Part shown: piece by piece, positions 1-64,000 of the stretch
How the letters are laid out: each line of letters starts with the position of its first letter
How positions within the stretch are numbered: the first letter of the stretch is position 1
Assembly: GCA_964553015.1 (NCBI GenBank)
Contig: CAZKJE010000002.1
Location: 14,175-78,174 of the forward strand
DNA: 64,000 nucleotides
Direction of reading: 5' to 3'
Source of the DNA: an uncultured Candidatus Saccharibacteria bacterium
Lineage (GTDB): Bacteria > Patescibacteriota > Minisyncoccia > Phycocordibacterales > UBA9973
The notes under the pieces: generated by a model
The model's database searches: none
What the model was told of the DNA's origin: nothing
What the model saw: the letters and a program-made list of their open reading frames with translations, nothing else
Made by a program: the position numbers and the translations under genes

Positions 1-173
1 CCGGCAGTGACACTCTCTACAGTGTAGTTGTCATTATGCTTGTAAAACATTAAAAGAGTATAGCACTTGCTATGCGAAATTAAAATGCTATTATTGGTGC
101 ACATGTCCCGTACTAAATTTTTGATTACGGGATATAAACGATAAACATTATTAGTTAAAATTTTAGTACTGGG

Positions 174-530
174 ATGTTAGATAAGAAAAAAATAAAAGAA
201 AAATTGGAAAAAGAGCGCGATGTTTTGCTCGCCGAGATGAAAGACATGGGCAAGCTCAACACGGAGACTGAAGAATGGGAAGCAACTCCAGAAGAGCAGA
301 CTTTTCCTGAATCCGATCAGAATGATATGGCCGATCGCTTTGAAGATTTTGAAGCGCGAAGCTCCATGATGCGGACGCTCGAACCAAGGCTTAATAATAT
401 TTTAAAAGCGCTTAAGTCGCTAAACAACGACTCATTCGGCAAATGCAAAGTTTGTAAAAAAGATATTGAGATGGCGCGCCTCGAAGCGAATCCTGCGGCC
501 AGAACCTGTAAAAAACATTTAGAAGAGTAG
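174..530 (+). CDS. TraR/DksA-family zinc-finger protein
   Basis: 118 aa. Acidic coiled-coil N-half, then a C-terminal CKVC-x17-CKKH zinc-finger-like motif typical of the DksA/TraR family. Confidence 0.6.
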   Translation: MLDKKKIKEKLEKERDVLLAEMKDMGKLNTETEEWEATPEEQTFPESDQNDMADRFEDFEARSSMMRTLEPRLNNILKALKSLNNDSFGKCKVCKKDIEMARLEANPAARTCKKHLEE

Positions 531-547
531 AATAACAAAAAAATAAA

Positions 548-2140
548 GTGGCTTTTGCCAAAATATACTCAGCGCAAGTAAATTTACTTACCGGAGCTAT
601 CGTAACTATAGAAGTGGATCTCTCCCGAGGCCTGCATTCTTTTAGTGTCGTCGGCCTGCCGGACAAAGCAGTCGATGAATCTAAAGACAGGGTATCGGGC
701 GCGATAAAGAATTCCGGTTTCCAGTCCCCGAAGGCAAAAAATCAAAAAATAATTGTTTCTCTTTCACCGGCCGACTTAAAGAAAGAGGGGCCATTTTTTG
801 ATTTAGGAATTGCCATCTCGTACATGAAAGCAGCGGGAGATATTAAATTTGATTCCGAGAAAAAAATATTTTTAGGCGAGCTAGGCTTGGACGGCACACT
901 TCGCCCTATCCGCGGAGCTTTGCCTTTGGCGCAGGAAGCCAGACGGAAAGGATTTGAAGAAATATATCTGCCGAAAGAAAATGCCTCCGAGGCGGCCTTG
1001 GTGGAAGGTATTAAAATTTTTGGCGCTGAAAGTTTGCAGGAAGTCGTGGAGCATATCGATGAGTATAAAAGACCCCCTCTGTCCGATAAAAATAGGACAT
1101 CTCCCCCTTCGCAGGGGGCGAGGAATAAAATTCCGGTCCAGCCGCAGACAAAAGTAAATTACAAAAAAGAAACAAAGGGCGCAGACTTTTCTGATATTCG
1201 CGGACAGGAAGGCGCCAAGCGCGGGCTCGAGATCGCGGCCGCCGGCGGGCATAATATAGCGATGTATGGCCCGCCCGGCACAGGCAAGACGATGCTGGCC
1301 CGGGCTTTTTCGCAATTGTTGCCGGATCTGCCAATTGATGAAGTACTTGAGCTCACGGGAATACATTCTGTGTCCGGCAGCACGCAAGGGGAGCTTGTGT
1401 GCTTTCCCCCGTTTCGCGCCCCGCACCACACTTCTTCTTATGTTTCTATTATCGGCGGGGGAACGTATCCAAAGCCAGGAGAGGTTACACTCGCGCATCG
1501 CGGCGTTTTATTTCTAGACGAGTTTCCGGAATTTGAGAAGAGGGTTATAGAATCTTTACGGCAGCCGCTTGAAGACAATATCGTTTCCATTTCCCGCGCC
1601 AAGGGCACAGCAGTCTTCCCTTCAAATTTTATTTTAGTGGCCGCCATGAATCCCTGCCCGTGCGGAAACGCTGGGAACAAACAAAAGGCCTGCATCTGCA
1701 AGCCGTCCGATTTAGACAGATATAAAAGGAAACTTTCCGGTCCGATTATAGACCGTATTGACCTCTGGGTTTCAGTCGGCAACGTGGATTATAAAAAACT
1801 CGGCGCAAGTGACGATGAGCGGAACGCAGAGAAAAGTGAAAAAATAAAAGATAGAGTTACCCTAGCCAGAGAAATTCAAAAAAAGAGATTTCAAAAATTT
1901 ACAAAAAAAATCAGCACAAACAGTGAAATGAATGTGAAAGACTTAGGCACGATGGCAAAACTCGATGCAAAAGTTCGCGAACTCTTAGACAACAGTGCCG
2001 AAAATCTAGGCCTGTCCGCTCGCGCCTATCACCGCGTAATAAAAATAGCCCGCACTATTGCCGACTTGGAAAATTCTGAAAACGTAGAAGCGAATCATAT
2101 CTTAGAGGCCATTCAATATAGGCCAAAAGTTAACTCATAG
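548..2140 (+). CDS. comM: YifB/ComM-family Mg-chelatase-like AAA+ ATPase
   Basis: 530 aa. Walker A GPPGTGKT, Walker B LFLDEFPEF, and a ChlI-like C-terminal region ending ANHILEAIQYR. GTG start. Contains a GC-rich palindromic insert at 1101..1122. Confidence 0.85.
   Translation: MAFAKIYSAQVNLLTGAIVTIEVDLSRGLHSFSVVGLPDKAVDESKDRVSGAIKNSGFQSPKAKNQKIIVSLSPADLKKEGPFFDLGIAISYMKAAGDIKFDSEKKIFLGELGLDGTLRPIRGALPLAQEARRKGFEEIYLPKENASEAALVEGIKIFGAESLQEVVEHIDEYKRPPLSDKNRTSPPSQGARNKIPVQPQTKVNYKKETKGADFSDIRGQEGAKRGLEIAAAGGHNIAMYGPPGTGKTMLARAFSQLLPDLPIDEVLELTGIHSVSGSTQGELVCFPPFRAPHHTSSYVSIIGGGTYPKPGEVTLAHRGVLFLDEFPEFEKRVIESLRQPLEDNIVSISRAKGTAVFPSNFILVAAMNPCPCGNAGNKQKACICKPSDLDRYKRKLSGPIIDRIDLWVSVGNVDYKKLGASDDERNAEKSEKIKDRVTLAREIQKKRFQKFTKKISTNSEMNVKDLGTMAKLDAKVRELLDNSAENLGLSARAYHRVIKIARTIADLENSENVEANHILEAIQYRPKVNS
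1101..1122. repeat. GC-rich palindromic element, in frame in comM
   Basis: CTCCCCC-TTCGCA-GGGGGCGAG. The CCCCC/GGGGG stem and TTCGCA loop match the recG copy at 49493..49514. Encodes SPPSQGA. Confidence 0.6.
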
Positions 2141-2142
2141 AG

Positions 2143-2151
2143 TTATCCACA
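2143..2151 (+). promoter_or_regulatory. TTATCCACA motif (identical to the DnaA-box consensus), 9 bp upstream of a -35 box
   Basis: Perfect 9-mer preceded by G. Same motif and orientation at 18821, 19812 and 44720 (variant). Confidence 0.4.
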
Positions 2152-2160
2152 TCTGGCTTG

Positions 2161-2189
2161 TTGACAGTGAACGCTCGTTCACTTATACT
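2161..2189 (+). promoter_or_regulatory. Sigma70-type promoter with a LexA (SOS/Cheo-type) box in the spacer
   Basis: TTGACA (2161..2166), 17-nt spacer, TATACT (2184..2189). The spacer is the inverted repeat GTGAAC-GCTC-GTTCAC (2167..2182), which contains GAAC-N4-GTTC. A lexA homolog lies downstream. Confidence 0.7.
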
Positions 2190-2203
2190 AATTAAGTCGC
2201 AAA

Positions 2204-2253
2204 TACCCCTACCCGGCCTCTCCCTAAAGTAGGGGGAGGAGAAAGGAGGGGGT
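2204..2253 (+). repeat. GC-rich palindromic element in the 5' UTR of the SOS-controlled transcript
   Basis: CCTCTCCCT-AAAGT-AGGGGGAGG with an outer ACCCCT/AGGGGGT pairing. The core resembles part of the 40714..40852 element. Confidence 0.55.
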
Positions 2254-2278
2254 AAATTATAAAATTAAAAACAAAGCT

Positions 2279-2479
2279 ATGAGTCAAACACAATATTTAA
2301 AAATGCTGGAGAGAGAAATCCAAGCAATAAATAAGAGGATAGATCTTAAAATTCTCAAGGGTCAGAATTATCACAAAGAGGCGATAGAACACAAGCTCCT
2401 AATTAGGAAAGTGCGATATCATTCCCGAAGTAACTTTTTGCGTAAATTTTTTCCCACTTTTGCGCAGTTTTCTTTTTAG
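2279..2479 (+). CDS. Hypothetical small basic protein (66 aa), first ORF of the SOS-box transcript
   Basis: ORF lies between the SOS promoter and lexA. No convincing SD at proper spacing and no recognisable family. Confidence 0.35.
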   Translation: MSQTQYLKMLEREIQAINKRIDLKILKGQNYHKEAIEHKLLIRKVRYHSRSNFLRKFFPTFAQFSF

Positions 2480-2506
2480 TTTCTTTCTAAAAGATAAACA
2501 AAATAA

Positions 2507-3076
2507 ATGATAAGAAATCCCCATCAGATAAAAATAGAATCTTTCTACGGAGAGAATAAGAGGATGCCGACGTATTCGGAAATGATGAAGCTCTTCGGCT
2601 ACAAATCCAAGAATGCGGTTTTTAAAGTCGTGGAGAAATTGATTGACGCAGGGCTCGTCGCCAAAGATCATCTCGGCCGGTTAGTACCCACACAATCTTT
2701 TGGCGAAGTTCCGATGCTTGGGCTGGTGACTGCCGGTTTGCCTGCAAGTGTGGAAGAAGAGCTCGCAGATACTGTGAGCTTGGACGAATTTTTAATAGAA
2801 AAGAAAGCTTTTACATATATGCTAGAGGTGGACGGGGATTCTATGATAGATGCGCACATAGAAAAGGGGGATATGGTTCTCGTCGAGAAGGCAAACCAGG
2901 CTAAAGATATGCAGATAGTCATCGCCGAAGTGGATGGCGAATTTACGATGAAATATTTTAGGCGTGATGGGAATAAATGTTGGCTCGAGCCGGCCAACAA
3001 AAACTACAAACCGATCTATCCGGAACATTCTTTAAATATAAATGCAGTGGTGAAAGCGGTGATTAGGAAATACTAA
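2507..3076 (+). CDS. lexA: LexA repressor (S24 peptidase)
   Basis: 189 aa. N-terminal winged-HTH region (MPTYSEMMKLFGYKSKNAVFKVVEKLIDAGLV), a GLVTAG linker, and a C-terminal S24 domain with the Ser (GDSM) and Lys (TMKYF) dyad context. Confidence 0.85.
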   Translation: MIRNPHQIKIESFYGENKRMPTYSEMMKLFGYKSKNAVFKVVEKLIDAGLVAKDHLGRLVPTQSFGEVPMLGLVTAGLPASVEEELADTVSLDEFLIEKKAFTYMLEVDGDSMIDAHIEKGDMVLVEKANQAKDMQIVIAEVDGEFTMKYFRRDGNKCWLEPANKNYKPIYPEHSLNINAVVKAVIRKY

Positions 3077-3090
3077 ATAAGATAGGAAAT

Positions 3091-3120
3091 CAAAAAATCC
3101 CCCGAATGGGGATTTTTTGA
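3091..3120. terminator. Bidirectional intrinsic terminator between lexA and hup
   Basis: AAAAAATCCCC-(loop)-GGGGATTTTTT hairpin flanked by an A-run and a T-run, so it can act on both strands. Confidence 0.7.
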
Positions 3121-3166
3121 TTTCCTAATTTCTCTCGAGAGAACCCCACTTGGCGGGGCAGGAATA

Positions 3167-3439
3167 TTACGCAACCATATCCTTCAAACCTTTTGCAGGT
3201 CGGAATTTTGGCACTTTCTTTGCAGCCACTTTGACTTGCTCCCCAGTCTTTGGATTGCGAGCCATGCGAGCAGCGCGAGATTTTACTGAAAAGATTCCAA
3301 AGCCGGCGATCGATACTTCCTGTCCCTTTTTCAAGGTCTGGATGATAGCATCAAACATTCCGTCTACGAGCTCTTCAGCCTGCACTTTTGTGCCGCCTAG
3401 TTTTCCGTGTACCCATTCAGCTAATGCTTGTTTATTCAT
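3167..3439 (-). CDS. hup: DNA-binding protein HU
   Basis: 90 aa. GFGIFSVKSRAARMARNPKTGE beta-arm signature of the HU/IHF family. Confidence 0.9.
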   Translation of the reverse strand: MNKQALAEWVHGKLGGTKVQAEELVDGMFDAIIQTLKKGQEVSIAGFGIFSVKSRAARMARNPKTGEQVKVAAKKVPKFRPAKGLKDMVA

Positions 3440-3530
3440 AATGTAAAAAAATTATTTTTGTAATTCTTTCGACCTTTTAACCCTTATTTTTGATACCTAT
3501 TCATTATATATCAAGGGTTTTTTAGCGCAA

Positions 3531-5057
3531 CTACCGGGCGTATTCCACAATTCTTGTCTCTCGGATCATAGTGACCTTGATTTCTCCCGGATATTTTAGT
3601 TCCTGCTCTATTTTTATAGCTATATCGCGTGCCATTATTTTAGCTTCGGCGTCAGATATCTTTTCCGGAGTTACAAATATGCGGATTTCGCGTCCGGCCT
3701 GCAGAGCATATGATTTTTCAACAGCAGGGAACTGGTTTACCAGAGCTTCGAGCTCCTGCAACCTCTTTAGGTAATTTTCAACAGAGTCTCGACGGGCTCC
3801 CGGACGGCCTCCGGATATCGCGTCTGCGGTCTGCACGATGATGGATTCAATAGTTTCGTATGGATAGTCCTCGTGGTGCGATTTCATTGCAGTCACGATG
3901 CGTTCGTCAGCGCCGAATTTCTGAAGGATACGCATGCCTATCTCCACATGCGTGCCCTGTACTTCGTGGTCGAGCGCTTTTCCGATGTCATGCACCAAGG
4001 CTCCAGCCTTGGCAATCTGTACATCGGCGCCGAGCTCTTCGGCAATCATGCCGGCAATGTGAGACATTTCCGTAGAGTGCTGTAGAACGTTCTGGCCATA
4101 GCTTGTTCGGAAATATAATCGGCCGATAATCGCTACGATGCGCGGATCAAAGTTAAATATTCCGCATTCATACACCGCCTGTTCTCCTTTTTCCTTAATT
4201 ATTTTATTTATATCTTCCTTCGCTTTTTCTACGAGCTCTTCAATTTTTGCCGGCTGAATGCGTCCGTCTAAGATTAGGTTCTCAAGCGCCAAGCGGGCTA
4301 CCTGTCTTCGGATAGGATCGAAACAGGAGATAACAATAGAGCCAGGAGTATCGTCCACGATGAGCTCCACTCCCGCTGCCCGTTCAAATGCGCGGATATT
4401 GCGGCCTTCTTTTCCGATAATTTTTCCTTTAATTTCATTGTTTGGAATAGAAACAACTGTCGTCATGAGTTCGGAAGCTGTACTCGCGGCTAAACGCTGA
4501 ATAGAAGTCGCCAGGATATCTTTTGCGTGCCTATCAAGCTTTTCCTCGTTACTATTTTCCAATTTCTGAATACGAATCATGATGTCTTCTTCATATTTTT
4601 TTTCTACATCTCGAAGAAGTTCTTCTTTGGCTTCGTTTTCTGTCAGCTCTGCGACTCTCTCCAGCTCTATTCTTTTTTCATCTTCTATTTTTAATATTTT
4701 TTCCTGTATTTTTTTAACCTCCTCAACTTTTAGCTTGATCACTTCGGCTTCCTTGTTTACTTCCACCTGCCGCGCGTCCAAGAACTCATCTTTTTTTATG
4801 AGTCTTTTTTCGGTTTCTTTCCATTCATCAGTCTTTCTCTTCTCTTCTTCTTTTAAGTTGCCGACCAGCTCTTCGGATTTTTTCTTGGCTTCATCCGTGA
4901 TCCTTTGCGCTTCTTCTTTCGCGCCGACCATCATCTGTTTTATGTCTATCTCAATAGACCTGCGTTTTCCGAGCGCGACCAAAAGGCGCAGATAGTATCC
5001 GACTATCACGCCCAAAAGGAGCACTCCGACTCCGACTAGAATTATTATTATGCTCAT
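3531..5057 (-). CDS. rny: Ribonuclease Y
   Basis: 508 aa. N-terminal TM anchor, K/E-rich coiled coil, KH domain (GKIIGKEGRNIR) and HD domain (VHDIGKA, SHHEDYP). Confidence 0.9.
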   Translation of the reverse strand: MSIIIILVGVGVLLLGVIVGYYLRLLVALGKRRSIEIDIKQMMVGAKEEAQRITDEAKKKSEELVGNLKEEEKRKTDEWKETEKRLIKKDEFLDARQVEVNKEAEVIKLKVEEVKKIQEKILKIEDEKRIELERVAELTENEAKEELLRDVEKKYEEDIMIRIQKLENSNEEKLDRHAKDILATSIQRLAASTASELMTTVVSIPNNEIKGKIIGKEGRNIRAFERAAGVELIVDDTPGSIVISCFDPIRRQVARLALENLILDGRIQPAKIEELVEKAKEDINKIIKEKGEQAVYECGIFNFDPRIVAIIGRLYFRTSYGQNVLQHSTEMSHIAGMIAEELGADVQIAKAGALVHDIGKALDHEVQGTHVEIGMRILQKFGADERIVTAMKSHHEDYPYETIESIIVQTADAISGGRPGARRDSVENYLKRLQELEALVNQFPAVEKSYALQAGREIRIFVTPEKISDAEAKIMARDIAIKIEQELKYPGEIKVTMIRETRIVEYAR

Positions 5058-5248
5058 AAGCCTGTGTCAGCTTACAAGAACAAACCACTATATTTTAGAT
5101 TTTTCCTGCCTGCATGCCAAAGATTTGCAAACTTTCTCTTATCTTTTCTTTTGAAAACTTCATAATATATGGGATATTCCTGTGAACCAATGTAAAATAA
5201 ATTTTTAAAATTCAACGTACATAGTATAACAGAAAGGATAAAATTAGT

Positions 5249-5854
5249 CTAGTTTTCCTGTTTTGACCCTGGAGTTTTGGATTTGGTGACTATTTCGTCT
5301 ATTATTCCGTACTTCTGCGCCTCTTGCGCATCCATGAAGAAGTCCCTCTCCACGTCTTTTTCAATCTGGGTGAGGGATTTGCCGGTATTTTTTGCCAAAA
5401 GTTTGTTTAAATTATCTCTGGTCTTTAAAATATGCTTTGCCGTGATTGCAATATCGGTGGCTTGGCCTTCCACTCCGCCCAAGGGCTGGTGGATCATGAT
5501 CTCGGCGTTCGGCAAAATATAGCGCTTGCCACGCTTACCGGAAGACATGATGATAGCGGCGCCTGAAGCAGCGAGGCCGACACAGAAGGTAGAAATATCC
5601 GGACGGACATGATTCATGGTGTCCACTATGGCCATAGTAGAAGTCACCGATCCGCCCGGAGAATTTATATAAAGATGAATATCTTTTTTAGCATCTTCGG
5701 ATTCTAGAAATAGAAGCTGGGCGATGACGATATTTGCGGTGTTGTCGTCAATCGGTCCGGCTAAAAAGACTATCCGCTCGCGCAAAAGGCGGGAATATAT
5801 GTCGTAAGCGCGTTCTCCAAATTGCGATTTTTCTATTACTGTTGGTATTAACAT
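5249..5854 (-). CDS. clpP: ATP-dependent Clp protease proteolytic subunit
   Basis: 201 aa. ClpP family throughout ([29 protein letters not shown]). Confidence 0.95.
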
Positions 5855-5893
5855 GTAAATATTATATTCTAATTTTTAACTTTTTCAAGCTTG

Positions 5894-5922
5894 TTGACAT
5901 AAACCTACTTTAAGTGTATAAT
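5894..5922 (+). promoter_or_regulatory. Consensus promoter for the small ORF at 5964
   Basis: TTGACA (5894..5899), 17 nt, TATAAT (5917..5922). Confidence 0.65.
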
Positions 5923-5963
5923 ACCAAACGAATAAAAATTGAACCAAAAGGAGGATTCCAATC

Positions 5964-6143
5964 ATGAAGTTTATTTTCTTGCAGAATACATCTGACGGGT
6001 GCAAGCCCATGTGGCTTACGCCCCCGTTTGATGCCCCGTCCGTAGAAAGAGCGGATCAGATCACCAAAGAGCGATACCTCCACGAGGGCGAGCTCTACAA
6101 AAAGGTTGAAAAAACCGAGACGATCGTGAGAGGAATCTGGTAG
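5964..6143 (+). CDS. Unlisted small ORF (59 aa), hypothetical
   Basis: ATG at 5964 is preceded by AAAGGAGG at proper spacing. It has a consensus promoter upstream and tandem terminators downstream. Translation: MKFIFLQNTSDGCKPMWLTPPFDAPSVERADQITKERYLHEGELYKKVEKTETIVRGIW. It is below the 60-aa cutoff of the ORF track. G+C and codon choice are visibly richer than in neighbours. Confidence 0.5.
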   Translation: MKFIFLQNTSDGCKPMWLTPPFDAPSVERADQITKERYLHEGELYKKVEKTETIVRGIW

Positions 6144-6161
6144 AGTAGCACAACAACATCG

Positions 6162-6252
6162 CTCGCTCTGGGCAAGAAGACTCGTCTTCTGCTTCGGGCG
6201 AGTTTTCTTTTTACCTCCTTGCCCTGCTTAGCGGGGCTTGCTTCTCTTTTTT
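6162..6252 (+). terminator. Two tandem intrinsic terminators
   Basis: Long hairpin 6162..6202 followed by TTTTCTTTTT. Second hairpin GCCCTGC-TTA-GCGGGGC (6221..6237) followed by a T-rich tail. Confidence 0.6.
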
Positions 6253-6275
6253 AAAGTGCTACTATTTTACCTAAT

Positions 6276-7523
6276 GTGTCTAATGAAATACGTAAAAATA
6301 TGCCAAGAAAAATGATAAGTGTAGAAGGCAACATAGTAAATAAAGATAAAGTTTTCCGCGGAAGAATTGAAATTGATCAGAGCGGAATGATAGATAAAAT
6401 CGGCGAACCGAAAGGTGACGCCGATTTTATTTTTGAGGATGAATTAATTTTTCCCGGATTCATAGATCTGCATGTGCATGCGCGGGAAGATGCAAGCCAC
6501 ACGCAAGATTACAAAGAAGATTTTATCTCCTCGGGAGTTGCGGCGATAAGCGGCGGAGTGACAGCATTTGCAGAAATGCCGAACAATCCAGTACCGCCGA
6601 TTGATGATAAAAGTTACGCAGAAAAAAAAGAATTAACTAAGAAATCTCCAGTTCCAGTTTTACTTTATGCAGGCATCGGCCCTAAGACAAAACCGCTTTC
6701 ATCAAAAGTTCCGTACAAAGTTTTTATGGGTAAATCTGTCGGCGATCTTTTTTTTACAACACTGGAAGAATTAGAATCAGTAATAAAAAATTACAAGGGA
6801 CAATACGTGAGTTTCCACTGCGAGGATCCGGAAATTCTGGAAGAAAAAACTCATGAGTTAACTCATGAGTTACAGCGCCCCAGAGAAGCTGAAATTTCCG
6901 GAATAGATTTCGCGCTCAAATTAATAGAAAAATATAATATTTTTGGAAAAATTTGTCATGTATCTACGATAGGAGGAATACAAAAAATTATTGAAGCAAA
7001 AAAAAGAGGGGTAAATGTAACAGTAGAAGTAACTCCGCATCATTTGTATTTTGCGAAAGCAAATAAAAATTTACAAGTCAATCCGCCCATACGTGATGTA
7101 GAAGATTGTGCGGCTTTAATAAAACTTTTGAAACGAGGCGATATTGATTTTCTTGCTACCGACCATGCTCCGCACACAAAAGAAGAGAAGAAAAAAGGAG
7201 TTTCAGGCATGCCGCATTTAGATACTTACGGACCGTTTATCGCATGGCTTATAAAAGAACACGGTTTTACGCAGGAAGAAATTGCGAGAGTATGCGCATA
7301 TAATCCGGGTGTTTTTTTAAATAGTTTTATGCCTGAGAAATATGGAGAAACAAAAGAAGGCTACGTTGGCTCGCTTACAGTAATAAATATGAACAAGCCA
7401 GTAAGGATAAAAAAAGAAATGCTTAAAACGAAATGCGGCTGGTCGCCTTTTCTGGGGGTGACATTTCCGGGAAGCGTTACTATGACAATAGTAAAAGGAG
7501 AAATTTATGAAAACAGAAAATAG
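6276..7523 (+). CDS. pyrC: Dihydroorotase
   Basis: 415 aa. Amidohydrolase metal motifs DLHVHAR and ATDHAPH. First gene of the pyr cluster. The start is uncertain (GTG 6276 per track, or an internal ATG). Confidence 0.85.
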   Translation: MSNEIRKNMPRKMISVEGNIVNKDKVFRGRIEIDQSGMIDKIGEPKGDADFIFEDELIFPGFIDLHVHAREDASHTQDYKEDFISSGVAAISGGVTAFAEMPNNPVPPIDDKSYAEKKELTKKSPVPVLLYAGIGPKTKPLSSKVPYKVFMGKSVGDLFFTTLEELESVIKNYKGQYVSFHCEDPEILEEKTHELTHELQRPREAEISGIDFALKLIEKYNIFGKICHVSTIGGIQKIIEAKKRGVNVTVEVTPHHLYFAKANKNLQVNPPIRDVEDCAALIKLLKRGDIDFLATDHAPHTKEEKKKGVSGMPHLDTYGPFIAWLIKEHGFTQEEIARVCAYNPGVFLNSFMPEKYGETKEGYVGSLTVINMNKPVRIKKEMLKTKCGWSPFLGVTFPGSVTMTIVKGEIYENRK

Positions 7524-8565
7524 AACAGCAAAATTAATTCTGAAAGACGGTACTATTTTTGAGGCAAAAAGTTTCGGCGCTTCAAAATCTACTGCCGGCG
7601 AAGTGGTTTTTGCCACGGGAATGACCGGCTATCCCGAAGCGCTGACAGATCCATCCTTCAAGGGACAAATTTTAGTAATGACATATCCCTTGATCGGGAA
7701 TTATGGAGTTCCTAAAAAAGAAGACTGGGAATCGGACAAGATCCAAGTTTCCGGGCTTGTAGTGTGTAATTACATAGATACGCCGTCGCATCATGCAAGC
7801 GAGATGACTTTGGCCGAGTGGTTCAAAAAAGAAGGCGTGCCACTTCTTGAGATAAAAGACACAAGGCTGCTTACAGAAAAATTACGGGACGAGGGGGCAA
7901 CACTAGGCAAAATAATTATTGGAAGCAAAAATGTTAATTTTGCAGATCCGAATTTGAGAAACTTGGCTGGAGAAGTGAGTACGAAAGAAATTTATTTTAT
8001 GGGCGAGGGAAAAGATACGATTGTGCTTTTGGATTGTGGCGCCAAGAGGAATATAATTAGAAGCCTTGCAGAAAGAGGGCTTAGGGTTGCAGTAGTTCCG
8101 TGGAATACCGATGTAACCAAATTAGATTTTCAATTTAGCGCGGTAGTGATTTCAAACGGCCCCGGAGATCCAAAGAAAGTAACCGCTACTATCAATAATG
8201 TTAAAAAAATTATTGCTAAAAAAATCCCTACGCTGGGTATTTGTTTGGGAAACCAAATTTTAACTTTAGCCATGGGAGGCACAACGTATAAAATGAAATT
8301 CGGGCACCGAAGCCAGAATCAGCCAGTAGTGCAAACGGGTACAAATAAGTGTTATTTAACAACCCAAAATCATGGTTTTGCAGTTAAACAAATTCCCAAA
8401 AATTTCAGACAATGGTTTCATAATGCGAACGATAATACGAATGAGGGAGTTATTCATGAGACCCTGCCATTTATGTCTGTGCAGTTTCATCCGGAAAGTA
8501 CTCCGGGACCCGTGGACACTGATTGGGTATTTGATTATTTTTTGAAAAAAGCTGATGAAAAATAA
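7507..8565 (+). CDS. carA: Carbamoyl-phosphate synthase small (glutaminase) subunit
   Basis: 352 aa. GATase class I triad context (LGICLGNQ, VQFHPE). Overlaps pyrC and carB ends, suggesting translational coupling. Confidence 0.95.
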   Translation: MKTENRTAKLILKDGTIFEAKSFGASKSTAGEVVFATGMTGYPEALTDPSFKGQILVMTYPLIGNYGVPKKEDWESDKIQVSGLVVCNYIDTPSHHASEMTLAEWFKKEGVPLLEIKDTRLLTEKLRDEGATLGKIIIGSKNVNFADPNLRNLAGEVSTKEIYFMGEGKDTIVLLDCGAKRNIIRSLAERGLRVAVVPWNTDVTKLDFQFSAVVISNGPGDPKKVTATINNVKKIIAKKIPTLGICLGNQILTLAMGGTTYKMKFGHRSQNQPVVQTGTNKCYLTTQNHGFAVKQIPKNFRQWFHNANDNTNEGVIHETLPFMSVQFHPESTPGPVDTDWVFDYFLKKADEK

Positions 8566-27158: not shown

Positions 27159-28439
27159 ATGAAAAAAGATTTCAAAAAAATTAATAATCAGTCCCTGCCT
27201 GCCGGCCGGCAGGGCGGAGCAGCGATGCTGATAGCCGTAGTTTTTTTTCTGTTTATTTCTTTAGCAATAATTTCCGGCCTCGTGTCGCCGTCTGTGCGCG
27301 AATTCAAAAATGCCAATGATGCGGTCAGATCGAGACAAAGTTTATTTTTGTCCGAATCGGGAACAGAGGACGCCTATTTTAGATTGAAAAATGCAAAAAC
27401 TATAAGCTCTCCGGTGGTGCTGGTTTTAAACGGTAATACTGCGACAACCACTATCACAGATTCCGGATATAACGAAAAAACTGTAACGGCGCTTGGAGAT
27501 GTTTCAGCGCGGCAGAGAAAAAGTGAAATTGTTCTGACCACGGGCGACGGGGTTTCTTTCAGCTATGGTATCCAGTCAGGGGTCGGCGGATTTGTTATAG
27601 GTAACGCTGTCGTGAATGGTAATGTATATTCAAACGGAAATATCACAGGGGCTAATGGCGCTACTATTACCGGTTCGGCTTTTGCCGCCGGAGCGACGGG
27701 GGTTATTGATAATATAGATGTGGGACAGGGAGGCATAGGGGACATAAAAGCGCATACTGTGAATGATTCTACTGCTGCCGGCAATTTATATTGCCAAGTT
27801 GGCTCGAACAATAATAAATCCTGCAATACATCTCAGGCTGATCCGGAAATAGCGCCGATGCCAATCACGGAAGAGATGATTAATAAATGGAAAGCAGATG
27901 CAGAACTTGGCGGAATTTTTACTGGAAACATGATTATATCCGAGCAGACGAGCCTAGGGCCGAAAAAAATTACAGGCAATTTGTCTATTGAGGCTGATGT
28001 AGTTATTACGGGTACTGTTTATGTAACAGGGAATATTACGACTAATAACGGCGCAGAGGTTTCTTTGAGCAGTTCTTATGGGGCTCTCGGCGGAATTATT
28101 GTTGCTGACGGAAGAGTAACTCTTTCCAATAACGTTAAATTTTTTGGATCTGGCACTGCAGGCACATACATATTATTAGTCACTACAAGCGCGTGCCCGA
28201 CGGACTGTTCAGGCTTGAATGCTCTGGAAATTTTAAACAACGTAGGCGCAATACTGGTGAATGCTCAAAATGGCACGGTGCACCTCAACAATAATGTTAC
28301 CCTGAACGAAGTTGTGGGAAATACAATTATTGTAGACAATAGCGCGGTGATAAATTATCTTTCGGGGCTTGCTAACCAAAATTTTTCTTCCGGACCTTCG
28401 GGAGGATGGAACATTGATAGCTGGAAGGAGGTGGAATAA
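27159..28439 (+). CDS. PilX-N-like pilus-associated protein with a G/N-rich beta-helix-like C-region
   Basis: 426 aa. GGAAMLIAVVFFLFISLAIISGLV resembles a PilX N-terminal anchor. It is followed by repetitive GN..NGN.. segments. Carries a GC palindrome at 27198..27213. Confidence 0.55.
   Translation: MKKDFKKINNQSLPAGRQGGAAMLIAVVFFLFISLAIISGLVSPSVREFKNANDAVRSRQSLFLSESGTEDAYFRLKNAKTISSPVVLVLNGNTATTTITDSGYNEKTVTALGDVSARQRKSEIVLTTGDGVSFSYGIQSGVGGFVIGNAVVNGNVYSNGNITGANGATITGSAFAAGATGVIDNIDVGQGGIGDIKAHTVNDSTAAGNLYCQVGSNNNKSCNTSQADPEIAPMPITEEMINKWKADAELGGIFTGNMIISEQTSLGPKKITGNLSIEADVVITGTVYVTGNITTNNGAEVSLSSSYGALGGIIVADGRVTLSNNVKFFGSGTAGTYILLVTTSACPTDCSGLNALEILNNVGAILVNAQNGTVHLNNNVTLNEVVGNTIIVDNSAVINYLSGLANQNFSSGPSGGWNIDSWKEVE
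27198..27213. repeat. Perfect 16-bp GC palindrome near the 5' end of the PilX-like gene
   Basis: CCTGCCGGCCGGCAGG, encoding LPAGRQG just before the membrane anchor. Confidence 0.55.
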
Positions 28440-28458
28440 GGTGTGTTATACTGTACTC

Positions 28459-29229
28459 ATGGCAATGAAAAAGCTCGTAATAGGCAACTGGAAAATGAAT
28501 CCGCTCACCTTAAAAGAAGCGGAAAAACTTTTTAGTGATATCGCTTTTGGAGTATCGCGCACTAAACATACTGATGTCGTAGTATGTCCTCCAGTTTTAT
28601 ATCTTGAAAAATTAACCAAAATCAGAACGAGTAAAATAAAACTCGGCGCGCAGGACAGTTTTTGGGGAGATACTGGCGCTTTTACCGGCGAAGTTTCCTC
28701 GGAAATGCTGTATGAAATTGGAGCACGGTATGTGATATTAGGGCATTCAGAAAGGCGGGCCTTGGGTGAAAGCAATGTTGATGTAAATAAAAAATTAAAA
28801 GGCGCTCTGGCATCAGGTCTTCGCCCCGTGTTGTGCGTAGGTGAAACCGTTCGGGACGAGAATCACGGCTATTTCAGCTTGGTAAAAACACAGCTGGAAG
28901 AATGCCTTGCCGGCATTTCAAAAAACTCAATTTCTAAAATTGTTATTGCCTATGAGCCAGTGTGGGCGATATCCAGCACCGTAAATCGCAAAGATGCCAC
29001 CGCCGATGATTCCAGAGAAATGAGTATTTTTATTAAAAAAATTCTGTCAGACAAATTCGGGAAAGGAGCCTCGGCTGTGAAAATAATATACGGCGGATCT
29101 GCCAATGAAAAAGATGCGGAAGATTTTCTCTCAAACGGAGGAGTGGACGGACTTCTTGCGGGTCGGGCCAGCTTGAGTGCCAAAAAATTCACGGAAATTG
29201 TAAAAATATGCGAAACATTAAGTCGTTAA
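28459..29229 (+). CDS. tpiA: Triosephosphate isomerase
   Basis: Start moved to ATG 28459. VIGNWKMN, LGHSERR and AYEPVWAI motifs. Confidence 0.9.
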   Translation: MAMKKLVIGNWKMNPLTLKEAEKLFSDIAFGVSRTKHTDVVVCPPVLYLEKLTKIRTSKIKLGAQDSFWGDTGAFTGEVSSEMLYEIGARYVILGHSERRALGESNVDVNKKLKGALASGLRPVLCVGETVRDENHGYFSLVKTQLEECLAGISKNSISKIVIAYEPVWAISSTVNRKDATADDSREMSIFIKKILSDKFGKGASAVKIIYGGSANEKDAEDFLSNGGVDGLLAGRASLSAKKFTEIVKICETLSR

Positions 29230-30350
29230 AGTCTGCAAAAAATTTAAAAGGAAAAACAATACTCCTGCGGGTAGATTTTAATGTGCCGGTTAAGGATGGC
29301 AGAGTTCAGGATGACTTCAGAATCGCTAGAGCGCTCCCCACCATAAAATTTTTGCAGAAAAAAGGAGCGAAAATAATTTTAATCACCCACTTGGGCAGAG
29401 GCGGGGATACGCTTCTGCCCGTTCATAAAGTTTTAAATAAATATCTAAAAACAAAATTTATTCCCAAAATTCTTGGGCCGGAAGTTTCGGCTGCAATTTC
29501 AGGCATGAAAAATGGAGATGTGATTTTACTTGAAAATTTACGCAATAACACAGGCGAAAAAGAGTGCAGTAAAATTTTCGCTCTTGAGTTGTCAGAACTA
29601 GCTGAAATGTATGTGAATGAAGCTTTTCCCGTTTCCCACAGAGGAGACGCTTCAATTGTTCTATTGCCCAAAATATTACCTGCGTATGCAGGACTCCAGC
29701 TTGAAGAAGAAGTAAAAAATCTGTCTCACGCCTTGAAAAAGCCCAAGCATCCGTTTTTGTTTATCTTGGGCGGCGCAAAATTTTCAACTAAAATGCCGTT
29801 AATCAAAAAATACCTAAAACTTGCTGACCATGTTTTTATCGGCGGAGCTTTGGCAAATGACTTTTTGAAAGCTAAAGGCTATGAAATAGGGCAGTCTCTG
29901 GTAAGCGACACAAGTTTTGAAATTGCAGAAATTTTAAAAAGTAAACTTGCCCGCCATGGCGGAAAATTAATAATACCCTCCGATTTTTTGGTAAAATCCG
30001 GCGACAAGCTGATTAATAAAAAAGCTGATCAGGTAAAAAGCGATGAAATTATTTTAGATATTGGAAAAGAAACGATAGAAAATCTTGCCCCCCTGATTAA
30101 AAAGTCAAAACTTATTTTATGGAACGGACCACTGGGCAAATATGAAGATGGCGGCGCACAAGGCACAAAAGAAATACTAAAAATCACTGCAGCATCAAAA
30201 GCTGAGACAATCATAGGCGGAGGAGACACGGTCGCTTTAATTTCTGAAATGAAATTAGAAAAAAAGTTTTCCTTTGTTTCTACAGGGGGAGGCGCTACGC
30301 TGGATTTTCTTGCAAACGGAACCTTGCCGGGAATCAAAGCGCTTCTATAA
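29208..30350 (+). CDS. pgk: Phosphoglycerate kinase
   Basis: 380 aa. RVDFNVP N-terminal motif, GGGDT, STGGGA. Overlaps the tpiA end by 22 nt. Confidence 0.95.
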   Translation: MRNIKSLKSAKNLKGKTILLRVDFNVPVKDGRVQDDFRIARALPTIKFLQKKGAKIILITHLGRGGDTLLPVHKVLNKYLKTKFIPKILGPEVSAAISGMKNGDVILLENLRNNTGEKECSKIFALELSELAEMYVNEAFPVSHRGDASIVLLPKILPAYAGLQLEEEVKNLSHALKKPKHPFLFILGGAKFSTKMPLIKKYLKLADHVFIGGALANDFLKAKGYEIGQSLVSDTSFEIAEILKSKLARHGGKLIIPSDFLVKSGDKLINKKADQVKSDEIILDIGKETIENLAPLIKKSKLILWNGPLGKYEDGGAQGTKEILKITAASKAETIIGGGDTVALISEMKLEKKFSFVSTGGGATLDFLANGTLPGIKALL

Positions 30351-30693
30351 TCTTCTGTGCGTTTCCTGCTAAATCTTTTTCGTCGCCGACGGTTTCCGGC
30401 CAGACCCAGATATGCGCATGATGTATTTCTTCGCCGTATACTTGCGAGCGGACTATGTCCGCATTAAAAGCTTTCTTTTGCGCGAGCGCAATTTTTCTGG
30501 CAACTTCGAAATATTCTCCTATGTTTGGCACTTCCCATACCCAGCGGAAATGTTTCTTTGGAATGATCTGCACGTGCCCCGGAGCTATAGGCCGTATATC
30601 TAGAAAGGCTAAAAAATTGCTGTCTTCATATATCTTTGTAGCAGGTATCTCACCTTTTACAATTTTGCAGAAAATACAATTTTGTTCATTCAT
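30334..30693 (-). CDS. HIT-family nucleotide hydrolase/transferase
   Basis: 119 aa. Histidine triad EIHHAHIWVWP and HVQIIPKKH. Its 3' end overlaps the pgk 3' end by 17 nt (convergent). Confidence 0.85.
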   Translation of the reverse strand: MNEQNCIFCKIVKGEIPATKIYEDSNFLAFLDIRPIAPGHVQIIPKKHFRWVWEVPNIGEYFEVARKIALAQKKAFNADIVRSQVYGEEIHHAHIWVWPETVGDEKDLAGNAQKIIEAL

Positions 30694-30713
30694 AAGAATA
30701 TTATATCAAATTA

Positions 30714-30722
30714 TGCTAGAAT
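30714..30722 (+). promoter_or_regulatory. Extended -10 (TGcTAGAAT) 7 nt upstream of the recJ ATG
   Basis: The hexamer ends at 30722 and the ATG is at 30730. No SD is present. Confidence 0.5.
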
Positions 30723-30729
30723 TTCACCT

Positions 30730-32388
30730 ATGCATCAGTATGGCGAGCTGCTAAGGAGTCTTTTAGAGAAAAGGGGAATTTCTGATCTGGAAAAAGCGGA
30801 TATTTTCCTGAACCCCAGCTATGAACGCGATTTGCATGACCCTTTTTTAATGCGCGACATGGAGCGTGCCTGTGTTCGACTGCTTGAAGCCATTGAAAAA
30901 AAAGAGAAAATAGTGATATATGCAGACTACGACTGCGATGGCATACCGGGGGCTGTAATATTAAACGACCTGTTTAAATTACTGAATTATAAAAACTATG
31001 AAGTATATATACCACAGAGAAATTCTGAAGGCTATGGACTAAACATCGAAGCCATAGATAAGTTTAGAGATTCTGGCATCAAACTTATAATAACTATAGA
31101 CTTGGGGATCACGGCAGTAGAAGAAGTTGCTAAAGCAAAAACTTACGGCATTGATACGATAATAACCGATCACCATATTCCTCATGCGGTTCTGCCGGAG
31201 GCGTTTGCAATTCTAAATCCAAAAGTAGATGATTATCCGGAAAAAATGCTCTGTGGGGCGGGGGTAGCTTTTAAGTTTGCGCAGGGAATGATAAAGATGG
31301 CAAATGGTGATTTTGCCTTTAAAATAAAGCCCGGCGCCGAAAAATGGATGCTAGATATGGCAGGGCTCGCCACTCTTTCCGATATGGTGCCGTTAACGGG
31401 GGAGAACAGAGCTATTGCATATTTCGGAATGAAAGTTATGAAAAAATCTCCGCGCCCGGGTCTGCAAAAACTGCTTGCAAAAATGAATATTGATCAGCGA
31501 TATTTGTCTGAAGACGATATCGGTTTTATGGTTACCCCGAGATTAAACGCGGCCTCGCGCATGGATGATCCGATGCGGGCGTACGAACTTCTTTCCACTG
31601 ATGATGAGGTAGAAGCCGGAAGACTTGCTAGCCATCTGTCAAAAATAAACGACGACAGAAAAAGTTTGGTAAAAGGAATCATGCGGGAAGTTAATAAACA
31701 CTTTGAGGAGAGAAAGGAGACGGATGTGATAGTGATCGGGAATCCGGGGTGGCGCGTGGGCATACTCGGGCTTGTGGCCGGTAAAATATGCGACGAATAC
31801 GAAAAACCGGTTTTCGTGTGGGGGAAAGATGAAAATGACTGCATAAAAGGCTCCTGCCGAAGCGATGGATCGGTATCTGTGGTGGAGCTTATGACCGAAG
31901 CCAAAGATTCGTTCGTAGATTTTGGAGGACACGAGCTTGCCGGAGGATTTACAGTACGGAATGAAAAGATCCATTTTCTGGAAGAAGCATTGTCTGTATC
32001 TTTTCAAAAAGTAAAAAGGGCAGTAGCGGAAAATAAAGCTCTGCATGATGTTAAAACGGAATTAGGCGCGGTCAATATAAAAAACTGGAGAGATATAGAA
32101 AAAATGTCGCCCTTCGGACTCGCTAATCATAAGCCGGTTTTTCTATTTGAGAAAGCAAAAATTGAAAAAATAAAAAAATTCGGCAAAAATGGTTCCGGTG
32201 AGCATTTGGAAATAGTTTTTTCAGACGAAAGCAGCAAAAAAGCCACAGCCGTTTCTTTCTTTTCTGGGATTGATTCATTTGGCAAGCTATTGGAGGAAGC
32301 AAAAAATGTAAATGTTCTGGCGACTTTTGATCTGTCTAGGTTTAGAGGCAGAGAGGAGCTTCGTTTGAGAATTGTTGATATAATATAG
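30730..32388 (+). CDS. recJ: Single-stranded-DNA-specific exonuclease RecJ
   Basis: Start moved to ATG 30730. DHH motifs (DYDCDGI, ITDHH) and DHHA1 motif GGHELAGG. Confidence 0.9.
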   Translation: MHQYGELLRSLLEKRGISDLEKADIFLNPSYERDLHDPFLMRDMERACVRLLEAIEKKEKIVIYADYDCDGIPGAVILNDLFKLLNYKNYEVYIPQRNSEGYGLNIEAIDKFRDSGIKLIITIDLGITAVEEVAKAKTYGIDTIITDHHIPHAVLPEAFAILNPKVDDYPEKMLCGAGVAFKFAQGMIKMANGDFAFKIKPGAEKWMLDMAGLATLSDMVPLTGENRAIAYFGMKVMKKSPRPGLQKLLAKMNIDQRYLSEDDIGFMVTPRLNAASRMDDPMRAYELLSTDDEVEAGRLASHLSKINDDRKSLVKGIMREVNKHFEERKETDVIVIGNPGWRVGILGLVAGKICDEYEKPVFVWGKDENDCIKGSCRSDGSVSVVELMTEAKDSFVDFGGHELAGGFTVRNEKIHFLEEALSVSFQKVKRAVAENKALHDVKTELGAVNIKNWRDIEKMSPFGLANHKPVFLFEKAKIEKIKKFGKNGSGEHLEIVFSDESSKKATAVSFFSGIDSFGKLLEEAKNVNVLATFDLSRFRGREELRLRIVDII

Positions 32389-32390
32389 AA

Positions 32391-32882
32391 GTGACAGAGA
32401 AAACTATTAAAATTTATACTGACGGTTCAGCCAGAGGAAATCCGGGAAAAGCAGGCTGGGGAGCTGTTTTTCTTTTAGGCGATAAAGTTTTTGAAATGGG
32501 CGGGCGGTCCGATCACGCGACAAATAATCAGATGGAGCTCACTGCGCCAATAGAAGCGCTTAAATATTTAAAAAAATCCCCTAGGCAAGGTCTAGGGGAA
32601 AAAATTACACAGGGGAGTTCTGTGCAAATCGTGTCTGACTCAAAGTATGTTATTTTAGGTATTACCGAGTGGATCTTAAACTGGCAGAAAAATAATTGGC
32701 GAAATGCCGCAAAAAAGCCTGTTATGAATCGAGAACTTTGGGAAGAGCTGTACAAGCTTACGGAAGAATTAAAAACAACATGGGAATATGTAAAAGGCCA
32801 CAACGGCGACAAATATAATGACCGAGCAGATGAAATAGCGACAAGCTTTGCAGACAATGAGCCAGTGGAGTTGAAAAAATAA
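32391..32882 (+). CDS. rnhA: Ribonuclease HI
   Basis: 163 aa, GTG start. DGSARGNPG, NNQMEL, SDSKYV, KGHNGDKYNDRADEIA. Contains an in-frame palindrome at 32578..32598. Confidence 0.9.
   Translation: MTEKTIKIYTDGSARGNPGKAGWGAVFLLGDKVFEMGGRSDHATNNQMELTAPIEALKYLKKSPRQGLGEKITQGSSVQIVSDSKYVILGITEWILNWQKNNWRNAAKKPVMNRELWEELYKLTEELKTTWEYVKGHNGDKYNDRADEIATSFADNEPVELKK
32578..32598. repeat. GC-rich palindromic element, in frame in rnhA
   Basis: CCCCTAG-GCAAGGT-CTAGGGG (perfect 7-bp stem) encoding SPRQGLG. The ALK-to-VQIVSDS spacing is about 15 aa longer than in E. coli RNase HI as recalled from memory. Confidence 0.65.
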
Positions 32883-32890
32883 ATATTTCA

Positions 32891-34456
32891 ATGCAAGATA
32901 AAATTTTTCATACGGTTTGTTTTGGATTTTTATTCGGAGTGCTGTTGCGCTCCTTCTTTTTTATAAGTATATATTTTTCGCTATTAGCCGGAATTATAAC
33001 GCTCGCTTTAATTTTATTTTTTACTCTTATATCCTTCGGCCATAGCCCTACCCTCGGGCGTAGTCCTACGGGCGAGCCGGGTGAGGCAAAAAGCAAATGG
33101 GGAGTTCTGATATCTGTTTTTATTTTTGCCTTTAGTTTTGGAGTTTTTAGATTTGGTCTTGCAGATGTGCCAAATCCTGTCGCCTTTGAATCTCAAGTAG
33201 GCGAAAAAATAACTCTCTCTGGGGAAATTGTAGATGAGTCCAGTATTAGAGAAAATAATCAGCAATTGATTATCGAAACAGAAAAAGAAGCGAGTATAGA
33301 TAGTAAGACAGGAATTTTATTATCAGTAAGTTTGAGTGAGAGTTATAAATACGGTGATAAGATAAATTTTACAGGAACTCTGAAAAAACCGGAAAATTTT
33401 ATCACGGATACCGGCAAAGAGTTTGATTATATAAATTATCTGCGCAAGGACGGCATTTTATACGTCATGAGTTATCCCAAAGTTGAAATTATTTCGCGCG
33501 GCAATGGTAATTTAATAAAAAAATATTTATTTCTCATAAAAGAAAAATTTCTAAATAAAGTGAATTTAGTTATAGCAAGTCCGGAAAATTTATTAATGGG
33601 TGGATTGATCTTGGGGGAGAAATCATCTTTTAGCAAAGATCTCCGGCAGGATTTCGTAGACACCGGCACGATACACATCGTCGCTCTGTCTGGCTACAAT
33701 ATCACCATAGTCGCTGAATGGTTTATGAAACTTTTCGCTCAACTGCCATACCTGTCTAAAAATTTTGGCATAGGCATGGGTGTTTTTGCTATTATATTAT
33801 TTATTTTGATGACGGGCGGAAGTTCGACGGCAGTCCGCGCCGGCATTATGGCAACTCTCGCTCTCGTGGCTAGGGCGACGGGAAGAAATTATGATGTGGC
33901 GCGGGCATTAATTCTTGCCGGAGTCGGCATGATACTTATTAATCCATTTATTTTAGCCTTTGATGTTTCTTTCGAACTTTCTTTTATCGCAACCGTTGCC
34001 GTGATATTCCTAGCGCCAAGAATAGAAAAATATTTTCTATGGGTCACCGAAAGTTTTGGCCTGCGGGACATAGTGTCTGTAACTTGTGCTGCATACATTT
34101 TTGTCTTCCCTTTTATTCTATACAAAATGGGCAATTTATCTCTCGTAGCTCTGCCGGCAAACATTTTAATACTTCCCTTTATTCCGTTTACTATGATGCT
34201 TGGATTTCTGACTGGTATCGCCGGTCTTGTTTTGCCGATATTGTCCCTGCCCATTGGCTATATATCTTATCTTTTTTTACATTATGAGCTATGGGTTATT
34301 AAATTTTTTGCAAATTTGCCGTTTGCGTCATTTTCTTTTCCGAATTTCCCGCTTTTCCTCACTTTGCTAATTTATGCCTATTTTGTCTACTATCTTTTCG
34401 GCAGAAATATAAAAGATTTTTTTAATATGGATAAAGACGAAATAGAAATATTGTAA
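32891..34456 (+). CDS. comEC: ComEC/Rec2 DNA-uptake channel, membrane part
   Basis: 521 aa polytopic protein. DUF4131-like N-part and a Competence domain (TGTIHIVALSGYNITIV). Contains an imperfect GC palindrome at 33053..33076. Confidence 0.8.
   Translation: MQDKIFHTVCFGFLFGVLLRSFFFISIYFSLLAGIITLALILFFTLISFGHSPTLGRSPTGEPGEAKSKWGVLISVFIFAFSFGVFRFGLADVPNPVAFESQVGEKITLSGEIVDESSIRENNQQLIIETEKEASIDSKTGILLSVSLSESYKYGDKINFTGTLKKPENFITDTGKEFDYINYLRKDGILYVMSYPKVEIISRGNGNLIKKYLFLIKEKFLNKVNLVIASPENLLMGGLILGEKSSFSKDLRQDFVDTGTIHIVALSGYNITIVAEWFMKLFAQLPYLSKNFGIGMGVFAIILFILMTGGSSTAVRAGIMATLALVARATGRNYDVARALILAGVGMILINPFILAFDVSFELSFIATVAVIFLAPRIEKYFLWVTESFGLRDIVSVTCAAYIFVFPFILYKMGNLSLVALPANILILPFIPFTMMLGFLTGIAGLVLPILSLPIGYISYLFLHYELWVIKFFANLPFASFSFPNFPLFLTLLIYAYFVYYLFGRNIKDFFNMDKDEIEIL
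33053..33076. repeat. GC-rich imperfect palindrome, in frame in comEC
   Basis: CTCGGGCGTAG-tc-CTACGGGCGAG (9 of 11 positions pair), within the peptide HSPTLGRSPTGEPGEA between TM segments. Confidence 0.5.
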
Positions 34457-34457
34457 T

Positions 34458-35327
34458 ATGCCAAAAAATTCTAAAAACTACAACTTGCTGATCCTGACTA
34501 TTTTCCTCGTAGTAATAAATATTTTTCTCGCACATGCTGACTGGCAGAATTCGCACAGGGTTCTGACTTTTGCTATGCTTGATGTGGGGCAGGGGGATGC
34601 GCTTTTTATAGAATCACCAACGGGTACGCAAATTCTTTTTGACGCCGGATCTGTGCGGAAAATTTTAGGACCGCTTAAGCGCCTGATGTCTCCCATTGAT
34701 AAAACAATAGATGCTATCGTGATAACAAATCCAGATGCGGATCATATCGGCGGATTTTCTGATATTATAAAAAATTATAAAGTAGGGGCTGTCTTGGAGC
34801 CGGGGACGCTGAACGATTCAAAAACTTTTCAAAATTTAAAAGAAGAAATAGACAGGCAAAAAATTCCGAATATATTAGCAATGCGAGGCATGAGAATTGA
34901 TATGAGCGGGGGAGTAATGATAGAAATTTTATTTCCGGATCGCGAAGTGAGAGAATGGAGCACAAACGACGGCTCAATAGTCGCGCGCCTTACTTACGGC
35001 AATACTTCTATTATGCTTACCGGAGACTCTACTACAAAAACAGAAGAAATAATTCTAAAGAAAAATAATATTTCAGAGCTTAAAAGCGCGGTATTAAAAG
35101 TGGGGCATCATGGCTCGCGCACCTCTACTTCATCTTCATTTGCCGAAGCGGTTTTGCCCGCGTATGCTCTTATATCAGACGGCGTAGACAATAAATATGG
35201 TCATCCGCATAAGGAAACTCTGGACACATTAACGAAGGTTGGCGCAAAAATCTTGCGCACTGATTTGCTTGGCACGATAATCATGAAATCAGATGGTAAA
35301 AATGAGACCTTTTCATTCCACAAGTAA
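34458..35327 (+). CDS. ComEC-type metallo-beta-lactamase domain protein (separate ORF)
   Basis: 289 aa. Has its own N-terminal TM segment. LDVGQGDALFIE and ITNPDADHIGG motifs. Starts 1 nt after the comEC stop, in another frame. Confidence 0.8.
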   Translation: MPKNSKNYNLLILTIFLVVINIFLAHADWQNSHRVLTFAMLDVGQGDALFIESPTGTQILFDAGSVRKILGPLKRLMSPIDKTIDAIVITNPDADHIGGFSDIIKNYKVGAVLEPGTLNDSKTFQNLKEEIDRQKIPNILAMRGMRIDMSGGVMIEILFPDREVREWSTNDGSIVARLTYGNTSIMLTGDSTTKTEEIILKKNNISELKSAVLKVGHHGSRTSTSSSFAEAVLPAYALISDGVDNKYGHPHKETLDTLTKVGAKILRTDLLGTIIMKSDGKNETFSFHK

Positions 35328-35331
35328 CTTG

Positions 35332-35340
35332 TGATAGTAT
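35332..35340 (+). promoter_or_regulatory. Extended -10 (TGaTAGTAT) 6 nt upstream of the glyA ATG
   Basis: The hexamer ends at 35340 and the ATG is at 35347. No SD is present. Confidence 0.5.
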
Positions 35341-35346
35341 ATAAAG

Positions 35347-36591
35347 ATGAAAGATAAAAAAATAGAAATGCTAATTAAAGGGGAGGAAAAAAGGCAACGG
35401 GAAGGGCTGGAGTTGATACCTTCAGAAAACTATGTTTCAGAAGACGTGCTTAAGGCGAATGGGTCAGTTTTTACAAACAAATATTCAGAAGGCTATCCGG
35501 GCAGGCGGTATTATGGTGGGCAGGATTTTACCGATCAGGTGGAAAGGCTAGCTATAGAAAGGATTTGCAAGCTTTTTAAATGTAAATTTGCGAATGTGCA
35601 GCCTCATTCCGGCGCGCCGGCAAACTTGGCAGTATACGCTGCGCTTCTGGAACCGGGCGATACCGTCCTAGGCATGGATCTCTCTCACGGCGGACACCTG
35701 ACCCACGGCCACCCGATGACTCTGCCGGCAAAGATATATAAATTCGTCACCTATAAAATGAAAAATCCGGATACCGGAGAAATTGATTACGAAGATATGC
35801 GAAAAGTGGCGCTTGCGACCAAACCGAAATTAATTATCGCCGGATTTTCTGCATATCCAAGAACTCTGGACTACAAAAAATTCGTGGATATTGCGCATGA
35901 AGTAGGGGCGATAACCATGGCCGACATGGCGCACATCGCCGGACTCATTGCTGCAGGCGTACTTCGTAATCCTTTTGATGATGGTTTTGATATTATTACT
36001 TCCACGACACACAAAACTCTCCGTGGTCCGCGCGGAGGAATAATTCTTACCCGCGAGAGCGAAGAAATAGCAAAGAAAATAGATAAATCAATTTTCCCCG
36101 GTATTCAGGGCGGCCCGCACATGCACACAATCGCGGCCAAAGCTGTCGCCTTTGGAGAAGCTATGACTCCAAAATATAAAACATATGCCAAGCAGATTCT
36201 GAAAAATGCGAAAGCCATGGCAGAAATTTTCAAGAAAAATAAAGTTCGCATGATCGGCGGCGGCACGGATAATCACCTAATTTTGGCAGATGTGTTTGGC
36301 TCGCTCGGAGTAACCGGCAAAGAAGCGCAGACTGTGCTGGACGAAGTAGGCATTACTTTGAACATGAATTCCATTGCGGGGGATACCAGAAAACCGCTTG
36401 ATCCTTCCGGTATCAGGTTTGGAACTCCGGCTATAACAACCAGAGGATTTAAAGAAAAAGAATGCAAAAAAGTTGCAGAAATGATGATCACAGTGCTAAA
36501 AAATAAAGACGATAAAAAGATAAAAGAATCAATCCACCAAGAAATCAAAAAACTTGCCAAAAAGTTTCCGATCCCAAAGAAGTTTGTATAA
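35347..36591 (+). CDS. glyA: Serine hydroxymethyltransferase
   Basis: 414 aa. SHGGHLTHG and the PLP-lysine context TSTTHKTLRGPRGG. Confidence 0.95.
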   Translation: MKDKKIEMLIKGEEKRQREGLELIPSENYVSEDVLKANGSVFTNKYSEGYPGRRYYGGQDFTDQVERLAIERICKLFKCKFANVQPHSGAPANLAVYAALLEPGDTVLGMDLSHGGHLTHGHPMTLPAKIYKFVTYKMKNPDTGEIDYEDMRKVALATKPKLIIAGFSAYPRTLDYKKFVDIAHEVGAITMADMAHIAGLIAAGVLRNPFDDGFDIITSTTHKTLRGPRGGIILTRESEEIAKKIDKSIFPGIQGGPHMHTIAAKAVAFGEAMTPKYKTYAKQILKNAKAMAEIFKKNKVRMIGGGTDNHLILADVFGSLGVTGKEAQTVLDEVGITLNMNSIAGDTRKPLDPSGIRFGTPAITTRGFKEKECKKVAEMMITVLKNKDDKKIKESIHQEIKKLAKKFPIPKKFV

Positions 36592-36595
36592 AATT

Positions 36596-37003
36596 ATGGA
36601 ATTACAAGTCGGAGTGAAAATTTTATTGAAGAATAAAGACGGCAAGTATCTCACAGTTTGTCGTAGTGCAGAGAAATACCCCGATGCTGGCCGGCAATGG
36701 GAAATTCCCGGCGGACGCATAAATCCGGGCGTATCTTTAATGGAAAATTTAAGGAGGGAAGTACTTGAAGAAACTGGACTTGAAATTACAGATGAACCAA
36801 AGTTGGTAGCTGCGCAAGATATCCCAAGACCACAGAGAAACAGACACATTGTTCGCTTGACCTATTTAGGCTTTGCAAACGGGGAAGTGAAATTGAGCGA
36901 CGAGCATACAGAGTACAAATGGCTGAGCCTAGAAGAAATTTCTAAACTGGATCCAATAGATTTATATTTCAAAGAAGTTTTAGCACATTTTGATCTAGAT
37001 TAA
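36596..37003 (+). CDS. NUDIX hydrolase
   Basis: Start moved to ATG 36596. Nudix box GGRINPGVSLMENLRREVLEETGL. Confidence 0.8.
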   Translation: MELQVGVKILLKNKDGKYLTVCRSAEKYPDAGRQWEIPGGRINPGVSLMENLRREVLEETGLEITDEPKLVAAQDIPRPQRNRHIVRLTYLGFANGEVKLSDEHTEYKWLSLEEISKLDPIDLYFKEVLAHFDLD

Positions 37004-37006
37004 TTT

Positions 37007-37564
37007 ATGATTGAAGTTGAAAAACAATTTCAGCCAACAGAAGAACAACTTAGGGTTCTAATTGAAAATGCGAAGTTTGTGAATGAAGTTATAAATCATG
37101 ATGTTTATTATGACTATCCAGATTACAGGCTTTTTAAAAAAGATATAAGATTGCGCATTAGAAATGGAACTTTCGAATTAAAGATTGGAAAATCTTCAGG
37201 GGTAAGTCAAGAATTAGAAATAAAAGAGGAAATAGCGAAATATTTTAACGTTAATTCTCTGGAAGAATTTATAAAAAATAACCTTATTGTAATAATAGAT
37301 TTTAATAATAAAAGAAAAAAGTACAAAAAAGAAAATTTTAATATTGATATAGATGAAACAAGTTTTGGATATAAACTTTGCGAAATTGAGCTTATGGTTG
37401 AGACAGAAGATAAAGTAAAAGAGGCCGAAGGTAGAATAATTGATTTAGCAAAAAAATATAATTTTGAGATTAAAAGAATACCATCTAAGCGCTCTGAATA
37501 TTTTCGTTTAGTTAAACCAGAAGTGTACAAGCAACTGTATGGAGAAAGAAACCTAGACTCGTAA
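37007..37564 (+). CDS. CYTH-domain protein (triphosphate tunnel metalloenzyme)
   Basis: 185 aa. N-terminal EVEKQF (ExExK motif) and alternating charged beta-strand pattern. Confidence 0.65.
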   Translation: MIEVEKQFQPTEEQLRVLIENAKFVNEVINHDVYYDYPDYRLFKKDIRLRIRNGTFELKIGKSSGVSQELEIKEEIAKYFNVNSLEEFIKNNLIVIIDFNNKRKKYKKENFNIDIDETSFGYKLCEIELMVETEDKVKEAEGRIIDLAKKYNFEIKRIPSKRSEYFRLVKPEVYKQLYGERNLDS

Positions 37565-37591
37565 CAAAAAATCCCCGTTACTGGGATTTTA
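37565..37591. terminator. Bidirectional intrinsic terminator
   Basis: AAAAAATCCC-(cgttact)-GGGATTTT hairpin with an A-run and a T-run on either side. Confidence 0.55.
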
Positions 37592-37608
37592 TTATGTATT
37601 CATAACTT

Positions 37609-37950
37609 TTAGAAACTAATGCCAGGAGTGGTGTTGGTAGTCCAAAAGAAAACTGGGAAAAATAGAAAGATAATTATTGACAGTACTAAAAGTAATATAT
37701 AAGTATTTCTTAAAATACCAGGATTGTCTTTTCTGTAAAGTTTCTTAACTGATAAAAAAGTTCCAATCATTCCAAATAATAGAGATGAAGGTAAACATAT
37801 GAATAATAGATAAGCTGCTTCATCTATATATTCCATACTTTTTGGGAGAAGAATTAAAGTAACAGAACCACCAAAAATAATAATTTCTAAAATAAATAAA
37901 AGAGTTAATGACGAAATACTATCTTTTGTTTGAGGTGGTGTTGATTCCAT
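37609..37950 (-). CDS. Integral membrane protein, hypothetical
   Basis: 113 aa with three predicted hydrophobic helices. Confidence 0.45.
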   Translation of the reverse strand: MESTPPQTKDSISSLTLLFILEIIIFGGSVTLILLPKSMEYIDEAAYLLFICLPSSLLFGMIGTFLSVKKLYRKDNPGILRNTYILLLVLSIIIFLFFPVFFWTTNTTPGISF

Positions 37951-37978
37951 TAATTTATTTGCAATTCATTACGATTTT

Positions 37979-38323
37979 TTATCTTACAGTTTCCAGAATT
38001 CTTTTGAAAGTTGCGGGATGATGTTCTGCAAAGTCGGCCATAATCTTTCTATCAAGCATTATATTTTTCTTTTTGAGGGCATCAATAAGTTTGGAATAAG
38101 TCATGCCGAGCTCTCTACTTCCAGCATTTATTTTTATATTCCAAAGCTTTCTGTTGTGAGATTTTTTATCCTTTCTATGCGCGAAAGAGTAATTTCCTGC
38201 GTGCAGAAGCGCATCTTTTGCCTGGCGCTCTTTCTTGCTTCTGCCGTGGCGCATTCCCTTTGTCTGCTTCAATACGCTTCTCCTTCTCTTTAACGCATGT
38301 ACCCCCTTTTTTACTCTGGTCAT
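37979..38323 (-). CDS. rplT: 50S ribosomal protein L20
   Basis: 114 aa. MTRVKKGVHALKRRR N-terminus and L20 family sequence throughout. Confidence 0.95.
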   Translation of the reverse strand: MTRVKKGVHALKRRRSVLKQTKGMRHGRSKKERQAKDALLHAGNYSFAHRKDKKSHNRKLWNIKINAGSRELGMTYSKLIDALKKKNIMLDRKIMADFAEHHPATFKRILETVR

Positions 38324-38365
38324 AAAATCAATTACGAATTATAGATTATTAATTACAAATTTAAA

Positions 38366-38560
38366 TTAACTGAAAGGCAGCAAGTAACTCTTTGGCTTGT
38401 TTTTGATCACGAAGTTTACTCCCTTTCGCCCTGCAAGCTGTGAATTTCGCGACTGTTTTGCATTAAAATGGTTAAAGCCAGCCTTGCGAGAAAGAACCTT
38501 GCCGTTTTTGGTAAGCTTTAATCTTTTGCTGTATGACTTGTTTGTCTTCATTCCTTTCAT
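38366..38560 (-). CDS. rpmI: 50S ribosomal protein L35
   Basis: 64 aa basic protein lying between infC and rplT. KTNKSYSKRLKLTKNGKV. Confidence 0.9.
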   Translation of the reverse strand: MKGMKTNKSYSKRLKLTKNGKVLSRKAGFNHFNAKQSRNSQLAGRKGVNFVIKNKPKSYLLPFS

Positions 38561-38566
38561 AAAATT

Positions 38567-39070
38567 TTATTTTTTCTCTATTGTTATGGTTAAACCCTTC
38601 GGACCCTTTTTATAACTGTCTGAAACTTTGTAATCTTCGGTAATTAAATGCAATACTCTATCTAAGCGCTCCCTTAAAAATTTTTCATCCATATACTTCG
38701 CGCGTCCCGCGAGGAAAAGTTCTACTTTGATCCTATGGCCTTCCTTGATCCACCTGGATGCCGTTTTGGCTTTTAGTTCGAGGTCGTGATCTCCGGTGCC
38801 TATTTTTATCTGAATGGATTTCGTCTCGGTCTTGTTTGCTCCGGCTTTGGCCTTTTTTAATTTCTTTGCGGCTTCGTACTGATATTTGCCAAAATCCATT
38901 ATCTTGGCAACCGGCGGATTGCCGGTAGGACCAATCTCAATTAAGTCTAAACCCTTACTTTGCGCTAATTCCAAAGCATCTCTTATGCTTAAAACACCTA
39001 AATTTTTATTTTCACTATCCAGAACCCGAAGTTCCTTGGCCCGTATTTGGTTGTTTATTCGTTCGCGCAA
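38567..39070 (-). CDS. infC: Translation initiation factor IF-3
   Basis: 167 aa. INNQIRAKELRVLD N-domain and a C-domain. The start codon on the DNA is TTG. Confidence 0.9.
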   Translation of the reverse strand: MRERINNQIRAKELRVLDSENKNLGVLSIRDALELAQSKGLDLIEIGPTGNPPVAKIMDFGKYQYEAAKKLKKAKAGANKTETKSIQIKIGTGDHDLELKAKTASRWIKEGHRIKVELFLAGRAKYMDEKFLRERLDRVLHLITEDYKVSDSYKKGPKGLTITIEKK

Positions 39071-39145
39071 TTGATATTAGTAGCAAAATAGACTTATGAA
39101 ACTACAAGAAGGATAATAGCGTAACTAAACCATAAAGTCAATTTG

Positions 39146-39535
39146 TGGAGATGGGGGAAATTGAATCCCCGTGCAGAAGGTTTTTGCAAAGAAGTCTACA
39201 TGCGTAGCGCGCTTTTTGTTTTAAATTAAAAAATTATGAAACGCGCCAAATATTTTTTAACCGAGTTCTTTTGTTTTGCGAGAGCGTCAGAACAGGCGTT
39301 CAAGCTATCCCGATAATGTTATGCCTCGTCTTATATATCGGAAGTCTATAAGAGAGACACCACCTCAGGCTTACGCGAAAGATGGAGCGAAAGCGAGCGC
39401 ATTACCGAAGTAAGGCGAACGCATTGCTGTGAAAGCTGATTTTGCAATTAGCTGTTGAACGAATTTTTACGAGATTACGTTCATTCTCGGCATGCATCAA
39501 TAACAAATGGCCAACTGTCTATGCCTTGCATCCCC
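39146..39535 (-). ncRNA. ssrA: tmRNA (SsrA)
   Basis: The 5' GGGGATG pairs with the 3' CATCTCC, including the G3:U pair. T-arm GGGGA-TTCAATT-TCCCC, discriminator A, and CCA not encoded. Immediately downstream of smpB. The candidate tag frame ends ...GNALAFAPSFA-TAA, but the resume codon was not determined. Confidence 0.85.
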
Positions 39536-39546
39536 ATATTTACTTT

Positions 39547-39993
39547 TCAACGTCCTTTAAAATCTCGGCGAATCTCGCGATCAGTGTCACGCTTTTTTAG
39601 AGTTTCGCGTTTATCAAATTTTTTCTTGCCTTTCACCAGGGCAATTTCCAATTTGATTTTCCTGCCTTTATTATACACTGAAATCGGCACTATTGTCAAA
39701 CTTTTATTCTTCTCGCTGCCTTGTAGCTCATTAATTTCTTTTTTGGTCAGCAAAAGTTTCCTATTGCGCAGAGGATCATAATCTTTTGGCGCATTTTTTG
39801 CCTGATATGGAGGTATGTTGGCATTGATCAGGTATGCTTCGCCGCCGCGTATAATTACAAAAGCCCCCTCGAGCGACATCTGACCCGTTCGTACAGCTTT
39901 TACTTCTGTTCCCAAAAGCTCAATACCGGTTTCGTGCTTTTCTAGGAATTCATAATTGAATCGCGCTTTGCGGTTTTCTGTATAACTAGCCAT
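39547..39993 (-). CDS. smpB: SsrA-binding protein SmpB
   Basis: 148 aa. NRKARFNYEF N-terminus and a basic C-terminal tail. Confidence 0.95.
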   Translation of the reverse strand: MASYTENRKARFNYEFLEKHETGIELLGTEVKAVRTGQMSLEGAFVIIRGGEAYLINANIPPYQAKNAPKDYDPLRNRKLLLTKKEINELQGSEKNKSLTIVPISVYNKGRKIKLEIALVKGKKKFDKRETLKKRDTDREIRRDFKGR

Positions 39994-40064
39994 AGCTTTA
40001 TCTTAACATAACTTTTCTTTATTTTATGATGACTATGATTCTATGTGCTTAATTGATAGTAAAT

Positions 40065-40092
40065 TTGACTCAAATTTTCTAAAGTGTATAAT
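40065..40092 (+). promoter_or_regulatory. Near-consensus promoter for the 40130 gene
   Basis: TTGACT, 16 nt, TATAAT, with TG upstream of the -10 box. Confidence 0.55.
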
Positions 40093-40129
40093 CTAGGTAT
40101 TATTTTTATAATTAAATCTTGAAAAAACT

Positions 40130-40642
40130 ATGAAAAATATAGAGAACGCGGGGCGTCTTTCCGAGGAAAAAGCTCAAAAGGAAGCCAAAGCAATTCAAGG
40201 TATGTCAGAGTTTAGGTCTTACGAGGAAGGCTACAAGAATCCAACAGCAGAACATTATGAAAAATCCTCAAAACATTTGGATAATCTAAAAGGGATAAGT
40301 TCTAAAGTTGCAGAGCTTTTTATAGAAGCAGCCGGACTAGGAAAGGATTTGAGAGATGAAATGGGTCCTGAAACACATAGGATATTTGAAATAGCCCAAA
40401 GAGATATTGTCCAACGCCTCAGATTAGAGGGTCTTTTTCTAAGATTGGGTAGTGAAGATCCAGAAGAAGAAAAAGAGAATATGGATTATATTCTTTCCAG
40501 ATGGGACAATGAGATTCGTTCAGATGAACGCATTAAGGATGTTTTCTTAGGGAAAGAGGAATTACTTAATAGGACAATAGAGTTTACTAAAAAGCACACC
40601 TTTCAACTTCTTGCTGGTATTAAGATAGAGATAGGAGAGTAA
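40130..40642 (+). CDS. Hypothetical cytoplasmic protein
   Basis: 170 aa. Helical and charged, with no recognised family. Confidence 0.5.
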   Translation: MKNIENAGRLSEEKAQKEAKAIQGMSEFRSYEEGYKNPTAEHYEKSSKHLDNLKGISSKVAELFIEAAGLGKDLRDEMGPETHRIFEIAQRDIVQRLRLEGLFLRLGSEDPEEEKENMDYILSRWDNEIRSDERIKDVFLGKEELLNRTIEFTKKHTFQLLAGIKIEIGE

Positions 40643-40713
40643 TATAAAAATTTTATAATTAAATCTCGCTTTTCGGTGTAATGAGACATAACTTTATATT
40701 AACATAGATTTTT

Positions 40714-40852
40714 ATTCCCCTCTTGAGGGGTGGCTCGCGTGCAAGACGGGGTGGATAATTTACCTCACCCTGCTGCCCTCTCCTGTAAAGGGGAGGGGAA
40801 AATTCATCCACCTCCCTCCGACCCATGTCGGAGTACTCCTCAAGAGGAGAAT
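40714..40852. mobile_element. MITE-like GC-rich element with terminal inverted repeats
   Basis: The left end ATTCCCCTCTTGAGGGGT and the reverse complement of the right end (ATTCTCCTCTTGAGGAGT) match at 16 of 18 positions. T-runs flank the element. The interior holds further hairpins (CCCTCTCC-TGTAAA-GGGGAGGG and CTCCGAC-CCAT-GTCGGAG). It is non-coding. Confidence 0.5.
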
Positions 40853-40926
40853 TTTTTACTCATATACTACTCTAATCCTATAAATAAGGGTTTTTTGACT
40901 TTGCTAGCAACAAAGTGTAAAAATGC

Positions 40927-40954
40927 TTGACAAAAAATGTAGATATGCTATGAT
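40927..40954 (+). promoter_or_regulatory. Promoter of the candidate structured RNA
   Basis: TTGACA, 16 nt, TATGAT, with TGc immediately upstream of the -10 box. Confidence 0.5.
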
Positions 40955-40960
40955 ATAAGC

Positions 40961-41250
40961 ATCTCATAGATTTTATTTGATTTAATATGAGGTCAAGAGA
41001 TTGTTTCGTATAGTCTCTTGCATATCCCTAAATCAAATGTAGTTTCTCAAAAACGATTAGCGAATTGAGAGATTTTCGCTAAAAACGCTTGAGAAATGAA
41101 GAGCTGAAATCTCTCTGGGTCTGGAGCGCTCGGGTTACCTTTAGCTCTTTGATCCATCTGTTGGTAAAAACCCGAACATCATCGCCGTCGGTTCGAAACA
41201 ACCCTCGGCACCCCACCCAAAGCTTCGGCCGCGGGTGGGTTTTTATTTTT
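40961..41250 (+). ncRNA. Candidate structured non-coding RNA of unknown class (about 290 nt)
   Basis: It has its own promoter. It contains three long perfect-stem hairpins (40975..41038, 41043..41096, 41099..41149). It ends in the intrinsic terminator CCCACCC...GGGTGGG plus TTTTTATTTTT (41212..41250). The only ORF across it is the implausible N-extension of ftsH. Confidence 0.35.
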
Positions 41251-41286
41251 ATACTGAATTTTTTATTTCACATTTTGGGTTTTTTG

Positions 41287-41295
41287 TGCTATTAT
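41287..41295 (+). promoter_or_regulatory. Extended -10 (TGcTATTAT) 6 nt upstream of the ftsH ATG
   Basis: The hexamer ends at 41295 and the ATG is at 41302. No SD is present. Confidence 0.5.
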
Positions 41296-41301
41296 CTCAA
41301 A

Positions 41302-43230
41302 ATGGATTTAAATTTTCTTAACAATAAAACTGGCGACAAAGGGCGAAAGAAACTTCCGAAGCCGACGAAGTTCAGTGGGAATATTTTAGGCGCGATAATT
41401 TTTTTCATGCTCATCACTGCGCTTTACTTGGTGGTAGCAGGAGACCAAAAAACGGTTCCAGAAATTCCAATTTCCGACCTGGCGCAAAGCGTATCTGCGG
41501 GAGAGGTAAAAAATATTTTAGTTTCCGGAGACAAGCTCACCATCACGTACAAAAACGATCAAGTTAAGACATCCAAGAAAGAAGTGGGCTCGGCGCTGTC
41601 GCAGACACTTTTTAATTATGGGGTGCCGCCGGAAGCACTTGCGCAGACAGAAATAGAAATAAAAAACGAAAGTGGATTTGCGTACTGGCTCGTAAATATT
41701 CTGCCGTTTCTTCTGCCGGTAATTTTTATTCTGTTGTTTTTCTGGTATTTATCACGCCAGGTAAAAGGCGCAGGCATGCAGGCGTTTACTTTCGGACAAT
41801 CCAAGGCCCGCATCACAGATCCGAATGATAAAAATAATAAAGTTACTTTCAAAGACGTGGCCGGAGCCAAAGAAGCGAAGGAAGAATTGAAAGAGATTGT
41901 AGACTTTTTGAAAAGTCCGAAAAAATTTCTGGATATTGGCGCAAGGATTCCAAAAGGTGTAATGCTGACAGGAGCCCCGGGTACAGGAAAGACGCTGCTC
42001 GCTCGCGCTGTAGCAGGCGAGGCCTCCGTGCCGTTCTTTCATTTATCCGGCAGCGAATTCGTGGAAATGTTCGTTGGTGTCGGGGCTTCGCGTGTGCGTG
42101 ACCTATTTAAAATGGCTAAAAAAGCTGCACCGGCCATCATATTCGTGGATGAAATAGACGCTATCGGGCGCACGAGAGGGGGAGGCTTTGGCGGCGGGAA
42201 TGATGAACGCGAGCAAACCTTGAACCAGATTTTGGTGGAGATGGACGGCTTTGAACCGAACGATAAAGTGATAGTCATGGCGGCTACAAACAGGCCGGAC
42301 GTCCTCGATCCGGCGCTCATTCGCCCGGGACGTTTTGATAGAAAAGTAATGATAGATCTTCCGGATCGCGCTGACCGCGAAGAAATTTTAAAAATTCACG
42401 CTGTTAAAAAACCTCTCGCCGAAGATATAAATTTGAAATTAATTGCCGAACGTACACCTGGTTTTTCTGGCGCCGACCTGTATTCGCTCATGAACGAAGG
42501 TGCGATACTCGCCGCACGCGAGAACCGCAAGAAAGTTTTTCAATTTGATCTCATACGCGCGATAGAAAAAGTAATGCTCGGTCCTGAGAGGAAGAGCCAT
42601 TTGCTTTCCAAAAAAGAAAAAGAAATTACTGCGTACCATGAAGCGGGTCATGCGATCGTCGCATCAGTTTTACCTCACGCAGATCCCGTTCATAAAGTTT
42701 CTATCATCTCCCGCGGAAACGCCGGAGGATACACTTTGAAGCTTCCGCTTGAAGAAAGGCGATTGCAATCTAAAAAAGAATTTATAGATGACATTGCGAT
42801 GTCGCTCGGAGGATATGTGGCCGAGCAGATGATGTTCGGAGATATCACGACTGGTCCGTCAAGCGATTTGCAGGCAGCAACAAACATTGCGCGCGCCATG
42901 GTGACGCGCTGGGGCATGTCGGACATTATCGGACCGATAGCCTTGAACGATTCTCCCGGCCGTTCTATGTATGGAGGAGAAACAGTAGAAAAAGAATTTT
43001 CCGAAAGTGTTTCTACTAAAGTAGATGCTGAAGTTTCAAGAATAATTAGTGATGGGCTAAAGTCTGCGCAAATCGTAATTACCGAAAACAAAAAAGCCTT
43101 TGAGGCTATAGCACAAAAACTCATAGAAGTTGAAACCATAGAACAGGAGGAATATGAAAAAATTCTCATAGCGCACGGAATTATCTTAAAAAAGAAAGAA
43201 GTCATAGCTCCACCGGAAGGTACAAAGTAA
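41302..43230 (+). CDS. ftsH: ATP-dependent zinc metalloprotease FtsH
   Basis: Start moved to ATG 41302 (MDLNFLNN...). Two TM segments, Walker [12 protein letters not shown], the SRH region and the HEAGHA zinc site. Confidence 0.95.
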
Positions 43231-43323
43231 AAACCAAAGCGCTTTTCTGACTGTTTATATTATATGCGAACTATGGTATGCTATACTAGTACTAACTATT
43301 TGTAAGTTCATAAATAAAAAGAA

Positions 43324-43998
43324 ATGGCGAGAAAACAAGATAAACAAAGCGTTTTGGCTATGCGCAAGAGAGGAATGAGCTACAGCCAGATCAAAGGGAA
43401 AATAAAAATAAGCAAAAGCACTTTGAGTGTCTGGCTTAAAGATTTACCACTCGATGAAAAACGGATAAGAGAATTAAGAGACAATAGCCCTATTCGTATT
43501 GAAAAATTCAGAAATACAATGCGAGCAAAAAAAGAGATGAGACTTTATGAGGTATATAAAAAAGTCGCAAATGATATTTGTGATCTCTCAAAAAGAGATT
43601 TATTTTTAACAGGCTTGTTCTTATATTGGGGAGAAGGCACGAAATCACAAAATTCTTTAGTTGCCCTCACAAATACAAATCCAGCCATGGTTAAGTTTTT
43701 CATACAATGGCTAAAATTGTTTGGAGTAAAAAGCAAAGATTTGAAAATTAAACTACATTTATACTCCGATATGAAAATTAAAGAAAGTCTTGATTTTTGG
43801 TCAAAAGAGCTTAATATTCCGATAAGCCAGTTTTATAAGCCGTATGTTAAGAAAAATACTCTCAAATCTATCTCGTATAAAAATGGCTTTGGAAAAGGAA
43901 CATGTAGTGTTATATTTGGGAGTAGAGATCTTTGGGAATATATAACAATGGGATTGAAATATATTTCTGAAATTAGTAATGAAAATTTCCGCCCCTAG
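43324..43998 (+). CDS. HTH plus LAGLIDADG-like (homing-endonuclease-like) protein
   Basis: 224 aa. N-terminal resolvase-type HTH (RGMSYSQIKGKIKISKSTLSVWLK). A single LAGLIDADG-like motif (LTGLFLYWGEGTK). The last 10 nt, including the TAG stop, lie inside the tRNA gene. Confidence 0.45.
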   Translation: MARKQDKQSVLAMRKRGMSYSQIKGKIKISKSTLSVWLKDLPLDEKRIRELRDNSPIRIEKFRNTMRAKKEMRLYEVYKKVANDICDLSKRDLFLTGLFLYWGEGTKSQNSLVALTNTNPAMVKFFIQWLKLFGVKSKDLKIKLHLYSDMKIKESLDFWSKELNIPISQFYKPYVKKNTLKSISYKNGFGKGTCSVIFGSRDLWEYITMGLKYISEISNENFRP

Positions 43999-44061
43999 CT
44001 CAGTTGGTAGAGCAATCCGCTTATACCGGATCGGTCCTTGGTTCGAGTCCAAGGGGGCGGA
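43989..44061 (+). tRNA. tRNA-Ile with anticodon UAU
   Basis: Cloverleaf read by hand: acceptor CCGCCCC/GGGGCGG, D-arm GCTC-AGTTGGTA-GAGC, anticodon arm ATCCG-CTTATAC-CGGAT, variable loop CGGTC, T-arm CTTGG-TTCGAGT-CCAAG, discriminator A. CCA is not encoded. Confidence 0.8.
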
Positions 44062-44063
44062 CA

Positions 44064-44624
44064 ATGAAAGATAATTTGAACGAAAAATTAATTTCTGTTC
44101 CCCAACCACCCGTATTCCATACCTCAAGCCGTTTTTTATACGACGAATGGGTGCGCCTGAGTAAGCGTCTGGAAATAGAAGAGTTAAACGAAGAGGAGCG
44201 TGTTATAATAGAACAAAAGAGATCTGCGCTATTTAAAGAATATGAAGTTGCGTCTAATCGTGAGCAAGCCGAACCCGAAGCCATAGGCTTAGAATTTCTA
44301 GAAAACTTGAAATACGCTATTAAACAGAAAGACAAAGCTTTGTTACGAAAAACAATCCTTATGATTCAAGAGTTTGTTAATCGCCCTAACTTTTATAAAG
44401 ATTTAGATTTTATCAGATTTGCTGATGATGAATTAGATAAGATTTTAAATAATCGAATTGCCGCTATTATTGTCGGATCAGGTACTTATGGTCAAAGAAT
44501 TTTGATTTCTTCCAGCCGCTTGCGCATGAGCGGAGATAGACACGGACAGGAGTATAGAAACCGTTTTGCTAAACTTTTCGGTCTCAAATTCGATCCTAAC
44601 ATTGATTTAAGTATTGAATTTTAA
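44064..44624 (+). CDS. Hypothetical protein
   Basis: Start moved to ATG 44064, 3 nt after the tRNA, because the track start lies inside the tRNA. 186 aa with no recognised family. Confidence 0.5.
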   Translation: MKDNLNEKLISVPQPPVFHTSSRFLYDEWVRLSKRLEIEELNEEERVIIEQKRSALFKEYEVASNREQAEPEAIGLEFLENLKYAIKQKDKALLRKTILMIQEFVNRPNFYKDLDFIRFADDELDKILNNRIAAIIVGSGTYGQRILISSSRLRMSGDRHGQEYRNRFAKLFGLKFDPNIDLSIEF

Positions 44625-44719
44625 ATCTAATCCAGCTTATAGATACTCGGTTTCTGGAAGTCGCTCTTGTGTTCTCTTTTTCGGTGTTTTCTTTTGCGAA
44701 ATTTGCAAAAAAATGGCGG

Positions 44720-44728
44720 TTATCCACT
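44720..44728 (+). promoter_or_regulatory. TTATCCACT motif (one mismatch to TTATCCACA) abutting a -35-like TTGCTA upstream of nrdJ
   Basis: Preceded by G, like the other copies. TTGCTA at 44728..44733, 17 nt, then TTATTA. Confidence 0.35.
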
Positions 44729-44829
44729 TGCTATGGGTGTGTAAAATGGATTATTATTATAGTCCAACCAAGCTGAACAAAAATTATCTAAAATGTTCAC
44801 TTTTAATCCAAAAATAATTTAAAAAACTC

Positions 44830-47124
44830 ATGAAACCAACTGCAAAAATTTCAAAAAGCGAATTAGCAAAAATAAAAACTATCCGAAGGAGAACCGGAGA
44901 AGTGGTTCCGTTTGATCTCGACAGGGTAGCCCGCGCTACATTCAAGGCTTTTGAAGTTACCAGAGAGGGGGGAGAAAAGGAATCGGAAAAAGTTGCTACG
45001 AATGTTTTCAAAATGCTGCTTGACCTTCGGGAAGGCCTTTTGAAATCAAACAAGAGCGCAAAATTTCTGCCGACCGTGGAACTTGTGCAGGATTTTGTTG
45101 AAAAAGAATTGATGAAAGACGGGTTTACGGATACCGCGAAAAAATATATTTTATACCGAAACAAGCGTTCAGAGCTTCGCGCTACTTTCGGGCCGGTGTC
45201 AGAAGCAGTCCGCACCGCGGTTGAAGAATCCAGTAAATATTTCGGAAGCGCGTACTCTGAATATATTTTCTATCAATTTTATTCGCGCTGGGTGCCGGAG
45301 CTTGGCCGCCGCGAGACATGGATAGAAACTGTTGATCGCTACATGGCTTACATGAAAGAAAATCTGGCAAATAAACTTACCGCAAAAGAATATTCAGATG
45401 TGAGACAAGCTATCTTAAATCAGGATATTTGTCCTTCCATGAGGCTTCTCTGGTCTGCGGGCAAGGCCTGCAGACAATCGAACGTCTGGGCATACAACTG
45501 TTCCTACATCGCGCCTACGTGTCCGCAAGATCTAGGAGAGATAATGTATGTTTCAATGTGCGGAGCAGGCTTGGGGTTTGCCGTTGAATGGGAAAATGTT
45601 CAGCAGTTTCCGCAAATCCAAAAGCAAACAAATGAAAAGCCGATCACTCACGTAGTTATAGACAGCAAAGAAGGCTGGGCAGATGCTTTTGTTCTCGGGC
45701 TAACATCTTGGTTTGACGGCAAGGATGCAAAATTTGATTATTCGGGGATCAGGCCGGCCGGCGCACGACTGGAAACAGCAGGCGGTAAAGCATCCGGACC
45801 GCAGCCGCTGATGGATCTAATGGAGTTTGCAAAAAGAAAAATTTTAGCAAAACAGGGACGCAGACTTTCAAACATAGACATGCATGACATCATCTGCCAG
45901 ATCGGCATGATCGTCGTAGCCGGCGGAGTTCGCCGAAGCGCCCTCATCTCCTTGTCAGAACTGGAGGACACAGAGATGCGCGACGCAAAGAAGGGACAAT
46001 TTTATCTGACCGAAGGTCAGCGCAGCATGGCAAACAATTCTGCGGTGTACAACGCAAAGCCGGGAGCAGAAGAATTTCTTGATGAATGGACTTCTCTTGT
46101 AAAATCAAAATCCGGCGAACGCGGAATTTTCAATCGCGCGGGGCTGGAAAAACAAGTGCCGGCTCGCAGATGGGCAGCGATCAAAAATGAAAGACAGATG
46201 GGATTAAATCCTTGCGGAGAAATTTATCTTCGTTCAAAACAATTTTGTAATTTGACCAGCATTGTAATCCGTCCGAAGGACACCGCGGAAACTCTGAAGA
46301 GAAAAATGGAGCTGGCGACACTTCTCGGAACGTATCAGTCCACCCTTACCAATTTCGGATATCTTTCAAAGAAGTGGAAAGAGAACTGCGAAGAAGAAAG
46401 ATTGCTCGGCGTATCGCTCACTGGCTACTATGACAATCCTCTTATACGAACCGATAAAGTTTTGGATATGTTAAAAAAGGATTCAGTAGAAACAAATAAA
46501 AAATATGCAAAACGCTTTGGCATAAATCCTTCTACGGCTATCACCTGCGTAAAACCTCATGGAAATTCCGGGCAGCTCCTCGGCGTCGGCTCCGGCATGC
46601 ACCCTTGGTTTGCTCCTTATTTCATCCGCCGTGTGCGCATTTCTCACACTGATACTCTTTTAAAGATGGCCCGAGATCAGGGAGTGCCATGTGTCCCAGA
46701 AGTAGGACAGGCAGAAGGAAGCGCCACTACGTATGTACTCGAATTTCCAGTCAAGGCGCCGCAGGGAGCAATATTCAAAGATGAAGTTTCCGCTCTTGAT
46801 CTCATGAAAGAATGGAAGAGGCTAAAAGAGCATTTTGTGGAGCACAATCCTTCGGCTACCATATATGTCGGCCCTGACGAATGGATCGCCGTAGGAAACT
46901 TTGTCTACGAAAATTGGGACTGGATCGGCGGACTTTCCTTTCTTCCTCGCTCGGAACACGTGTATCAGCTCGCTCCATACGAGCCCATAACAAAAGAACA
47001 GTACGAACGCCGCACAAGGGCAATCGGCAAGATTGACTTCTCAAAACTTTCTCAATATGAGGCGCAGGATAATACTACCGGCGCCAAAGAATTCGCGTGC
47101 GTTTCAGGCGTCTGTGAAATATAA
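44830..47124 (+). CDS. nrdJ: Class II (adenosylcobalamin-dependent) ribonucleotide reductase
   Basis: 764 aa. N-terminal ATP-cone, active-site NPCGEI and FCNL motifs, and a C-terminal redox pair CVSGVCEI. Confidence 0.85.
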   Translation: MKPTAKISKSELAKIKTIRRRTGEVVPFDLDRVARATFKAFEVTREGGEKESEKVATNVFKMLLDLREGLLKSNKSAKFLPTVELVQDFVEKELMKDGFTDTAKKYILYRNKRSELRATFGPVSEAVRTAVEESSKYFGSAYSEYIFYQFYSRWVPELGRRETWIETVDRYMAYMKENLANKLTAKEYSDVRQAILNQDICPSMRLLWSAGKACRQSNVWAYNCSYIAPTCPQDLGEIMYVSMCGAGLGFAVEWENVQQFPQIQKQTNEKPITHVVIDSKEGWADAFVLGLTSWFDGKDAKFDYSGIRPAGARLETAGGKASGPQPLMDLMEFAKRKILAKQGRRLSNIDMHDIICQIGMIVVAGGVRRSALISLSELEDTEMRDAKKGQFYLTEGQRSMANNSAVYNAKPGAEEFLDEWTSLVKSKSGERGIFNRAGLEKQVPARRWAAIKNERQMGLNPCGEIYLRSKQFCNLTSIVIRPKDTAETLKRKMELATLLGTYQSTLTNFGYLSKKWKENCEEERLLGVSLTGYYDNPLIRTDKVLDMLKKDSVETNKKYAKRFGINPSTAITCVKPHGNSGQLLGVGSGMHPWFAPYFIRRVRISHTDTLLKMARDQGVPCVPEVGQAEGSATTYVLEFPVKAPQGAIFKDEVSALDLMKEWKRLKEHFVEHNPSATIYVGPDEWIAVGNFVYENWDWIGGLSFLPRSEHVYQLAPYEPITKEQYERRTRAIGKIDFSKLSQYEAQDNTTGAKEFACVSGVCEI

Positions 47125-47157
47125 GCGCGAAATAGGAAAGCTCTAAAATAAAAGTTT

Positions 47158-47715
47158 ATGCTTTATACCAGAAAAGGGGATGGAGGCACGACCAAGACTT
47201 TTGGATGCGATCAGCGCATTTCAAAAAGCTCTTTGGTGGCGGAAGCACTCGGTTCGCTGGATGAGACTAATTCTTTTTTAGGCATTGCGCGAGCTAAAAC
47301 TGAAGGCTTGAGTTTTAAAGTTGGAACAGGGGAAATAAAATTTTCAGAACTGATTTTAGAAACCCAGCAGAATTTATTTATCGTGCAGGCAGAAGTCGCA
47401 GGTTCTACTCTTTTCATCACGCAGGATAAAATAACTCGAGTTGAAAATATAGTTGATGAAATAGAAAAAGTTCTACCGCCGATTAAAAGTTTCTTCATCA
47501 GCGGGGCGACAGAGCTAGGTGGAATTTTTGATTTCGCGCGAACGCTTTCAAGGCGGGCGGAGAGGAGAGTAGTCGCCGCCAAAGAAGAAGGTAAAATAAC
47601 TGTGAGCGCAGAAACAATGTCTTATTTAAACAGACTTTCAAGTTTACTGTATGCTCTAGCAAGAATCTCAAGCCACATTGAGGGCGTAGAAGAAGTAAAA
47701 CCAGAATATAAATAA
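47158..47715 (+). CDS. PduO-type ATP:cob(I)alamin adenosyltransferase
   Basis: 185 aa. N-terminal YTRKGDGGTT motif and the PduO/MMAB helical bundle pattern. Confidence 0.85.
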   Translation: MLYTRKGDGGTTKTFGCDQRISKSSLVAEALGSLDETNSFLGIARAKTEGLSFKVGTGEIKFSELILETQQNLFIVQAEVAGSTLFITQDKITRVENIVDEIEKVLPPIKSFFISGATELGGIFDFARTLSRRAERRVVAAKEEGKITVSAETMSYLNRLSSLLYALARISSHIEGVEEVKPEYK

Positions 47716-47749
47716 CACTATATTTTGACGGCCGTCTAAAAGTGACGCT

Positions 47750-49957
47750 TTACTCGAAGTGAAACTCTCCGGCTTTGGTGCGGACTTTTTGTTTTAGGAG
47801 AGGATATTTACTTAGTTCGGGGTCAGATTCTATCATGCTAATAGCTTCAGTTCTAGCCGCTTCTACCATTTTTATATTTTTTATAGCTTCCATGCCGAGA
47901 TCAGTGATGCCCCACTGCTTTGTACCGCCAAGCTCTCCGGCGCCTCGGAGTGTGAGATCTAGCTCTGCCAATTCAAAACCATTTTTTGCAGTCTTGAGCG
48001 CTTTAAGGCGGTCTACGGTTTTTGCGCTTTTGGCTTCAGCAAAAATATAACAATATGCCTGATGCGAACTTCGGATCACCCGTCCGCGGAGCTGATGCAA
48101 TTGGGCCAATCCAAAACGCTCCGCACCTTCTATGATAATTATTGTCGCATTTGGAACATTCACTCCGACTTCTACCACGGACGTAGCGCATAAGATATGT
48201 ATCTTGCCTTCGGTAAATTCCTGCATTACCTCTTCTTTTTTTTCTCTGCTCATCTTGGAATGAAGTACGCCTATTTCATACTCTTTGAACACTCGCTCTT
48301 TTAATATTTTAGCTTCAGCTACGGCAGATTTTACATTTAAAGCCATTTCTTTTTCAGGATCAGGCTCAAAAATTCGCGGGCAGATGACGTAGAGCTGTCT
48401 ACCGGCCTCCAATTCTTTTCTGATTGCTTCGTAAGTGTTAGTCCTCTTGTCCGGAGTAATAATCTCTGTAATTATTTGTTTTCTTCCTACCGGCATTTCG
48501 TCTAAAAGCGACAGATCCAAATCTCCGTATATCGTGAGCGCGAGCGTGCGGGGGATAGGAGTTGCGGTCATGGATAGCAGGTGCGGAGCGATGTTATCTT
48601 TGCGCACTAACTTTCTTCTTTGTGCTGTGCCGAAGCGATGCTGTTCGTCTATCACCACAAGTGCAAGATTTTTAAATTTAACAGTTTTTTGAATGAGCGC
48701 ATGTGTACCGATAAGTATAGGTATCTCGCCGTTTCCGATCCATTTCAAAAGTTGTGCTCGGGAAATTGTTGTCCAGCTTGCCCCGTCCTTGGCGGGACCG
48801 ATTGTTTTTGATGGAAATTTTCTGCAGCCACTTCCAGTGATCAAGCCTATGTTTATCGGCAAATGCTTGAAATATTCTATGAAAGATTCAAAATGTTGCG
48901 TTGCTAATATTTCTGTCGGCGCCATGTATGCCACTTGCAAATTACCAAAATTTTGTGGTTTACCCTGGGTGTAATCGAAGGGCCTTTGCTGTACTGTCAC
49001 ATAGCTTGCAGTCGCAGCTACAGCAGTTTTACCGGAGCCGACATCGCCTTCGAGTAATCGCGACATCGGAAAATTCTTTGCCAGATCAGCAAGTATCGTT
49101 GCGATGGATTTTTCTTGTGATTTTGTCGGTTTAAAAGGGAAGCGCTTCAGAAATTCTTCTGCACTTTTCTTTTCAGGTTTTATTTGAAAAGATTTATTTT
49201 TTCTATATTCAAATTTATCATGCTGGCGTTCCAGCTGAATACAGAATACTTCTTCAAAAGCGAATCGTTTGCGTGCCGACTGCGCATCGGCTTTATTTTT
49301 CGGTTTGTGTATCCAAATAAGCGCGGTTTTCAGAGTAGGCAAATGATATTTTTTTAAAATTTCGGCCGGAATATAATCTTCAATATTATCCAAAGTTTTT
49401 TCTTTAAATATTTTTTCAATTGCGTGGTAAAACCATTTGGAAGTGATACCTCGCGTCTCCGCATAAATTGGATAAGACAGACCCTCCCCCAACCCCTCCC
49501 TTCGCAGGGCGGGGCTTTTAAATAATGTGTCGTGCGAATCTATCGGCATATTCGGCAATTTTTCAAATTCCGGATTAGCAAGATACATGCCATTTTTGCC
49601 TTGCGTGACTTTGCCCGTCAGCTTCACATTTTCGCCGTCATGGATCATTTTTGCCAAGTAAGTCTGATTGAACCATGTGATTTTTATTTTTCCAGATAAA
49701 TCTTCTATTTCGCCTTCGCCCATGGGCATTTTTGAACGAAATCCTTTTTTGGTTTTCAATTTTGAAACTTTGCCATATACAGTAGCCATATCTCCGGCAA
49801 CTAATTCAGCAATATTCTTTACCTCGCTGATATCGCTGTAGCGGACAGGGAAGTGAAACAAGAGATCAGCCACAGAAAAAATCTTGAGCTTATGCAAAGC
49901 CCTTTTCTGGCTTTCATCCAGCCTGAATTTTAGTTCAAGCTTATCGCTTAAATTCAT
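47750..49957 (-). CDS. recG: ATP-dependent DNA helicase RecG
   Basis: Start moved to ATG 49957, because the track extension overlaps the pilin gene. Wedge domain and helicase motifs GDVGSGKT and VIDEQHRFG. Contains an in-frame GC element at 49481..49516. Confidence 0.9.
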   Translation of the reverse strand: MNLSDKLELKFRLDESQKRALHKLKIFSVADLLFHFPVRYSDISEVKNIAELVAGDMATVYGKVSKLKTKKGFRSKMPMGEGEIEDLSGKIKITWFNQTYLAKMIHDGENVKLTGKVTQGKNGMYLANPEFEKLPNMPIDSHDTLFKSPALRREGLGEGLSYPIYAETRGITSKWFYHAIEKIFKEKTLDNIEDYIPAEILKKYHLPTLKTALIWIHKPKNKADAQSARKRFAFEEVFCIQLERQHDKFEYRKNKSFQIKPEKKSAEEFLKRFPFKPTKSQEKSIATILADLAKNFPMSRLLEGDVGSGKTAVAATASYVTVQQRPFDYTQGKPQNFGNLQVAYMAPTEILATQHFESFIEYFKHLPINIGLITGSGCRKFPSKTIGPAKDGASWTTISRAQLLKWIGNGEIPILIGTHALIQKTVKFKNLALVVIDEQHRFGTAQRRKLVRKDNIAPHLLSMTATPIPRTLALTIYGDLDLSLLDEMPVGRKQIITEIITPDKRTNTYEAIRKELEAGRQLYVICPRIFEPDPEKEMALNVKSAVAEAKILKERVFKEYEIGVLHSKMSREKKEEVMQEFTEGKIHILCATSVVEVGVNVPNATIIIIEGAERFGLAQLHQLRGRVIRSSHQAYCYIFAEAKSAKTVDRLKALKTAKNGFELAELDLTLRGAGELGGTKQWGITDLGMEAIKNIKMVEAARTEAISMIESDPELSKYPLLKQKVRTKAGEFHFE
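49481..49516. repeat. GC-rich palindromic element, in frame in recG, opposite orientation to the carB copy
   Basis: CCCCTCCC-TTCGCA-GGGCGGGG (49493..49514) with a CCCTCCCCCAA leader. Read on the minus strand as SPALRREGLGEGL. Confidence 0.7.
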
Positions 49958-49971
49958 AAAACCATTATACC

Positions 49972-50424
49972 CTATCTGGTCAGTGTAATAGATTGGCCAA
50001 GTTCCGCATTTGGAGCGGCTATAGTGTAGCGGCCATTTGAATCCACTAATACAGTGTATTGCGTGTCTGCCGCTGTTCCCGCAGTCAATCCAGCTCCGCC
50101 GGGGTCCATAGGAATTACTGAAGGAATATATGTAGGTACCAGGCAGCTCAAGTCCATATTCCCTGCGCCGGTTCCAATATTTTCGGCAGTGGAAGTTATG
50201 GTAACGCCGGCACAAGTAAATATACCTTTGTTATCGGCAAGATTTTGCCCGATTGCATTTAAAATAGTCTCGACGTTGCTAATGCGTTGGCTGTTTCTCG
50301 CCTGCGCAAACTGACGAGCGGGATTTATAGCTACTACCACGATAGATGCCAATATCGCGATAATACCGATCACAACTAAAATTTCAATAAGCGTGAAACC
50401 TCTTTTCCTCGCAACTTTTTTCAT
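49972..50424 (-). CDS. pilA: Type IV major-pilin-like protein
   Basis: 150 aa. Classic prepilin N-terminus KRG/FTLIEILVVIGIIAILASIVV and a C-terminal Cys pair. Confidence 0.85.
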   Translation of the reverse strand: MKKVARKRGFTLIEILVVIGIIAILASIVVVAINPARQFAQARNSQRISNVETILNAIGQNLADNKGIFTCAGVTITSTAENIGTGAGNMDLSCLVPTYIPSVIPMDPGGAGLTAGTAADTQYTVLVDSNGRYTIAAPNAELGQSITLTR

Positions 50425-50448
50425 ATTTAATTTTTGAAAACATTAGAG

Positions 50449-50460
50449 AACGTCGACGTT
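50449..50460. promoter_or_regulatory. Perfect 12-bp palindrome AACGTCGACGTT 25 bp upstream of the pilin ATG
   Basis: Lies in the short leader/promoter-proximal region of the pilin gene. It could be an operator or a 5' UTR hairpin. Confidence 0.3.
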
Positions 50461-50547
50461 AATATAATTATAATTTTACGCTTCAATAATTATCTTGTAA
50501 AGATAAAATGTTTATAACTTAATCAATTTTTCATTTCTATCTTTTTC

Positions 50548-50556
50548 TGGTATATT
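50548..50556 (+). promoter_or_regulatory. Extended -10 (TGgTATATT) 6 nt upstream of the tmk ATG
   Basis: The hexamer ends at 50556 and the ATG is at 50563. No SD is present. Confidence 0.5.
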
Positions 50557-50562
50557 TCCTGT

Positions 50563-51273
50563 ATGGCAAAAAAGTCAAAACGAGGTAAACTCATAGTCAT
50601 AGATGGCACGGACGGCAGCGGAAAAGCGACACAGATAGGCCTCCTCATAAAACATCTAAAAAAAGACGGCAAAAAAGTAAAGCTTGTCGATTTTCCGGAA
50701 TACTATTCAAACTTTTTTGGCGCATTCATAGGGCATTGTCTTTCCGAGCAATATTATAATTTCGTAAAAGTGCATCCCAAAATTGCTTCCGTGCTTTACG
50801 CCGCAGACCGCTTTGAATCAAAAGATAAAATACAAAAATGGCTAGCAGAGGGAAACATCGTAATTGCAAACAGGTACGCGAGCGCGAATCAGATCCATCA
50901 GGGCGGAAAGATTGCTAATACACAAAAAAGAGAAAATTTTTTAAAATGGCTTGCCGAGATGGAGTACGAGGTCTTTAAAATTCCAAGGCCGGATGCAGTT
51001 TTTTATTTAAGCGTGCCGATCCCGATAGTTATGAAGCTGATAAAAGAAAGAAATAAGGAAAGTAGGCGCGCCTACCTCGGCAAGAAAAAAGATGTGGTGG
51101 AAAAAGATAAAAATTATATGGAAAATTCCAGAAAAAGCGCACTCTGGCTCGCCAAGACCCAGAGGGGCTGGATAAAAATTGAATGCCTAAAAAATAGCGA
51201 ACTAGAAAGCCGTGAAGTTATTCACGATAAGATTTATGAAAAAGTTAAAAATATTTTGCTTGCCCGTCCATAG
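50563..51273 (+). CDS. tmk: Thymidylate kinase
   Basis: 236 aa. P-loop IVIDGTDGSGKATQ and a DRF/DRY-type motif (AADRFES). Confidence 0.9.
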   Translation: MAKKSKRGKLIVIDGTDGSGKATQIGLLIKHLKKDGKKVKLVDFPEYYSNFFGAFIGHCLSEQYYNFVKVHPKIASVLYAADRFESKDKIQKWLAEGNIVIANRYASANQIHQGGKIANTQKRENFLKWLAEMEYEVFKIPRPDAVFYLSVPIPIVMKLIKERNKESRRAYLGKKKDVVEKDKNYMENSRKSALWLAKTQRGWIKIECLKNSELESREVIHDKIYEKVKNILLARP

Positions 51274-51299
51274 CTTTAGCGAAGGAGGGGAATAAACCA

Positions 51300-51722
51300 A
51301 TGAAAATCAAAGTTAAAAAATTAAAAGAAAATGCAAAGCTGCCTACATATCATCACCCCGGAGATGTGGGCATGGATTTGTATTCTATGGAAGAAGTGAC
51401 AGTAAAACCCGGAGAGCACTATCGTTTCTGGCATGGCTTTGCTCTTGAATTTCCGGAAGGCTATGCGGCTCTTATAATGGATAAAGGAAGTATTTCCAGG
51501 GCTGGATTTGCGCATATGGGCGGAGTATATGATGCAGGCTACAGAGGCGAATACAATACACTATTGGTAAATTTGTCCGATCAGCCGTATACTTTTGAAG
51601 TAGGTGATAAAGTTTCCCAGCTTGTCATCACGCCGGTAGAAATTGCAGAATTGGAAGAAACAGATACTTTGAGCGAGTCTGCTCGCGGGGAAGGTAAATT
51701 TGGAAGTACCGGAAGAAAATAA
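51300..51722 (+). CDS. dut: dUTP diphosphatase
   Basis: 140 aa. GVYDAGYRGE and the C-terminal RGEGKFGSTG motif. Preceded by AGGAGGGG. Confidence 0.9.
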   Translation: MKIKVKKLKENAKLPTYHHPGDVGMDLYSMEEVTVKPGEHYRFWHGFALEFPEGYAALIMDKGSISRAGFAHMGGVYDAGYRGEYNTLLVNLSDQPYTFEVGDKVSQLVITPVEIAELEETDTLSESARGEGKFGSTGRK

Positions 51723-51770
51723 GCGCCGCGCTTTAATTGACGATTACGCGGCATGATTTCGTAAAATCAT

Positions 51771-53486
51771 ATGCAAACCAGAATAAAAAATTTAATAAGA
51801 GATGCGCTGAAAAATCTCAACATTGAAGTGAGCGAAATTTCCCTGGAGCATCCGGAAGATTTGAAAAACGGGGATTATTCTACAAATGTTGCCCTAGCTA
51901 TTGCAAAAAATATGGGAGAAAAACCGAAACATCTTGCCGAAAAAATAGTAAAAGAATTAGAAAGATTAAATACAGACAAAAATATAGAAAAATTTCAAGT
52001 TGCAGGCGCTGGATTTATAAATTTTTATTTATCGCGCAGATATTTTGCCGGCAGCATAGAGGAAATTGTAAACAAAGGGGGTAATATCGGCAAAAACGAC
52101 GTGCTTTCTGGAAAAAAAATAATGGTGGAATACACCGACCCAAATCCTTTTAAGCCTTTTCATATAGGCCACCTCATGACAAATGCCATCGGTGAATCTT
52201 TGGCAAGAATCTTAGAACACTCGGGCGCCGAAATTTCCCGCGCAAATTATTATGGAGATGTGGGGTTGCATGTGGCAAAAGCGATCTACGGCCTATTAAA
52301 AGATACTGATCTTCAAAGCAAAGCAGGTTCACACAACGAACAGGCTTCTAATATAGGCAAAGCATACGTTCTCGGCGCGGAAGTCTATGATAGTAATGAT
52401 TTTTCTAAAAAAGACATTGATGAAATAAATAAAAAAATTTATGCTCGAAGCGACCAGGAAATAAATGACATATATGACTGGGGATATAAAGTGACGATGG
52501 AGGCGTTTGAAGATTTATATAAAATGCTTGGCACGAAGTTTGATTTTTATTTTCCAGAAAGCCAAATGGCGCCCATTGGTGAAGATATTGTTCGTGCTAA
52601 TGTTGGTAAAATTTTTGACAAATCGGACGGCGCTATTGTGTTTAAAGCTGAAAAACATGACCCAAAACTGCATACTAGAGTTTTTATAACCTCCCAGGGA
52701 CTACCTACTTACGAGACAAAAGAATTCGGGTTAACTGAAGAAAAATTTAAAACGGAGCCAGATATGGATATTTCTGTTGTGGTTACGGCAAACGAGCAGG
52801 CAGATTATATGAAAGTTGTTGCCAAAGCCATTTCTCTTATTAAACCCGAACATGAGAAAAAAATGCTGCATATAACTCACGGCATGATGCGCTTGGAAGG
52901 CGGCAAAATGAGTTCCAGAAAAGGAAATGTAGTAACGGGTGAATCTCTAATTCGCGATACCATAGCCCTCATAGGTGAAAAAATCAAAGATAAAGACTGG
53001 AATAATGCAGAAAAAAATAAAATTGCCGAGATTGTCGGCGTCGCAGCGATAAAATATTCCATACTTCGCTCCAGAGCGGGAAGTGATATTGTGTATAACG
53101 CCGAAGAATCAGTTTCCACCGAAGGGGACTCTGGTCCATACCTGCAATATTCCTATGCCCGCGCAAATTCTGTCTTAGAAAAAGCGCAAAAGGAAAACAT
53201 ACTGCCGGATTTTGAAAAATTGCCGGAAGAAATTTTTGAAATAGAAAAATTTCTGTACAAATTTCCAGAAGTTGTCCTGCGCTCTTCATCGCTGTATGAG
53301 CCGCATCATATTACAGGCTACTTAGTAGAAATCGCTCGCGCATTTAACAGTTTTTATGGCAACAATTTGATCGTAAAAAAAGAAGACGACACCTCTCCGT
53401 ACAAAGTCGCCCTGACGTACGCCTTTTCTTTTGTAATGAAAACCGGTCTGCACCTCCTCGGCATCGAAGCCCCGAAGCAAATGTAG
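51771..53486 (+). CDS. argS: Arginine--tRNA ligase
   Basis: 571 aa. HIGH-type PFHIGHLM, a KMSK-like GKMSSRKGN, and a DALR anticodon-binding C-terminus. Confidence 0.95.
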   Translation: MQTRIKNLIRDALKNLNIEVSEISLEHPEDLKNGDYSTNVALAIAKNMGEKPKHLAEKIVKELERLNTDKNIEKFQVAGAGFINFYLSRRYFAGSIEEIVNKGGNIGKNDVLSGKKIMVEYTDPNPFKPFHIGHLMTNAIGESLARILEHSGAEISRANYYGDVGLHVAKAIYGLLKDTDLQSKAGSHNEQASNIGKAYVLGAEVYDSNDFSKKDIDEINKKIYARSDQEINDIYDWGYKVTMEAFEDLYKMLGTKFDFYFPESQMAPIGEDIVRANVGKIFDKSDGAIVFKAEKHDPKLHTRVFITSQGLPTYETKEFGLTEEKFKTEPDMDISVVVTANEQADYMKVVAKAISLIKPEHEKKMLHITHGMMRLEGGKMSSRKGNVVTGESLIRDTIALIGEKIKDKDWNNAEKNKIAEIVGVAAIKYSILRSRAGSDIVYNAEESVSTEGDSGPYLQYSYARANSVLEKAQKENILPDFEKLPEEIFEIEKFLYKFPEVVLRSSSLYEPHHITGYLVEIARAFNSFYGNNLIVKKEDDTSPYKVALTYAFSFVMKTGLHLLGIEAPKQM

Positions 53487-53544
53487 TAATTATCCCCCTT
53501 TTGTCTGGCTATTGTTTTCAATCCTGTTATTATTAAGGATAGTT

Positions 53545-55965
53545 ATGAATCTCCGGCAAAACTTGTCGATTTTATTTATTCTAGCTATTTTTTCGTTTCT
53601 AGTATTTTTAGGCAGTTTCCCTTCTCTGGTTTTTGCCACTGTGTATACAGGATCTACGGGTATTGTGTACTCAGATTTTGATGAGGTTGGGTTAGGGCCT
53701 CATGGCTTTAAGGATGTAATTGCGGAATGTCCTCCCGGCATTGGGGCAGTAAACTCTTTGAAAGATAATATTACTCTCGGCAGTGCTGCTTCCTGCAGCA
53801 ATTCGTATTTTTGGTTACAAAATAACATGGCCGTGAATGGTAACAATAACGACGAGCAGATTGCGGACGGGCATTACTGTATTTATGTAAATGGTGGAAA
53901 CCAGAGTGAATGTACGCATGGAGAATTTGATATAGTAAACGGTCTTCTTGTAGGTTCGCCTTGCTTAGAAAATTGTTTCTCAAATGTGCTTTTCTTGCCG
54001 GGGCTTGAATCAAGCCGTTTGTATACCCAAAGAACTGATGGCAGCGAAGACCAGCTCTGGGAGCCAAATGGCAATAGCGATGTTGAAGACATATATTTAA
54101 ATACAGACGGCACAAGCAAAAATCCTGATATTTACACACGAGATATTATTAAAGAAACAAATACGCCATTTCCATCAGGCTCTGCCGGCCAAAATATTTA
54201 TAAAAGCTTTTCCGACACTATGAATCAGCTTGTCGATGATTTTAAAATTGCGGACTGGCAACCTTACGCCTATGACTGGCGGCAAGATGTAAATGATATT
54301 GTGAATAACGGAACAAAATATCAGGATGGCAGTAAATCTCTCATTGAAACCCTGCAGTCGCTTGTCGATTCGTCAAAAAATGGAAAGGTGACAATAGTAG
54401 CTCACAGCAACGGCGGACTTTTAGCGAAAGCTCTGCTCAAAAAATTACAGAATGATAAAGCTGCCGGAATTAATAATTTAATTGATAGTGTAGATGTGTT
54501 GATTTTAGTCGCTGTTCCGGAAATAGGGACGGCAAAATCAGTGTCAGCAATACTGCATGGATACGATCAGCAAATATTGGGAGGTCTGCTCATGAATGAA
54601 ACTCATGTGCGCGAACTCGGCAGAAATATGAACGGAGCTTACGGACTTTTGCCAAGCCGGGAATATATAAATAGAGTGAGTGCGTCGCCGGCGACTTTCG
54701 TGGATACAGCGCTTCCTTCAAATGTCACAACTTCATTTGTGCAAAAATATGGGAATGTAATAGATTCGTATGCTGAATACAAAGATTTTCTCTTTGGCGC
54801 AGAAGGCAGGACAGATCCAGCGATAAGCCAAACAAATTTACCGATTAATTTATCTCAAAATTTATTTTCAAAAGCTGAAAATTTGCACGACAGCATAGAC
54901 AACTTTACTCCACCCACAAGCTTGCGAGTGATAGAAGTAGCCGGTTGGGGCTTGGACACGGTGGCGAGTTTTGAATACTATCCGAAAAAACAACAATGCG
55001 GGCAATTGATTTGTCCTTTCACTTTAGACGAAAGACCTCGTTTTACGTCGGATGGAGATAAAACTGTTGTGGTGCCGAGTGCACATTATATGAGCCTTGG
55101 CGGGGCGGAGAAATATTGGGTAAATCTTCCATTTTATAATGATGGATTAACGAAAAATAGAGAACATAAAGATATATTGGAAGTTGATCCAATTTTGAAT
55201 TTAATATCAAGTACAATTCAGAATTTGTCGTTAGATAATTCACCTTATTTATCTTCCGCGGCACCAACAGATTCTTCAAATCGTTTTCGAATTTCAATTC
55301 ACTCGCCCGTAACCATAGATGCATACGATGAAGAAGGAAATCACACCGGGAAAATTTGTCCTCAAAATTCTGACTTCTGTTATGCAGAAGAAAATATACT
55401 AAATAGCTCATATCTTGAATTCGGAGAAGGGAAGTACATTAATCTGCCAGAAGACCAAATGGCAAAAGTCATACTTCAGGGAACCGATATTGGAACTTTT
55501 ACCTATGAATCTGAAAAAGTTTTACCCGACGAAACATCAACCACTTCTTCCTTTATAGATATTCCAGTGACGACGCAGACACAAGGAGAAATAACGCTTG
55601 ATCAAGATGGTATGCCACAACTGGCATTAGACGTGACAGGAGATGGGGTTATTGATTTCAATATTTTACCAAATACTGCTTTTGACCCTGTTTTATATTT
55701 ACAGATCATGAAAACTACCATTGATTCCCTTGATTTAAACCAAGGCCAGATCAAAGCCTTTGATAATCGGGTTGATATCATAATTAAATCCATACAAGAA
55801 GGAAAATCTGACAACACTAAACTAAAAGCAGAGATATTCAAATCTGCTATTCAAAAGACATTATCTAAACCCGATTTGAAAACTCCAAAACCCAAAAAGT
55901 TATCTAAAACAGACGCACAATTATTGCTTGATATAATGAATAAATTATTAGATAATATTAGTTAA
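53545..55965 (+). CDS. Secreted alpha/beta-hydrolase (lipase/esterase-like) protein
   Basis: Start moved to ATG 53545, giving the signal peptide MNLRQNLSILFILAIFSFLVFLGSFPSLVFA. Nucleophile elbow VAHSNGG (GxSxG-type). Confidence 0.55.
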   Translation: MNLRQNLSILFILAIFSFLVFLGSFPSLVFATVYTGSTGIVYSDFDEVGLGPHGFKDVIAECPPGIGAVNSLKDNITLGSAASCSNSYFWLQNNMAVNGNNNDEQIADGHYCIYVNGGNQSECTHGEFDIVNGLLVGSPCLENCFSNVLFLPGLESSRLYTQRTDGSEDQLWEPNGNSDVEDIYLNTDGTSKNPDIYTRDIIKETNTPFPSGSAGQNIYKSFSDTMNQLVDDFKIADWQPYAYDWRQDVNDIVNNGTKYQDGSKSLIETLQSLVDSSKNGKVTIVAHSNGGLLAKALLKKLQNDKAAGINNLIDSVDVLILVAVPEIGTAKSVSAILHGYDQQILGGLLMNETHVRELGRNMNGAYGLLPSREYINRVSASPATFVDTALPSNVTTSFVQKYGNVIDSYAEYKDFLFGAEGRTDPAISQTNLPINLSQNLFSKAENLHDSIDNFTPPTSLRVIEVAGWGLDTVASFEYYPKKQQCGQLICPFTLDERPRFTSDGDKTVVVPSAHYMSLGGAEKYWVNLPFYNDGLTKNREHKDILEVDPILNLISSTIQNLSLDNSPYLSSAAPTDSSNRFRISIHSPVTIDAYDEEGNHTGKICPQNSDFCYAEENILNSSYLEFGEGKYINLPEDQMAKVILQGTDIGTFTYESEKVLPDETSTTSSFIDIPVTTQTQGEITLDQDGMPQLALDVTGDGVIDFNILPNTAFDPVLYLQIMKTTIDSLDLNQGQIKAFDNRVDIIIKSIQEGKSDNTKLKAEIFKSAIQKTLSKPDLKTPKPKKLSKTDAQLLLDIMNKLLDNIS

Positions 55966-55966
55966 T

Positions 55967-56344
55967 ATGAAGAAAATTATTAGTTTGTCCTTGTTTATAT
56001 TATCCTTAGCAATATTCTTTTGGTTGTCATCTTATACTAATGAATGGCCATTTAATTACCATGTATCAGAATTTGTTAGCTACTTGTTTTATTGGAGTAG
56101 CGTGTTATTTATAGTAAGTCTACTAGCCTTAACTCTTAATCAAAAAAAATATAAAATTTGGCTTTTTGTAACTATTATTTATATTGCAATATCTGTTTTA
56201 ATTGCTTGGGCTACAGGAGATGGAAATGGTGCTATTGTAAGCTTTGACGGAGAATTAACTACATGGTTTTTAATAGGGTTGTATTCTTTAATTTCAATAA
56301 TTTATTTTATTGCTCAATTCTTCAAGGAAAACAAATCCAACTAA
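55967..56344 (+). CDS. Integral membrane protein, hypothetical
   Basis: 125 aa with four hydrophobic helices. Confidence 0.5.
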   Translation: MKKIISLSLFILSLAIFFWLSSYTNEWPFNYHVSEFVSYLFYWSSVLFIVSLLALTLNQKKYKIWLFVTIIYIAISVLIAWATGDGNGAIVSFDGELTTWFLIGLYSLISIIYFIAQFFKENKSN

Positions 56345-56396
56345 TTACGTAGCAAATTACGTAATTAAATAATTACATAGAGCGGCGTTAGTTTTC

Positions 56397-56600
56397 TTAG
56401 TCGTCTCCTACGTGATCGTTATGGTCTATGGGCGTGATATCGTATGGTGATTTTGGTTTTTCGCCGGGTGGCGGTGGTTCGGGAAGAATACCTATTCGTA
56501 GTTCTTCCTGTATCTCTCGGAACGGCTTTCTCTGGGGAGTTGGTTCCCATTCTTCTTGGTGGTTTTTCATGTTTTTATTATAGCACAAAAAGTTATGCAC
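56397..56600 (-). CDS. Small Pro/Glu-rich hypothetical protein
   Basis: ORF of 67 aa (or 57 aa from the internal ATG at 56570). No recognised family. Confidence 0.35.
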   Translation of the reverse strand: MHNFLCYNKNMKNHQEEWEPTPQRKPFREIQEELRIGILPEPPPPGEKPKSPYDITPIDHNDHVGDD

Positions 56601-56644
56601 TTTGGCAAGTACTTGACTTTGTTTATAGGTATATAATTATAGTG

Positions 56645-56920
56645 GAGTCAAATTGCACGCCTGAGTAGTTTGAAAGGAAATCCAAATGAGCTCTGAGTCA
56701 CGGTCACCCAATTTCCCAAGGCAGATGAAGCGGTATTGGTGGATGCGAAGGACACCACCGCCTCCATACCCCGTTCTCCGGCGCTTGCGCCTAGTGTTTC
56801 AGAACCACAACAGCGCAGTGTCACTTTCGGTCAAGGGAGTGATTCAGAGACATCTCGTGCGAGGCTAATCACTCCGCAGACCCGCGGGCACACCCGAGTG
56901 CCCGCTTCGTTTTTTCTTTT
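56645..56920 (+). ncRNA. GC-rich structured RNA or leader of unknown class upstream of ileS
   Basis: A non-coding stretch, visibly GC-richer than its flanks. It contains several strong local helices, for example GGAGTGATT/AATCACTCC and GGTGG/CCACC. It ends in the intrinsic terminator at 56884..56920. Confidence 0.3.
56884..56920 (+). terminator. Intrinsic terminator preceding the ileS promoter
   Basis: GCGGGCAC-ACCCGA-GTGCCCGC followed by TTCGTTTTTTCTTTT. Confidence 0.7.
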
Positions 56921-56947
56921 GATATATGGTATATTTTCTTTACATAT

Positions 56948-59900
56948 ATGCAGAAGCATGAAAACAATAACTCCAAATCAGAAGCAGCTTTGCGCGAAGA
57001 GCGAGTTTTGGAATTTTGGAAAGAAAATAAGATATTTAAAAAGTCGCTGGAGAAAAAATCCCCAAAGGGAGAATTTGTGTTTTATGATGGTCCAGTTACG
57101 GCAAACTCAAAGCCAGTTTTGCATACAATGCTACCTTTTTCTTTCAAAGATGTTATTCCCAGATATAAAACTATGCGCGGATATCATGTACGAAGGAAAG
57201 GCGGTTGGGATACGCATGGGCTTCCGGTAGAACTGCAAATAGAAAAAAAACTTGGGTTCAATTCAAAAGCAGATATTGAAAATTATGGTATTGCAGCTTT
57301 CAATAAATTATGTAAGGACAGTGTTTGGGAGTACGTTGGGGCATGGAAAAGTTTTACCGAACGAATGGGCTACTGGGCAGATCAAGATAATGCATATGTC
57401 ACATATTATAATAATTATATTGAATCTGTTTGGAATATAGTAAAAAAAATAAATGAGCAGAATCTGCTTTATAAAGATTACAAAGTGGTGCCGTGGTGCC
57501 CGAGGTGCGGTACAGCACTGTCTTCGCATGAGCTCGCACAGGGATACGAAGATGTAAAAGATCTGTCAGTGTATGTAAAGTTTAAGATAACTACGCCAGT
57601 GCAGGAAAATTCTGCCGCTTTACCCGCAAGCGGGCTCCGACACGGACAAAATTTTCCCGCATTGGCTCCGCAGTATATCCTCGCCTGGACGACGACGCCG
57701 TGGACCCTGCCCGGGAACGTTGCCTTAGCCGTCGGCGAAAATATTGATTATGTAAAGGTAAAGAGTGGAGAAGAGTTTTATATTCTCGCCAAAGAGAAGC
57801 TTTCAATCATAACCGAACCATATGAGATAGTGGAAGAGGTCAAGGGCGCGGGGCTAGTAGGGCTCGAATACGAGCCGTTGTATCCATATCTTGCAAATAC
57901 GGTTTCGGATACAGAAAAACCAAAATTAGAAAAGGCATACAAGGTGCACAAGGCAAACTTTGTGACCACAGATGACGGCACCGGCGTGGTGCATACGGCT
58001 GTGATGTATGGGCAAGATGACTTTATGCTCGGAACAGAAGTCGGCCTGCCGAAGCACCACCTCGTAGGTCTCGATGGCAAATTTTTAGCAGGCACAGGTA
58101 TTTTTGAAGGACGATTTGTAAAAGATGAAGAAGTCGCCGTAGATATCATTAAAGACTTGGCGCACCGCGGGCTTCTTTTCAAAAAAGAAAAATACGAGCA
58201 CTCGTATCCGCACTGCTGGCGCTGTAAAACTCCGCTCATATATTACGCGCGGGATTCTTGGTATATCCGGATGTCTGATCCTAGAATAAAAGCCGAAATG
58301 ATAAAGGAGAATAAAGAAATAAACTGGGAGCCGGAGCATATTCGCGACGGGCGGTTTGGGCAGTGGCTGGAAGAAATAAAAGACTGGGCAATATCCCGCG
58401 AACGGTACTGGGGCACGCCGCTGCCGGTCTGGGCCTGCGAAGCGTGTAAAAAAATTGAAGTAGTAGGAAGCGTAGAAGATCTAAAAAGTAGAACCAAAAA
58501 GTCTGGCAATAAATATTTTGTGATGCGGCACGGCGAGGCTGTCGATAACGCCAAGCATTTGGGTGATCCGAAAGGCGATCCAAATAATCACCTGACTGAT
58601 AAAGGGAAAAAAGAAATAATTCTTACCGCAGAAGAATTAAAAAATAAAAAAATTGATTTTATCTTTACGTCTTCTTTTCTGCGAACCAAAGAAACAGCAG
58701 AGGTCTTGAGAAAAGAACTAGGTTTGGAGCAAGAAAAAGTAATAGTTGAAGATAGATTGCATGAACACAATGAGGGAGACACTAAGCTCGTTCGCAAAAG
58801 GATGGCCGACTTTATTTATGAAATAGAAAAAAATTACGAAAATAAAAATATCTTAATAATTTCGCACGGAAATCCTATCTGGATCCTGCAGAAAACCGCT
58901 TTGGGCTTGTCTATAAATAATTTTACAGAAGGCGAGATGCTGCATACCGGCGAAGTCAAAGAATTAGATTTTATACCGCTACCGCATAATGAAAATTATG
59001 AGCTTGATCTGCACAAGCCTTATATAGATGAAATAAATCTTGTTTGTTCATGTGGTGGAAAATTAACACGCACGAAAGAAGTCATGGACGTGTGGTTTGA
59101 TTCGGGAGGCATGTCTTTTGCGCAGGATCATTACCCTTTCGATAACGCTTCCGGTAAATCTTTTGACGGCAAAGAACTTTTATATCCGGCGGATTTTATT
59201 TCAGAGGGCATAGATCAGACGCGCGGATGGTTTTACACCTTGCATGCTGTTGGAATTCTCTTGGGGCGGGGCAAGGCTTACAAAAACGTAATCTGCCTTG
59301 GCCATCTTCTCGACGCTAAGGGCAAAAAAATGTCCAAATCTCTCGGCAACGTCGTCGAGCCGTTTCTTGCGATGGATACATATGGCGTGGATACTTTGCG
59401 TTTGTGGATGTATTCCATAAATCAGCCGGGCGAATCCAAGAATTTTGATGAGAAAACAGTAGCGCTTCTTTCTCAGCAGATTTTTGGCTTGCTTTACAAT
59501 GTGCTTGCGTTTTATGAACTTTATCGCGATGTTTCGCTAGAGCCTAGAGCCTATGGCCTAAAGCCCAGCAATATTTTAGATAAATGGATCTTGGCGCGTC
59601 TAGATGAGTTGACAGAGCTTGCAACCAAAAATTTAGATAACTACAAATTGCTGGAGCCAGTGCGGGGCATGAGAGACTTTATCGGCGATCTTTCTACTTG
59701 GTATTTGCGCCGTTCGCGCGACAGGATAAAATCCTCCTCCGCACAAGGCTCCGGTGGAACAAGGGAAGGAGATGAAGCGAAGGAAACTCTGTACTATGTG
59801 CTAAAAACCTTGGCAAAACTCATGGCTCCGCTCGCGCCGTTTGCCGCTGAAGACATCTGGCTTAAGTTAAAAAATGAAGATGATGAAGAAAGCGTGCATT

Positions 59901-60448
59901 TGGCGAGCTGGCCGGAAGTAAAAAAGACATCTTTTATCTCCAAGTTGCTTAAAAATGATCCAAGCAAAAAAATAATTGAAAATATGGAGAGCGTCAGAAG
60001 AGTAGTCACACTCGGACTCGAAGCTCGACAGAAAACCGGAATAAAAGTCCGCCAGCCTCTTAATCAATTACGAATTAAAAATTACGAATTAGGAATTGAG
60101 TATGCAGACTTGATTAGAGAAGAGCTGAATGTCAGAGAAGTTATTTTTGATAATTCTATTGAAGGCGAGGTGTGGCTCGATATAAGAATAAACGAAGAGC
60201 TCAAAGCTGAAGGGGATTACAGGGAGTTTGTCCGCGCGCTGCAGGATATGAGAAAGAAAACCGGACTGACGCCGAGCGACGTGGTCTCTGTTACTTTTGA
60301 AACAAACAAAGCAGGCAAGGAACTTATTAAAAAATTCGAAGCTGAAATGAAAAAAACAGTGCTTGTCTCTACGATAGAATTTTCGGAAAATGAAGGAGAA
60401 AAAATAAAAATCGACAATCTTCACTTCAGGATAAAAATTGATAAATAA
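56948..60448 (+). CDS. ileS: Isoleucine--tRNA ligase with a nested histidine-phosphatase domain
   Basis: 1166 aa. IleRS hallmarks: WDTHGLPVE, editing-domain [10 protein letters not shown] and [13 protein letters not shown], KMSKS. An extra domain of about 163 aa lies at residues 522-684. Confidence 0.9.
   Translation: [1166 protein letters not shown]
58511..58999 (+). other. Histidine-phosphatase (PGAM-like) domain inserted within ileS
   Basis: Ordered motifs [43 protein letters not shown] and LIISHGNPI. Flanked by IleRS CxxC (ACEACKK) and CxC (VCSCGG) segments. Confidence 0.75.
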
Positions 60449-60452
60449 AAAT

Positions 60453-61055
60453 ATGAAGCTCGTTATTTTTGATTTTGATGGGGTGCTGGTTGATACGCTC
60501 ATAATGCATTATGAGATCAGTAAAAAAATCAATAAAAATATGTCTCTTGACATGTTTCGTTCCATTTTTAGTGGGAATATCTACGATTCATTAAAAAATA
60601 ATCCTGCCATAAAACAACATCCTCAGTTTTTCGAGCAATATGAAGACAAATCACGAGAGCTCAAAGTGCCTCAATCGTTGAAGGGTTTGATAGGTAAATT
60701 AAGCAAAGAACATACCCTTGCGATTGTTTCATCAACTCCATCTGCGCTCATTAGAAAAATTCTAAAACAAGAAGCTGTTTTAAATTATTTTTCTGATGTA
60801 CTTGGGGCAGATGTTAATACAAGTAAAGTTATTAAAATAAGAATGCTTTTGGGAAAATATAAAATTAAACAAGAAGATGCAGTTTTTATTACAGATACCA
60901 CAGGGGACATTTTTGAGGCCCTAGAATGCGGAGTAAAAGCCATAGCTGTCACATGGGGTTTTCACGAAGAAAAAACATTAGAAAAATCAAATCCAGCGAA
61001 AATTGTTAGGAGCCCCGAAGAATTATTTGAAGCTGTGAAGCAAATTTTGTGTTAA
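60453..61055 (+). CDS. HAD-superfamily hydrolase
   Basis: Start moved to ATG 60453. Motif I is IFDFDGVLVDT. Motifs II (SST) and IV (TDTTGD) are also present. Confidence 0.8.
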   Translation: MKLVIFDFDGVLVDTLIMHYEISKKINKNMSLDMFRSIFSGNIYDSLKNNPAIKQHPQFFEQYEDKSRELKVPQSLKGLIGKLSKEHTLAIVSSTPSALIRKILKQEAVLNYFSDVLGADVNTSKVIKIRMLLGKYKIKQEDAVFITDTTGDIFEALECGVKAIAVTWGFHEEKTLEKSNPAKIVRSPEELFEAVKQILC

Positions 61056-61064
61056 AATAGAAGG

Positions 61065-61703
61065 ATGAAGATAACAAAGCTGGGGCACTCTTGTTTTATC
61101 GCAGAGCCAAAACAGGGAGTGCGAGTGATGACAGATCCTGGGGCATTTTCGCCTTTGGCAACAGAAATAAAAAATATTTCTGCAATTTTAATTACCCATG
61201 AACATTCGGATCATCTGCATATTGAAACCTTAAAAAAAGTTTTAGATAACAATCCTGATGCAGTCGTTATAACAAATACTGAAGTAGGCAAACACCTTGA
61301 AGAAGCCGGAATCAAGTATATAAAAATTGAAAACGGTCAAAAATATGATTTAAACGGAGTAATTATCGTCGGTTTTGGAAATACTCATGCCGAAATTTAT
61401 CCAACAATTGGTCCGTTTCAAAATACTGGATATATAATTGAGGGCCTCTGTTATCCGGGAGACGCCCTAGAGAACCCTGATTCAAAAGTAAACATAATAG
61501 CTCTTCCTATTATTGGACCATGGATGAGACTAAGAGACGCGATTGATTACGCAAAAGCATTAAAACCAAAAGCCGTATTTCCAATTCATGATGCAATACT
61601 GCAGAACTGGGCGACTTTCGTGTCGGCTACTTCAGAGAAATTACTAAAAGAAGCTGGTATAGAATTTAAAAAATTGGAACTAGGTAAGGAAGAAGACCTG
61701 TAA
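61065..61703 (+). CDS. MBL-fold metallo-hydrolase
   Basis: 212 aa. THEHSDH metal-binding motif. Confidence 0.8.
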   Translation: MKITKLGHSCFIAEPKQGVRVMTDPGAFSPLATEIKNISAILITHEHSDHLHIETLKKVLDNNPDAVVITNTEVGKHLEEAGIKYIKIENGQKYDLNGVIIVGFGNTHAEIYPTIGPFQNTGYIIEGLCYPGDALENPDSKVNIIALPIIGPWMRLRDAIDYAKALKPKAVFPIHDAILQNWATFVSATSEKLLKEAGIEFKKLELGKEEDL

Positions 61704-61712
61704 AAATCAGAA

Positions 61713-62294
61713 ATGCACCACATTTATCATACTGAAGGCATAATATTGGGCAGTAGAGGCTACGGCGAAACGGGGAAGTACTATTCTATTTTTACTAAAG
61801 ATTTAGGCATGATATACGCGTGCGCACAAGGCGTGCGCAAGATGTCTTCCAAGCTGCGTTTTATTCTGCAGGATTTTGCTTATCTAAAAATTGATCTGGT
61901 GCAGGGGAAGGATTTTTGGCGGGTGACCAGCGCTTCTAAAACTAATATACTTGAAAATGTTTCTAAAAATTCTTCAACCCTAAAGGTATTTTTCAACATC
62001 GCAAGCCTGCTCAAAAGACTGCTCGCCGGCGTAGAGCCAAATCCCGCTTTATTTTCTGATTTAATCAATGGTCTTGCAGTGTTGGAAAAAATAGAAAAGG
62101 AAGCGGACTTGCGAAATGTTGAAGCAGTCATGGTCTTGCGAATTCTTAACAACTTGGGGTATATAGGCGGAGATAAAATTCTGGAAAATCTTATCACGTC
62201 TCCTTTTGAGCAAGAGCTTATATATGAAGCCTCAAAGCAGAGGCGCGATGTTCTCAAAGAAATCAATAAAGCGTTAAAAGAAACGCATTTGTAA
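61713..62294 (+). CDS. recO: DNA repair protein RecO
   Basis: 193 aa. N-terminal OB-fold pattern (EGIILGSRGYGETGKYYSIFTKDLGMIYACAQGVRK) typical of RecO. Confidence 0.75.
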   Translation: MHHIYHTEGIILGSRGYGETGKYYSIFTKDLGMIYACAQGVRKMSSKLRFILQDFAYLKIDLVQGKDFWRVTSASKTNILENVSKNSSTLKVFFNIASLLKRLLAGVEPNPALFSDLINGLAVLEKIEKEADLRNVEAVMVLRILNNLGYIGGDKILENLITSPFEQELIYEASKQRRDVLKEINKALKETHL

Positions 62295-62298
62295 AATA

Positions 62299-62307
62299 TG
62301 CTATAAT
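62299..62307 (+). promoter_or_regulatory. Extended -10 (TGcTATAAT) 6 nt upstream of the ATG at 62314
   Basis: The hexamer ends at 62307 and the ATG is at 62314. No SD is present. Confidence 0.5.
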
Positions 62308-62313
62308 TGCTGA

Positions 62314-64000: not shown

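Follow-up and report, generated by a model that had tools for sequence, protein, structure and literature searches.

How genes of this genome are read when their promoters lie almost against their start codons is the question raised by ftsH, where an extended -10 box ends 6 nt before the ATG. The window, the 64,000-nt stretch of DNA that was analyzed, carries about 55 genes and comes from a relative of Candidatus Nomurabacteria (Paceibacteria, Patescibacteria/CPR), a small-genome groundwater bacterium. The initial annotation had proposed that seven genes (ftsH, pilB, recJ, glyA, tmk, the surface-protein gene at 19866, and the gene at 62314) carry such boxes, lack a Shine-Dalgarno (SD) site, and make mRNAs that begin at or next to the ATG. 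All seven quoted strings are present letter for letter at the positions in Table 1, and the SD core (GGAG, GAGG, or AGGA) is absent from the 20 nt upstream of each start. Eight genes that had not been listed (clpP, tig, tpiA, a HIT-family gene, rnhA, smpB, recG, and the metallo-beta-lactamase-fold gene at 61065) have the same arrangement, as does a gene at the window edge. In all, at least 15 of about 55 genes, and the edge gene besides, have a -10 box 6 to 7 nt from a profile-confirmed start codon, and 10 of the 15 boxes bear the TG extension.

Table 1. Boxes, start codons, and contrast sites in the window (spacing in nt to the start codon)
Feature	Motif	Spacing	Start	Coordinates (strand)	Family profile	Remarks
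Edge gene	tgcTATACT	6	ATG 50	48..65 (-)		Gene runs off left window edge
clpP	gaaTATAAT	6	ATG 5854	5852..5869 (-)	TIGR00493 position 3 at residue 2	
tig	ataTAGTAT	6	ATG 13810	13808..13825 (-)	Trigger_N domain begins at residue 3	
Surface protein (PKD/CARDB)	aagTATAAT	7	ATG 19866	19850..19868 (+)		Without TG extension
pilB	tgtTATAAT	7	ATG 22748	22732..22750 (+)	TIGR02538 position 2 at residue 8	Replaces longest-ORF start TTG 22604
tpiA	tgtTATACT	6	ATG 28459	28444..28461 (+)	TIM profiles start at residue 3	Box overlaps end of upstream gene
HIT-family gene	tgaTATAAT	6	ATG 30693	30691..30708 (-)	PF01230 match	
recJ	tgcTAGAAT	7	ATG 30730	30714..30732 (+)	TIGR00644 position 3 at residue 6	Replaces longest-ORF start TTG 30682
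rnhA	tgaTATAAT	6	GTG 32391	32376..32393 (+)	Position 3 at residue 4	Box within last recJ codons
glyA	tgaTAGTAT	6	ATG 35347	35332..35349 (+)	Position 1 at residue 3	
smpB	tgtTAAGAT	6	ATG 39993	39991..40008 (-)		
ftsH, -35-like hexamer	TTCACA			41267..41272 (+)		17 nt upstream of -10 box
ftsH	tgcTATTAT	6	ATG 41302	41287..41304 (+)		Replaces longest-ORF start TTG 41089
recG	gggTATAAT	6	ATG 49957	49955..49972 (-)	Position 18 at residue 15	Replaces longest-ORF start TTG 50215; box adjoins pilin gene stop codon
tmk	tggTATATT	6	ATG 50563	50548..50565 (+)	TIGR00041 position 3 at residue 7	
Metallo-beta-lactamase-fold gene (MBL)	tgtTAAAAT	6	ATG 61065	61050..61067 (+)		
DUF11 surface-protein gene	tgcTATAAT	6	ATG 62314	62299..62316 (+)		
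Pilin gene (leadered contrast)	TTTACA-17-TAAAAT	~45	ATG 50424	50473..50501 (-)		
dut (contrast)	AAGGAGGGG			51282..51302 (+)		SD-like string precedes start
ORF at 18958 (contrast)	AAGGAGGG		ATG 18958	18946..18960 (+)		
ORF at 5964 (contrast)	AAGGAGGA		ATG 5964	5948..5966 (+)	No family match	59-aa ORF

The arrangement is too frequent to be accidental. On both strands of the window, TGNTANNNT-N6-ATG occurs 13 times, against 1.88 ± 1.31 expected from 100 dinucleotide-preserving shuffles, none of which reached 13. Taken alone, TGNTANNNT-N7-ATG is not significant (4 sites versus 2.08 expected), and two of its four sites are those of pilB and recJ. When the 137 TGNTANNNT sites of the window were sorted by their distance to an ATG that opens an ORF of at least 80 aa, spacing 6 held eight and spacing 7 held four, whereas other spacings held about 0.5. 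Counted instead over 55 curated gene starts, TANNNT lies 6 to 7 nt before 14 starts, compared with 3.8% of other ATGs (P = 1e-8), and a TG-extended box precedes 10 (P = 1e-14). A generic -35/-10 consensus scan found no enrichment over shuffles (43 versus 37.7 and 55 versus 44.7) and so failed to separate real sites from shuffled ones; thus, a -35-based promoter model is not useful here. Some matches were rejected: TGCTATATT-N7-ATG at 26308 falls within a pseudopilin gene whose start is at 26221, and the sites at 15059, 46650, and 63026 are internal or antisense chance matches.

The start codons next to the boxes are correct. Family profiles, which are independent of the motif, have their first positions no more than 8 residues from the ATG for pilB, recJ, tpiA, recG, rnhA, tmk, glyA, and clpP. 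The initial annotation had corrected the starts of ftsH, pilB, and recJ, and these corrections are backed by NCBIfam profiles for pilB and recJ and by the alignments of relatives for recJ (ATG at residue 1 in 62 of 64) and ftsH (24 of 24 close relatives align from residue 1). No exact copy of the FtsH protein turned up in public assemblies. Only rnhA, among the window cases, starts with GTG.

The same geometry recurs in related genomes. The comparative set comprised 160 related loci, which are syntenic, so that counts drawn from them are not independent events. In 1.26 Mb from 80 relatives found through ftsH, TGNTANNNT is followed by an ATG that opens an ORF of 80 aa or more in 154 cases at spacing 6 and in 73 at spacing 7, versus a background of about 11. 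The spacing histogram that had been suggested as a check, run on the window and the relatives, gave a peak at 6 to 7 nt from box to ATG, which is sharp in the relatives. A dependence on AUG is what leaderless translation should show, and the peak is indeed specific to ATG: GTG gave 11 and 10 cases at the two spacings versus 5 in the background, and TTG, CTG, ATA, and AAG gave no peak. Moreover, the box precedes 40.5% of ORFs whose start is unambiguous but only 2.3% of internal ATGs. A logo of 319 sites reads TRTGnTAtAAT, with T in 59% and G in 54% at -15/-14, preceded by T-R, and it holds no -35 information. The base at -1 is C or T in 71% of these sites, which with the ATG makes a Y-R-Y start element. 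Single genes do carry a -35 element, such as the TTCACA of ftsH with its 17-nt spacer, where close relatives conserve TTTCAC(t/a).

Orthologues conserve the geometry while the sequence of the box drifts. Close orthologues of ftsH keep TGNTANNNT 6 to 8 nt from the aligned ATG in 22 of 24 cases, and glyA has an extended box at spacing 6 in 23 of 25 relatives. The box was kept in 56 of 64 relatives at recJ (47 at spacing 7, 55 with TG), in 59 of 70 orthologues at smpB (43 at spacing 6, 53 with TG), in 15 of 22 relatives at tpiA, in 34 of 53 at rnhA, mostly with ATG, and in 33 of 54 orthologues at recG; the single orthologue found of the DUF11 gene at 62314 carries its extended box at spacing 7, and the comparison had no orthologue of tmk. 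Conservation is low at infC (1 of 46) and rplT (8 of 45). Boxes are enriched at divergent genes and at the heads of transcription units, and TG boxes precede 23 to 52% of divergent genes versus 4 to 12% of genes no more than 10 nt from a co-directional neighbor. The HIT-family gene and recJ illustrate the extreme, with start codons 36 bp apart and -10 boxes back-to-back. Their divergent arrangement is found in 64 of 64 relatives, and in about 30 relatives the start codons are 17 to 46 bp apart; therefore, there is no room for leaders.

What was observed in motif, spacing, ATG specificity, conservation, genomic context, and start codons is best explained by sigma-70-type extended -10 promoters that would start transcription at the A of the ATG, give or take one base, and so give leaderless mRNA. 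We put the probability of this reading at roughly 0.85, and it agrees with every sequence-based and comparative test available. In 49 bacteria, transcription start sites center at the seventh base after the -10 box (PMC12641261), and with a spacing of 6 the A of the ATG falls on that base. From this 7-bp rule and the Y-R-Y start element, we infer that the A is the transcription start; the manner in which ribosomes are recruited is also inferred. RNA polymerase would recognize TRTGnTAtAAT with little or no help from a -35 element and would begin at that A or at a base next to it. The mRNA would then start with 5'-AUG, with neither an untranslated leader nor an SD site, and the ribosome and initiator tRNA would recognize the terminal AUG directly and begin translation. 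Intergenic spacers of 20 to 40 bp, or the final codons of the preceding gene, could accommodate promoters of this kind. Nomurabacteria and related Paceibacteria (CPR) have the architecture throughout the lineage, at about 25% of the genes in the window and, in the relatives, at about 40% of the starts placed with confidence.

Genes that lack the box do not appear to rely on SD sites either. The initial annotation had contrasted the boxes with GGAGG-type SD sites before the foreign-looking ORFs at 5964 and 18958 and before dut. The strings are there, and carA has one as well, but gene starts in the lineage show no enrichment of SD-like motifs, and the function of the strings is uncertain. The GGAG/GAGG/AGGA core is found at 1.1% of box-bearing starts versus 12.5% of controls, and GGAG or GAGG at 7.5% of box-less starts versus 8.1% of internal controls; box-less starts are A-rich instead. 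The pilin gene, whose product has an N_methyl motif, likewise has an A-rich leader without an SD site, and infC in relatives has the same kind of box 35 to 50 nt upstream of its start. Because the box lies that far upstream in leadered genes such as infC and the pilin gene, we consider it a promoter element and not a ribosome site held at a fixed distance. A-rich leaders without SD enrichment fit published work in which many Parcubacteria have lost the anti-SD motif. Only 48% of the 16S genes of Parcubacteria had a detectable CCTCCT motif (Tsurumaki et al. 2022, PMC9297842), a shortage in the same broad lineage that matches the lack of SD enrichment here. That study covers rRNA and ribosomal proteins; the word "leaderless" is absent from it, and mRNA selection is not described. 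In the window itself, the only hits of an Rfam scan were a tmRNA and one tRNA, and no rRNA gene is present; universal 16S/23S sites, sought by exact and fuzzy matching across the 160 related loci, were absent there too; and a literature search on uL1 in Nomurabacteria gave nothing relevant.

Leaderless initiation need not be the only route to these start codons. The promoters could be real, and yet read-through from upstream could also carry the same ATG internally on a polycistronic, SD-less mRNA, where ribosomes might enter by, for example, re-initiation or through A-rich sequence. Such dual use would add to the leaderless reading and not replace it, and we consider it possible but less likely than not. 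Five of the 15 boxes (tpiA, rnhA, glyA, the MBL gene at 61065, and the gene at 62314) follow a co-directional gene by 3 to 20 nt, and no terminator stands in the gap; in relatives, a box of some kind persists at 21% of tightly coupled genes. Moreover, because non-leaderless genes of the lineage start without SD sites on A-rich sequence, internal SD-less initiation must exist anyway. Hairpins followed by T-runs, however, precede ftsH and pilB, and the divergent genes HIT, recJ, smpB, tmk, and clpP are beyond the reach of read-through. At the five genes close behind a neighbor, read-through transcripts with internal ATGs probably also exist.

The TA-rich box might instead be a non-SD ribosome-binding or translation-enhancing motif on leadered mRNA, as in GeneMarkS-2 group B genomes, for example Bacteroidetes-like ones. 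The box lies where a ribosome-binding site would be, some boxes occupy internal operon positions, and the lineage lacks SD enrichment. The motif, however, is that of the sigma-70 extended -10 promoter, down to the TG at -15/-14 and the TA...T positions of invariant type, and the same box stands 35 to 50 nt upstream of leadered genes. Group B motifs precede all genes (PMC6028130), whereas here only about 25 to 40% of genes have the box, infC and rplT mostly go without it, and in related loci the TG box is about 2 to 6 times commoner at divergent than at tightly coupled genes. Finally, with 36 bp between HIT and recJ, the promoter of each would have to lie farther upstream, inside the opposite gene. 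We therefore consider a translational role very improbable. Chance in an AT-rich genome, or start codons picked to fit the motif, is refuted: at 41% G+C the window has 2,537 plain TANNNT sites with only a weak spacing peak, but the shuffles, the spacing histograms with their internal control and their peak in relatives, the comparison of unambiguous starts with internal ATGs, and the boxes found at starts set blind to the motif by profiles or orthologue alignment leave it next to no probability.

Both halves of the predicted design have precedents. Extended -10 promoters of Escherichia coli and Firmicutes such as Bacillus subtilis have T-R-T-G-n before the -10 box (TGn, or the TRTG -16 region), and their -35 element is weak or dispensable. 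The TG one base upstream and the weak or absent -35 element are both found here. Those promoters, however, normally serve leadered mRNAs with SD sites, whereas here the box is locked 6 to 7 nt from the ATG. The spacing is instead that of GeneMarkS-2 group C, in which a Pribnow box lies 6 to 8 nt from the start (PMC6028130). In group C (Mycobacterium tuberculosis, Streptomyces, and Deinococcus deserti), TANNNT at this distance heads 25 to 50% of transcription units, and here too the box stands before a sizeable share of genes. The genes concerned lack an SD site between box and start in both, and AUG starts dominate in both; in the window, rnhA is the exception to a start codon that is otherwise always AUG. 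The differences are also clear. These group C genomes are from high-GC Actinobacteria or Deinococcus, whereas this is a CPR lineage of about 38 to 42% G+C with a small genome; the box here usually has the TRTG extension, unlike that of group C; and the remaining genes of group C use SD sites, whereas no SD-type signal is enriched before the remaining genes here. Leaderless status has been mapped experimentally in M. tuberculosis, Streptomyces, and D. deserti and is predicted from sequence here.

Leaderless design as such is known, and we found no report of it for this lineage in the literature. Whether Nomurabacteria and Paceibacteria have largely given up SD-guided initiation, starting some 40% or more of their genes from 5'-terminal AUGs and the rest from A-rich, SD-less leaders, is in our judgment evenly balanced. 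If they have, the anti-SD loss and the ribosome reduction that have been reported for Parcubacteria would have their counterpart, on the mRNA side, in this architecture, which would offer an answer to how Parcubacteria without an anti-SD motif select mRNAs for translation. Moreover, a low-GC group of the CPR would then use leaderless mRNA as much as Actinobacteria or Deinococcus do. A promoter against the start codon leaves no 5' UTR, which makes the genome more compact and permits divergent starts as close as those of HIT and recJ. Gene callers that depend on the longest ORF or on SD sites misplace starts, as at ftsH, pilB, recJ, and recG, and the -10 geometry is a simple, lineage-wide fix. 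Finally, the compact promoter/start units may serve as ready-made cassettes for expression in CPR bacteria, once members of the group are culturable and transformable.

The seven -10 boxes quoted in the initial annotation, before ftsH, pilB, recJ, glyA, tmk, gene 62314 and a surface protein gene, were all found in place ahead of their ATGs. The arrangement of box, spacer and ATG exceeds chance: TGNTANNNT, the -10 motif used for counting, followed by six nucleotides and ATG occurs 13 times in the window, versus 1.88 ± 1.31 in 100 shuffles that preserved dinucleotides, none of which reached 13, while the seven-nucleotide spacing alone is not significant there (4 versus 2.08). Among the 137 TGNTANNNT sites, an ATG opening an ORF of at least 80 amino acids lies at spacing 6 in eight cases and spacing 7 in four; other spacings give about 0.5 each. 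Moreover, TANNNT sits 6 to 7 nt before 14 of 55 curated gene starts, compared to a rate of 3.8% among the remaining ATGs (P = 1e-8), and the TG extension is found on the box at 10 of the 55 (P = 1e-14). Boxed genes missing from the initial list are clpP, tig, tpiA, smpB, a HIT-family gene, an MBL-fold gene, rnhA (GTG start), recG and a gene truncated by the left window edge. Two perfect TGNTANNNT-N6-ATG sites precede short ORFs and may mark small proteins, promoters of noncoding RNAs, or chance.

The same geometry recurs in the lineage. Across 80 related genomes (1.26 Mb), TGNTANNNT followed by ATG and an ORF of at least 80 amino acids gave 154 and 73 cases at spacings 6 and 7 against a background near 11, and TATAAT alone gave 84 and 31 against about 4; the related loci are syntenic, and counts among relatives are therefore not independent. 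Close relatives (81 and 37 in 420 kb) and more distant Paceibacteria (73 and 36 in 840 kb) both contribute to the peak. The peak is specific to ATG, as GTG was weak (11 and 10 versus 5) and TTG, CTG, ATA and AAG in its place gave none. Unambiguous starts were defined as those of ORFs of at least 150 amino acids with the first ATG no more than 12 codons past the upstream stop and no other candidate in the next 25 codons. A box at 6 to 7 nt preceded 40.5% of these versus 2.3% of internal in-frame ATGs, and a box with TG preceded 23% versus 0.1%. Gene by gene, the hexamer drifts among orthologues and the box-to-ATG geometry is retained; tmk, pilB, the surface protein and gene 62314 had at most one orthologue each among the fetched loci. 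In some relatives, a recurrent element, TCTAAYGGG-ATG, takes the place of the -10 box directly before the ATG, often with a hairpin upstream (e.g., ACGGAAATCTAAAGATTTCC-TAyyTC). It precedes ORFs of at least 100 amino acids, including ftsH, recJ and recG, in 19 of 29 occurrences and is absent from the window.

Conservation of the box 5 to 8 nt before the start codon, and agreement of start codons with NCBIfam profiles
Gene	Orthologues with box	Spacing and TG	Profile position = residue
smpB	59/70	spacing 6 in 43, TG in 53	
ftsH	22/24 (close relatives)		
recG	33/54		18 = 15
recJ	56/64	spacing 7 in 47, TG in 55	3 = 6
glyA	23/25		1 = 3
rnhA	34/53		3 = 4
tpiA	15/22		1-2 = 3
pilB			2 = 8
tmk			3 = 7
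clpP			3 = 2
infC (control)	1/46		
rplT (control)	8/45		
pgk (control)	1/34		

The start codons themselves are well supported. NCBIfam full-length profiles were compared with translations begun at the upstream in-frame stop, and the first profile positions lie no more than 8 residues from the proposed ATG in all cases but ftsH. The alignment of FtsH begins at residue 1 in 24 of 24 close relatives, and among 64 relatives whose RecJ N terminus could be aligned, 62 have ATG at residue 1. Thus, the proposal that the geometry supports corrected starts for ftsH, pilB and recJ is borne out, by profiles for pilB and recJ and by relatives for ftsH and recJ. The alternative ftsH and pilB ORFs that begin farther upstream at TTG traverse hairpins and the T-runs that come after them, and that of pilB also traverses the end of the preceding gene.

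The boxes have the character of promoters. A logo of 319 non-identical sites at spacing 6 reads T(56%)-R(75%)-T(59%)-G(54%)-n-TAtAAT; the -35 region carries no information. The base before the ATG is C or T in 71% and G in merely 8%, and a pyrimidine at -1, together with the first two bases of the ATG, makes a Y-R-Y start element. Mapped transcription start sites in 49 bacteria center on the seventh position past the -10 hexamer (PMC12641261), which at spacing 6 is the A of the ATG. The ftsH promoter does have a -35 element (TTCACA-17-tgcTATTAT), and relatives conserve TTTCAC at this position. Boxes with TG precede 23 to 52% of divergent genes versus 4 to 12% of genes whose co-directional neighbor lies no more than 10 nt away. 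The most telling anatomy is that of HIT and recJ, which diverge from start codons 36 bp apart with their extended -10 boxes back to back, a spacer so short that a 5' UTR cannot fit. The divergent order holds in 64 of 64 relatives, and in about 30 of the 64 both boxes are kept with start codons 17 to 46 bp apart (mode, 36).

The motif and its spacing, ATG specificity, conservation and context are shown here, as are the start codons; we infer that transcription starts on the A of the ATG and that ribosomes bind these mRNAs free of SD pairing. A sigma-70-type holoenzyme would recognize the extended -10 box and open the DNA, RNA synthesis would begin on that A, and the resulting 5'-AUG mRNA would be bound directly by the ribosome with initiator tRNA. 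Five boxes sit 3 to 20 nt behind a co-directional gene, and there leaderless transcripts are probably accompanied by read-through transcripts. Leaderless architecture is of a kind already known, and the proposed initiation is that known from the leaderless mRNAs of Actinobacteria and Deinococcus, the group C genomes of GeneMarkS-2, with a Pribnow box 6 to 8 nt from the start (PMC6028130). The genes here depart from group C in that the TRTG extension is prevalent, G+C is low and the remaining genes do not use SD sites. A literature search found no paper joining "leaderless," in this sense, to Patescibacteria, candidate phyla radiation (CPR), Saccharibacteria or Parcubacteria, and a paper on CPR ribosomes is silent on leaderless genes (PMC9297842).

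SD motifs are not enriched at starts that lack a box (GGAG/GAGG in 7.5%, versus 8.1% at internal controls). These starts have a high A content instead (45 to 54% at -10 to -2), with AAAA in 41% versus 18% and T at -1. GGAGG-type SD sites had been assigned to dut and to the foreign-looking ORFs 5964 and 18958; the strings exist, and one like them precedes carA, but SD-like strings overall are about as frequent as expected by chance. The lack of enrichment, read here from gene starts, agrees with detection of the anti-SD motif CCTCCT in just 48% of Parcubacteria 16S genes (PMC9297842). Leadered genes carry the same kind of box farther upstream at variable distance. In infC orthologues (L001-L036), gcTAttaT lies ~40 to 50 nt ahead of the start codon, after the tmRNA gene. 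The start itself is conserved as TTG-CGN-GAA, with a conserved tAtAtaaa before it. infC is leadered and SD-less, and its use of a codon other than AUG recalls IF3 autoregulation, which works through unusual start codons. The pilin gene has TTTACA-17-TAAAAT ~45 nt upstream of its ATG. The pilin stop codon directly adjoins the -10 box of recG, and the gene was missed by a greedy longest-ORF pass because it is nested in the TTG-extended recG ORF.

Coordinates of features in the window and of the TCTAAYGGG-ATG element in fetched loci
Feature	Position (strand)	Remarks
HIT-family gene	30693 (-)	
HIT extended -10 box	30700-30708 (-)	
recJ extended -10 box	30714-30722 (+)	
infC start	39070 (-)	TTG
Short ORF	40606-40704 (-)	ATG 40689; 28 aa
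Palindrome cluster	40700-40860	
Candidate small RNA	40927-41250 (+)	
HTH-protein ORF	43324-43998	
tRNA-Ile	43989-44062 (+)	anticodon TAT
TTG-extended recG ORF	47750-50215	
recG true start	49957	ATG
Type IV pilin gene	49975-50424 (-)	ATG 50424; 150 aa; N_methyl motif, GFTLIE; between recG and tmk
Short ORF	56400-56585 (-)	ATG 56570; 57 aa; no Pfam match
Isoleucyl-tRNA synthetase	56948-60448 (+)	
MBL-fold gene	61065	
TCTAAYGGG-ATG	L003:5499; L009:2639 and 10001; L047:10001; L060; L102/L103/L112/L116/L130:4001; others	

The long spacer separating gene 40130 from ftsH may encode a small RNA that has escaped annotation. Downstream of a near-consensus promoter (TTGACA-16-tgcTATGAT), ~290 nt contain no convincing ORF and end in a hairpin and T-run right before the ftsH promoter. 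The stretch folds far better than shuffles (z = -4.7), with no Rfam match at E <= 1 and no conservation near ftsH in relatives by blastn. The same spacer contains a cluster of G+C-rich palindromic segments (e.g., cccctcttgagggg, cctctcctgtaaaggggaggg and ctcctcaagaggag).

The source is a small-genome bacterium. The window (G+C, ~41%) encodes a housekeeping set by Pfam and tmRNA/tRNA searches: clpP, carAB, tig, nusA, type IV pilus genes, tpiA-pgk, recJ, glyA, infC-rplT, tmRNA-smpB, ftsH, class II ribonucleotide reductase, recG, tmk-dut, argS and ileS. In one-genome-per-species contigs, the nearest FtsH genes (64 to 88% identity) are those of Candidatus Nomurabacteria and other Paceibacteria (Patescibacteria/CPR). 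Isoleucyl-tRNA synthetase carries an unusual insertion, a histidine-phosphatase domain (PF00300, His_Phos_1; E = 2e-23; ORF residues about 559 to 646) that splits the two halves of the catalytic core. In most bacteria AUA is decoded by a lysidine-modified CAU tRNA; the window encodes a tRNA-Ile with anticodon TAT, which overlaps the final codons of the HTH-protein ORF.

Follow-up and report, generated by a model that had tools for sequence, protein, structure and literature searches.

An AUA-reading tRNA-Ile(UAU) shared by a branch of CPR bacteria and overlapped by a probable free-standing homing-endonuclease-like gene

The DNA stretch analysed here (64 000 nucleotides in all, hereafter the window) carries at positions 43989-44061 a genuine isoleucine tRNA with an AUA-reading anticodon. 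This AUA-reading tRNA-Ile(UAU) is a trait common to a whole branch of ultra-small (CPR) bacteria. The open reading frame (ORF) of 224 amino acids whose 3' end runs into the tRNA gene is probably a free-standing homing-endonuclease-like gene. The account that we favour, and regard as rather probable, combines a functional, vertically transmitted tRNA-Ile(UAU) that decodes AUA with a selfish HTH + LAGLIDADG-like insertion, of which the overlap is a by-product. The relevant features are the following.

39143..39993, - strand: tmRNA (39143-39535; Rfam tmRNA, 119.6 bits) and smpB (39547-39993; Pfam SmpB, 2e-51)
41302..43230, + strand: ftsH, conserved on the left side of the tRNA locus (ORF and translation; near the tRNA in 47 of 80 genome loci)
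43324..43998, + strand: 224-aa ORF with HTH and LAGLIDADG-like domains, probably a free-standing homing-endonuclease-like gene
43954..43982, + strand: promoter-like TTGAAA-17 nt-TAATGA within the last 13 codons of that ORF (alignment of alleles with and without the ORF)
43989..44061, + strand: tRNA-Ile(UAU), 73 nt, CCA not encoded (ARAGORN, Rfam, cloverleaf minimum free energy fold, 75 genome loci with the same architecture)
43996..43998, + strand: TAG, both the ORF stop codon and U8-A9-G10 of the tRNA (sequence)
44022..44024, + strand: anticodon T-A-T (U34 A35 U36) in the loop CTTATAC, 44020-44026 (sequence, ARAGORN position 34)
44064..44624, + strand: 186-aa ORF of unknown function, starting two bases past A73 (ORF list)
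47750..49957, - strand: recG, which in relatives is conserved on the right side of the tRNA locus (47 of 80 loci)
56948..60448, + strand: isoleucyl-tRNA synthetase (IleRS), type 2, the presumed charging enzyme (Pfam)

ARAGORN predicts a single tRNA in the window, tRNA-Ile(tat), at 43989..44062 on the + strand. The Rfam family RF00005 matches 43989..44061 with 65.7 bits (gathering score 29; E = 4.7e-12), over the full length and with no non-canonical pair, which places the gene in that family. The minimum free energy structure is the cloverleaf (z = -2.4 against shuffled sequences). The acceptor stem CCGCCCC/GGGGCGG begins with C1:G72; it is followed by the D arm GCTC-AGTTGGTA-GAGC, the anticodon stem ATCCG/CGGAT and the loop C32-U33-U34-A35-U36-A37-C38, and the discriminator base is A73 at 44061. 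The pairs C2:G71, C4:G69, C5:G68, U12:A23 and C29:G41 can also be read from the sequence. The preliminary description of this DNA, folded by hand, had proposed a UAU anticodon and a C1:G72 pair and called for a tRNA predictor to be run: ARAGORN gives the same anticodon, Rfam the same 43989-44061 span, and both agree with the sequence.

The identity set of the Escherichia coli IleRS reportedly comprises A73, C4:G69, U12:A23, C29:G41 and A37, together with A38 and G34 or lysidine-34. The first five are all present in the window tRNA (5/5); the last two are not, as it has C38 and U34. The A38 and G34/lysidine-34 rules derive from type 1 IleRS; the window enzyme is of type 2.

The same 73-nt architecture is found in 75 genome loci, and the stems show many compensatory changes; for example, pair 7:66 is GC, TA or AT and pair 30:40 is AT, GC or CG. 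G72 is present in 75/75 of these tRNAs, which were retrieved with a search pattern that fixed C1 and not G72, and A73 in 74/75. Among the identity elements, U12:A23 occurs in 75 relatives, C4:G69 in 67 and C29:G41 in 39. The loop CUUAUAC is found in 75 of 80 genome loci, and U34 is invariant across more than 150 sampled tRNA genes. A scan for C1 combined with UAU gave at least 120 matches; among the matches listed, almost all are from Patescibacteria. In an unbiased sample, chosen through the protein of the adjoining ORF, 26 of the 77 tRNAs have C1:G72, all 26 of them with C38, and the remainder have G1:C72. A C1:G72 pair extending to all CPR bacteria was considered and rejected, G1:C72 being the majority form in this sample. 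C1:G72, C2:G71 and C38 are instead a signature of one clade, with a G1:C72 version in other CPR lineages. The pair that had been called unusual is thus real, but it is a clade trait and not a peculiarity of one genome. Nor does the idea of tRNA-Ile(UAU) as an uncommon one-off hold, since both the scan for C1 + UAU and the comparison with CPR loci find the gene in many Patescibacteria. In the literature, we found no report on tRNA-Ile(UAU) in CPR bacteria, and a paper on tRNA introns of Patescibacteria does not cover the subject; bacterial tRNA-Ile(UAU) is still presented as a few rare cases in reviews and primary papers up to 2026.

The tRNA gene belongs to an ftsH-tRNA-recG locus conserved across CPR bacteria of the Nomurabacteria/Paceibacteria type. 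Upstream of ftsH are a 170-aa ORF, smpB and the tmRNA gene, and not tilS-hpt; the usual tilS-hpt-ftsH neighbourhood is missing here, as had been pointed out. Between the tRNA and recG, the window contains an unknown ORF, a class II ribonucleotide reductase (RNR) and a cobalamin adenosyltransferase. The unknown ORF is the 186-aa one. It had been described as starting 3 nt after the tRNA, and its ATG at 44064 is indeed the third base past A73. Its own frame scores best of the six by codon usage; it has no match in Pfam, NCBIfam or PHROGs and no homologue among the 80 related genome loci. Its tblastn matches were discarded as artefacts, arising from translation of the tRNA itself.

We consider it extremely unlikely that the tRNA, instead of being a core component of translation, is a pseudogene or cargo carried by a mobile element or prophage. 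Viral contigs do commonly carry tRNA(UAU) genes with the same D arm, and a serine recombinase adjoins the tRNA in one relative (locus L174). Against this stand the high Rfam score and perfect cloverleaf, the conserved chromosomal synteny between ftsH and recG, covariation under purifying selection, and the neighbourhood of the tRNA in the window, which has no phage genes.

The codon usage of the window is in keeping with a functional AUA decoder. AUA accounts for 548 of the 1371 isoleucine codons (40%), or 31.5 per 1000 codons, and is as frequent as AUU; the high AUA class starts at 10 per 1000 codons, and Borrelia reaches 39 (PMC12514573). The ATA codons of ftsH, recG and the RNR gene align in orthologues with ATT/ATC (49%), ATA (17%) and ATG (1.5%), and the window ATT/ATC codons have the same profile. 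Since AUA is aligned with ATT/ATC in relatives, these alignments indicate that it stands for isoleucine in this organism. Reassignment of AUA to methionine was rejected, given the 1.5% of alignments with ATG. The examination of AUA usage that had been suggested earlier thus finds the codon heavily used, with the meaning Ile.

Charging is presumably carried out by a eukaryote-like IleRS of type 2 whose gene lies 13 kb away; an ileS gene had been reported at that distance, and it is located at 56948..60448. According to Pfam, the protein consists of the class I core, Anticodon_1 and a C-terminal DUF5915, and the zinc-binding domain is missing. A histidine-phosphatase domain is inserted at about residues 524-700; the same insert is found in other Patescibacteria IleRS fragments. 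In Mycoplasma mobile, tRNA-Ile2(UAU) reads AUA without lysidine, and Arg865, located in the zinc-binding domain, is the adaptation of the type 1 IleRS (Taniguchi et al. 2013, PMC3575796). The window resembles this system in having a genomic tRNA-Ile gene with a TAT anticodon, the hallmark of tilS-independent AUA decoding (Taniguchi 2013), and no tilS nearby. The IleRS co-adaptation suggested earlier on the M. mobile model is not matched: the window enzyme is of type 2 and has no zinc-binding domain, and the M. mobile-type change (type 1 IleRS with Trp -> Arg/Lys in the zinc domain) is not found in it. M. mobile is also a single species, whereas the tRNA of the window type spans a large clade.

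Bifidobacterium and Neorickettsia are closer in this respect; they are tilS-less and have tRNA-Ile(TAT) with a eukaryote-type IleRS (PMC3575796). In the window too, the UAU tRNA is paired with a type 2 IleRS. However, AUA usage is far higher here (40% of Ile codons), the acceptor stem begins with C1:G72 and the IleRS has the histidine-phosphatase insert. The absence of tilS reported here refers to the window and the flanks of the locus. In eukaryotes, the cytoplasmic tRNA-Ile(UAU) has a pseudouridine-A-pseudouridine anticodon, G1 and an intron, and is pseudouridylation-dependent. It shares with the window tRNA a UAU anticodon encoded in the gene and charging, presumed here, by an enzyme of the IleRS2 lineage; eukaryotic genes have G1, the window tRNA C1.

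The motif SGGxDS of the PP-loop has no match in any frame of the window, nor was an SGGxDS/PP-loop ORF (tilS) found among the 80 related genome loci; ftsH is included in 47 of these and smpB in 20. The absence of tilS and tRNA-Ile2(CAU) applies to the window and to some 1 Mb of sequence flanking this locus. That tilS does not adjoin ftsH, as noted before, holds in the window and in about 47 related loci containing ftsH. The supplements of two CPR comparative-genomics papers gave no tilS (K04075) or lysidine entry. The tRNA might nevertheless be redundant, in a genome that also has TilS and tRNA-Ile2(CAU) and in which the UAU tRNA merely supplements AUA decoding. We think this rather unlikely, although our view is limited to 64 kb of the genome and TilS does stand beside FtsH in at least one Patescibacterium, the cultured Saccharibacterium Southlakia (Southlakia tables). 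The two decoding systems together represent a transition stage, and some bacteria carry both LAU and UAU decoders (PMC3575796). The missing PP-loop ORF (window and 80 genome loci) speaks against redundancy, as do the 31.5 AUA per 1000 codons, which demand an abundant decoder, and the invariance of U34 in more than 150 sampled genes. According to our preferred reading, 43989-44061 would be a functional, vertically inherited tRNA-Ile that decodes AUA with an unedited UAU anticodon; we infer both its role as the sole AUA decoder and the modification state of U34. tRNA-Ile(UAU) is the norm in a large CPR block in which AUA is as common as AUU. Such a block offers a species-rich natural system for studying the discrimination of AUA from AUG without lysidine, the roles of C1:G72 and C38, and the reading of U34 by a type 2 IleRS.

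The ORF located at 43324..43998 would be foreign to this decoding system: a single-gene insertion belonging to a large HTH + LAGLIDADG-like family whose 3' end is pressed against a tRNA gene. Its HTH is N-terminal (about residues 2-40); a long helix leads from there to a LAGLIDADG-like domain at the C-terminus (about 90-221), in which the motif reads LFLTGLFLYWGEGTK. The family motif is LxGLxLYWGEGxK; its GEG (E104, G105) is shared by all of 14 members, the most distant of them 26% identical to the window protein, and among 71 members G105 is invariant and E104 at least 90% conserved. The motif is thus of the LAGLIDADG form, a helix ending in a conserved acidic residue followed by Gly. Searches of PDB profiles, NCBIfam and PHROGs with the ORF returned HTH matches only, and Pfam gave no LAGLIDADG match. 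For the C-terminal domain, hhalign found no match to I-CreI, and Foldseek against the PDB found only generic alpha/beta sandwiches. WhiA is a top structural match. Nuclease activity and homing by the ORF product are putative.

The family comprises about 2700 clusters (50% identity, E <= 1e-10), so far annotated solely as 'helix-turn-helix domain-containing protein'. In all 77 metagenome relatives with downstream sequence, a tRNA-Ile(UAU) lies -30 to +70 nt from the ORF end, independently of nearby ftsH or recG. In this protein-based sample, ftsH and recG are often missing, replaced by tRNA clusters or located on the other side (L280). An association of the ORF with ftsH and not with the tRNA was therefore rejected, the tRNA being always adjacent. 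Remote members adjoin tRNA-Val(UAC), Gln(UUG) (twice), Pro(CGG), Cys(GCA) and Gly(GCC); one (P0197) has no tRNA within 760 nt. In the literature, we found nothing on LAGLIDADG genes flanking tRNA genes.

The distribution of the ORF is that of a selfish element: the site is fixed and adjoins a conserved target, occurrence is sporadic and incongruent with the host, and some copies are degenerate. Of the 80 genome loci, 20 contain the ORF; about 75% of the species with the same tRNA, including close relatives, do not have it, and in close ORF-less relatives the ftsH-tRNA gap is 76-350 nt and contains a promoter-like motif. Hosts with FtsH 95% identical carry ORFs merely 43-44% identical, while in some pairs ORF identity (82%) exceeds FtsH identity (73%); the Spearman correlation between the two is 0.44. 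Degenerate-looking copies are found in L175 and, with N-terminal stops, in L146 and L198. The tRNA of an ORF carrier can be identical in sequence to that of an ORF-less locus (L187 versus L132), so a cut site wholly inside the tRNA would not protect ORF carriers.

WhiA, an HTH + LAGLIDADG protein, can be a non-cleaving regulator and has lost its catalytic residues. On this precedent, the ORF could encode a domesticated, non-cleaving DNA-binding protein that regulates transcription of the adjacent tRNA. This seems unlikely to us in view of the absence of the ORF from about 75% of the species with the same tRNA, its incongruence with the FtsH phylogeny of the hosts, the at least 90% conservation of the acidic residue of the motif (as against WhiA) and the presence of an unrelated GIY-YIG nuclease gene at the same site in L199. 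The ORF product and WhiA have the same two domain types, but in reverse order; the ORF product has one LAGLIDADG-like domain instead of two, and the distribution of WhiA is universal, that of the ORF family sporadic. The ORF is most likely to be a selfish element of the free-standing homing-endonuclease type, for which the tRNA gene and its flank would be a conserved landing site.

The ORF ends ...TTC CGC CCC TAG, and its last 10 nt (43989-43998), including the TAG, lie inside the tRNA. This overlap, already reported for the window, is confirmed from the sequence, but it is no isolated case: 7 of 15 same-strand genome loci (the window counted) and about 22 of 67 same-strand metagenome loci show it, because the gene family sits against tRNA genes. 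The TAG overlap of the window is also found in L128, L137, L146, L149, L181 and L198, and the GIY-YIG ORF of L199 ends on the same TAG. For the 75 related genome tRNAs, U8-A9-G10 was a fixed part of the search pattern; among the 77 metagenome tRNAs, a few differ at position 9 or 10. In most members of the family, either the stop precedes the tRNA by 4-63 nt or the ORF is on the opposite strand, so the family does not require the overlap. The overlapped tail varies in sequence among members and is the lowest-scoring part of the models (residues 221-224 have a mean pLDDT of 42 in one model and 78 in another). ORF-less relatives have TTTGCR-17 nt-TAGTAT just upstream of the tRNA, at the position matching the element at 43954..43982, which may be the tRNA promoter; a consensus promoter and terminator scan around the tRNA gave nothing above chance.

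Were the ORF and the tRNA to share a transcript, RNase P would cut off the ORF stop codon, and tmRNA-SmpB rescue would act on the truncated mRNA; here, too, we infer how the two genes are transcribed. The overlap could then be functional, RNase P cutting at +1 to yield a non-stop mRNA whose product is tagged through tmRNA-SmpB, so that the nuclease is kept low. The geometry fits, with the stop codon at tRNA positions 8-10; tmRNA and smpB are present, and about a third to half of the same-strand family members have the arrangement. We nonetheless judge a functional overlap quite improbable, since most members stop 4-63 nt upstream or face the opposite strand, the tail is variable and the lowest-scoring part of the models, and a promoter-like element for the tRNA lies within the 3' end of the ORF. 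In the preferred reading, the reading frame of one subfamily would have drifted over the tRNA promoter and the first 7 nt of the tRNA, up to the first in-frame stop, the TAG provided by U8-A9-G10. The overlap would thus have arisen incidentally, through insertion and genome compaction, and would leave the ORF with a dispensable tail of 3-8 residues.

A wider proposal is possible, which we put forward tentatively and do not hold to be the likelier outcome. The HTH + LAGLIDADG-like family would consist of free-standing homing elements specialised for tRNAs, each subfamily with one tRNA boundary (Ile-UAU in CPR bacteria; Val-UAC, Gln-UUG, Pro, Cys and Gly elsewhere) and many borrowing the U8-A9-G10 stop. 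The CPR subfamily would mark a lysidine-independent AUA decoder which, with a type 2 IleRS, makes AUA a major codon across much of the radiation. Separately, the ORF that overlaps the tRNA brings to light thousands of proteins that form an unannotated family linked to tRNA genes. Should they be nucleases, they would make up a new class of free-standing homing elements and provide scaffolds for the recognition of long DNA sites; they would also be a repeated reason why annotated ORFs run into tRNA genes.

Two known groups of homing endonucleases can be compared with the family. SegB of phage T4 sits in a tRNA gene cluster. Like the T4 seg and mob genes, which encode free-standing homing endonucleases (PMC2988022), the ORF is a single intergenic nuclease-like gene next to a presumed conserved target and is inherited sporadically; the T4 enzymes, which are phage-encoded, belong to the GIY-YIG or HNH type, whereas the ORF family is LAGLIDADG-like, chromosomal and found in many bacterial lineages. 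I-ShaI and similar enzymes are single-domain LAGLIDADG homing endonucleases of CPR rRNA insertion sequences (Tsurumaki et al. 2024, PMC11270868). The ORF family shares with them one LAGLIDADG-type domain, an expected homodimer, CPR hosts and highly conserved RNA genes as (here putative) targets. The I-ShaI type lies within rRNA introns or insertion sequences and matches Pfam LAGLIDADG_1/2, whereas the ORF family is free-standing beside tRNA genes, has an additional N-terminal HTH and is missed by Pfam, NCBIfam and PHROGs.

ARAGORN predicts one tRNA only in the 64-kb window, a tRNA-Ile with anticodon tat at 43989..44062. The Rfam tRNA model places it at 43989..44061 (65.7 bits, gathering score 29, E = 4.7e-12), with the full model covered and zero non-canonical pairs, and the cloverleaf is also the minimum-free-energy fold. 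The canonical cloverleaf with anticodon UAU, folded by hand in the preliminary description, is thus confirmed, and its C1:G72 pair is read directly from the acceptor stem.

Elements of the tRNA, read from the sequence, and features of its locus
Acceptor stem: CCGCCCC/GGGGCGG, giving C1:G72
D arm: GCTC-AGTTGGTA-GAGC
Anticodon stem: ATCCG/CGGAT
Anticodon loop: C-U-U-A-U-A-C, with U34-A35-U36 at 44022-44024
T arm: CTTGG-TTCGAGT-CCAAG
Discriminator: A73; CCA not encoded
41302..43230 (+): ftsH
43324..43998 (+): ORF of 224 aa, upstream of the tRNA
44064: ATG start of the downstream ORF
47750..49957 (-): recG
56948..60448 (+): IleRS

Of the isoleucine identity elements in the E. coli rules, the tRNA has A73, C4:G69, U12:A23, C29:G41 and A37 but not A38. 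The upstream ORF ends in ...TTC CGC CCC TAG; its final 10 nt lie inside the tRNA, where U8-A9-G10 serves as the ORF's stop codon. This overlap, like the start of the next ORF just after the tRNA, had been noted before; all of the earlier factual statements on the locus are correct, and the interpretation as a whole is partly supported.

Relatives were sought with the pattern C-N6-TAGCTCAGNNGGTAGAGC-N6-CTTATA, using one genome per GTDB species (at least 120 rows). ARAGORN finds tRNA-Ile(tat) in all 80 genome loci among the matches listed, about 70 of them from Patescibacteria/CPR MAGs (Nomura-, Kaiser-, Paceibacteria, 'Parcubacteria' and others), and 75 of the 80 have the loop CUUAUAC. These 75 listed tRNAs all carry G72, the pattern having fixed C1 only; C2:G71 occurs in 71, C4:G69 in 67, C5:G68 in 62 and A73 in 74. 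Double (compensatory) changes are numerous in their acceptor, anticodon and T stems, as is typical of a functional RNA under selection. The pattern demanded C1, so the generality of this base was read from a second sample of 77 tRNA-Ile(UAU) genes, reached via the neighbouring protein and hence blind to the tRNA sequence. C1:G72 is present in 26 of the 77, all 26 with C38; the remainder are nearly all G1:C72, with A38, C38 or U38. On this distribution, C1:G72 with C38 is the derived mark of one sub-lineage. The best matches of the window FtsH, among those listed, are Nomurabacteria/'Parcubacteria' MAGs (84-92% identity). The gene, like the C1:G72 pair described earlier as unusual, is thus a trait of the clade and not peculiar to this genome. 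Genes for tRNA(UAU) with C1:G72 also occur outside CPR (e.g. CGGGAAA...TTTCCCG-A), in a Bacteroidales MAG (L140), Streptomyces (L134, L165) and viral contigs (L010, L014, L035, L054 and others); the ARAGORN start of some of them is off by one base.

The window tRNA is a new member of an established class, in which tRNA-Ile(UAU) decodes AUA without lysidine. A simple longest-ORF gene call gives 44 window ORFs of 140 aa or more, in which AUA accounts for 548 of 1371 Ile codons (40%), or 31.5 per 1000 codons, the same as AUU; a survey of AUA usage counts more than 10 per 1000 as 'high' and gives 39 for Borrelia (PMC12514573). The codon assigned to this tRNA in the preliminary description is thus heavily used, and it aligns like other isoleucine codons: ATA codons of FtsH, RecG and RNR face ATT/ATC in 49%, ATA in 17% and ATG in 1.5% of cases in orthologues, and the profile of window ATT/ATC codons is no different. 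This profile rules out reassignment of AUA. The same 44 ORFs stop at TGA (1), TAA (32) and TAG (11); code 11 appears to hold, because genes stay long though the gene call took TGA as a stop.

By its Pfam domains (class I core, Anticodon_1, C-terminal DUF5915), the IleRS is assigned to the type 2 (archaeal/eukaryote-like) architecture, which is without a zinc-binding domain. Co-adaptation as in Mycoplasma mobile, named earlier as the studied case, cannot apply here: in that species a Trp to Arg change alters the zinc-binding domain of IleRS (PMC3575796), whereas the window enzyme does not have that domain. Bifidobacterium and Neorickettsia, which are without tilS and combine tRNA-Ile(TAT) with a eukaryote-type IleRS (PMC3575796), are the fitting precedent, sharing both the UAU gene and the enzyme type with the window. 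Residues ~524-700 of the IleRS (window 58517-59050) form a complete phosphoglycerate-mutase-like histidine-phosphatase domain (His_Phos_1), between the CxxC knuckle and the LDLHKPYID segment. tRNA-synt_1 and His_Phos_1 occur together in ~20 other Patescibacteria protein clusters; these are often short ORFs on long contigs, which suggests that the gene may be split at the insert.

The reported lack of tilS-hpt upstream of ftsH holds, no PP-loop motif being found in any frame of the window. The 80 genome loci among the matches listed have none either, all frames included; in 20 of them smpB, not tilS-hpt, lies upstream of ftsH. In the cultured Saccharibacterium Southlakia epibionticum, TilS (SEML1_0730) lies directly upstream of FtsH (SEML1_0729), and the gene tables have one entry named tRNA-Ile; both AUA systems therefore exist within Patescibacteria. 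From these locus-level data, the UAU system probably replaced lysidine in Paceibacteria-type lineages. That the two coexist there, as the Southlakia TilS beside FtsH might suggest, is less likely, with no PP-loop motif in the window or in the genome loci listed. The literature searched discusses neither the phylogenetic scale of tRNA-Ile(UAU) here, nor the very high AUA usage alongside it, nor the C1:G72 and C38 signature.

Among the matches listed, ftsH is near the tRNA in 47 of 80 genome loci, and recG likewise in 47. Two layouts occur, ftsH> tRNA> <recG as in the window and ftsH> <tRNA <recG, so part of the clade has the tRNA alone in reverse orientation, with ftsH and recG conserved on either side (e.g. 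L123, L126, L127, L151 and L155). Both are found with and without the extra ORF. ORF-less relatives have an ftsH-tRNA gap of 76-170 nt with a conserved promoter-like TTTGCR-17 nt-T(G)TAGTAT ~10 nt ahead of the tRNA. In L142 and L169 the FtsH match falls into two blocks ~1.3 kb apart inside one continuous ORF (1104 aa in L142); the break, near residue 335, looks like an intein or other in-frame insertion.

Pfam detects in the ORF an N-terminal HTH and a sub-threshold LAGLIDADG_3 (residues 94-141); NCBIfam and PHROGs matched the HTH and nothing further. The family is large: at E <= 1e-5 the 90%-identity clusters yield 1596 homologues, which go by the names 'hypothetical' or 'helix-turn-helix domain-containing protein', and 4920 50%-identity clusters match at E <= 1e-3 (2713 at E <= 1e-10). 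Structural matches of the ORF model are I-Tsp061I (6.8), WhiA (6.7 and 6.6), I-DmoI (6.6), E-DreI (6.4), PI-PfuI (6.4), I-CeuI (6.3) and I-Vdi141I (5.9), ranked identically with an earlier, weaker model. The first helix of the C-terminal domain contains the motif LFLTGLFLYWGEGTK, whose Glu-Gly never varies in 14 members, the most distant of which shares 26% identity with the window protein; across 71 members Gly105 is invariant and Glu104 at least 90% conserved. Against a LAGLIDADG assignment, Foldseek gave no significant match, hhalign gave none to I-CreI, and the predicted order of strands departs from the textbook one. On balance, the C-terminal domain is probably LAGLIDADG-like. LAGLIDADG-type homing genes are known; this family, which Pfam, NCBIfam and PHROGs capture only as HTH, differs in that its genes stand alone, encode a fused HTH and are linked to tRNA genes, and no description of such a family was found in the literature searched.

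The tie to tRNA genes is close. In 77 of 80 metagenome loci collected via the protein, tRNA-Ile(UAU) lies within -30 to +70 nt of the ORF 3' end; in the remaining three the sequence runs on for at most 62 nt past the ORF. Linkage is maintained down to 45% protein identity, in loci that lack ftsH or recG or have a tRNA cluster in their place, and in L280, where ftsH is on the other side. The tRNA is on the same strand, its 5' end adjoining the ORF, in 67 metagenome loci and inverted in 10. The ORF stop is the tRNA TAG at positions 8-10 in ~22 of these 67 and in 7 of 15 same-strand genome loci among the matches listed, window included, and otherwise lies 4-63 nt upstream of the tRNA. With the tRNA inverted, it is 0-5 nt from the tRNA 3' end in 8 of 10 metagenome loci and 4 of 6 genome loci among the matches listed. 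Remote members adjoin other tRNAs; for one, no tRNA was found within 760 nt.

tRNA neighbours of remote superfamily members
tRNA-Val(UAC): opposite strand, 44-nt overlap
tRNA-Gln(UUG), two cases: glmU-prs locus, actinobacterial-type (taxon inferred from gene order)
tRNA-Pro(CGG): 1 nt beyond the stop
tRNA-Cys(GCA): 1 nt beyond the stop
tRNA-Gly(GCC): 15-nt overlap
tRNA-Pro(UGG): 15 nt upstream of the start of P0216, whose contig ends at the ORF 3' end

Members of 504-560 aa with two or three HTH/LAGLIDADG-like units (L325 3001-4683, L328 2501-4015) precede tRNA-Gln(UUG) by 39-44 nt; their neighbourhood of TetR, desaturase, glmU and prs genes is typical of Actinobacteria. The tRNA-Cys(GCA) directly 3' of the member in L330 (2680-2764) is 85 nt, an unusual length for a tRNA-Cys; 44 nt beyond it comes a second tRNA-Cys, of normal size (74 nt).

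The main rival reading, that the ORF encodes a WhiA-like regulator, is unlikely, given its distribution. Among the matches listed, only 20 of 80 genome loci have the ORF, and close relatives lack it, L158 for one (FtsH 92% identical to that of the window); alleles with and without it differ by this single gene alone. Its identities are incongruent with those of FtsH (overall rank correlation 0.44): between L127 and both L126 and L155 FtsH is 95% identical and the ORFs only 43-44%, and in some pairs ORF identity (82%) exceeds FtsH identity (73%). Some copies in the genome loci are truncated. In L199 (Ca. Nomurabacteria Ike-150m-34) an unrelated 83-aa GIY-YIG gene (1774-2025, Pfam 1.1e-14) takes the ORF's place directly upstream of tRNA-Ile(UAU) and stops on the same U8-A9-G10 TAG. 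L174 has a 487-aa large serine recombinase (Resolvase, Recombinase, Zn_ribbon_recom) on the opposite strand, 61..1524 nt from the tRNA start, which converges on the tRNA 3' end and overlaps the tRNA; this suggests an integrative element with the tRNA as attachment site. All of this fits a free-standing homing-endonuclease-type element, for which the tRNA boundary would be the site. A puzzle is that tRNAs of identical sequence are found both with the ORF and without it (L187 versus L132); carriers would be immune only if the recognition site reaches into the flank that the insertion replaced.

The last 13 ORF codons overlie the position of the putative tRNA promoter of ORF-less relatives; TTGAAA (43954-59) and TAATGA (43977-82), with a 17-nt spacer, align with their TTTGCR-17 nt-TAGTAT. 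Close homologues end earlier in this stretch (TAA at -11 in L138, at -6 in L187), and the tail is the lowest-scoring part of both models (last-block mean pLDDT 42 and 78). The overlap is most simply read as loss of the original stop by drift, the next stop in frame being the tRNA U8-A9-G10. It is possible that ORF and tRNA are co-transcribed and that RNase P makes a non-stop message for tmRNA-SmpB, which the window encodes (39143-39993), but stop drift explains the arrangement without this route. The tmRNA itself (39143-39535, 119.6 bits), with smpB directly beside it, has a large unaligned insertion of ~36 nt around the tag reading frame.

Follow-up and report, generated by a model that had tools for sequence, protein, structure and literature searches.

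The recG gene of a Nomurabacteria genome carries, in frame and without a stop codon, a GC-rich element of about 34 bases (74% GC, in a host genome of 41.6% GC), and the question is what kind of DNA this is and how it came to be accepted within a coding sequence. The window, meaning the whole stretch of 64,000 nucleotides that was analysed, has the plus-strand letters GACCCTCCCCCAACCCCTCCCTTCGCAGGGCGGGGCT at 49480-49516, and the RecG peptide read across them is FKSPALRREGLGEGLSYPIY; the element itself contributes SPALRREGLGEG, then (L). The first-pass annotation had described a palindromic element with relatives in carB and comM, lying between the wedge region and the helicase core of RecG. The location is borne out by Pfam, which assigns the wedge to aa 14-135 and the DEAD domain to aa 278-472, so that the element peptide at aa 146-165 is inter-domain. 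An AlphaFold model of the N-terminal 329 aa of RecG was poor (mean pLDDT 52.6, residues 137-201 below 50) and was not used as a sign of disorder; it shows no more than that the insert comes after the final strand of the wedge OB-fold, a part modelled with confidence. The peptides SPALRREGLGEGLSYPIYAETR and ALNPTSPNPPLGR are candidate markers for translation of the element in metaproteomes.

The recG element is more than a palindrome. A C-block is joined by a G-block complementary to it and by a further G-block that mirrors the first one, and this arrangement defines the BoxC/PIT/TM intrastrand-triplex repeats (Holder et al., 2015, PMC4666352). The mirror block, which places the element in this class, had been missed earlier. 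According to the ITxF criteria (Holder et al., 2015) the second of three consecutive blocks is the Watson-Crick complement of the first and the third mirrors the second, with stems of 6-15 nt, at most one mismatch and short loops. The recG copy reads CCCCGCCC-TGCGAA-GGGAGGGG-TTG-GGGGAGGG on the minus strand at 49482-49514, with one mismatch in the Watson-Crick stem and none in the mirror stem. A finder for three such blocks (Watson-Crick and mirror, at most one mismatch each) returned six sites in the window, namely recG, carB, tig (two sites) and two intergenic copies, and no site in 30 shuffles of the window in which the composition was kept within 40-nt blocks. The family is dispersed and over-represented relative to scrambled sequence, as is characteristic of the triplex-motif class. 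In the E. coli sequences used as positive controls the layout is the same, and the blocks, CCCTCACCC-TAA-CCCTCTCCC...GGGAGAGGG, are nearly identical. The repeat described here is of the same kind as the enterobacterial BoxC/PIT/TM repeats, and from its letters it might form an intrastrand triplex.

The strict TMECO consensus of Holder et al. (2015), CCCTCNCCC N3-6 GGGNGAGGG N3 GGGNGAGGG, is matched by the E. coli controls and by nothing in the window or in 80 Nomurabacteria loci. When up to three substitutions are allowed, 40762-40797 in the window and five of the loci match, and the recG copy does not; an in-frame RecG copy in another genome (L056) is within three substitutions of the consensus. 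The Rfam covariance models gave only tmRNA and one tRNA in the window and nothing at 49380-49620. A repeat search of the window with default seeds missed the family, whose members are too short and too divergent for it.

Table 1. Copies of the three-block repeat in the window, with the parts of the recG copy.
Feature	Positions	Strand	Composition	Detected by or context
recG host gene	47750-49957	minus	735-aa ORF	
recG copy	49480-49515	minus (RecG coding strand)		covariance model, three-block finder
recG C-block	49514-49507	minus	CCCCGCCC	
recG loop	49506-49501	minus	TGCGAA	
recG G-block	49500-49493	minus	GGGAGGGG	
recG spacer	49492-49491	minus	TT	
recG mirror G-block	49490-49482	minus	GGGGGAGGG, then TC	
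carB copy	9410-9448	plus	CCTCTCCC (9414-9421), AA, CCCTCCCC (9424-9431), loop TTGGCA, GGGGAGGAG (9438-9446)	covariance model (33.3 bits), three-block finder
comM (YifB/ComM) copy, sub-type B	1072-1123	plus	C-block CCCCCTC (1073-1079), mini-hairpin TGTCC..GGACA (1080-1099), mirror C-block CTCCCCC (1101-1107), loop TTCGCA, G-block GGGGGCGAG (1114-1122)	
trigger-factor (tig) copy	13247-13317	minus	full two-tier: CCACCCC AAA CCCCTCCCC AAGA GGGAGGGG ... GGGGGAAGAGG; nested second hairpin CCTTCCCC TTC GGGGAAGG	covariance model, three-block finder
intergenic full-length copy	2203-2254	plus	ACCCCTACCC GG CCTCTCCC TAAAGTA GGGGGAGG AGAAA GGAGGGGGT	downstream of comM
intergenic copy	40761-40799	plus	ACCTCACCC TGCTG CCCTCTCC TGTAAA GGGGAGGGG	upstream of ftsH

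The window contains seven copies (Table 1), and four of these (recG, carB, comM and tig) are in frame within conserved genes that retain their full sets of Pfam domains. The tig copy and the two spacer copies had escaped the first-pass annotation. A single covariance model built from family copies recovers both the recG copy (41.6 bits, E = 5e-6) and the carB copy (33.3 bits, at 9410-9447); the two belong to one repeat family. Both matches are on the plus strand and the two genes lie on opposite strands. As DNA the two copies therefore point the same way, the carB copy being read C-block first, and the earlier statement on opposite-strand reading of the recG copy is correct. In CarB the element is a clean 30-nt insertion at 9419-9448 that adds ten residues, PNPPLGRGGA, at a turn of the ATP-grasp domain, and alignment to the solved structures of human CPS1 and E. 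coli CarB shows a 10-residue gap at this place.

The proposed likeness between the recG and comM copies holds in part. The 12-mer CCCTTCGCAGGG of the recG copy is found unchanged in the comM copy at 1105-1116, but the comM copy is a related variant of a separate sub-type, in which an additional mini-hairpin separates the two C-blocks. Its peptide, RPPLSDKNRTSPPSQGAR, lies in the linker from the ChlI N-domain to the AAA+ domain, and that of the tig copy, ATPPQTPPQEGGAPSPSGKAGEE, in the linker joining the N and C domains of trigger factor. A third exact match to CCCTTCGCAGGG, at 12198 in pyrB, was rejected as a copy; it is the conserved ATCase motif HPSQGLLD with the catalytic HPSQ, and there is no indel relative to solved ATCases. 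The intergenic copy at 2203-2254 has stop codons in its loop and a fold z of -3.4. The one upstream of ftsH lies inside a cluster of GC-hairpins at about 40700-40870; an empty orthologous site for it was not located, the upstream ORF having no homologue in 80 loci.

Applied to 81 Nomurabacteria loci (1.4 Mb), the covariance model (R1) gave 42 hits, corresponding to about 30 elements; five of these lie in the window. The exact recG-type pattern is found in at least 120 metagenome contigs and 117 IMG/VR contigs; many of these viral and metagenome matches come from high-GC contigs. As ORF calls are unreliable on such contigs, intragenic examples were drawn solely from contigs below 47% GC, and these added in-frame copies in IleRS, LpxK, a TadA-like deaminase, TsaB/D and a glycosyltransferase. 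All intragenic copies are situated in inter-domain linkers or surface turns, and those in RecG, ComM, Tig and FtsK lie between Pfam domains. In the literature, no paper was found on BoxC-like elements in CPR genomes or inside genes.

The RecG orthologues show what the site looks like without the element. In 43 of 81 Nomurabacteria RecG genes there is a plain AT-rich linker of 33 nt, unrelated to the element; the remaining linkers hold at least five types of insert, in both orientations. The element displaces the middle of this ancestral linker, which follows the wedge OB-fold, and is not a simple addition to it. T. maritima RecG (1GM5) has no counterpart of the element peptide. Judged from this alignment, which the first-pass annotation had called for, the element is lineage-specific and not a conserved feature of RecG. 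The comM sub-type (B) also fills the RecG linker in five of the loci (L008, L032, L042, L061 and L071), and composites of B and A form inverted pairs there. Related copies have entered the same RecG linker several times in related genomes: the carriers are monophyletic in none of 100 bootstrap NJ trees of RecG, and type B requires five state changes on the RecG tree in all 100 replicates. When the loci are ranked by flank similarity, carriers take ranks 1, 7 and 26 of 80. The closest relative, represented by one 156-kb JGI contig and with proteins 88-91% identical, lacks the element in RecG, ComM and Tig alike, and the ComM and Tig linkers show the same patchy presence as the RecG linker.

One repeat family thus gives open peptide in both orientations, as had been noted, and two explanations had been offered for this. 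The first, selection for stop-free translation in several frames, is not supported and not needed. When the recG copy is shuffled at constant base composition, 28% of the shuffled sequences are open in all six frames and 70% in at least five; base composition alone is sufficient to account for the open frames. The second, repeated filtering of insertions, is supported, since intergenic copies have on average 3.5 stop-free frames against 4.8 for the intragenic ones (Mann-Whitney p = 0.008). The stops of the intergenic copies are located in the loops. The peptides differ with orientation and frame, as illustrated by SPNPPLGRGG and REGLGEGL.

The recG feature is probably a translated and tolerated in-frame copy of a dispersed, GC-rich, three-block repeat that recurs at the DNA level. 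The unit of this repeat combines a block of pyrimidines with the Watson-Crick complement of that block and a mirror of one of the two. About 32 nt of the element have replaced the central 20 nt or so of the fast-evolving RecG linker, and the product is most likely translated as the Pro/Gly/charged loop SPALRREGLGEG. This loop would be tolerated because the site is a flexible inter-domain linker, where the element may simply be a passenger. The family spreads or recurs at the DNA level. Purifying selection would clear harmful copies, and those seen are either intergenic or sit at linkers and surface turns of otherwise conserved proteins, where both orientations and more than one reading frame are represented. 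The spread might take place by site-preferring insertion, or by short-patch recombination of an element-bearing allele among related genomes. Some observations fit this explanation less well. The element does not show the decay expected of a neutral passenger in a fast-evolving linker, linker DNA has been replaced and not simply extended, no transposase was seen in the window and no target-site duplication at the carB junction, and the recG copy fails the strict E. coli TMECO consensus.

The conservation of the element was unexpected. The G-blocks, which span six codons, are identical in six genomes, although the synonymous codon identity of the flanks is 0.44; this requires either that the element spread after the genes had diverged, or that its DNA or RNA is itself subject to selection or conversion. 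Between genomes with flanks of 76-82% identity, element copies at the RecG site are 82-97% identical. At the same divergence the ancestral linker reaches about 57%, and only 0.4% of such pairs attain 82%. The invariant G-blocks point either to a recent spread or to DNA-level constraint.

Such constraint would be expected if the element functions as a nucleic acid within the coding region, with the G-rich strand, which in the recG copy is the mRNA-sense strand, forming a G-quadruplex, a triplex or a hairpin. The structure could then slow translation between folding domains, regulate RecG expression, or create a place where recombination or stalled replication diversifies the linker. Taken together, we regard these possibilities as unlikely. 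They would account for G-blocks that are fixed at synonymous positions in six genomes, for a conservation far above that of the replaced linker and for inserts at domain boundaries; moreover, GGGAGGGGTTGGGGGAGGG is a canonical G4 motif, and the only two in the 64 kb are in the recG and carB elements. TM repeats have also been tied to local genomic instability (Holder et al., 2015, PMC4666352). However, the element is absent from most RecG orthologues, and the central position of the C-block varies (T, G or A) while nothing elsewhere compensates, which means that neither hairpin nor triplex is preserved as a whole. The RecG site also takes unrelated palindromes in either orientation, meaning that no single strand-specific structure is required. 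The computed hairpin folds (-14 to -21 kcal/mol) are ordinary for their composition (z = -0.96 and -0.13); z-scores this near zero are uninformative, since sequences of the same composition all fold well. Finally, no promoter, terminator or polymerase effect of E. coli PIT elements was found in vivo, nor a triplex footprint (PMC4666352). A wider reading, possible but doubtful, is that BoxC-like repeats make up an unrecognised coding-compatible class of CPR and other low-GC genomes, which repeatedly and by preference enters the DNA of inter-domain linkers and is kept intact within genes, down to the synonymous sites of the G-blocks, by non-B structure. A G-quadruplex or triplex might in that case drive a homing- or conversion-like spread, or act, for example, in inter-domain translational pausing.

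It is considerably less probable that the repeat belongs to the REP/REPIN type and is mobilised by a RAYT (an IS200/IS605-like tyrosine transposase), or that it is a tiny MITE served in trans by a transposase gene located elsewhere in the genome. The copies are short, imperfectly palindromic, dispersed and numerous, they vary in presence at orthologous sites, and they occur in inverted pairs both in the RecG B+A composites and in E. coli, all of which such elements would also show. Neither a Y1/RAYT nor a DDE transposase, nor any other sign of mobility, was found with Pfam among the 24 ORFs scanned in the window, a 64-kb part of the genome, where there is only a weak HTH match at 43324-43998. 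The stem aside, terminal inverted repeats are absent, and the carB junction, which the alignment fixes to the codon, shows only a repeated CT dinucleotide and no target-site duplication, so the two hallmarks of a MITE are lacking. The REP and MITE models furthermore give the mirror block no role, and TMECO repeats are not associated with mobile elements (Holder et al., 2015, PMC4666352). Convergence without a common family, through Pro/Gly linkers selected at the protein level or GC hairpins produced locally by slippage or template switching, is scarcely credible and largely refuted by the intergenic and opposite-orientation copies: every peptide is indeed Pro/Gly/charged and in a linker, and the first carB block partly reuses older Thr-Ser codons (ACCTCT), but the same nucleotide blocks recur between genes, in both orientations and in different frames with unrelated peptides, covariance-model E-values go down to 1e-6 with no hits in local shuffles, and near-identical blocks are found in E. 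coli spacers.

The genomes compared here offer what was lacking for E. coli, namely filled and empty orthologous sites in dozens of genomes and thereby a natural experiment on the origin and spread of such repeats. One linker has been hit many times and its inserts are conserved far above the neutral expectation. The mechanism can now be tested by population metagenomics and biophysics. The three-block architecture is present in the Candidate Phyla Radiation and, according to the metagenome scan, in many other low-GC genomes. Essential genes (RecG, CarB, trigger factor, ComM, FtsK, IleRS and LpxK) can harbour in-frame copies, much as they harbour RPEs in Rickettsia, and this makes the copies a source of lineage-specific peptide insertions in core proteins as well as a trap in annotation and alignment.

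Among known systems, REP and REPIN sequences are likewise short imperfect palindromes in many copies, sometimes as inverted doublets. Unlike the present elements they are extragenic, have no mirror block and carry a conserved 5' tetranucleotide recognised by RAYT. The GC clusters of yeast and other fungal mitochondria are also GC-rich palindromic mini-elements in an AT-rich genome and occasionally enter coding sequence (VAR1), but they are organellar, have other sequences and no three-block mirror architecture, and could serve as an analogy only. The Rickettsia palindromic elements (RPEs) of Ogata et al. (2000, 2002) are, in the summary of PMC10969869, about 100-150 bp long with a conserved peptide of about 30-50 aa. 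As there described, they are palindromic, lineage-specific, also intergenic, and inserted in frame in many unrelated housekeeping genes as extra surface peptides; the present elements share all this, including fold-compatible insertion in unrelated genes, with translation presumed. They differ from RPEs in being 33-52 nt (10-17 aa) and extremely GC-rich, in having a mirror block, in being read in both orientations and several frames, and in lacking a conserved peptide and any sequence relationship to the RPE family.

The closest system is the BoxC/PIT/TM-ECO repeats of E. coli and other proteobacteria (Bergler, 1992; Hoyne, Maher et al., 2000; Holder et al., 2015, PMC4666352), which have remained a puzzle for some thirty years, being strictly intergenic and having neither an assigned function nor a known way of moving. 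The blocks are in both cases 8-9 nt, arranged as a C-block, a loop of 3-7 nt, a G-block, a spacer of 2-5 nt and a mirror G-block, typically with one stem mismatch at a non-G/C position. Both are dispersed in many copies on either strand, with inverted pairs and local indel variability, and the block words CCTCACCC and CCCTCTCC are common to TMECO and some Nomurabacteria copies. The recG copy departs from TMECO in its blocks GGGAGGGG/GGGGGAGGG and its 2-nt spacer, and its host is a CPR bacterium and not a proteobacterium. The main difference is one of location. The TMECO copies of E. coli K-12 are 'always located intergenically' (Holder et al., 2015, PMC4666352), whereas the recG, carB, comM and tig copies are all in frame within genes; a repeat of the BoxC/triplex type, previously known only from between genes in E. 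coli, is here part of the coding sequence of Nomurabacteria recG.

Comparison with relatives indicates that the palindromic element in recG is an acquisition and not a feature of RecG. The plus strand at 49480-49516 reads GACCCTCCCCCAACCCCTCCCTTCGCAGGGCGGGGCT and has a GC content of 74% (41.6% for the window). The element's coding-strand sequence is CCCCGCCC-TGCGAA-GGGAGGGG-TT-GGGGGAGGG, and it is read as K-SPALRREGLGEGL-SYPIY (aa 146-165), immediately C-terminal of the wedge OB-fold. The host protein contains the complete set of Pfam domains (wedge, aa 14-135; DEAD, aa 278-472; Helicase_C; RecG_dom3_C) and can be aligned with T. maritima RecG (1GM5) over the full length. The coordinates, peptide and gene given for this copy in the first-pass annotation are correct, and its membership in a repeat family is confirmed.

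The copies have a common architecture, not remarked on in the first-pass annotation: two mirror-image C-rich blocks, a loop, and a G-rich block that is the complement of the second C-rich block. Intergenic copies of full length also possess an outer G-block, giving a two-tier palindrome. The kind found in recG and carB is referred to as type A; the comM sub-type, type B, has an extra mini-hairpin between the two C-blocks. A covariance model trained on 18 copies gave 42 hits in 1.4 Mb (the window and 80 Nomurabacteria loci), which correspond to about 30 different elements. The recG copy scored 41.6 bits (E = 5e-6) and the carB copy 33.3 bits on the same DNA strand. The recG and carB genes are encoded on opposite strands (minus and plus, respectively), so one element is read in both orientations, as had been proposed from the sequence alone. 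A three-block finder, which looks for a pyrimidine block, its Watson-Crick complement and the mirror of the complement with at most one mismatch each, matched exactly recG, carB, tig (twice) and two intergenic sites in the window; it gave zero matches in 30 shuffles that kept the composition within 40-nt blocks.

Element copies, RecG linker inserts and neighboring features (window positions unless a related locus is named)
Feature	Position	Strand	Remarks
recG ORF	47750-49957	minus	735 aa; encloses the element at 49480-49516
Type IV pilin-like gene	49972-50424	minus	N-terminal GFTLIEILVV motif; directly upstream of recG; the mechanical recG ORF extends through it, the true recG start being Met at 49957
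carB copy	9410-9448		hairpin scan and manual reading
Trigger factor (tig) copy	13247-13317	minus	hairpin scan and manual reading
Intergenic copy	2203-2254		spacer; hairpin scan and manual reading
Intergenic copy	40761-40799		spacer; hairpin scan and manual reading
comM copy	1072-1123		between ChlI N-domain and AAA+ domain
ftsH upstream spacer	40700-40870		several clustered GC-rich hairpins and partial elements besides the 40761 copy
ORF upstream of this spacer	40130-40642		170 aa; no Pfam hit, no homologue in 80 related loci
Diverged direct repeats	21668-22114		period ~303-324 nt, inside 936-aa ORF 19866-22676; probably represent tandem domains in a surface protein
tmRNA gene	39143-39535	minus	
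tRNA gene	43989-44061	plus	overlaps two ORFs: 43324-43998 (weak HTH hit) at the ORF end and 44004-44624 at the ORF start; either or both may therefore be spurious
RecG linker insert, window's type			G-block read first; window's own RecG, L003, L006, L010, also L321, L322
RecG linker insert, type B (comM sub-type)			RPPRxxGTPPSQGE
RecG linker insert, B+A composites			
RecG linker insert, type A read C-block first			TSPQPSPERRGS; L056, P0080, P0087
RecG linker inserts, unrelated palindromes	L013 10439-10516; L060 10439-10495; L021 10442-10531		at least two kinds (L013/L060; L021); lower GC; examples CAAAGGGTATCTTTGACAAGCTTGTCAAAGATACCCTTTG and a 70-nt AT-rich palindrome
Further in-frame three-block elements elsewhere in RecG	L033 6340-6407; L062 11722-11774		~aa 320 (L033); near C-terminal region (L062)

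Every intragenic copy examined is found in a linker or a turn. Aligned with human CPS1 and E. coli CarB, the CarB of the window has ten additional residues, PNPPLGRGGA (9419-9448), cleanly inserted at a turn in the ATP-grasp domain. At the site of the comM copy, relatives have a type B or type A element in ComM, or else just a linker resembling KKVVQKLLKK. The copy in trigger factor occupies the linker that joins the N domain to the C domain and is common to many relatives; the four closest have a His/Glu-rich linker in its place. The closest RecG, ComM, and Tig (88-91% identity) are all found in one genome (a 156-kb JGI contig), where all three are without the element. Hosts in other contigs include FtsK, IleRS, a ComF-like protein, LpxK, a TadA-like deaminase, TsaB/D, and a glycosyltransferase.

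The 12-mer CCCTTCGCAGGG has exact matches at 1105, 12198, and 49498. The one in pyrB (12198-12209) was rejected as a copy, since it codes for HPSQ, the catalytic motif of ATCase within the conserved HPSQGLLD, and shows no indel relative to solved structures. Its frame, P-S-Q-G, is that of the comM element, and the match is judged to be a coincidence, though an improbable one. The pyrB gene belongs to a pyrimidine-synthesis cluster (pyrC-like amidohydrolase, carA, carB, pyrB; 6276-12720) between clpP (5249-5854) and tig (12722-13810). On the contig of the closest relative clpP adjoins tig, so the cluster, whose carB already bears the element, was either gained in the window genome or lost in the relative.

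The RecG site was aligned in 120 database homologues (81-88% identical) and in 80 loci from named Nomurabacteria/Paceibacterota MAGs. The recG gene is intact in 81 of 81 cases (window and loci), and 43 of these have an AT-rich 33-nt linker at the site, e.g., KKEGADNSGFS, which is the fastest-evolving part of recG (mean pairwise identity 0.55 vs. 0.71 in the flanks). In the window recG about 20 nt of linker are exchanged for about 32 nt of element between the common ends AAAA... and ...GGTCTNTCT; the event was thus a replacement and not a pure addition. The linker is a general hot spot for palindromic insertions.

RecG trees were built by NJ with 100 bootstrap replicates from 707 columns outside the linker. 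The four type A carriers are monophyletic in 0/100, and the smallest split holding all four has a median of 41 taxa. Fitch parsimony gives four changes for type A in 79% of the replicates and at least two in 100%, five changes for type B in 100%, and for B+A four changes in 74%, three in 25%, and two in 1%. As the ancestral linker cannot be recreated by deletion, each change represents a gain or an allele replacement; on this gene tree, with its short internal branches, recombination between genomes is inseparable from independent insertion.

The tolerance of the element within genes had been ascribed either to selection for stop-free translation in several frames or to repeated filtering of insertions. 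Six-frame translation of the recG, carB, and tig copies reveals no stop in any frame. All six frames are open in 4% of random 38-mers from the window and in 24-28% of same-composition shuffles, about 65-70% of which have at least five open frames. Base composition is thus sufficient, and multi-frame selection is not needed. The filtering part holds: intergenic copies have fewer open frames than the intragenic ones (mean 3.5 vs. 4.8, p = 0.008), and their stops are located in the loops (TAAAGTA, TGTAAA, TTAACAA). CPR genomes are compact with a small non-coding share; once the RecG hot spot is set aside, roughly half of the copies are intergenic, more than would be expected for such a genome.

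A neutral passenger in the RecG linker should diverge fast, which the element does not do. Between genomes with 76-82% identical flanks, RecG-site copies are 82-97% identical, and only 0.4% of comparable non-carrier pairs reach 82% linker identity. All six G-block codons (AGG GAG GGG ... GGG GAG GGT) are shared by the four genomes of one comparison, and five (GAG GGG ... GGG GAG GGT) by six of six genomes, L322 having AAG for AGG. Conserved degenerate residues in the flanks have a codon identity of 0.44, which gives P ~0.007 per pair. Variation, with no compensating changes, is seen in the spacer, in the loop, and at the centre of the C-block. Same-site copies from different genomes are more alike than the recG and carB copies of the window genome (28/37 positions by hand alignment), which argues against homogenisation within the genome. 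The conservation points either to an element-bearing allele that spread later than the genes diverged or to the G-rich strand being constrained. Canonical G-quadruplex motifs (four G runs, each of three or more) occur just twice in the 64-kb window, at 49482-49500 and 9409-9431 (minus strand); these sites correspond to the G-rich strand of the recG element and of the carB element, respectively. In recG the motif falls on the mRNA-sense strand. Given the conservation, the element might also be functional or drive-like.

The exact recG-type pattern is widespread, with 117 stretches in IMG/VR and at least 120 in metagenomes, at loci with a GC content of 27-76%; copies on low-GC contigs are mainly between genes. 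Nothing pointed to a mobilising function: the 24 window ORFs scanned include no RAYT or DDE transposase, the carB junction has no target-site duplication, and no Rfam family matches the element. The favored account is that a BoxC-like non-B-DNA repeat family arises or spreads via a repair- or recombination-linked route. Copies would then persist only where they are harmless, in spacers and in linker-coding DNA, and in the latter they would be translated.

A composite query has matches in 5390 of 5426 complete E. coli genomes, at a median of nine places each, all unannotated and intergenic. The yjdP-phnP spacer contains CCCTCACCC-TAA-CCCTCTCCCC-AAA-GGGGCGAGGGG, and the hrpB-mrcB spacer CCCTCTCCC-TGT-GGGAGAGGG-CCG-GGGTGAGGG. 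The layout, and often the block words too, are those of the Nomurabacteria copies, e.g., at window position 40762 (ACCTCACCC..CCCTCTCC..GGGGAGGGG). These E. coli repeats were identified as BoxC, also called PIT or TM-ECO, with the consensus CCCTCNCCC N3-6 GGGNGAGGG N3 GGGNGAGGG (Holder et al., 2015, PMC4666352). E. coli K-12 has 23 copies, "always located intergenically," and 3610 copies are counted across 262 proteobacterial genomes (Holder et al., 2015). The same study reports neither promoter nor terminator activity, finds the repeats unlinked to mobile elements, and describes an association with local sequence instability.

By the three-block finder the recG copy belongs to the BoxC/PIT/TM class, while it departs from the strict E. 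coli consensus; several copies in relatives, including the in-frame RecG copy of L056, are within three substitutions of that consensus. A literature search found no published report of a BoxC-type architecture in CPR bacteria and in frame in core genes. The Nomurabacteria element resembles the Rickettsia palindromic elements in being in frame within core genes. It has a BoxC/PIT/TM architecture in a CPR lineage, with a Rickettsia-like in-frame placement in such genes.

Follow-up and report, generated by a model that had tools for sequence, protein, structure and literature searches.

The ileS locus and its neighbouring genes

The window, by which we mean the whole 64,000-nt stretch of DNA that was analysed, derives from a Patescibacterium of Paceibacteria/Nomurabacteria-like type, and the best relatives of its IleS were found in MAGs of Candidatus Nomurabacteria, Paceibacterota and Minisyncoccia. 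When IleS was compared with approximately 15 billion proteins, the sole 100% match was the source contig itself and the next best match had just 71% identity, indicating a lineage without close sequenced relatives. Exact-sequence look-ups of IleS and of the small protein p67, described below, returned no record. Housekeeping genes precede p817 (RNR, PduO-type adenosyltransferase, recG, tmk, dut, argS), and the order continues with p817 itself, which encodes an LCAT-like hydrolase, p125, an intergenic region of 600 bp, ileS, and the genes of a HAD hydrolase, an MBL-fold protein and recO. The small membrane protein encoded by p125 (positions 55967 to 56344, + strand) is 125 aa long, and its gene, a conserved neighbour, served as the synteny anchor. 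The downstream gene ileS (56948 to 60448, +), which lies outside the RNA unit considered here, encodes 1166 aa. Residues ~524-611 of IleS are an inserted histidine-phosphatase domain (His_Phos_1, PF00300); the insertion was present in all 120 best IleS homologs, some of which also had an HD domain (PF01966), and on this comparison it is a clade-wide trait, not one special to the source genome. The window also carries a tRNA-Ile gene (43989-44062, +) with the anticodon UAU, the discriminator base A73 and no encoded CCA, which suggests that AUA is decoded by a UAU tRNA and not by a lysidine-modified CAU tRNA.

Shine-Dalgarno sequences are almost absent from the genome. Many of its genes have an extended −10 element (TGnTAnAAT or GGTATAWW) 6-7 nt ahead of the start codon, a spacing that implies widespread leaderless mRNAs; sites of this type are found, for example, at 22732, 30714, 32376, 50549, 61050 and 62299 on the + strand and at 56585, 30708 and 50226 on the − strand. 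There are six GGTATAWW sites on the + strand of the window, two of them directly before tmk and ileS. To all appearances, both motifs are working promoters of the source genome. The extended −10 of ileS, TGGTATATT, lies at 56927-35 (+), 12 nt before the ATG and downstream of the terminator described below, and an identical TGGTATATT element precedes the ATG of tmk by 6 nt. In the relatives that have the most similar IleS and no T-box (L001, L012, L045, L062 and L082; also L033), TGCTAAAAT was found 9 nt before the ATG. The ileS element spans the junction of a 17-nt tandem repeat, TTTTCTTT[TG/AC]ATATATG, with two copies 22 nt apart (56912-28 and 56934-50, +), the second of which ends in the ileS ATG. 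The repeat may go back to a small duplication that gave ileS its present promoter.

Between p125 and ileS lies p67 (56397 to 56570, −; MKNHQEEWEPTPQRKPF...), an orphan ORF of 57 aa that is divergent from the segment under study, the two standing head-to-head ~70 bp apart. Its codon score of +0.20 per codon is gene-like (GC1/2/3 0.66/0.36/0.41), and it was also called by the gene caller on an independent Logan contig, L138. The product is acidic and proline-rich. The ATG at 56570 is preceded at 6 nt by an extended −10 promoter of the leaderless type, TGCTATAAT (56577 to 56585, −), a perfect TGTGCTATAAT; at least seven other genes of the window have the same motif and spacing. Neither a homolog nor a family of p67 was found among 5.8 billion protein clusters or in Pfam, PHROGs and PADLOC. 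A perfect 10-bp AT-rich palindrome, TAATTACGTA / TACGTAATTA, is situated between the convergent p125 and p67 (56342-56367) and is possibly a bidirectional terminator, though it has no clear U-run.

The p817-p125 pair (53512-56344) is kept as such in relatives, as seen from a comparison with L139-L146, L033, L068 and L073. In DNA sequence, L139 and L140 each share ~74% identity with the window over p817-p125, and the similarity ends exactly at the p125 stop codon. Downstream of p125 we found a PhdYeFM antitoxin gene and a HATPase gene in L139, genes of no assigned function in L140, MazE in L141, DpnI in L142, a trypsin-like gene in L144, pilin genes in L146, and a T-box followed by ileS in L068 and L143. 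Compared in this way, the position after p817-p125 is a variable slot, with p67 and the segment as its apparent cargo in the source lineage.

Composition, signals and folding of the segment

The segment (56645-56920, 276 nt) has a GC content of 54% and reaches 61% in its richest 150 nt, where the window as a whole averages 41.6%. It falls at the 98th-99.9th percentile of the window and is the sole non-coding GC outlier in the 64 kb, all equally GC-rich stretches elsewhere lying within long ORFs. A codon model was trained on 12 genes of the window that have Pfam support, and by this model the log-odds of the segment were below zero in all six frames; a 60-aa ORF at 56686-56868 scored −0.22 per codon with a GC3 of 0.62, compared with +0.20 to +0.35 per codon for real genes. 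The GC-rich body of the candidate RNA (~240 nt, 56643 to 56883, +) is thus a compositional outlier with no coding signal.

At its 3' end the segment has an intrinsic terminator (56884 to 56919, +), a G+C-rich hairpin formed by GCGGGCAC (56884-91) and GUGCCCGC (56898-905) around a 6-nt loop and directly followed by the U-run of TTCGTTTTTTCTTTT. The stem consists of 8 bp, 7 of them G-C, with a folding energy of −17.6 kcal/mol; the terminator is one-directional and stands 33 nt before the ileS ATG. At the 5' end, a motif scan detected a promoter-like region (56613 to 56641, +) with TTGACT at 56613-18 and a −10 of the host type, GGTATATA, at 56628-35. No ORF lies behind this −10. The scan reported TTGACT-16-AATTAT, and the spacing of −35 and −10 is poor. 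We infer a candidate transcription start at ~56642-56644. A GTG at 56642, 6 nt past the GGTATATA −10 and hence at the leaderless spacing of this genome, opens an 8-codon ORF (VESNCTPE*) that runs to 56668 and holds no Ile codon; the spacing is probably a coincidence.

The folding z-score of the segment with its terminator was −2.5 on the + strand versus −1.5 on the − strand. For the body without the terminator the values were −1.5 and −0.5, respectively, which is near shuffled sequence. A perfect 9-bp hairpin is formed by GGAGUGAUU and AAUCACUCC (56836-44 / 56867-75, +); a perfect stem of this length arises in 3% of dinucleotide shuffles (P = 0.03), and the 5' arm (56836-44) has an alternative partner, CUCUGAGUCAC, at 56691-56701. 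The T-box-like string UUGGUGGAUGCG is held in a GGUGG/CCACC hairpin (56738-42 / 56755-59, +). A 4-bp UUUG/CAAA hairpin with the loop AAAGGAAAUC (56669-72 / 56683-86, +), earlier seen as a 'specifier-like' element, is missing from the MFE and centroid folds, in which UUUGA sits in another hairpin of 9 bp at the 5' end (56648-56 / 56665-73). A preliminary description of this DNA had noted a G+C content much above that of the flanks, no convincing ORF on the + strand and a strong terminator, and had named a number of strings; the figures given above agree with all of this, and every string is present where it had been placed. It had also spoken of strong helices, of which the sequences are indeed there, but a strong structure beyond chance is not, the body having z = −1.5.

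Searches with 56345-56947 (blastn, nhmmer and tblastx) against 146 related loci (1.69 Mb) and the window itself returned nothing, and the segment is absent even from the relatives that are ~74% identical in flanking genes. Phage and plasmid collections contained no homolog of it, and three exact-pattern scans of viral contigs gave just two chance 17-mers. With no homolog in the 146 loci or in the phage and plasmid records, the conservation and covariation in independent lineages that define an sRNA family were not observed. At the protein level, p67 and p60, searched as a concatenate, had no match among 5.8 billion protein clusters, an open frame of 83 aa had one spurious match, a repeat-rich T/S/A protein, among 1.84 billion representatives, and Pfam, PHROGs and PADLOC yielded nothing for the small ORFs. 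Duplexes of the candidate sRNA with the 5' ends of ileS, p67, p125, argS and tmk were no better than those of shuffles. Flanking direct or inverted repeats, as marks of a mobile element, were limited to short AT-rich matches at chance level, and ARAGORN detected no tRNA-like element in the segment.

Further candidates were rejected. SRP RNA, RNase P RNA and 6S RNA, considered because the string CCAAGGCAGAUGA resembles E. coli 4.5S, had no Rfam match and no domain IV motif was seen. An assembly artefact or chimeric join is contradicted by the Logan contig L138, which is 100% identical over 1806 nt.

Comparison with the ileS T-boxes of relatives

T-box control of ileS, the relevance of which had been raised in the preliminary description, does occur in this clade: an ileS T-box was found in 11/61 related Patescibacterial species (~1/5). 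In two of them the gene upstream is again p125: in L068 and likewise in L143 the leader lies between the p125 homolog and ileS. Examples of these leaders, which are of the RF00230 type, are L068:614-783, L143:1584-1757, L051:9656-9851 and L087:657-861. Their Stem I is ultrashort (GGGG/CCCC, with nnAUCA as the terminal loop) and is joined by a Stem II that has an S-turn, an optional IIA/B pseudoknot and the invariant GGUGGUACCACG; a terminator helix of ~20 bp followed by a U-run ends the leader; the ATG comes 0-10 nt later in L068, L087 and L143. Their GC content is 35-52%. Both sides were changed in 20/35 pairs, and 96% of cells were paired, versus ~40% when the partners were slid, so that the predicted T-boxes of the relatives are well supported by covariation. 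Transcriptional T-boxes generally need a long Stem I with a tRNA-elbow-binding platform for fast tRNA capture, and the ultrashort form characterises T-boxes that act on translation, most of them from actinobacteria (PMC7583486). The combination of an ultrashort Stem I and an intrinsic terminator in one T-box is not described in that review. A literature search that combined T-box, riboswitch and Patescibacteria found no paper on T-boxes in Patescibacteria. These T-boxes seem more interesting than the segment itself.

The segment resembles the T-boxes of the relatives in several respects. It is placed as a same-strand 5' leader of an aminoacyl-tRNA synthetase gene, directly upstream of ileS on the + strand, and, like them, lies between p125 and ileS; it has the same promoter-to-terminator layout, a GC content above that of its flanks and a terminator near the start codon; and the strings GAA-AUC, UGAGC and GGUGG are common to both. 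It is somewhat longer, ~270 nt versus 155-240 nt.

A profile HMM and a covariance model, R1, were built from 21 distinct ileS T-box leaders of the relatives. R1 gave 108-187 bits on its members and 144.7 bits on the unseen L143, and the Rfam T-box model gave 69.5 bits (E = 8e-15) on the L068 leader. Rfam was run on the whole window at the gathering score and on the region 56300-57050 at E ≤ 10; the first returned just tmRNA and one tRNA and the second nothing real, leaving the segment unmatched by RF00230 or any other family. The clade HMM found nothing in the segment alone even at E ≤ 1000. With all filters off, R1 gave the segment at most 0.8 bits, from the terminator hairpin alone; no part of the segment aligned to model positions 41-100 and there was no partial Stem I match. 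Placed in the T-box alignment, the segment scored 35/71 conserved columns, as did shuffles (34.4 ± 3.7), whereas a true T-box scored 69. A comparison of the ileS upstream regions across relatives also showed that the segment is not conserved.

The individual elements gave the same picture. No Stem I with specifier, purine and K-turn (UGA...GAG) was found: the AUC at 56679-81 is followed by C, not by the conserved purine, the 4-bp GGGG/CCCC helix of the relatives has no counterpart (AGGA vs CAAA), and the UUUG/CAAA stem would use up the K-turn bases. The S-turn of Stem II, conserved in the clade as AGUAGAAC, is also lacking, and the sole AGUAG (56664-68) stands 5' of the Stem I-like string, which is the wrong order. 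As for the conserved T-box with its UGGN bulge, the invariant GGUGGUACCACG / AAGGUGGUACCACG of the relatives is absent from the segment, and the UUGGUGGAUGCG that it has instead is sequestered in the GGUGG/CCACC hairpin. The UGGA of the segment would mismatch A73 of the tRNA-Ile(UAU) of the window (43989-44062); the GAU isoacceptor is outside the window. The T-box-like string lies ~140 nt upstream of the terminator, and the terminator 5' arm pairs with its best upstream partner at −15.7 kcal/mol, whereas shuffles reach a stronger −19.6 kcal/mol on average. No antiterminator and terminator helices competing for one strand, such as overlap in the relatives, were found, in line with the earlier remark that a canonical antiterminator cannot be drawn. 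The terminator is unrelated in sequence to the highly conserved T-box terminator of the relatives, and, unlike in their T-box arrangement, a promoter dedicated to ileS follows the segment.

T-box identity was rejected on the missing Rfam, HMM and R1 matches, the missing antiterminator, the C after AUC, the UGGA mismatch and the downstream position of the ileS promoter; as far as its sequence can be read, the segment is not a T-box. The T-box-like fragments pointed out previously are present as strings, but they do not make up a T-box match. An ordered motif composed post hoc, TGAA..ATC..GAGC..GGTGG, occurs once in 128 kb (both strands), exactly at the segment, and in 3.3 Mb of loci it was found at 15 true T-boxes and 4 background sites; it is a weak hint of T-box ancestry at most. 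The main value of the segment is a negative one: no T-box should be annotated upstream of ileS, however tempting.

Possible nature of the segment

The preliminary description had left three options, an Ile-responsive leader of the T-box kind, an independent sRNA and a degenerate fragment. The first fails by the Rfam result and the lack of conservation, and the other two are the best readings left. Our hypothesis, held tentatively and with slightly less than an even chance, is that the segment forms a non-coding transcription unit of its own, specific to the lineage, a candidate sRNA gene whose constitutive terminator insulates ileS. According to this hypothesis, an RNA of ~270 nt would start near 56643 from the host-type −10 GGTATATA and end at the constitutive intrinsic terminator at 56884-56919. 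The terminator would stop the segment's own transcript and insulate ileS, so that the segment would not gate ileS; transcription of ileS would depend on the extended −10 found 12 nt ahead of its ATG, an arrangement shared with the closest T-box-less relatives. The candidate RNA and the orphan leaderless p67 would share the slot after the LCAT-like/p125 pair. Both the transcription of the unit and a function of its RNA are inferred here; by default, we would guess at an sRNA that is linked to p67 and acts in trans or binds a protein.

Several observations argue for such a unit: the segment is the sole non-coding GC outlier, has no coding frame, ends in a strong terminator with no antiterminator, and folds better on the + strand; the GGTATATA −10 has no ORF, ileS has its own promoter, L138 contains an exact copy, and similarity to relatives is lost at the p125 stop. 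Against it stand the lack of conservation, the marginal folding of the body (z = −1.5), the poor −35/−10 spacing and the lack of complementarity to targets, as well as the leader-like position on the same strand as ileS and the T-box found there in two p125-bearing relatives. Orphan small-RNA genes form a general class of candidates that GC-vs-length screens of intergenic regions pick out in AT-rich genomes: GC-rich stretches between genes, with a promoter at one end and an intrinsic terminator at the other. The segment is like them in being a non-coding compositional outlier with a host-type promoter and a Rho-independent terminator, a putative unit of its own between protein genes. Candidates for sRNAs are normally accepted only with conservation and covariation; unlike those accepted, the segment is not conserved and its body folds barely better than shuffled sequence. 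It may also be likened to the insulating terminators that precede housekeeping genes, since a strong one-directional hairpin with a U-run stands before an independently promoted essential gene, but a plain insulating terminator would leave 240 nt of GC-rich non-coding sequence and a promoter-like element unexplained.

A less probable explanation, unlikely on balance yet a serious one, is that the segment is an inert remnant. It could be foreign DNA of recent arrival, or else an old ileS leader, perhaps of T-box descent, that fell out of use once a 22-nt duplication had made a new ileS promoter; its terminator alone would still matter, as an insulator. Such a remnant would be expected to be an orphan with no conservation and a body that folds near chance, as is the case here, and the slot is known to vary, holding PhdYeFM, MazE or DpnI cargo in relatives and the order p125 - T-box - ileS in two p125-bearing ones. 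The first copy of the tandem repeat (56912-56950) would put an ATG ~10 nt past the T-run, as in the T-box loci L068, L087 and L143, and the post-hoc motif has its only site of the window exactly at the segment. As a T-box relic, however, the segment is contradicted by the HMM (no match), by the covariance model (≤0.8 bits), by an alignment score within that of shuffles (35/71 columns vs 34.4 ± 3.7) and by a terminator whose sequence is unrelated to the conserved one. Moreover, in a streamlined, AT-rich genome one would expect decay to lower the GC content of a relic and to lead to its loss, but the segment has 54-61% GC against 35-52% for functional T-boxes, and both its promoter, of the host type, and its perfect terminator are still there.

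The idea of a working leader that controls ileS in cis, whether as a very atypical T-box or as a new attenuator responsive to Ile, tRNA-Ile or IleRS with regulated read-through, is improbable. The position directly upstream of ileS on the same strand, with a terminator 33 nt before the ATG, would suit it, as would the T-box control of ileS in ~18% of related species (11/61), the presence of GAA-AUC, UGAGC and GGUGG in T-box order and the alternative pairings available to GGGAGUGAUUCAGAG. It is opposed by the lack of a T-box match with Rfam or with the clade model, even though the latter gives ~145 bits on the unseen L143, by the ~140 nt between the T-box-like string and the terminator with no antiterminator beyond chance, by the UGGA vs A73 mismatch and the C in the purine's place after AUC, by the separate ileS promoter downstream of the terminator, and by the absence of the segment from every relative compared.

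A related idea, which we hold to be very doubtful, is that of a functional lineage-specific RNA in the T-box's place, acting either as a new non-T-box attenuator for Ile, tRNA-Ile or IleRS or as the RNA partner of p67 in a new RNA-protein accessory module of a toxin-antitoxin- or defence-like kind. The module would fit the slot, where relatives hold PhdYeFM, MazE and DpnI genes. Least plausible is a small basic protein encoded by the 60-aa ORF (56686-56868), whose start follows an SD-like AAAGGAAAU at 7 nt and to which the terminator would belong: promoter, SD-like motif, ORF, stop and a terminator 16 nt later make a tidy series, but the codon score (−0.22 per codon) and GC3 (0.62) are unlike those of any gene of the window, SD sequences are hardly used in the genome, the gene caller did not call the ORF on L138, and searches of 5.8 billion clusters and of Pfam, PHROGs and PADLOC gave neither a homolog nor a family for it.

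As a single-genome orphan of an uncultured organism with no conservation, the segment itself matters little. In the clade as a whole, ileS is preceded by a T-box leader, by a bare short-leader promoter or, here, by an orphan unit, and these three states make the clade a natural series for the gain and loss of T-box control. In the T-box-less L001 (9960-9995), L045, L062, L082 and L012, a conserved TTTTRTGCTAAAAT-CAGCCAATA-ATGGCTG is found ~45 nt after argS, just upstream of ileS, and a CAGCCA/UGGCUG hairpin could form around the ileS start codon in these relatives.

Follow-up and report, generated by a model that had tools for sequence, protein, structure and literature searches.

A histidine phosphatase domain nested in the type-2 isoleucyl-tRNA synthetase of Patescibacteria

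The ileS gene in the window, the 64,000-nucleotide stretch of DNA analyzed here, encodes a type-2 isoleucyl-tRNA synthetase (IleRS) that carries a histidine phosphatase domain inside it. We think it probable that the product is a single bifunctional IleRS-phosphatase polypeptide in which a conserved neighboring gene has turned into a nested domain, one that likely acts in trans. Aminoacyl-tRNA synthetases (aaRSs) are among the best-studied enzymes, and their accessory domains have repeatedly exposed new biology, including editing, signaling and complex formation. In the present case the catalytic region of an essential synthetase is broken up by what appears to be another complete enzyme, its active site intact, and this holds for a large branch of the uncultivated Candidate Phyla Radiation (CPR).

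Results

The host protein is a type-2 IleRS

The ileS reading frame (56948..60448; coordinates refer to the window, and all features described lie on the + strand) runs uninterrupted for 1166 amino acids, as the sequence-only reading had stated, and its product is identical to NCBI entry P0021. Proteins of the nested architecture are already present in public databases, with their Pfam domains precomputed there. The whole protein passes the curated equivalog cut-off of TIGR00392 for ileS (868.9 versus 621.4 bits), and its best solved relative is the IleRS2 of Priestia megaterium (8c8w, E 3e-230). The assignment to type 2 follows from a score of 770 bits to PmIleRS2 versus 321 bits to PmIleRS1 (8c9f); the C-terminus matches DUF5915 and is free of the C-terminal zinc-binding domain.

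The synthetase is split into two parts. The N-terminal part (aa 1–514, 56948..58489; tRNA-synt_1 stretch 20–522) aligns to 8c8w residues 7–476 and comprises the first Rossmann half, the CP1/editing domain, and CP2/CP3 up to the first half of the zinc knuckle. The C-terminal part (aa 685–1166, 59000..60448) aligns to 8c8w residues 479–1028, with matches to Anticodon_1 and DUF5915, and comprises C700/C702, the second Rossmann half, the KMSKS loop, and the anticodon-binding and type-2 C-terminal domains. The editing region aligns to the structures 1wk8 and 1wny, and its peptide WTTTPWTLPGN (aa 247–257) is invariant in alignment A3. The anticodon-binding domain matches PF08264 with an E-value of 2e-30, and in the KMSKS loop (nt 59327–59341, aa 794–798) the K, M and K are kept in 73–74 of 74 orthologues.

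The HIGH motif departs from the canonical HxGH signature of class I aaRSs. At its position, located by alignment to 8c8u (PHVGHAL) and 8c8w (PGVHHAL), the window protein reads V-L-H-T (aa 57–60, 57116..57127), with one histidine only. Across the clade, position 57 is occupied by G (30), H (29), A (8) or V (4), and position 60 by H (61), S (7) or T (4). A/GXHH variants of this motif have been described and are functional in IleRS2 (PMC10485003); the literature yielded no functional test of a variant with threonine at the fourth position. From the position of the gene between argS and recO and from its otherwise intact motifs, we infer that the host part is the organism's housekeeping type-2 IleRS and charges tRNA-Ile.

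The nested domain retains the catalytic residues of a branch-1 histidine phosphatase

A Pfam scan of the reading frame returned tRNA-synt_1 (E 1.7e-111) in two stretches with His_Phos_1 (PF00300) between them, the pattern that had been anticipated from the sequence. His_Phos_1 matches the whole protein with an E-value of 2.2e-23 (83.4 bits versus a cut-off of 21.7) and the isolated insert with 8e-26 (91.3 bits; Pfam gathering threshold 21.7). The domain spans aa 523–676 (58514..58975), and the interval originally proposed for it, 58511–58999, equals aa 522–684 exactly. It has the α/β fold of histidine phosphatase branch 1, which we assign with confidence; a full-length AlphaFold2 model of the protein was poor (pLDDT 70, pTM 0.41, Rossmann core below 50).

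The five phosphatase motifs named in the earlier reading are all present, and in the correct order. The RHG motif (R527-H528-G529, 58526..58534), in which H528 is the predicted phospho-acceptor nucleophile, is kept in 74/74 (R), 74/74 (H) and 73/74 (G) orthologues and is unchanged in both host groups; N534, close behind it, is kept in 71/74. The phosphate-pocket arginine R579 (58682..58684), in the motif 'S..RT.ET', is present in 74/74, as is T583 in FLRTKET. The predicted general acid E606 (58763..58765), in 'L.E...G' (here LHEHNEG), and the second catalytic histidine H640 (58865..58867), in SHG, are likewise found in all 74, so that the branch-1 catalytic core of R527, H528, R579, H640 and E606 is complete throughout. 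The mean identity among the inserts is only 0.39 despite these invariant residues, a contrast that points to purifying selection on catalysis. Judged by its residues, the nested domain is a complete and apparently active phosphatase.

The domain in the window is a short form, lacking the flap region of ~31 amino acids found in most orthologues. By structure and sequence its nearest named relatives are the small-molecule phosphatases PhoE, PspA, CobC and GpgP, with archaeal dPGM also among the closest families. It misses the cut-offs for dPGM (NF038349 dPGM_arch, 56 versus 225; TIGR01258, 27.7 versus 81.7), PspA phosphoserine phosphatase (NF045917, 51 versus 350), CobC α-ribazole phosphatase (TIGR03162, 48 versus 162.9) and SixA phosphohistidine phosphatase (TIGR00249, 45 versus 74.5). 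Because no curated subfamily cut-off is reached, a substrate cannot be transferred from the named families.

The insertion lies in the zinc-knuckle loop of CP3

Residues 514–679 of the query correspond to residues 476–479 of the 8c8w chain; that is, an insertion of ~160 amino acids stands where the solved enzyme has a three-residue loop. The inserted segment is missing from all solved IleRSs of type 1 and type 2, and alignment to both types bears out the view that it is no ordinary connective peptide shared by characterized enzymes. In PmIleRS2, the HUP core consists of residues 40–168 and 513–632 (PMC10485003), and in PfIleRS, CP3 (640–706) lies directly ahead of Rossmann residue 707. Placed by alignment, the insertion falls in the CP3 zinc-knuckle loop, within the connective peptide that leads into the second Rossmann half (named 'CP2' in the two-CP nomenclature).

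Two linkers mark the junctions. The N-terminal linker RTKKSGNK (aa 515–522, 58490..58513) derives from the native host loop, where insert-less relatives have K[VLA]SG[QKV]K, and the junction KKSGNKYF is common to both host groups. The C-terminal linker PLPHNENY (aa 677–684, 58976..58999) is specific to nested forms: it is kept as PLPHNxNY in host groups A and B and is missing both from standalone phosphatases and from the insert-less IleRSs of the adjacent form. The zinc knuckle said to flank the insert is indeed there in the window protein, with CxxC (C497-x2-C500, 58436..58447) on one side and CxC (700/702) on the other, but this does not hold for the clade: the cysteines are kept in only 21/74 orthologues. 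They are lost in 53/74 nested forms and retained in 3/3 insert-less IleRSs of the adjacent form.

The architecture is widespread and its junctions are constant

At least 102 species-representative GTDB genomes (Patescibacteria/Parcubacteria) share the insertion together with its junction linkers, which upholds the original claim of a genuine domain insertion rather than a fusion artefact. PF00300 occurs with the same junctions in 119 of the 120 nearest database homologues, and 73 independent loci each carry one uninterrupted frame of ~1150–1200 amino acids. A representative search gave 362 matches at E ≤ 1e-10; among the best 150, most are embedded in IleRS. Because identical junctions recur in CPR genomes assembled independently of one another (at least 102) and in 119/120 homologues, a chimeric join is excluded and read mapping is not needed. 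On the related contig L001 the gene is broken by frameshifts, with several indels along its length and the same junction present, which is consistent with assembly errors. This broken gene is what could be said for an artefact, be it an assembly chimera, a frameshifted fusion of two genes or a connective peptide misread as a phosphatase; such an explanation has virtually no chance of being right, refuted as it is by the uninterrupted loci, their species range and identical junctions, the Pfam match, and the absence of the segment from solved IleRSs.

The codon style of the insert had been described as matching the rest of the gene. Its GC3 does fall inside the range of the gene's own blocks (0.31–0.53), although it is somewhat lower than that of the remainder (0.37 versus 0.44). 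Neighboring genes range from 0.28 to 0.43; with its GC3 inside both ranges, the insert shows no compositional sign of being foreign, and such an origin was rejected.

A standalone phosphatase neighbors ileS in sister lineages

The closest free-standing relatives, uncharacterized Parcubacteria phosphatases of ~190 amino acids (P0003–P0016), can be aligned with the insert from one end to the other. Four lineages were checked, and in three of them (L082, L085–87, L090) the standalone gene precedes an insert-less ileS by 1–6 bp, in a block reading smpB/argS/-/ileS/recO; at L088, argS and recO flank the phosphatase and no ileS is present there. The argS-ileS-recO block also occurs in the window, with argS (51771..53486) and recO (61713..62294), both assigned by Pfam, as its conserved upstream and downstream members. 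argS is found upstream of ileS in 32/67 insert-bearing loci as well as in the standalone-phosphatase loci, and recO downstream in 42/74. No second phosphatase copy was found in the insert-bearing loci or in the window. The best reading of these gene orders is that the standalone gene and the nested domain are evolutionary equivalents, the neighboring gene having become the nested domain. Adjacency in compact CPR genomes may nonetheless reflect housekeeping synteny rather than a functional link, as recO is equally conserved beside ileS.

One close relative, the IleRS P0056, shows a clean secondary loss of the domain. Its flanks are 81% and 72% identical, the deletion is precise, and a remnant of the C-terminal linker (LPKNEKD) is kept; the protein is without the full Cys4 site, and no His_Phos domain lies within 23 kb of its gene. 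The precise deletion, with no His_Phos nearby, indicates that the domain is dispensable for IleRS.

The nested domain is retained, with identical linkers, in two divergent IleRS sublineages; such persistence, with catalytic residues that do not vary, suggests that the domain is more than a neutral passenger. Bootstrapped neighbor-joining trees, built to ask whether the nested inserts and the short form are each monophyletic, gave support of at most 0.37 with saturated distances; insert relationships were judged from nearest-neighbor statistics, which are weaker than trees. The divergence of the insert did not correlate with that of the host (rho ≤ 0.11), and the fast C-terminal domain behaves alike, so that saturation is inseparable from a distinct history.

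Several other features of the locus were considered and set aside. A HAD phosphatase whose gene overlaps the stop codon of ileS, a candidate third phosphohydrolase partner, is downstream in only 4/74 loci and is incidental. Some orthologues have an extra C-terminal HD domain with weak, generic similarity to HD and HDDC2-YfbR proteins, which offers no hint of a substrate. The 600-nt gap upstream of ileS was rejected as a T-box or riboswitch: it had no Rfam match at E ≤ 1, a folding z-score of only −1.64, and no conservation in related loci. Among the loci examined and in the window, we found no conserved kinase or toxin gene in the ileS neighborhood. The window also encodes a serine hydroxymethyltransferase (SHMT), a PduO-type cobalamin adenosyltransferase and a B12-type ribonucleotide reductase.

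Discussion

In the reading we favor, the module is the counterpart of the ~190-amino-acid phosphatase that, in sister Parcubacteria, would be translationally coupled to the insert-less ileS immediately downstream of it. Within the clade of the window, that phosphatase would have moved as a whole into ileS, where the host-derived N-terminal linker KKSGNK and the nested-specific C-terminal linker join it to the synthetase. The domain is predicted to work as an autonomous phosphomonoesterase: attack by H528 on the phosphate would yield a phospho-histidine intermediate, the phosphate would be held in place by R527, N534, R579 and H640, and E606 would protonate the leaving group, while the IleRS part presumably aminoacylates tRNA-Ile as usual. 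Lacking the flap, which usually caps the active site, the short form should have a more open site. Sister lineages evidently obtain the phosphatase function from a separate protein, and ileS survives deletion of the domain; these two observations make action in trans on a diffusible phospho-substrate most likely. The tie to IleRS would then consist of co-expression, a fixed 1:1 stoichiometry or co-localization rather than a strict intramolecular channel.

The earlier reading had offered the tRNA 3' end, Ap4A or other nucleotide side-products, and a regulatory phosphate as possible targets. A role for the covalent tether itself has a small but real chance of being correct. The phosphatase would then work on a macromolecule linked to translation and bound by IleRS itself, either removing a 2'/3'-phosphate from the damaged 3' end of tRNA-Ile before charging or removing an inhibitory phosphate that a toxin-type kinase has placed on IleRS or the neighboring ArgRS. 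HipA, for instance, phosphorylates GltX and HipT phosphorylates TrpS. The persistence of the link with ileS both as an adjacent gene and as a nested domain speaks for this idea, as do the position in a connective peptide beside the catalytic core, the second phosphohydrolase (HD) domain of some orthologues, and the existence of histidine phosphatases fused to nucleic-acid or nucleotide enzymes (NF005567, MutT1). Yet the best neighbors are small-molecule phosphatases, most orthologues keep the flap, sister lineages have the function in a free-standing protein, and P0056 has lost it outright. Repair of tRNA ends is not expected to be specific to IleRS, and a conserved kinase or toxin is missing from the neighborhood; moreover, we know of no histidine phosphatase that acts on RNA ends. 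A bolder version combines a built-in, cis-acting repair or counter-defense module, which would free the tRNA-Ile 3' end, or an IleRS hit by a kinase-type toxin, of a blocking phosphate, with a portable cassette spread by recombination between ileS alleles. The cassette idea comes from the same module and linkers appearing in two divergent IleRS2 sublineages with insert divergence uncoupled from that of the host, and we hold the combination to be improbable.

It seems distinctly improbable that the domain is a specific metabolic enzyme (a phosphoserine, α-ribazole, sugar-phosphate or nucleotide phosphatase, or a remover of pyrophosphate) that rides in ileS through genome compaction, the domain having no relation to translation and the coupling no selective value; this is a sharpened form of the favored reading. 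The closest named families (PspA, archaeal dPGM, CobC and PhoE) would suit such a role, the three metabolic genes noted above imply that serine and B12 metabolism are present, and the domain is dispensable in P0056; but every named family falls below its NCBIfam cut-off, and a whole enzyme placed in an essential catalytic region, in two sublineages with identical linkers, is hard to see as neutral. We consider it highly improbable that the domain is no longer an enzyme, having become a structural replacement for the zinc knuckle or a phospho-metabolite sensor that tunes IleRS allosterically. The loss of the knuckle cysteines in most nested but no adjacent forms does suggest that the folded domain now does the structural work of the loop, and the window's form has lost the flap; a purely structural role, however, would not keep H528, E606 and all phosphate-binding residues invariant, and P0056 works with neither the domain nor a full Cys4 site.

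Natural variants with the domain, without it and with split genes are at hand for experiments. An uncharacterized, widely conserved CPR phosphatase gains a concrete functional partner, and the CP3 knuckle loop is marked as a permissive insertion site in class Ia synthetases. Should tRNA or the synthetase turn out to be its target, the phosphatase would represent a new kind of translation quality control or protection; should the target be a metabolite, the locus would be a remarkable example of genes compacted by nesting one in another.

Comparison with known systems

The nested arrangement seems to be undescribed. The literature we searched held no description of an aaRS-histidine phosphatase architecture, and the papers we consulted on IleRS phylogeny and structure do not mention one, in agreement with the earlier remark that no aaRS with a nested phosphatase has been described. 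Solved IleRS2 enzymes (Priestia megaterium 8C8U/8C8W and Thermus thermophilus 1ILE) are collinear with the window protein over their full length (E 3e-230 and 4e-217) and share its KMSKS loop, editing domain, anticodon-binding domain, DUF5915 C-terminus and CP3 Cys4 knuckle. What sets the window protein apart from them is ~160 extra residues forming a second enzyme, and VLHT at the HIGH position. From free-standing branch-1 phosphatases of the PhoE, PspA, CobC and GpgP type, and from P0003–P0016, the domain differs in being nested and in lacking the ~31-amino-acid flap.

The nearest parallel within the host family is the CP1 editing domain of IleRS, ValRS and LeuRS, likewise a hydrolase nested in a connective peptide of the Rossmann fold, and this precedent implies that the class Ia scaffold tolerates nested catalytic modules. 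The CP1 editing domain is universal and ancient and acts on mis-acylated tRNA. By contrast, the phosphatase is clade-restricted, has an unrelated fold and lies in CP3. An IleRS with an added enzyme domain also has a precedent in NF040702 (ileS_w_GNAT). Histidine phosphatase domains occur in other bifunctional proteins, including RNase H/acid phosphatase (NF005567), mycobacterial MutT1 (Nudix and His_Phos; 3fjy, 9cxx) and PFK-2/FBPase-2. To our knowledge, these fusions are all joined end to end, whereas here the catalytic region of the host is interrupted and the partner is an aaRS.

A histidine phosphatase interrupts the synthetase domain of a type-2 IleRS

The ileS gene (56948..60448, + strand) is one uninterrupted ORF of 1166 amino acids, as an earlier sequence-only reading of this DNA had claimed. 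In Pfam, tRNA-synt_1 matches the ORF in two stretches (E 1.7e-111), Anticodon_1 and DUF5915 are also matched, and His_Phos_1 (PF00300) falls between both tRNA-synt_1 stretches (E 2.2e-23; 83 bits versus a gathering score of 21.7), which is the split that the same reading predicted. The excised insert by itself matches His_Phos_1 at E 8e-26. All of the motifs proposed at that stage are present (R527-H528-G529 with N534, R579/T583, E606 and H640), and the proposed interval, 58511-58999, corresponds exactly to amino acids 522-684. The ORF passes the NCBIfam ileS equivalog model (869 bits versus 621), and the top solved relatives of the host are type-2 IleRS (P. megaterium 8c8w, E 3e-230; T. thermophilus 1ile).

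HMMER aligns query residue 514 with 8c8w chain residue 476 and query residue 679 with 479, so that about 160 residues replace a 3-residue turn of the solved enzyme. These borders, taken with published domain boundaries, show that the segment is a genuine insertion rather than an ordinary connective peptide common to characterised enzymes. PfIleRS has been divided into CP-core, CP1, CP2 and CP3, with CP3 spanning 640-706 and the Rossmann fold resuming at 707 (PMC12077802); in PmIleRS2, described with two connective peptides (CP1/CP2), the catalytic core comprises residues 40-168 and 513-632 (PMC10485003). By these boundaries, the insertion maps to the connective peptide immediately ahead of the second Rossmann half, that is CP3 in the four-part scheme, and to the connective-peptide region (CP1/CP2) in the two-part scheme.

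The nested arrangement recurs in many CPR genomes

When every GTDB species, represented by a single genome, was scanned with the insert plus both junctions as query, relatives with the same junctions were recovered in at least 102 genomes. The 80 loci kept match nearly the full query, from residue 1-3 to 187, and all derive from Patescibacteria/Parcubacteria MAGs or SAGs (Nomura-, Zambryski-, Kaiser- and Adlerbacteria, Paceibacterota, Minisyncoccia). In 73 of the 80, IleRS and insert are read in one open frame of 1000 amino acids or more, mostly ~1050-1370. The window's exact protein is present as an NCBI entry (P0021) in a collection of 5.8 billion proteins, in which PF00300 is present in 119 of the 120 best homologues. 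When 1.84 billion cluster representatives were searched exhaustively with HMMER, 362 matches came back at E<=1e-10; the best 150 of these are mostly IleRS-embedded, at about residues 480-700 of proteins or fragments 900-1200 amino acids long. The same junction is seen in one related contig (L001), together with several frameshifts, consistent with assembly indels. That the nested arrangement is an artefact is excluded.

NCBI gives many insert-bearing proteins no name more specific than 'class I tRNA ligase family protein', whereas a relative without the insert (P0056) is named isoleucine--tRNA ligase. The insertion may degrade automatic annotation.

The phosphatase module retains its catalytic residues

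Aligned with MAFFT, 74 full-length orthologues have a mean pairwise identity of only 39% in the insert versus 54% in the host. R527, H528, R579, T583, E606 and H640 are each found in 74/74, G529 in 73/74 and N534 in 71/74, and R618 is likewise invariant. The module is under strong purifying selection and holds every residue that the two-step mechanism of its family requires. In the window, L002-L009 and L078 it takes a short form of 151-174 amino acids, in which ~31 residues are missing after the E...G motif and before the next helix; the majority of orthologues carry a long form of ~195-205 amino acids.

Against known phosphatases, the figures listed for the nested phosphatase are 20.3 for the riboflavin-pathway phosphatase 9mmh, 19.9 for PhoE, 19.5 for PspA, 18.9 for CobC, 18.5 for GpgP, 17.5 for SixA, 15.7 for PGAM5 and 15.3 for the His_Phos domain of MutT1. 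It reaches no curated subfamily cut-off in NCBIfam, so the substrate is not transferable by homology. The guest is a PF00300 member by sequence, motifs and fold, yet of no characterised subfamily. The full-length model is of low quality, with a pTM of 0.41 and the Rossmann core below pLDDT 50.

Sister lineages encode the phosphatase next to ileS

The nearest free-standing relatives (P0003-P0016; 180-216 amino acids, 34-45% identity to the insert) align with it from the first strand ('NKYFV.RHG') through the last ('GE.KEL'), so the nested module corresponds to a whole protein. In three of four lineages examined, the standalone gene lies 1-6 bp upstream of an insert-less ileS (950-1015 amino acids) on the same strand, within a block smpB / argS / phosphatase / ileS / (x) / recO (L082-84, L085-87, L090-91); in the fourth, it lies between argS and recO. 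In L085-L087, HEPN/nucleotidyltransferase and AbiEii/DUF6922 toxin-antitoxin-like genes (3072-4841) separate argS from the phosphatase-ileS pair. The window shares this block, which there runs L20, IF3, tmRNA, smpB ... argS (51771-53483), two inserted genes, ileS with its nested phosphatase, HAD, MBL, recO. The two genes between argS and ileS (53512-56344, + strand) encode an LCAT/lipase-like protein of 817 amino acids, which has a hydrophobic segment at its N-terminus, and a membrane protein of 125 amino acids; in most relatives, argS directly precedes ileS. At loci with the insert, the upstream gene is argS in 32/67 and the downstream gene is recO in 42/74, and no second phosphatase copy was found within +/-5 kb of each or in the 64-kb window. 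Nested and adjacent arrangements are positionally orthologous and never occur together within these spans.

The HAD-family phosphatase gene (60438-61055, + strand) overlaps the end of ileS, stop codon included, by 11 nt; in a close relative (L092), a HAD gene likewise lies downstream of ileS, past a small intervening ORF. Such a gene is the immediate downstream neighbour in only 4/74 loci, and it is probably unrelated to the nested phosphatase.

The native loop of insert-less hosts reads '...ELEK.SG.K-xx-[DE]LH...', which makes the N-linker 'KKSGNK' host-derived; the 'PLPHNxNY' linker is confined to nested forms. For none of the 74 nested inserts is the best match a standalone protein, and nested inserts resemble one another more (identity 0.39) than they resemble standalone proteins (0.34). 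Along with the linkers common to the nested forms, these observations favour a single origin of the nested state. Pairwise identities of the insert track no host segment (rho <=0.11), whereas host segments track one another (rho 0.6-0.85). The cassette could have spread by recombination between ileS alleles, or the uncorrelated divergence could be a product of saturation and rate variation.

The closest relative (P0056; MBI2630700.1, Nomurabacteria, 1005 amino acids), with flanks 81% and 72% identical and the same VLHT motif, has no phosphatase domain. Its junction reads '...ELKKRSGGQLPKNEKDELDLH...', keeping remnants of both linkers. No His_Phos-like sequence occurs in its 23-kb neighbourhood, which shows synteny with the window. 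At least one lineage therefore has a working ileS that does without the domain. Besides the nested phosphatase, several orthologues (P0034, P0062, P0080, P0081, P0088, P0110 and P0121, and also loci L005, L006, L015 and L022) have a C-terminal HD-domain extension of ~210 amino acids, with generic HD (metal-dependent phosphohydrolase) similarity only, weakly HDDC2/YfbR-like. These synthetases thus combine two phosphohydrolase modules.

Host sublineages and the zinc knuckle

By every sequence test bar the canonical HIGH motif, the host classifies as an IleRS2. At the HIGH position, the window protein has V-L-H-T (aa 57-60; 57116-57127, + strand), with a single histidine and threonine replacing the fourth-position histidine. 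The motif is polymorphic in the 74 orthologues: H[IY]GH (~29), G[IL]HH (~30), A.HH, VLHT and HAGS/HTGS. The swapped G[IL]HH-type motif has been linked to mupirocin hyper-resistance (PMC10485003); serine or threonine at position 4 lies outside the described A/GXHH forms. Hosts fall into two divergent IleRS2 sublineages, group A ('PPTANG.P[G/A/V]xH[H/T]'; 46 sequences, the window among them) and group B ('PPFATG.PHYG[H/S]'; 29 sequences). Host identity is 0.65 inside group A, 0.56 inside group B and 0.47 from one group to the other. The window host scores 770 bits versus Priestia-type IleRS2 and 563 versus yeast-type; a group B host (L045) scores 728 versus eukaryote-type and 723 versus Priestia-type. 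The module is the same in both groups, with identical linkers and catalytic set, and insert-less IleRS that have the phosphatase gene next to them are found near each group (L082, L085, L090).

The insertion turn is flanked by a CxxC pair (C497/C500; 58436-58447) and a CxC pair (C700/C702; 59045-59053). The Cys4 knuckle that the sequence-only reading placed around the insert is thus present in the window protein, but as a general feature it does not hold: all four cysteines are kept in just 21/74 nested forms (L002-L081 alignment). They are retained in 3/3 insert-less relatives with an adjacent phosphatase gene. This difference hints that the folded domain may have relieved a need for zinc, and zinc binding appears dispensable once the insertion is in place.

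The gap upstream of ileS (56345-56947) is unusually long (600 nt) and GC-rich; it contains a promoter-like site (56613-56640) and a strong intrinsic terminator (56884-56915) that ends a ~260-nt leader, ~30 nt ahead of the ileS ATG, a layout that looks attenuator-like. The gap has no Rfam match at E<=1, a folding z-score of only -1.64 and no sequence conservation in related loci. A tRNA-Ile with anticodon UAU lies at 43989-44062 (+ strand). AUA reading via UAU is uncommon in bacteria, lysidine-modified CAU being usual, and this tRNA may be relevant to recognition by the window IleRS. A class II ribonucleotide reductase (B12-dependent, with an ATP-cone; 44830-47712, + strand) adjoins a PduO-type cobalamin adenosyltransferase; we mention it only because the insert's weak relatives include CobC-type alpha-ribazole phosphatases.

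A model for the nested phosphatase

These data describe a predicted bifunctional polypeptide, an IleRS with a complete phosphatase module. H528 would make the phospho-histidine intermediate, R527, N534, R579 and H640 would hold the phosphate, E606 would be the general acid, and the IleRS part would charge tRNA-Ile normally. Invariance of nucleophile and acid renders a purely structural or sensor role unlikely. The most likely mechanism, which together with the architectural claims we regard as somewhat probable, is an autonomous, trans-acting phosphomonoesterase, since sister lineages use a separate, translationally coupled gene and one lineage dropped the function. In that case its link to IleRS would lie in co-expression, stoichiometry or co-localisation.

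Action in cis, on tRNA-Ile ends or on phosphorylated synthetase, would fit an association that has persisted in two physical forms, a short form that is flap-less and SixA-like, and the additional HD hydrolase in some orthologues. We consider it a serious alternative but rather improbable: the nearest relatives are small-molecule in character, the domain is dispensable, and no histidine phosphatase is known to act on RNA ends. The autonomous, trans-acting enzyme remains our preferred reading.

Comparison with known systems

These proteins already sit in public databases. In the literature searched we found no description of an aaRS whose catalytic region contains a nested histidine phosphatase, and neither a 2023 structural/phylogenetic study nor a 2026 survey of ~96,000 IleRS sequences mentions one, in agreement with the sequence-only reading. 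Among known systems, CP1 editing resembles the nested phosphatase in being a nested hydrolytic domain of an aaRS, NCBIfam 'ileS_w_GNAT' represents an appended enzyme domain, and His_Phos domains are part of other bifunctional proteins, namely RNase H/acid phosphatase, MutT1 and PFK-2/FBPase-2.

Follow-up and report, generated by a model that had tools for sequence, protein, structure and literature searches.

A conserved V-L-H-T variant of the class I HIGH signature in isoleucyl-tRNA synthetases of Paceibacteria and its probable spread by recombination

Introduction

All class I aminoacyl-tRNA synthetases are defined by two motifs, of which the HIGH signature is one. In isoleucyl-tRNA synthetase (IleRS), it was considered near-immutable until 2023, when the G/AxHH swap, which comes with an approximately 1000-fold mupirocin resistance, changed that view. 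In these non-canonical type-2 enzymes (IleRS2), the third-position His takes over catalysis from the first His, and the enzymes are catalytically competent, with a Ki for mupirocin in the mM range (Brkic 2023, PMC10485003). Here, we analyzed an ileS gene that carries V-L-H-T at the signature positions. The gene lies in a 64,000-nucleotide stretch of DNA (hereafter, the window) from a Paceibacteria/Nomurabacteria (CPR) genome. The original prediction for this locus offered two readings: either its lineage gets by with an atypical class I signature, or this copy is a functionally diverged paralog, an option made more intriguing by a phosphatase domain nested in the same gene. VLHT-type variants are absent from Brkic 2023 (PMC10485003) and from a 2026 preprint of the same group, and a literature search for VLHT-like variants or CPR IleRS found nothing past [A/G]xHH. 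We asked which of the two readings applies to this gene.

Results

The open reading frame (positions 56,948 to 60,448, + strand; 1166 aa) was assigned to ileS using TIGR00392, Pfam and phmmer. It scores 868.9 bits against TIGR00392, the equivalog model of isoleucyl-tRNA synthetase (cutoff 621.4), falls under the cutoffs of the ValRS and LeuRS models, and contains the Pfam domains tRNA-synt_1, Anticodon_1 and DUF5915, the last at residues 1043-1166. Its best-scoring solved relatives are PmIleRS2 (770 bits) and TtIleRS (727), followed by the yeast and human enzymes (525-563) and IleRS1 (222-321). Judged by these similarities, the protein belongs to type 2, being nearer to the Tt and Pm IleRS2 and to eukaryotic IleRS than to IleRS1 and ending in a DUF5915-type C-terminus. 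The NCBIfam exception models for MupA and MupB yield 751.5 and 737 bits, respectively, against a cutoff of 1900. An Rfam search for a T-box or other known leader 5' of ileS gave no hit, even at E<=1.

Positions 57,113 to 57,127 (+ strand) read CCA GTT TTG CAT ACA, encoding P56-V57-L58-H59-T60. Residues 41-168 were aligned by phmmer without gaps to the IleRS of T. thermophilus (1ile) and the IleRS2 of P. megaterium (8c8u/v/w), such that V-L-H-T falls onto H-V-G-H of 1ile and 8c8u/v and onto G-V-H-H of the engineered variant 8c8w. The codons and these alignments bear out the original call of VLHT for HxGH, and the Thermus sequence used for that call is correct when compared with 1ile. The same prediction proposed a multiple alignment, in which gaps might restore a canonical HxGH; in the MAFFT alignment of 120 homologues, the register is unchanged and HxGH is not recovered. 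Thus, the ORF lacks the class I HIGH signature (H-x-G-H after strand beta1) and has V-L-H-T in its place. The motif had been termed "degenerate", which misleads, given that position 3 still holds the presumed catalytic His, just as it does in GxHH enzymes: H59 (57,122-57,124, + strand) is conserved in at least 90% of 47 homologues.

The remaining signatures of the enzyme are intact, as had been noted. The second class I signature, KMSKS (59,327 to 59,341, + strand; aa 794-798), is invariant at K794, M795, S796, K797 and S798, and DVWFDSG, TTTPWT, GTGVVH and WDTHG are likewise invariant in the 47 homologues, including the editing (CP1) domain residues T248-T253, G344, T345, G346, V348 and H349 of TTTPWT and GTGxVH. 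An AlphaFold2 model of the full protein, built from the 47-sequence alignment, has a mean pLDDT of 65.9, with values under 50 in both halves of the Rossmann core (residues 47-93 and 712-833), which is too uncertain for reading the contacts of H59, T60 and K134 with ATP.

Among the 120 nearest protein clusters, GIHH is the prevailing motif (80 clusters), followed by VLHT (32), ALHH (4), PLHS (2), GVHH (1) and HIGH (1). VLHT is also present in 3 of the best 80 matching GTDB species-representative loci, which come from 80 assemblies. Beyond the 120 clusters, a search with the 135-residue module alone retrieved short fragment proteins only and is unfit for a census; it is the source of 7 further VLHT fragments. 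VLHT is, accordingly, a minority allele and not, as had been considered at the outset, a variant universal in related genes. V57 and T60 are invariant across the 32 VLHT clusters. Against the features that define G/AxHH IleRS2 (Brkic 2023), the ORF has the third-position His (H59) and lacks both the Gly or Ala at the first position (V57) and the His at the fourth (T60). Taken together with the GIHH and ALHH enzymes that are its immediate relatives, this supports derivation of VLHT from the documented non-canonical G/AxHH motif, and VLHT is a step further than the known "swapped" GxHH. Several VLHT genes are annotated as "hypothetical protein" or "class I tRNA ligase family protein".

The motif does not vary alone. 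In the core block D47...S65 (57,086 to 57,142, + strand), columns 47, 50, 54, 57, 58, 60, 61, 63, 64 and 65 split the VLHT and GIHH classes near-perfectly, and the substitutions fixed together with VLHT comprise D47, V50, S54, M61, P63, F64, S65, K134 and A144. K134 (57,347 to 57,349, + strand) is invariant in VLHT genes and mostly Asn in GIHH genes; A144 (57,377 to 57,379, + strand) is also invariant and is replaced by Val in the GIHH class. K134 adjoins W133, which corresponds to W130 of PmIleRS2, a residue that sits beside the HxGH motif (PMC10485003). All class-discriminating columns fall within aa 47-144, with none elsewhere in the protein and none near KMSKS, that is, inside an N-terminal Rossmann-fold module of about 100-110 residues (aa 36-150; 57,053 to 57,397, + strand) that has a phylogeny of its own. 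The class score is bimodal, at 13-21 for one class and 0-6 for the other, without intermediates. When VLHT genes are compared pairwise, the module has a pN/pS of 0.05-0.16, against 0.18-0.26 for other parts of the gene, supporting the view that VLHT is a conserved allele of Paceibacteria IleRS2 that is under purifying selection.

The module and the rest of the protein have different histories: the module is monophyletic and the remainder is not. On the module tree, VLHT requires a single Fitch step and, after removal of the 14 core columns, 4 steps. On the rest-of-protein tree it requires 19 (bootstrap 17-23), a number inflated by noise in this star-like tree, so that the robust switches number about three or four. 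In two cases, the nearest relative outside the module belongs to the opposite class, with 89% identity over the rest of the protein for the pair L001/L002 and 90% for L084/L085. In the former pair, pS reaches 0.5-0.9 in aa 1-150 and only 0.00-0.41 (mostly <0.2) in aa 151-875, and is saturated again in a second block, aa 876-937. Among the close pairs, only this one is clearly mosaic at synonymous sites, and the saturation of its module region suggests that the VLHT module spread by recombination. Two further lines of potential evidence were dropped. The pairs P0039/P0067 and P0002/P0005 have halves that are 100% identical and could be chimeras of metagenome assembly, and the third-codon-position identity among VLHT modules (about 0.56 versus 0.47 in the rest) is confounded by the higher amino acid identity of the module. 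For P0067, there is no contig on record.

The most serious competitor of recombination, to which we nevertheless assign a low probability, is repeated in situ convergence by point mutation from GIHH to VLHT, or repeated reversion, without any moving cassette. It would fit the L084 (VLHT) and L085 (GIHH) pair, in which pS in the module (0.68) does not exceed that of the rest (about 0.6), so that import is not demonstrable, although sliding-window pS is 0.4-0.7 and saturated throughout this pair, which makes it uninformative on the point. It would also fit P0002, where positions 98-121 are in the GIHH state and yet 134 and 144 remain linked to the core, as functional coupling predicts. However, convergence would have had to produce at least 13 identical co-substitutions time and again, with no intermediates in roughly 240 sequences, which is implausible; the module tree stays near-monophyletic when the core columns are removed; and L001 and L002 are synonymously saturated in and around the module and in the second block, with most of the rest far lower.

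The locus bears on whether VLHT genes are the housekeeping copies. The gene order SHMT-Tmk-dUTPase-ArgRS-(PIF1)-ileS-(HAD/MBL)-RecO-~645-aa gene-class II aaRS-M16 is common to VLHT loci (the window, L001, L083, L084, L086 and L087) and GIHH loci (L002 and L085). Because genes of both classes occupy the same locus (ArgRS-ileS-RecO), they are positional orthologs. Searching the 64-kb window with tblastn uncovered neither a second ileS nor an alternative N-terminal cassette, and among the best 80 GTDB loci no two come from one assembly.

The inserted domain is a histidine phosphatase (His_Phos_1; 58,496 to 58,981, + strand; Pfam PF00300, 83.4 bits versus a threshold of 21.7) in which the catalytic RHG...R...E...H set is present, with R527, H528, G529, R579, E606 and H640 invariant. 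Genes of the GIHH as well as the VLHT class carry this insertion, and one VLHT gene (P0036/L087) is without it, so that a coupling between phosphatase and VLHT was rejected; the link that the original prediction had drawn from the domain to a diverged paralog is not supported.

These observations leave little room for the possibility that the VLHT gene is a diverged paralog or pseudo-synthetase, with a weakened adenylation step and perhaps a new role built around the phosphatase, while another ileS does the housekeeping. The loss of the classical catalytic His at both positions 1 and 4 and the unusual insertion speak for such a reading, as does the limited scope of the copy counts, which cover the window and the best 80 GTDB loci. 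Nevertheless, we regard it as quite unlikely: the gene shares its locus and flanks with the GIHH ileS of sister lineages; each assembly appears once among the best 80 loci; class-specific changes are confined to aa 47-144, whereas KMSKS and the editing, Ile-pocket and anticodon-domain motifs are invariant; purifying selection is stronger on the module than on the rest of the gene; GIHH genes also carry the phosphatase and one VLHT gene does not; and IleRS types mostly occur singly in bacteria (PMC10485003). Of the two readings offered at the outset, tolerance of an unusual signature is thus supported, in the form of a conserved allele under purifying selection, and the paralog is not. Finally, the view that the motif stems from a sequencing, assembly or frameshift error or from pseudogene decay, for which only the metagenome-assembled source of the contig and the unusual sequence itself would speak, is refuted by an ORF intact over 1166 codons, by recurrence of the same block in dozens of independent assemblies and studies (for a single VLHT cluster, there are at least 39 independently assembled contigs), by synonymous variation of the conserved codons among 7 loci (GTT/GTA, TTA/TTG/CTG, CAT/CAC and ACG/ACC/ACA) and by low pN/pS.

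Discussion

We consider it likely that the window encodes an ordinary housekeeping type-2 IleRS with a derived ATP-site allele, carried by a module that has a single origin and reached different Paceibacteria ileS genes through homologous recombination. In G/A-x-H-H enzymes, the third-position His provides the imidazole that comes from the first His in H-x-G-H. The VLHT allele retains this residue as H59, which would play the same role, and has the now non-catalytic first position changed to Val and the fourth His to Thr. We infer that isoleucine activation with ATP is preserved in this enzyme. In parallel, the allele remodels helix alpha1 at its start, as well as a neighboring helix (V50, S54, M61, P63, R64 to F, S65, N134 to K, V144 to A). 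These changes are probably co-adapted; for instance, the loss of Arg64 and His60 may be balanced by the new Lys134 beside W133, a compensatory role that we infer for K134. The module of about 110 residues would have originated once and then been transferred by homologous recombination among Paceibacteria ileS genes; recombination as the spreading mechanism would therefore account for the presence of both alleles, at one and the same locus, in backgrounds that are close relatives.

The closest known system is that of the G/AxHH IleRS2 (D. radiodurans ALHH, S. griseus and the engineered GVHH PmIleRS2, PDB 8C8W), with which the ORF shares type 2, the third-position His and the absence of the first His; indeed, 8c8w is its top-scoring solved relative. 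Unlike these enzymes, it has Val at position 1, where only Gly and, rarely, Ala are reported (PMC10485003), and Thr rather than His at position 4, and its motif comes with about 10 fixed extra substitutions in helix alpha1 in addition to K134 and A144. With canonical HxGH IleRS2 (1ILE; 8C8U/8C8V) the ORF has in common the fold, domain order, KMSKS, editing site and C-terminal type-2 domains. By contrast, the conserved Arg located seven residues past the first motif position in Tt and Pm is Phe in the ORF, which also has the 160-residue phosphatase at a point that lies, in Pm numbering, between residues 476 and 479.

Other synthetases depart from HIGH in different ways. A bacterial TrpRS is active with TIGN, lacking His at positions 1 and 4 (PMC10201369), and therefore the two signature histidines are not universally required; however, TrpRS is a dimeric subclass Ic enzyme with Gly and no His at the third position. 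A small polar residue replaces the fourth His in IleRS with HxG[N/S] (HYGS, HIGN, HVGN, HSGS and HHGS), which differ from VLHT in keeping the canonical first His and Gly, and in the Paceibacteria PLHS variant, which, like VLHT, has no first-position His but lacks the helix block, with R64 and N or E at 134. MupA and MupB, which are plasmid-borne and confer mupirocin resistance, are type-2 IleRS similar to the ORF (751 and 737 bits), whereas the ORF lies on the chromosome, in synteny with housekeeping ileS genes.

The precedent of GxHH and mupirocin invites the speculation that VLHT is selected because it confers resistance to some natural inhibitor of IleRS. In its strongest form, which we put forward tentatively as the less probable extension of our interpretation, the module of about 110 residues, single in origin and recombining Paceibacteria-wide, would be a mobile target-site cassette guarding IleRS from a natural inhibitor, mupirocin-like or other, beyond what GxHH affords, and the VLHT enzyme would be the first natural IleRS to adenylate with one signature His, at the "wrong" position. 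The mosaic genes pbp2x and penA confer target-site resistance and have spread through homologous recombination. As in these, the VLHT block has its own phylogeny inside an essential gene and occurs in many backgrounds; unlike them, it is known from metagenome assemblies.

VLHT represents natural drift past GxHH: position 1 has become bulky and the fourth His has gone, apparently never without about ten accompanying substitutions. Together, these changes amount to a natural experiment that could tell which contacts in the ATP site are indispensable, and they provide a candidate scaffold for an even more inhibitor-insensitive IleRS. In practical terms, annotation rules that demand HxGH will mislabel VLHT genes. 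The mosaic distribution of the allele hints at ongoing selection and recombination on an essential CPR gene, and, if the module is indeed a mobile resistance cassette, antibiotics would exert selection on these ultra-small bacteria at an enzyme essential for translation, and resistance blocks would be swapped among them much like pneumococcal pbp genes.

Results

The ileS gene of the window (56948-60448, + strand; 1166 aa) had been predicted to read PVLHT in place of the class I signature PHxGH, and both the codons and the alignments bear this out. Residues P56 V57 L58 H59 T60 are encoded by CCA GTT TTG CAT ACA (57113-57127, +), and in phmmer alignments of the N-terminal Rossmann half with T. 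thermophilus IleRS (1ILE) and P. megaterium IleRS2 (8C8U), spanning 127-128 residues with zero gaps, V-L-H-T superposes precisely on H-V-G-H. The Thermus sequence given in the original prediction matches that of 1ILE, and no gapped alignment restores a canonical HxGH. KMSKS, DVWFDSG, WDTHG and the editing motifs are all present, as was largely anticipated, and are invariant in 47 homologues, among which H59, the histidine at the third signature position, is at least 90% conserved. The ORF scores 868.9 bits against TIGR00392 (isoleucyl-tRNA synthetase; cutoff 621.4) and contains the Pfam domains tRNA-synt_1, Anticodon_1 and DUF5915, plus a nested His_Phos_1. Judged by sequence similarity, the enzyme is of type 2: its solved relatives are P. 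megaterium IleRS2 (8C8U, 8C8V and 8C8W, 766-770 bits, with 8C8W the top PDB match) and 1ILE (727 bits), whereas IleRS1 structures reach just 222-321 bits.

The 120 nearest protein clusters (BLASTP, 61-71% identity to the query) derive, by their source names, nearly throughout from Paceibacterota/Nomurabacteria (CPR/Patescibacteria), with one labelled Burkholderiales. GIHH occupies the four signature positions in 80 of them and VLHT in 32, followed by ALHH (4), PLHS (2), GVHH (1) and canonical HIGH (1). The best 80 loci from GTDB species representatives comprise 50 GIHH, 19 ALHH and 3 VLHT, two each of PLHS, AIHH and GLHH, one HIGH and one in which no motif was matched. Because GIHH and ALHH dominate both censuses, G/AxHH is the background motif of the lineage, which does tolerate an unusual class I signature, as had been proposed.

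VLHT belongs to a discrete block. All columns separating it from GIHH lie within aa 47-144 (D47, V50, S54, V57, L58, T60, M61, P63, F64, S65, 98, 104, 109, 117, 120, 121, 132, K134, 135 and A144); the second Rossmann half and the KMSKS surroundings contain none. A class score, the state at 21 class positions in each sequence, is bimodal, with VLHT sequences at 13-21, all others at 0-6 and no values between, and the same block recurs in 7 further fragments with one minor variant, GPATANTPPVLHT. The obligate core consists of D47, V50, S54, V57, L58, H59, T60, M61, P63, F64, S65, K134 and A144. The protein cluster P0002 has the GIHH state at positions 98-121, yet K134 and A144 still accompany the core, which argues for their functional coupling to it.

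When the motif region is left out of a neighbor-joining tree, VLHT sequences are interspersed among GIHH sequences. The VLHT state requires 19 Fitch steps on the rest-of-protein tree (bootstrap 17-23), an overestimate because the deep part of this tree is star-like, and ~28 with shuffled labels, as against a single step on the tree of the module (the N-terminal Rossmann-fold segment, aa 36-150) and 4 when its 14 core columns are removed. Several cross-class pairs of loci are robust despite the star-like tree: with the module left aside, L001 (VLHT) shares 89% identity with L002 (GIHH) and 79% with its best same-class match, and L084 (VLHT) shares 90% with L085 (GIHH) and 82% with its best same-class match. 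Synonymous divergence between L001 and L002 is 0.50-0.90 in aa 1-150, 0.00-0.41 (mainly <0.2) in aa 151-875, 0.98 in aa 876-937 and still 0.54 through aa 987, a mosaic profile that point mutation in situ cannot yield. The L084/L085 pair is saturated along the whole gene. In the IleRS alignment, P0002, P0005, P0039 and P0067 join 100%-identical halves to halves 50-85% identical, with three different N-terminal parts on one C-terminal 400 aa; these mosaics reflect either very recent within-population recombination or chimeric metagenome assembly. Given the saturation of L084/L085 and the possible chimeras, spread of a single-origin module by recombination is likely but not proven.

The alternative that the VLHT gene is a diverged paralog fares poorly, as VLHT and GIHH genes occupy the same locus. 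The conserved order SHMT, Tmk, dUTPase, ArgRS, (PIF1), ileS, (HAD/MBL), RecO, a ~645-aa gene, class II aaRS and M16 peptidase is found at VLHT loci (the window, in the variant ileS-HAD-MBL-RecO, L001, L083, L084, L086, on an 813-kb contig, and L087) and at GIHH loci (L002 and L085), with PIF1 directly upstream of ileS in both L084 and L085. Furthermore, the window holds one ileS copy, and each of the best 80 GTDB loci stems from a separate assembly. VLHT genes are thus positional orthologs, i.e., alleles, of the GIHH housekeeping gene, and the VLHT gene is most likely the only housekeeping ileS in its genome. Where most related loci have ArgRS before ileS, the window encodes an 817-aa protein (53512-55965, +) that is hydrophobic at its N-terminus and has a lipase-like domain of the LCAT/alpha-beta-hydrolase type.

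An artefact or a decaying gene is ruled out by the differing synonymous codons encoding VLHT across 7 loci, by pN/pS between the window gene and five other VLHT genes (0.05-0.16 in the module, 0.18-0.26 in the remaining gene) and by the occurrence of one VLHT cluster on at least 39 contigs from independent projects.

The nested histidine-phosphatase domain (Pfam His_Phos_1; 58496-58981, +; aa ~517-678) is inserted in the CP region, between the Cys pairs. The catalytic residues R527, H528, G529, R579, E606 and H640 are invariant in the 47 homologues, and the domain is folded with confidence in the AF2 model. The suggested connection with the signature is not supported: the insertion is present in nearly all 120 nearest clusters, of both GIHH and VLHT classes, and missing from the VLHT gene P0036 (locus L087), to which the window gene is most closely related. 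Insertion and motif are separate traits. We found no mention of an IleRS-nested histidine phosphatase in the literature. Some Paceibacteria IleRS2 (1300-1360 aa; P0014, P0042 at L086 10001-14086, P0060, P0068, P0090 and P0101) bear an HD-domain (PF01966) extension besides the phosphatase insertion.

Shortly before ileS lies a ~270-nt segment (56640-56915, +) with 55% GC vs 42% for the window. It contains no credible ORF, folds better than shuffled sequences (z -2.9) and closes with a hairpin resembling a terminator (GGGCAC-ACCCGA-GUGCCC followed by a U-run), ~35 nt 5' of the start codon. Neither Rfam, even at E<=1, nor blastn against the 87 related loci gave a match to this segment, which could be a leader/attenuator or a novel ncRNA. 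The window also encodes a tmRNA (39143-39535, - strand; RF00023, 119.6 bits) and a tRNA-Ile with anticodon UAU (43989-44062, +; ARAGORN; Rfam tRNA, 65.7 bits). Since most bacteria decode AUA with a lysidine-modified CAU tRNA, the UAU species is an uncommon one, and the window IleRS would have to recognise it as a substrate.

Discussion

VLHT is a conserved motif under selection that derives from the known non-canonical signature of IleRS2. In the G/AxHH enzymes described by Brkic et al. 2023 (PMC10485003), among them 8C8W, an engineered GVHH PmIleRS2, positions 1 and 3 are swapped and N-epsilon2 of the third-position histidine occupies the place of the first histidine of HxGH, with a mild effect on catalysis and a mupirocin Ki up to ~1000-fold higher. 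VLHT likewise has the third-position histidine but differs in having Val rather than Gly, rarely Ala, at position 1, and Thr at position 4, where the published variants keep His. VLHT-like variants are mentioned neither there nor in the same group's 2026 preprint.

The histidines of HIGH make contacts to ATP and stabilise adenylate formation in its transition state; the glycine of the motif leaves room for adenine (established knowledge cited in PMC10485003). Because the IleRS2 motif is shifted, the third-position histidine can replace the first (PMC10485003). In VLHT, H59 would take over the role of the first histidine, the T60 hydroxyl could stand in for the fourth imidazole, K134, beside W133, may compensate for the missing H60 and R64, and V57, M61, P63 and F64 would repack the start of helix alpha1; the Rossmann core of the AlphaFold model of the window IleRS is unreliable. 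That the fourth histidine is dispensable is supported by natural precedents, namely HIGN, HVGN, HYGN, HYGS, HSGS and HHGS among 149 IleRS representatives (50% identity clustering), PLHS in Paceibacteria IleRS and TIGN in bacterial TrpRS (PMC10201369).

Representatives of other IleRS lineages (P0276, P0311, P0320, P0322, P0340, P0348, P0359, P0388 and P0354) show HxGN or HxGS, lacking the fourth histidine, or, in one case, TIHH, and several have an RHG motif where the phosphatase insertion sits. The plasticity of the IleRS signature appears to be wider than the published [A/G]xHH. More speculatively, and by analogy with GxHH, VLHT may lower the binding of mupirocin-like inhibitors in the HIGH-KMSKS channel even further, and its interest would rise if the module proves to be a recombining resistance cassette.
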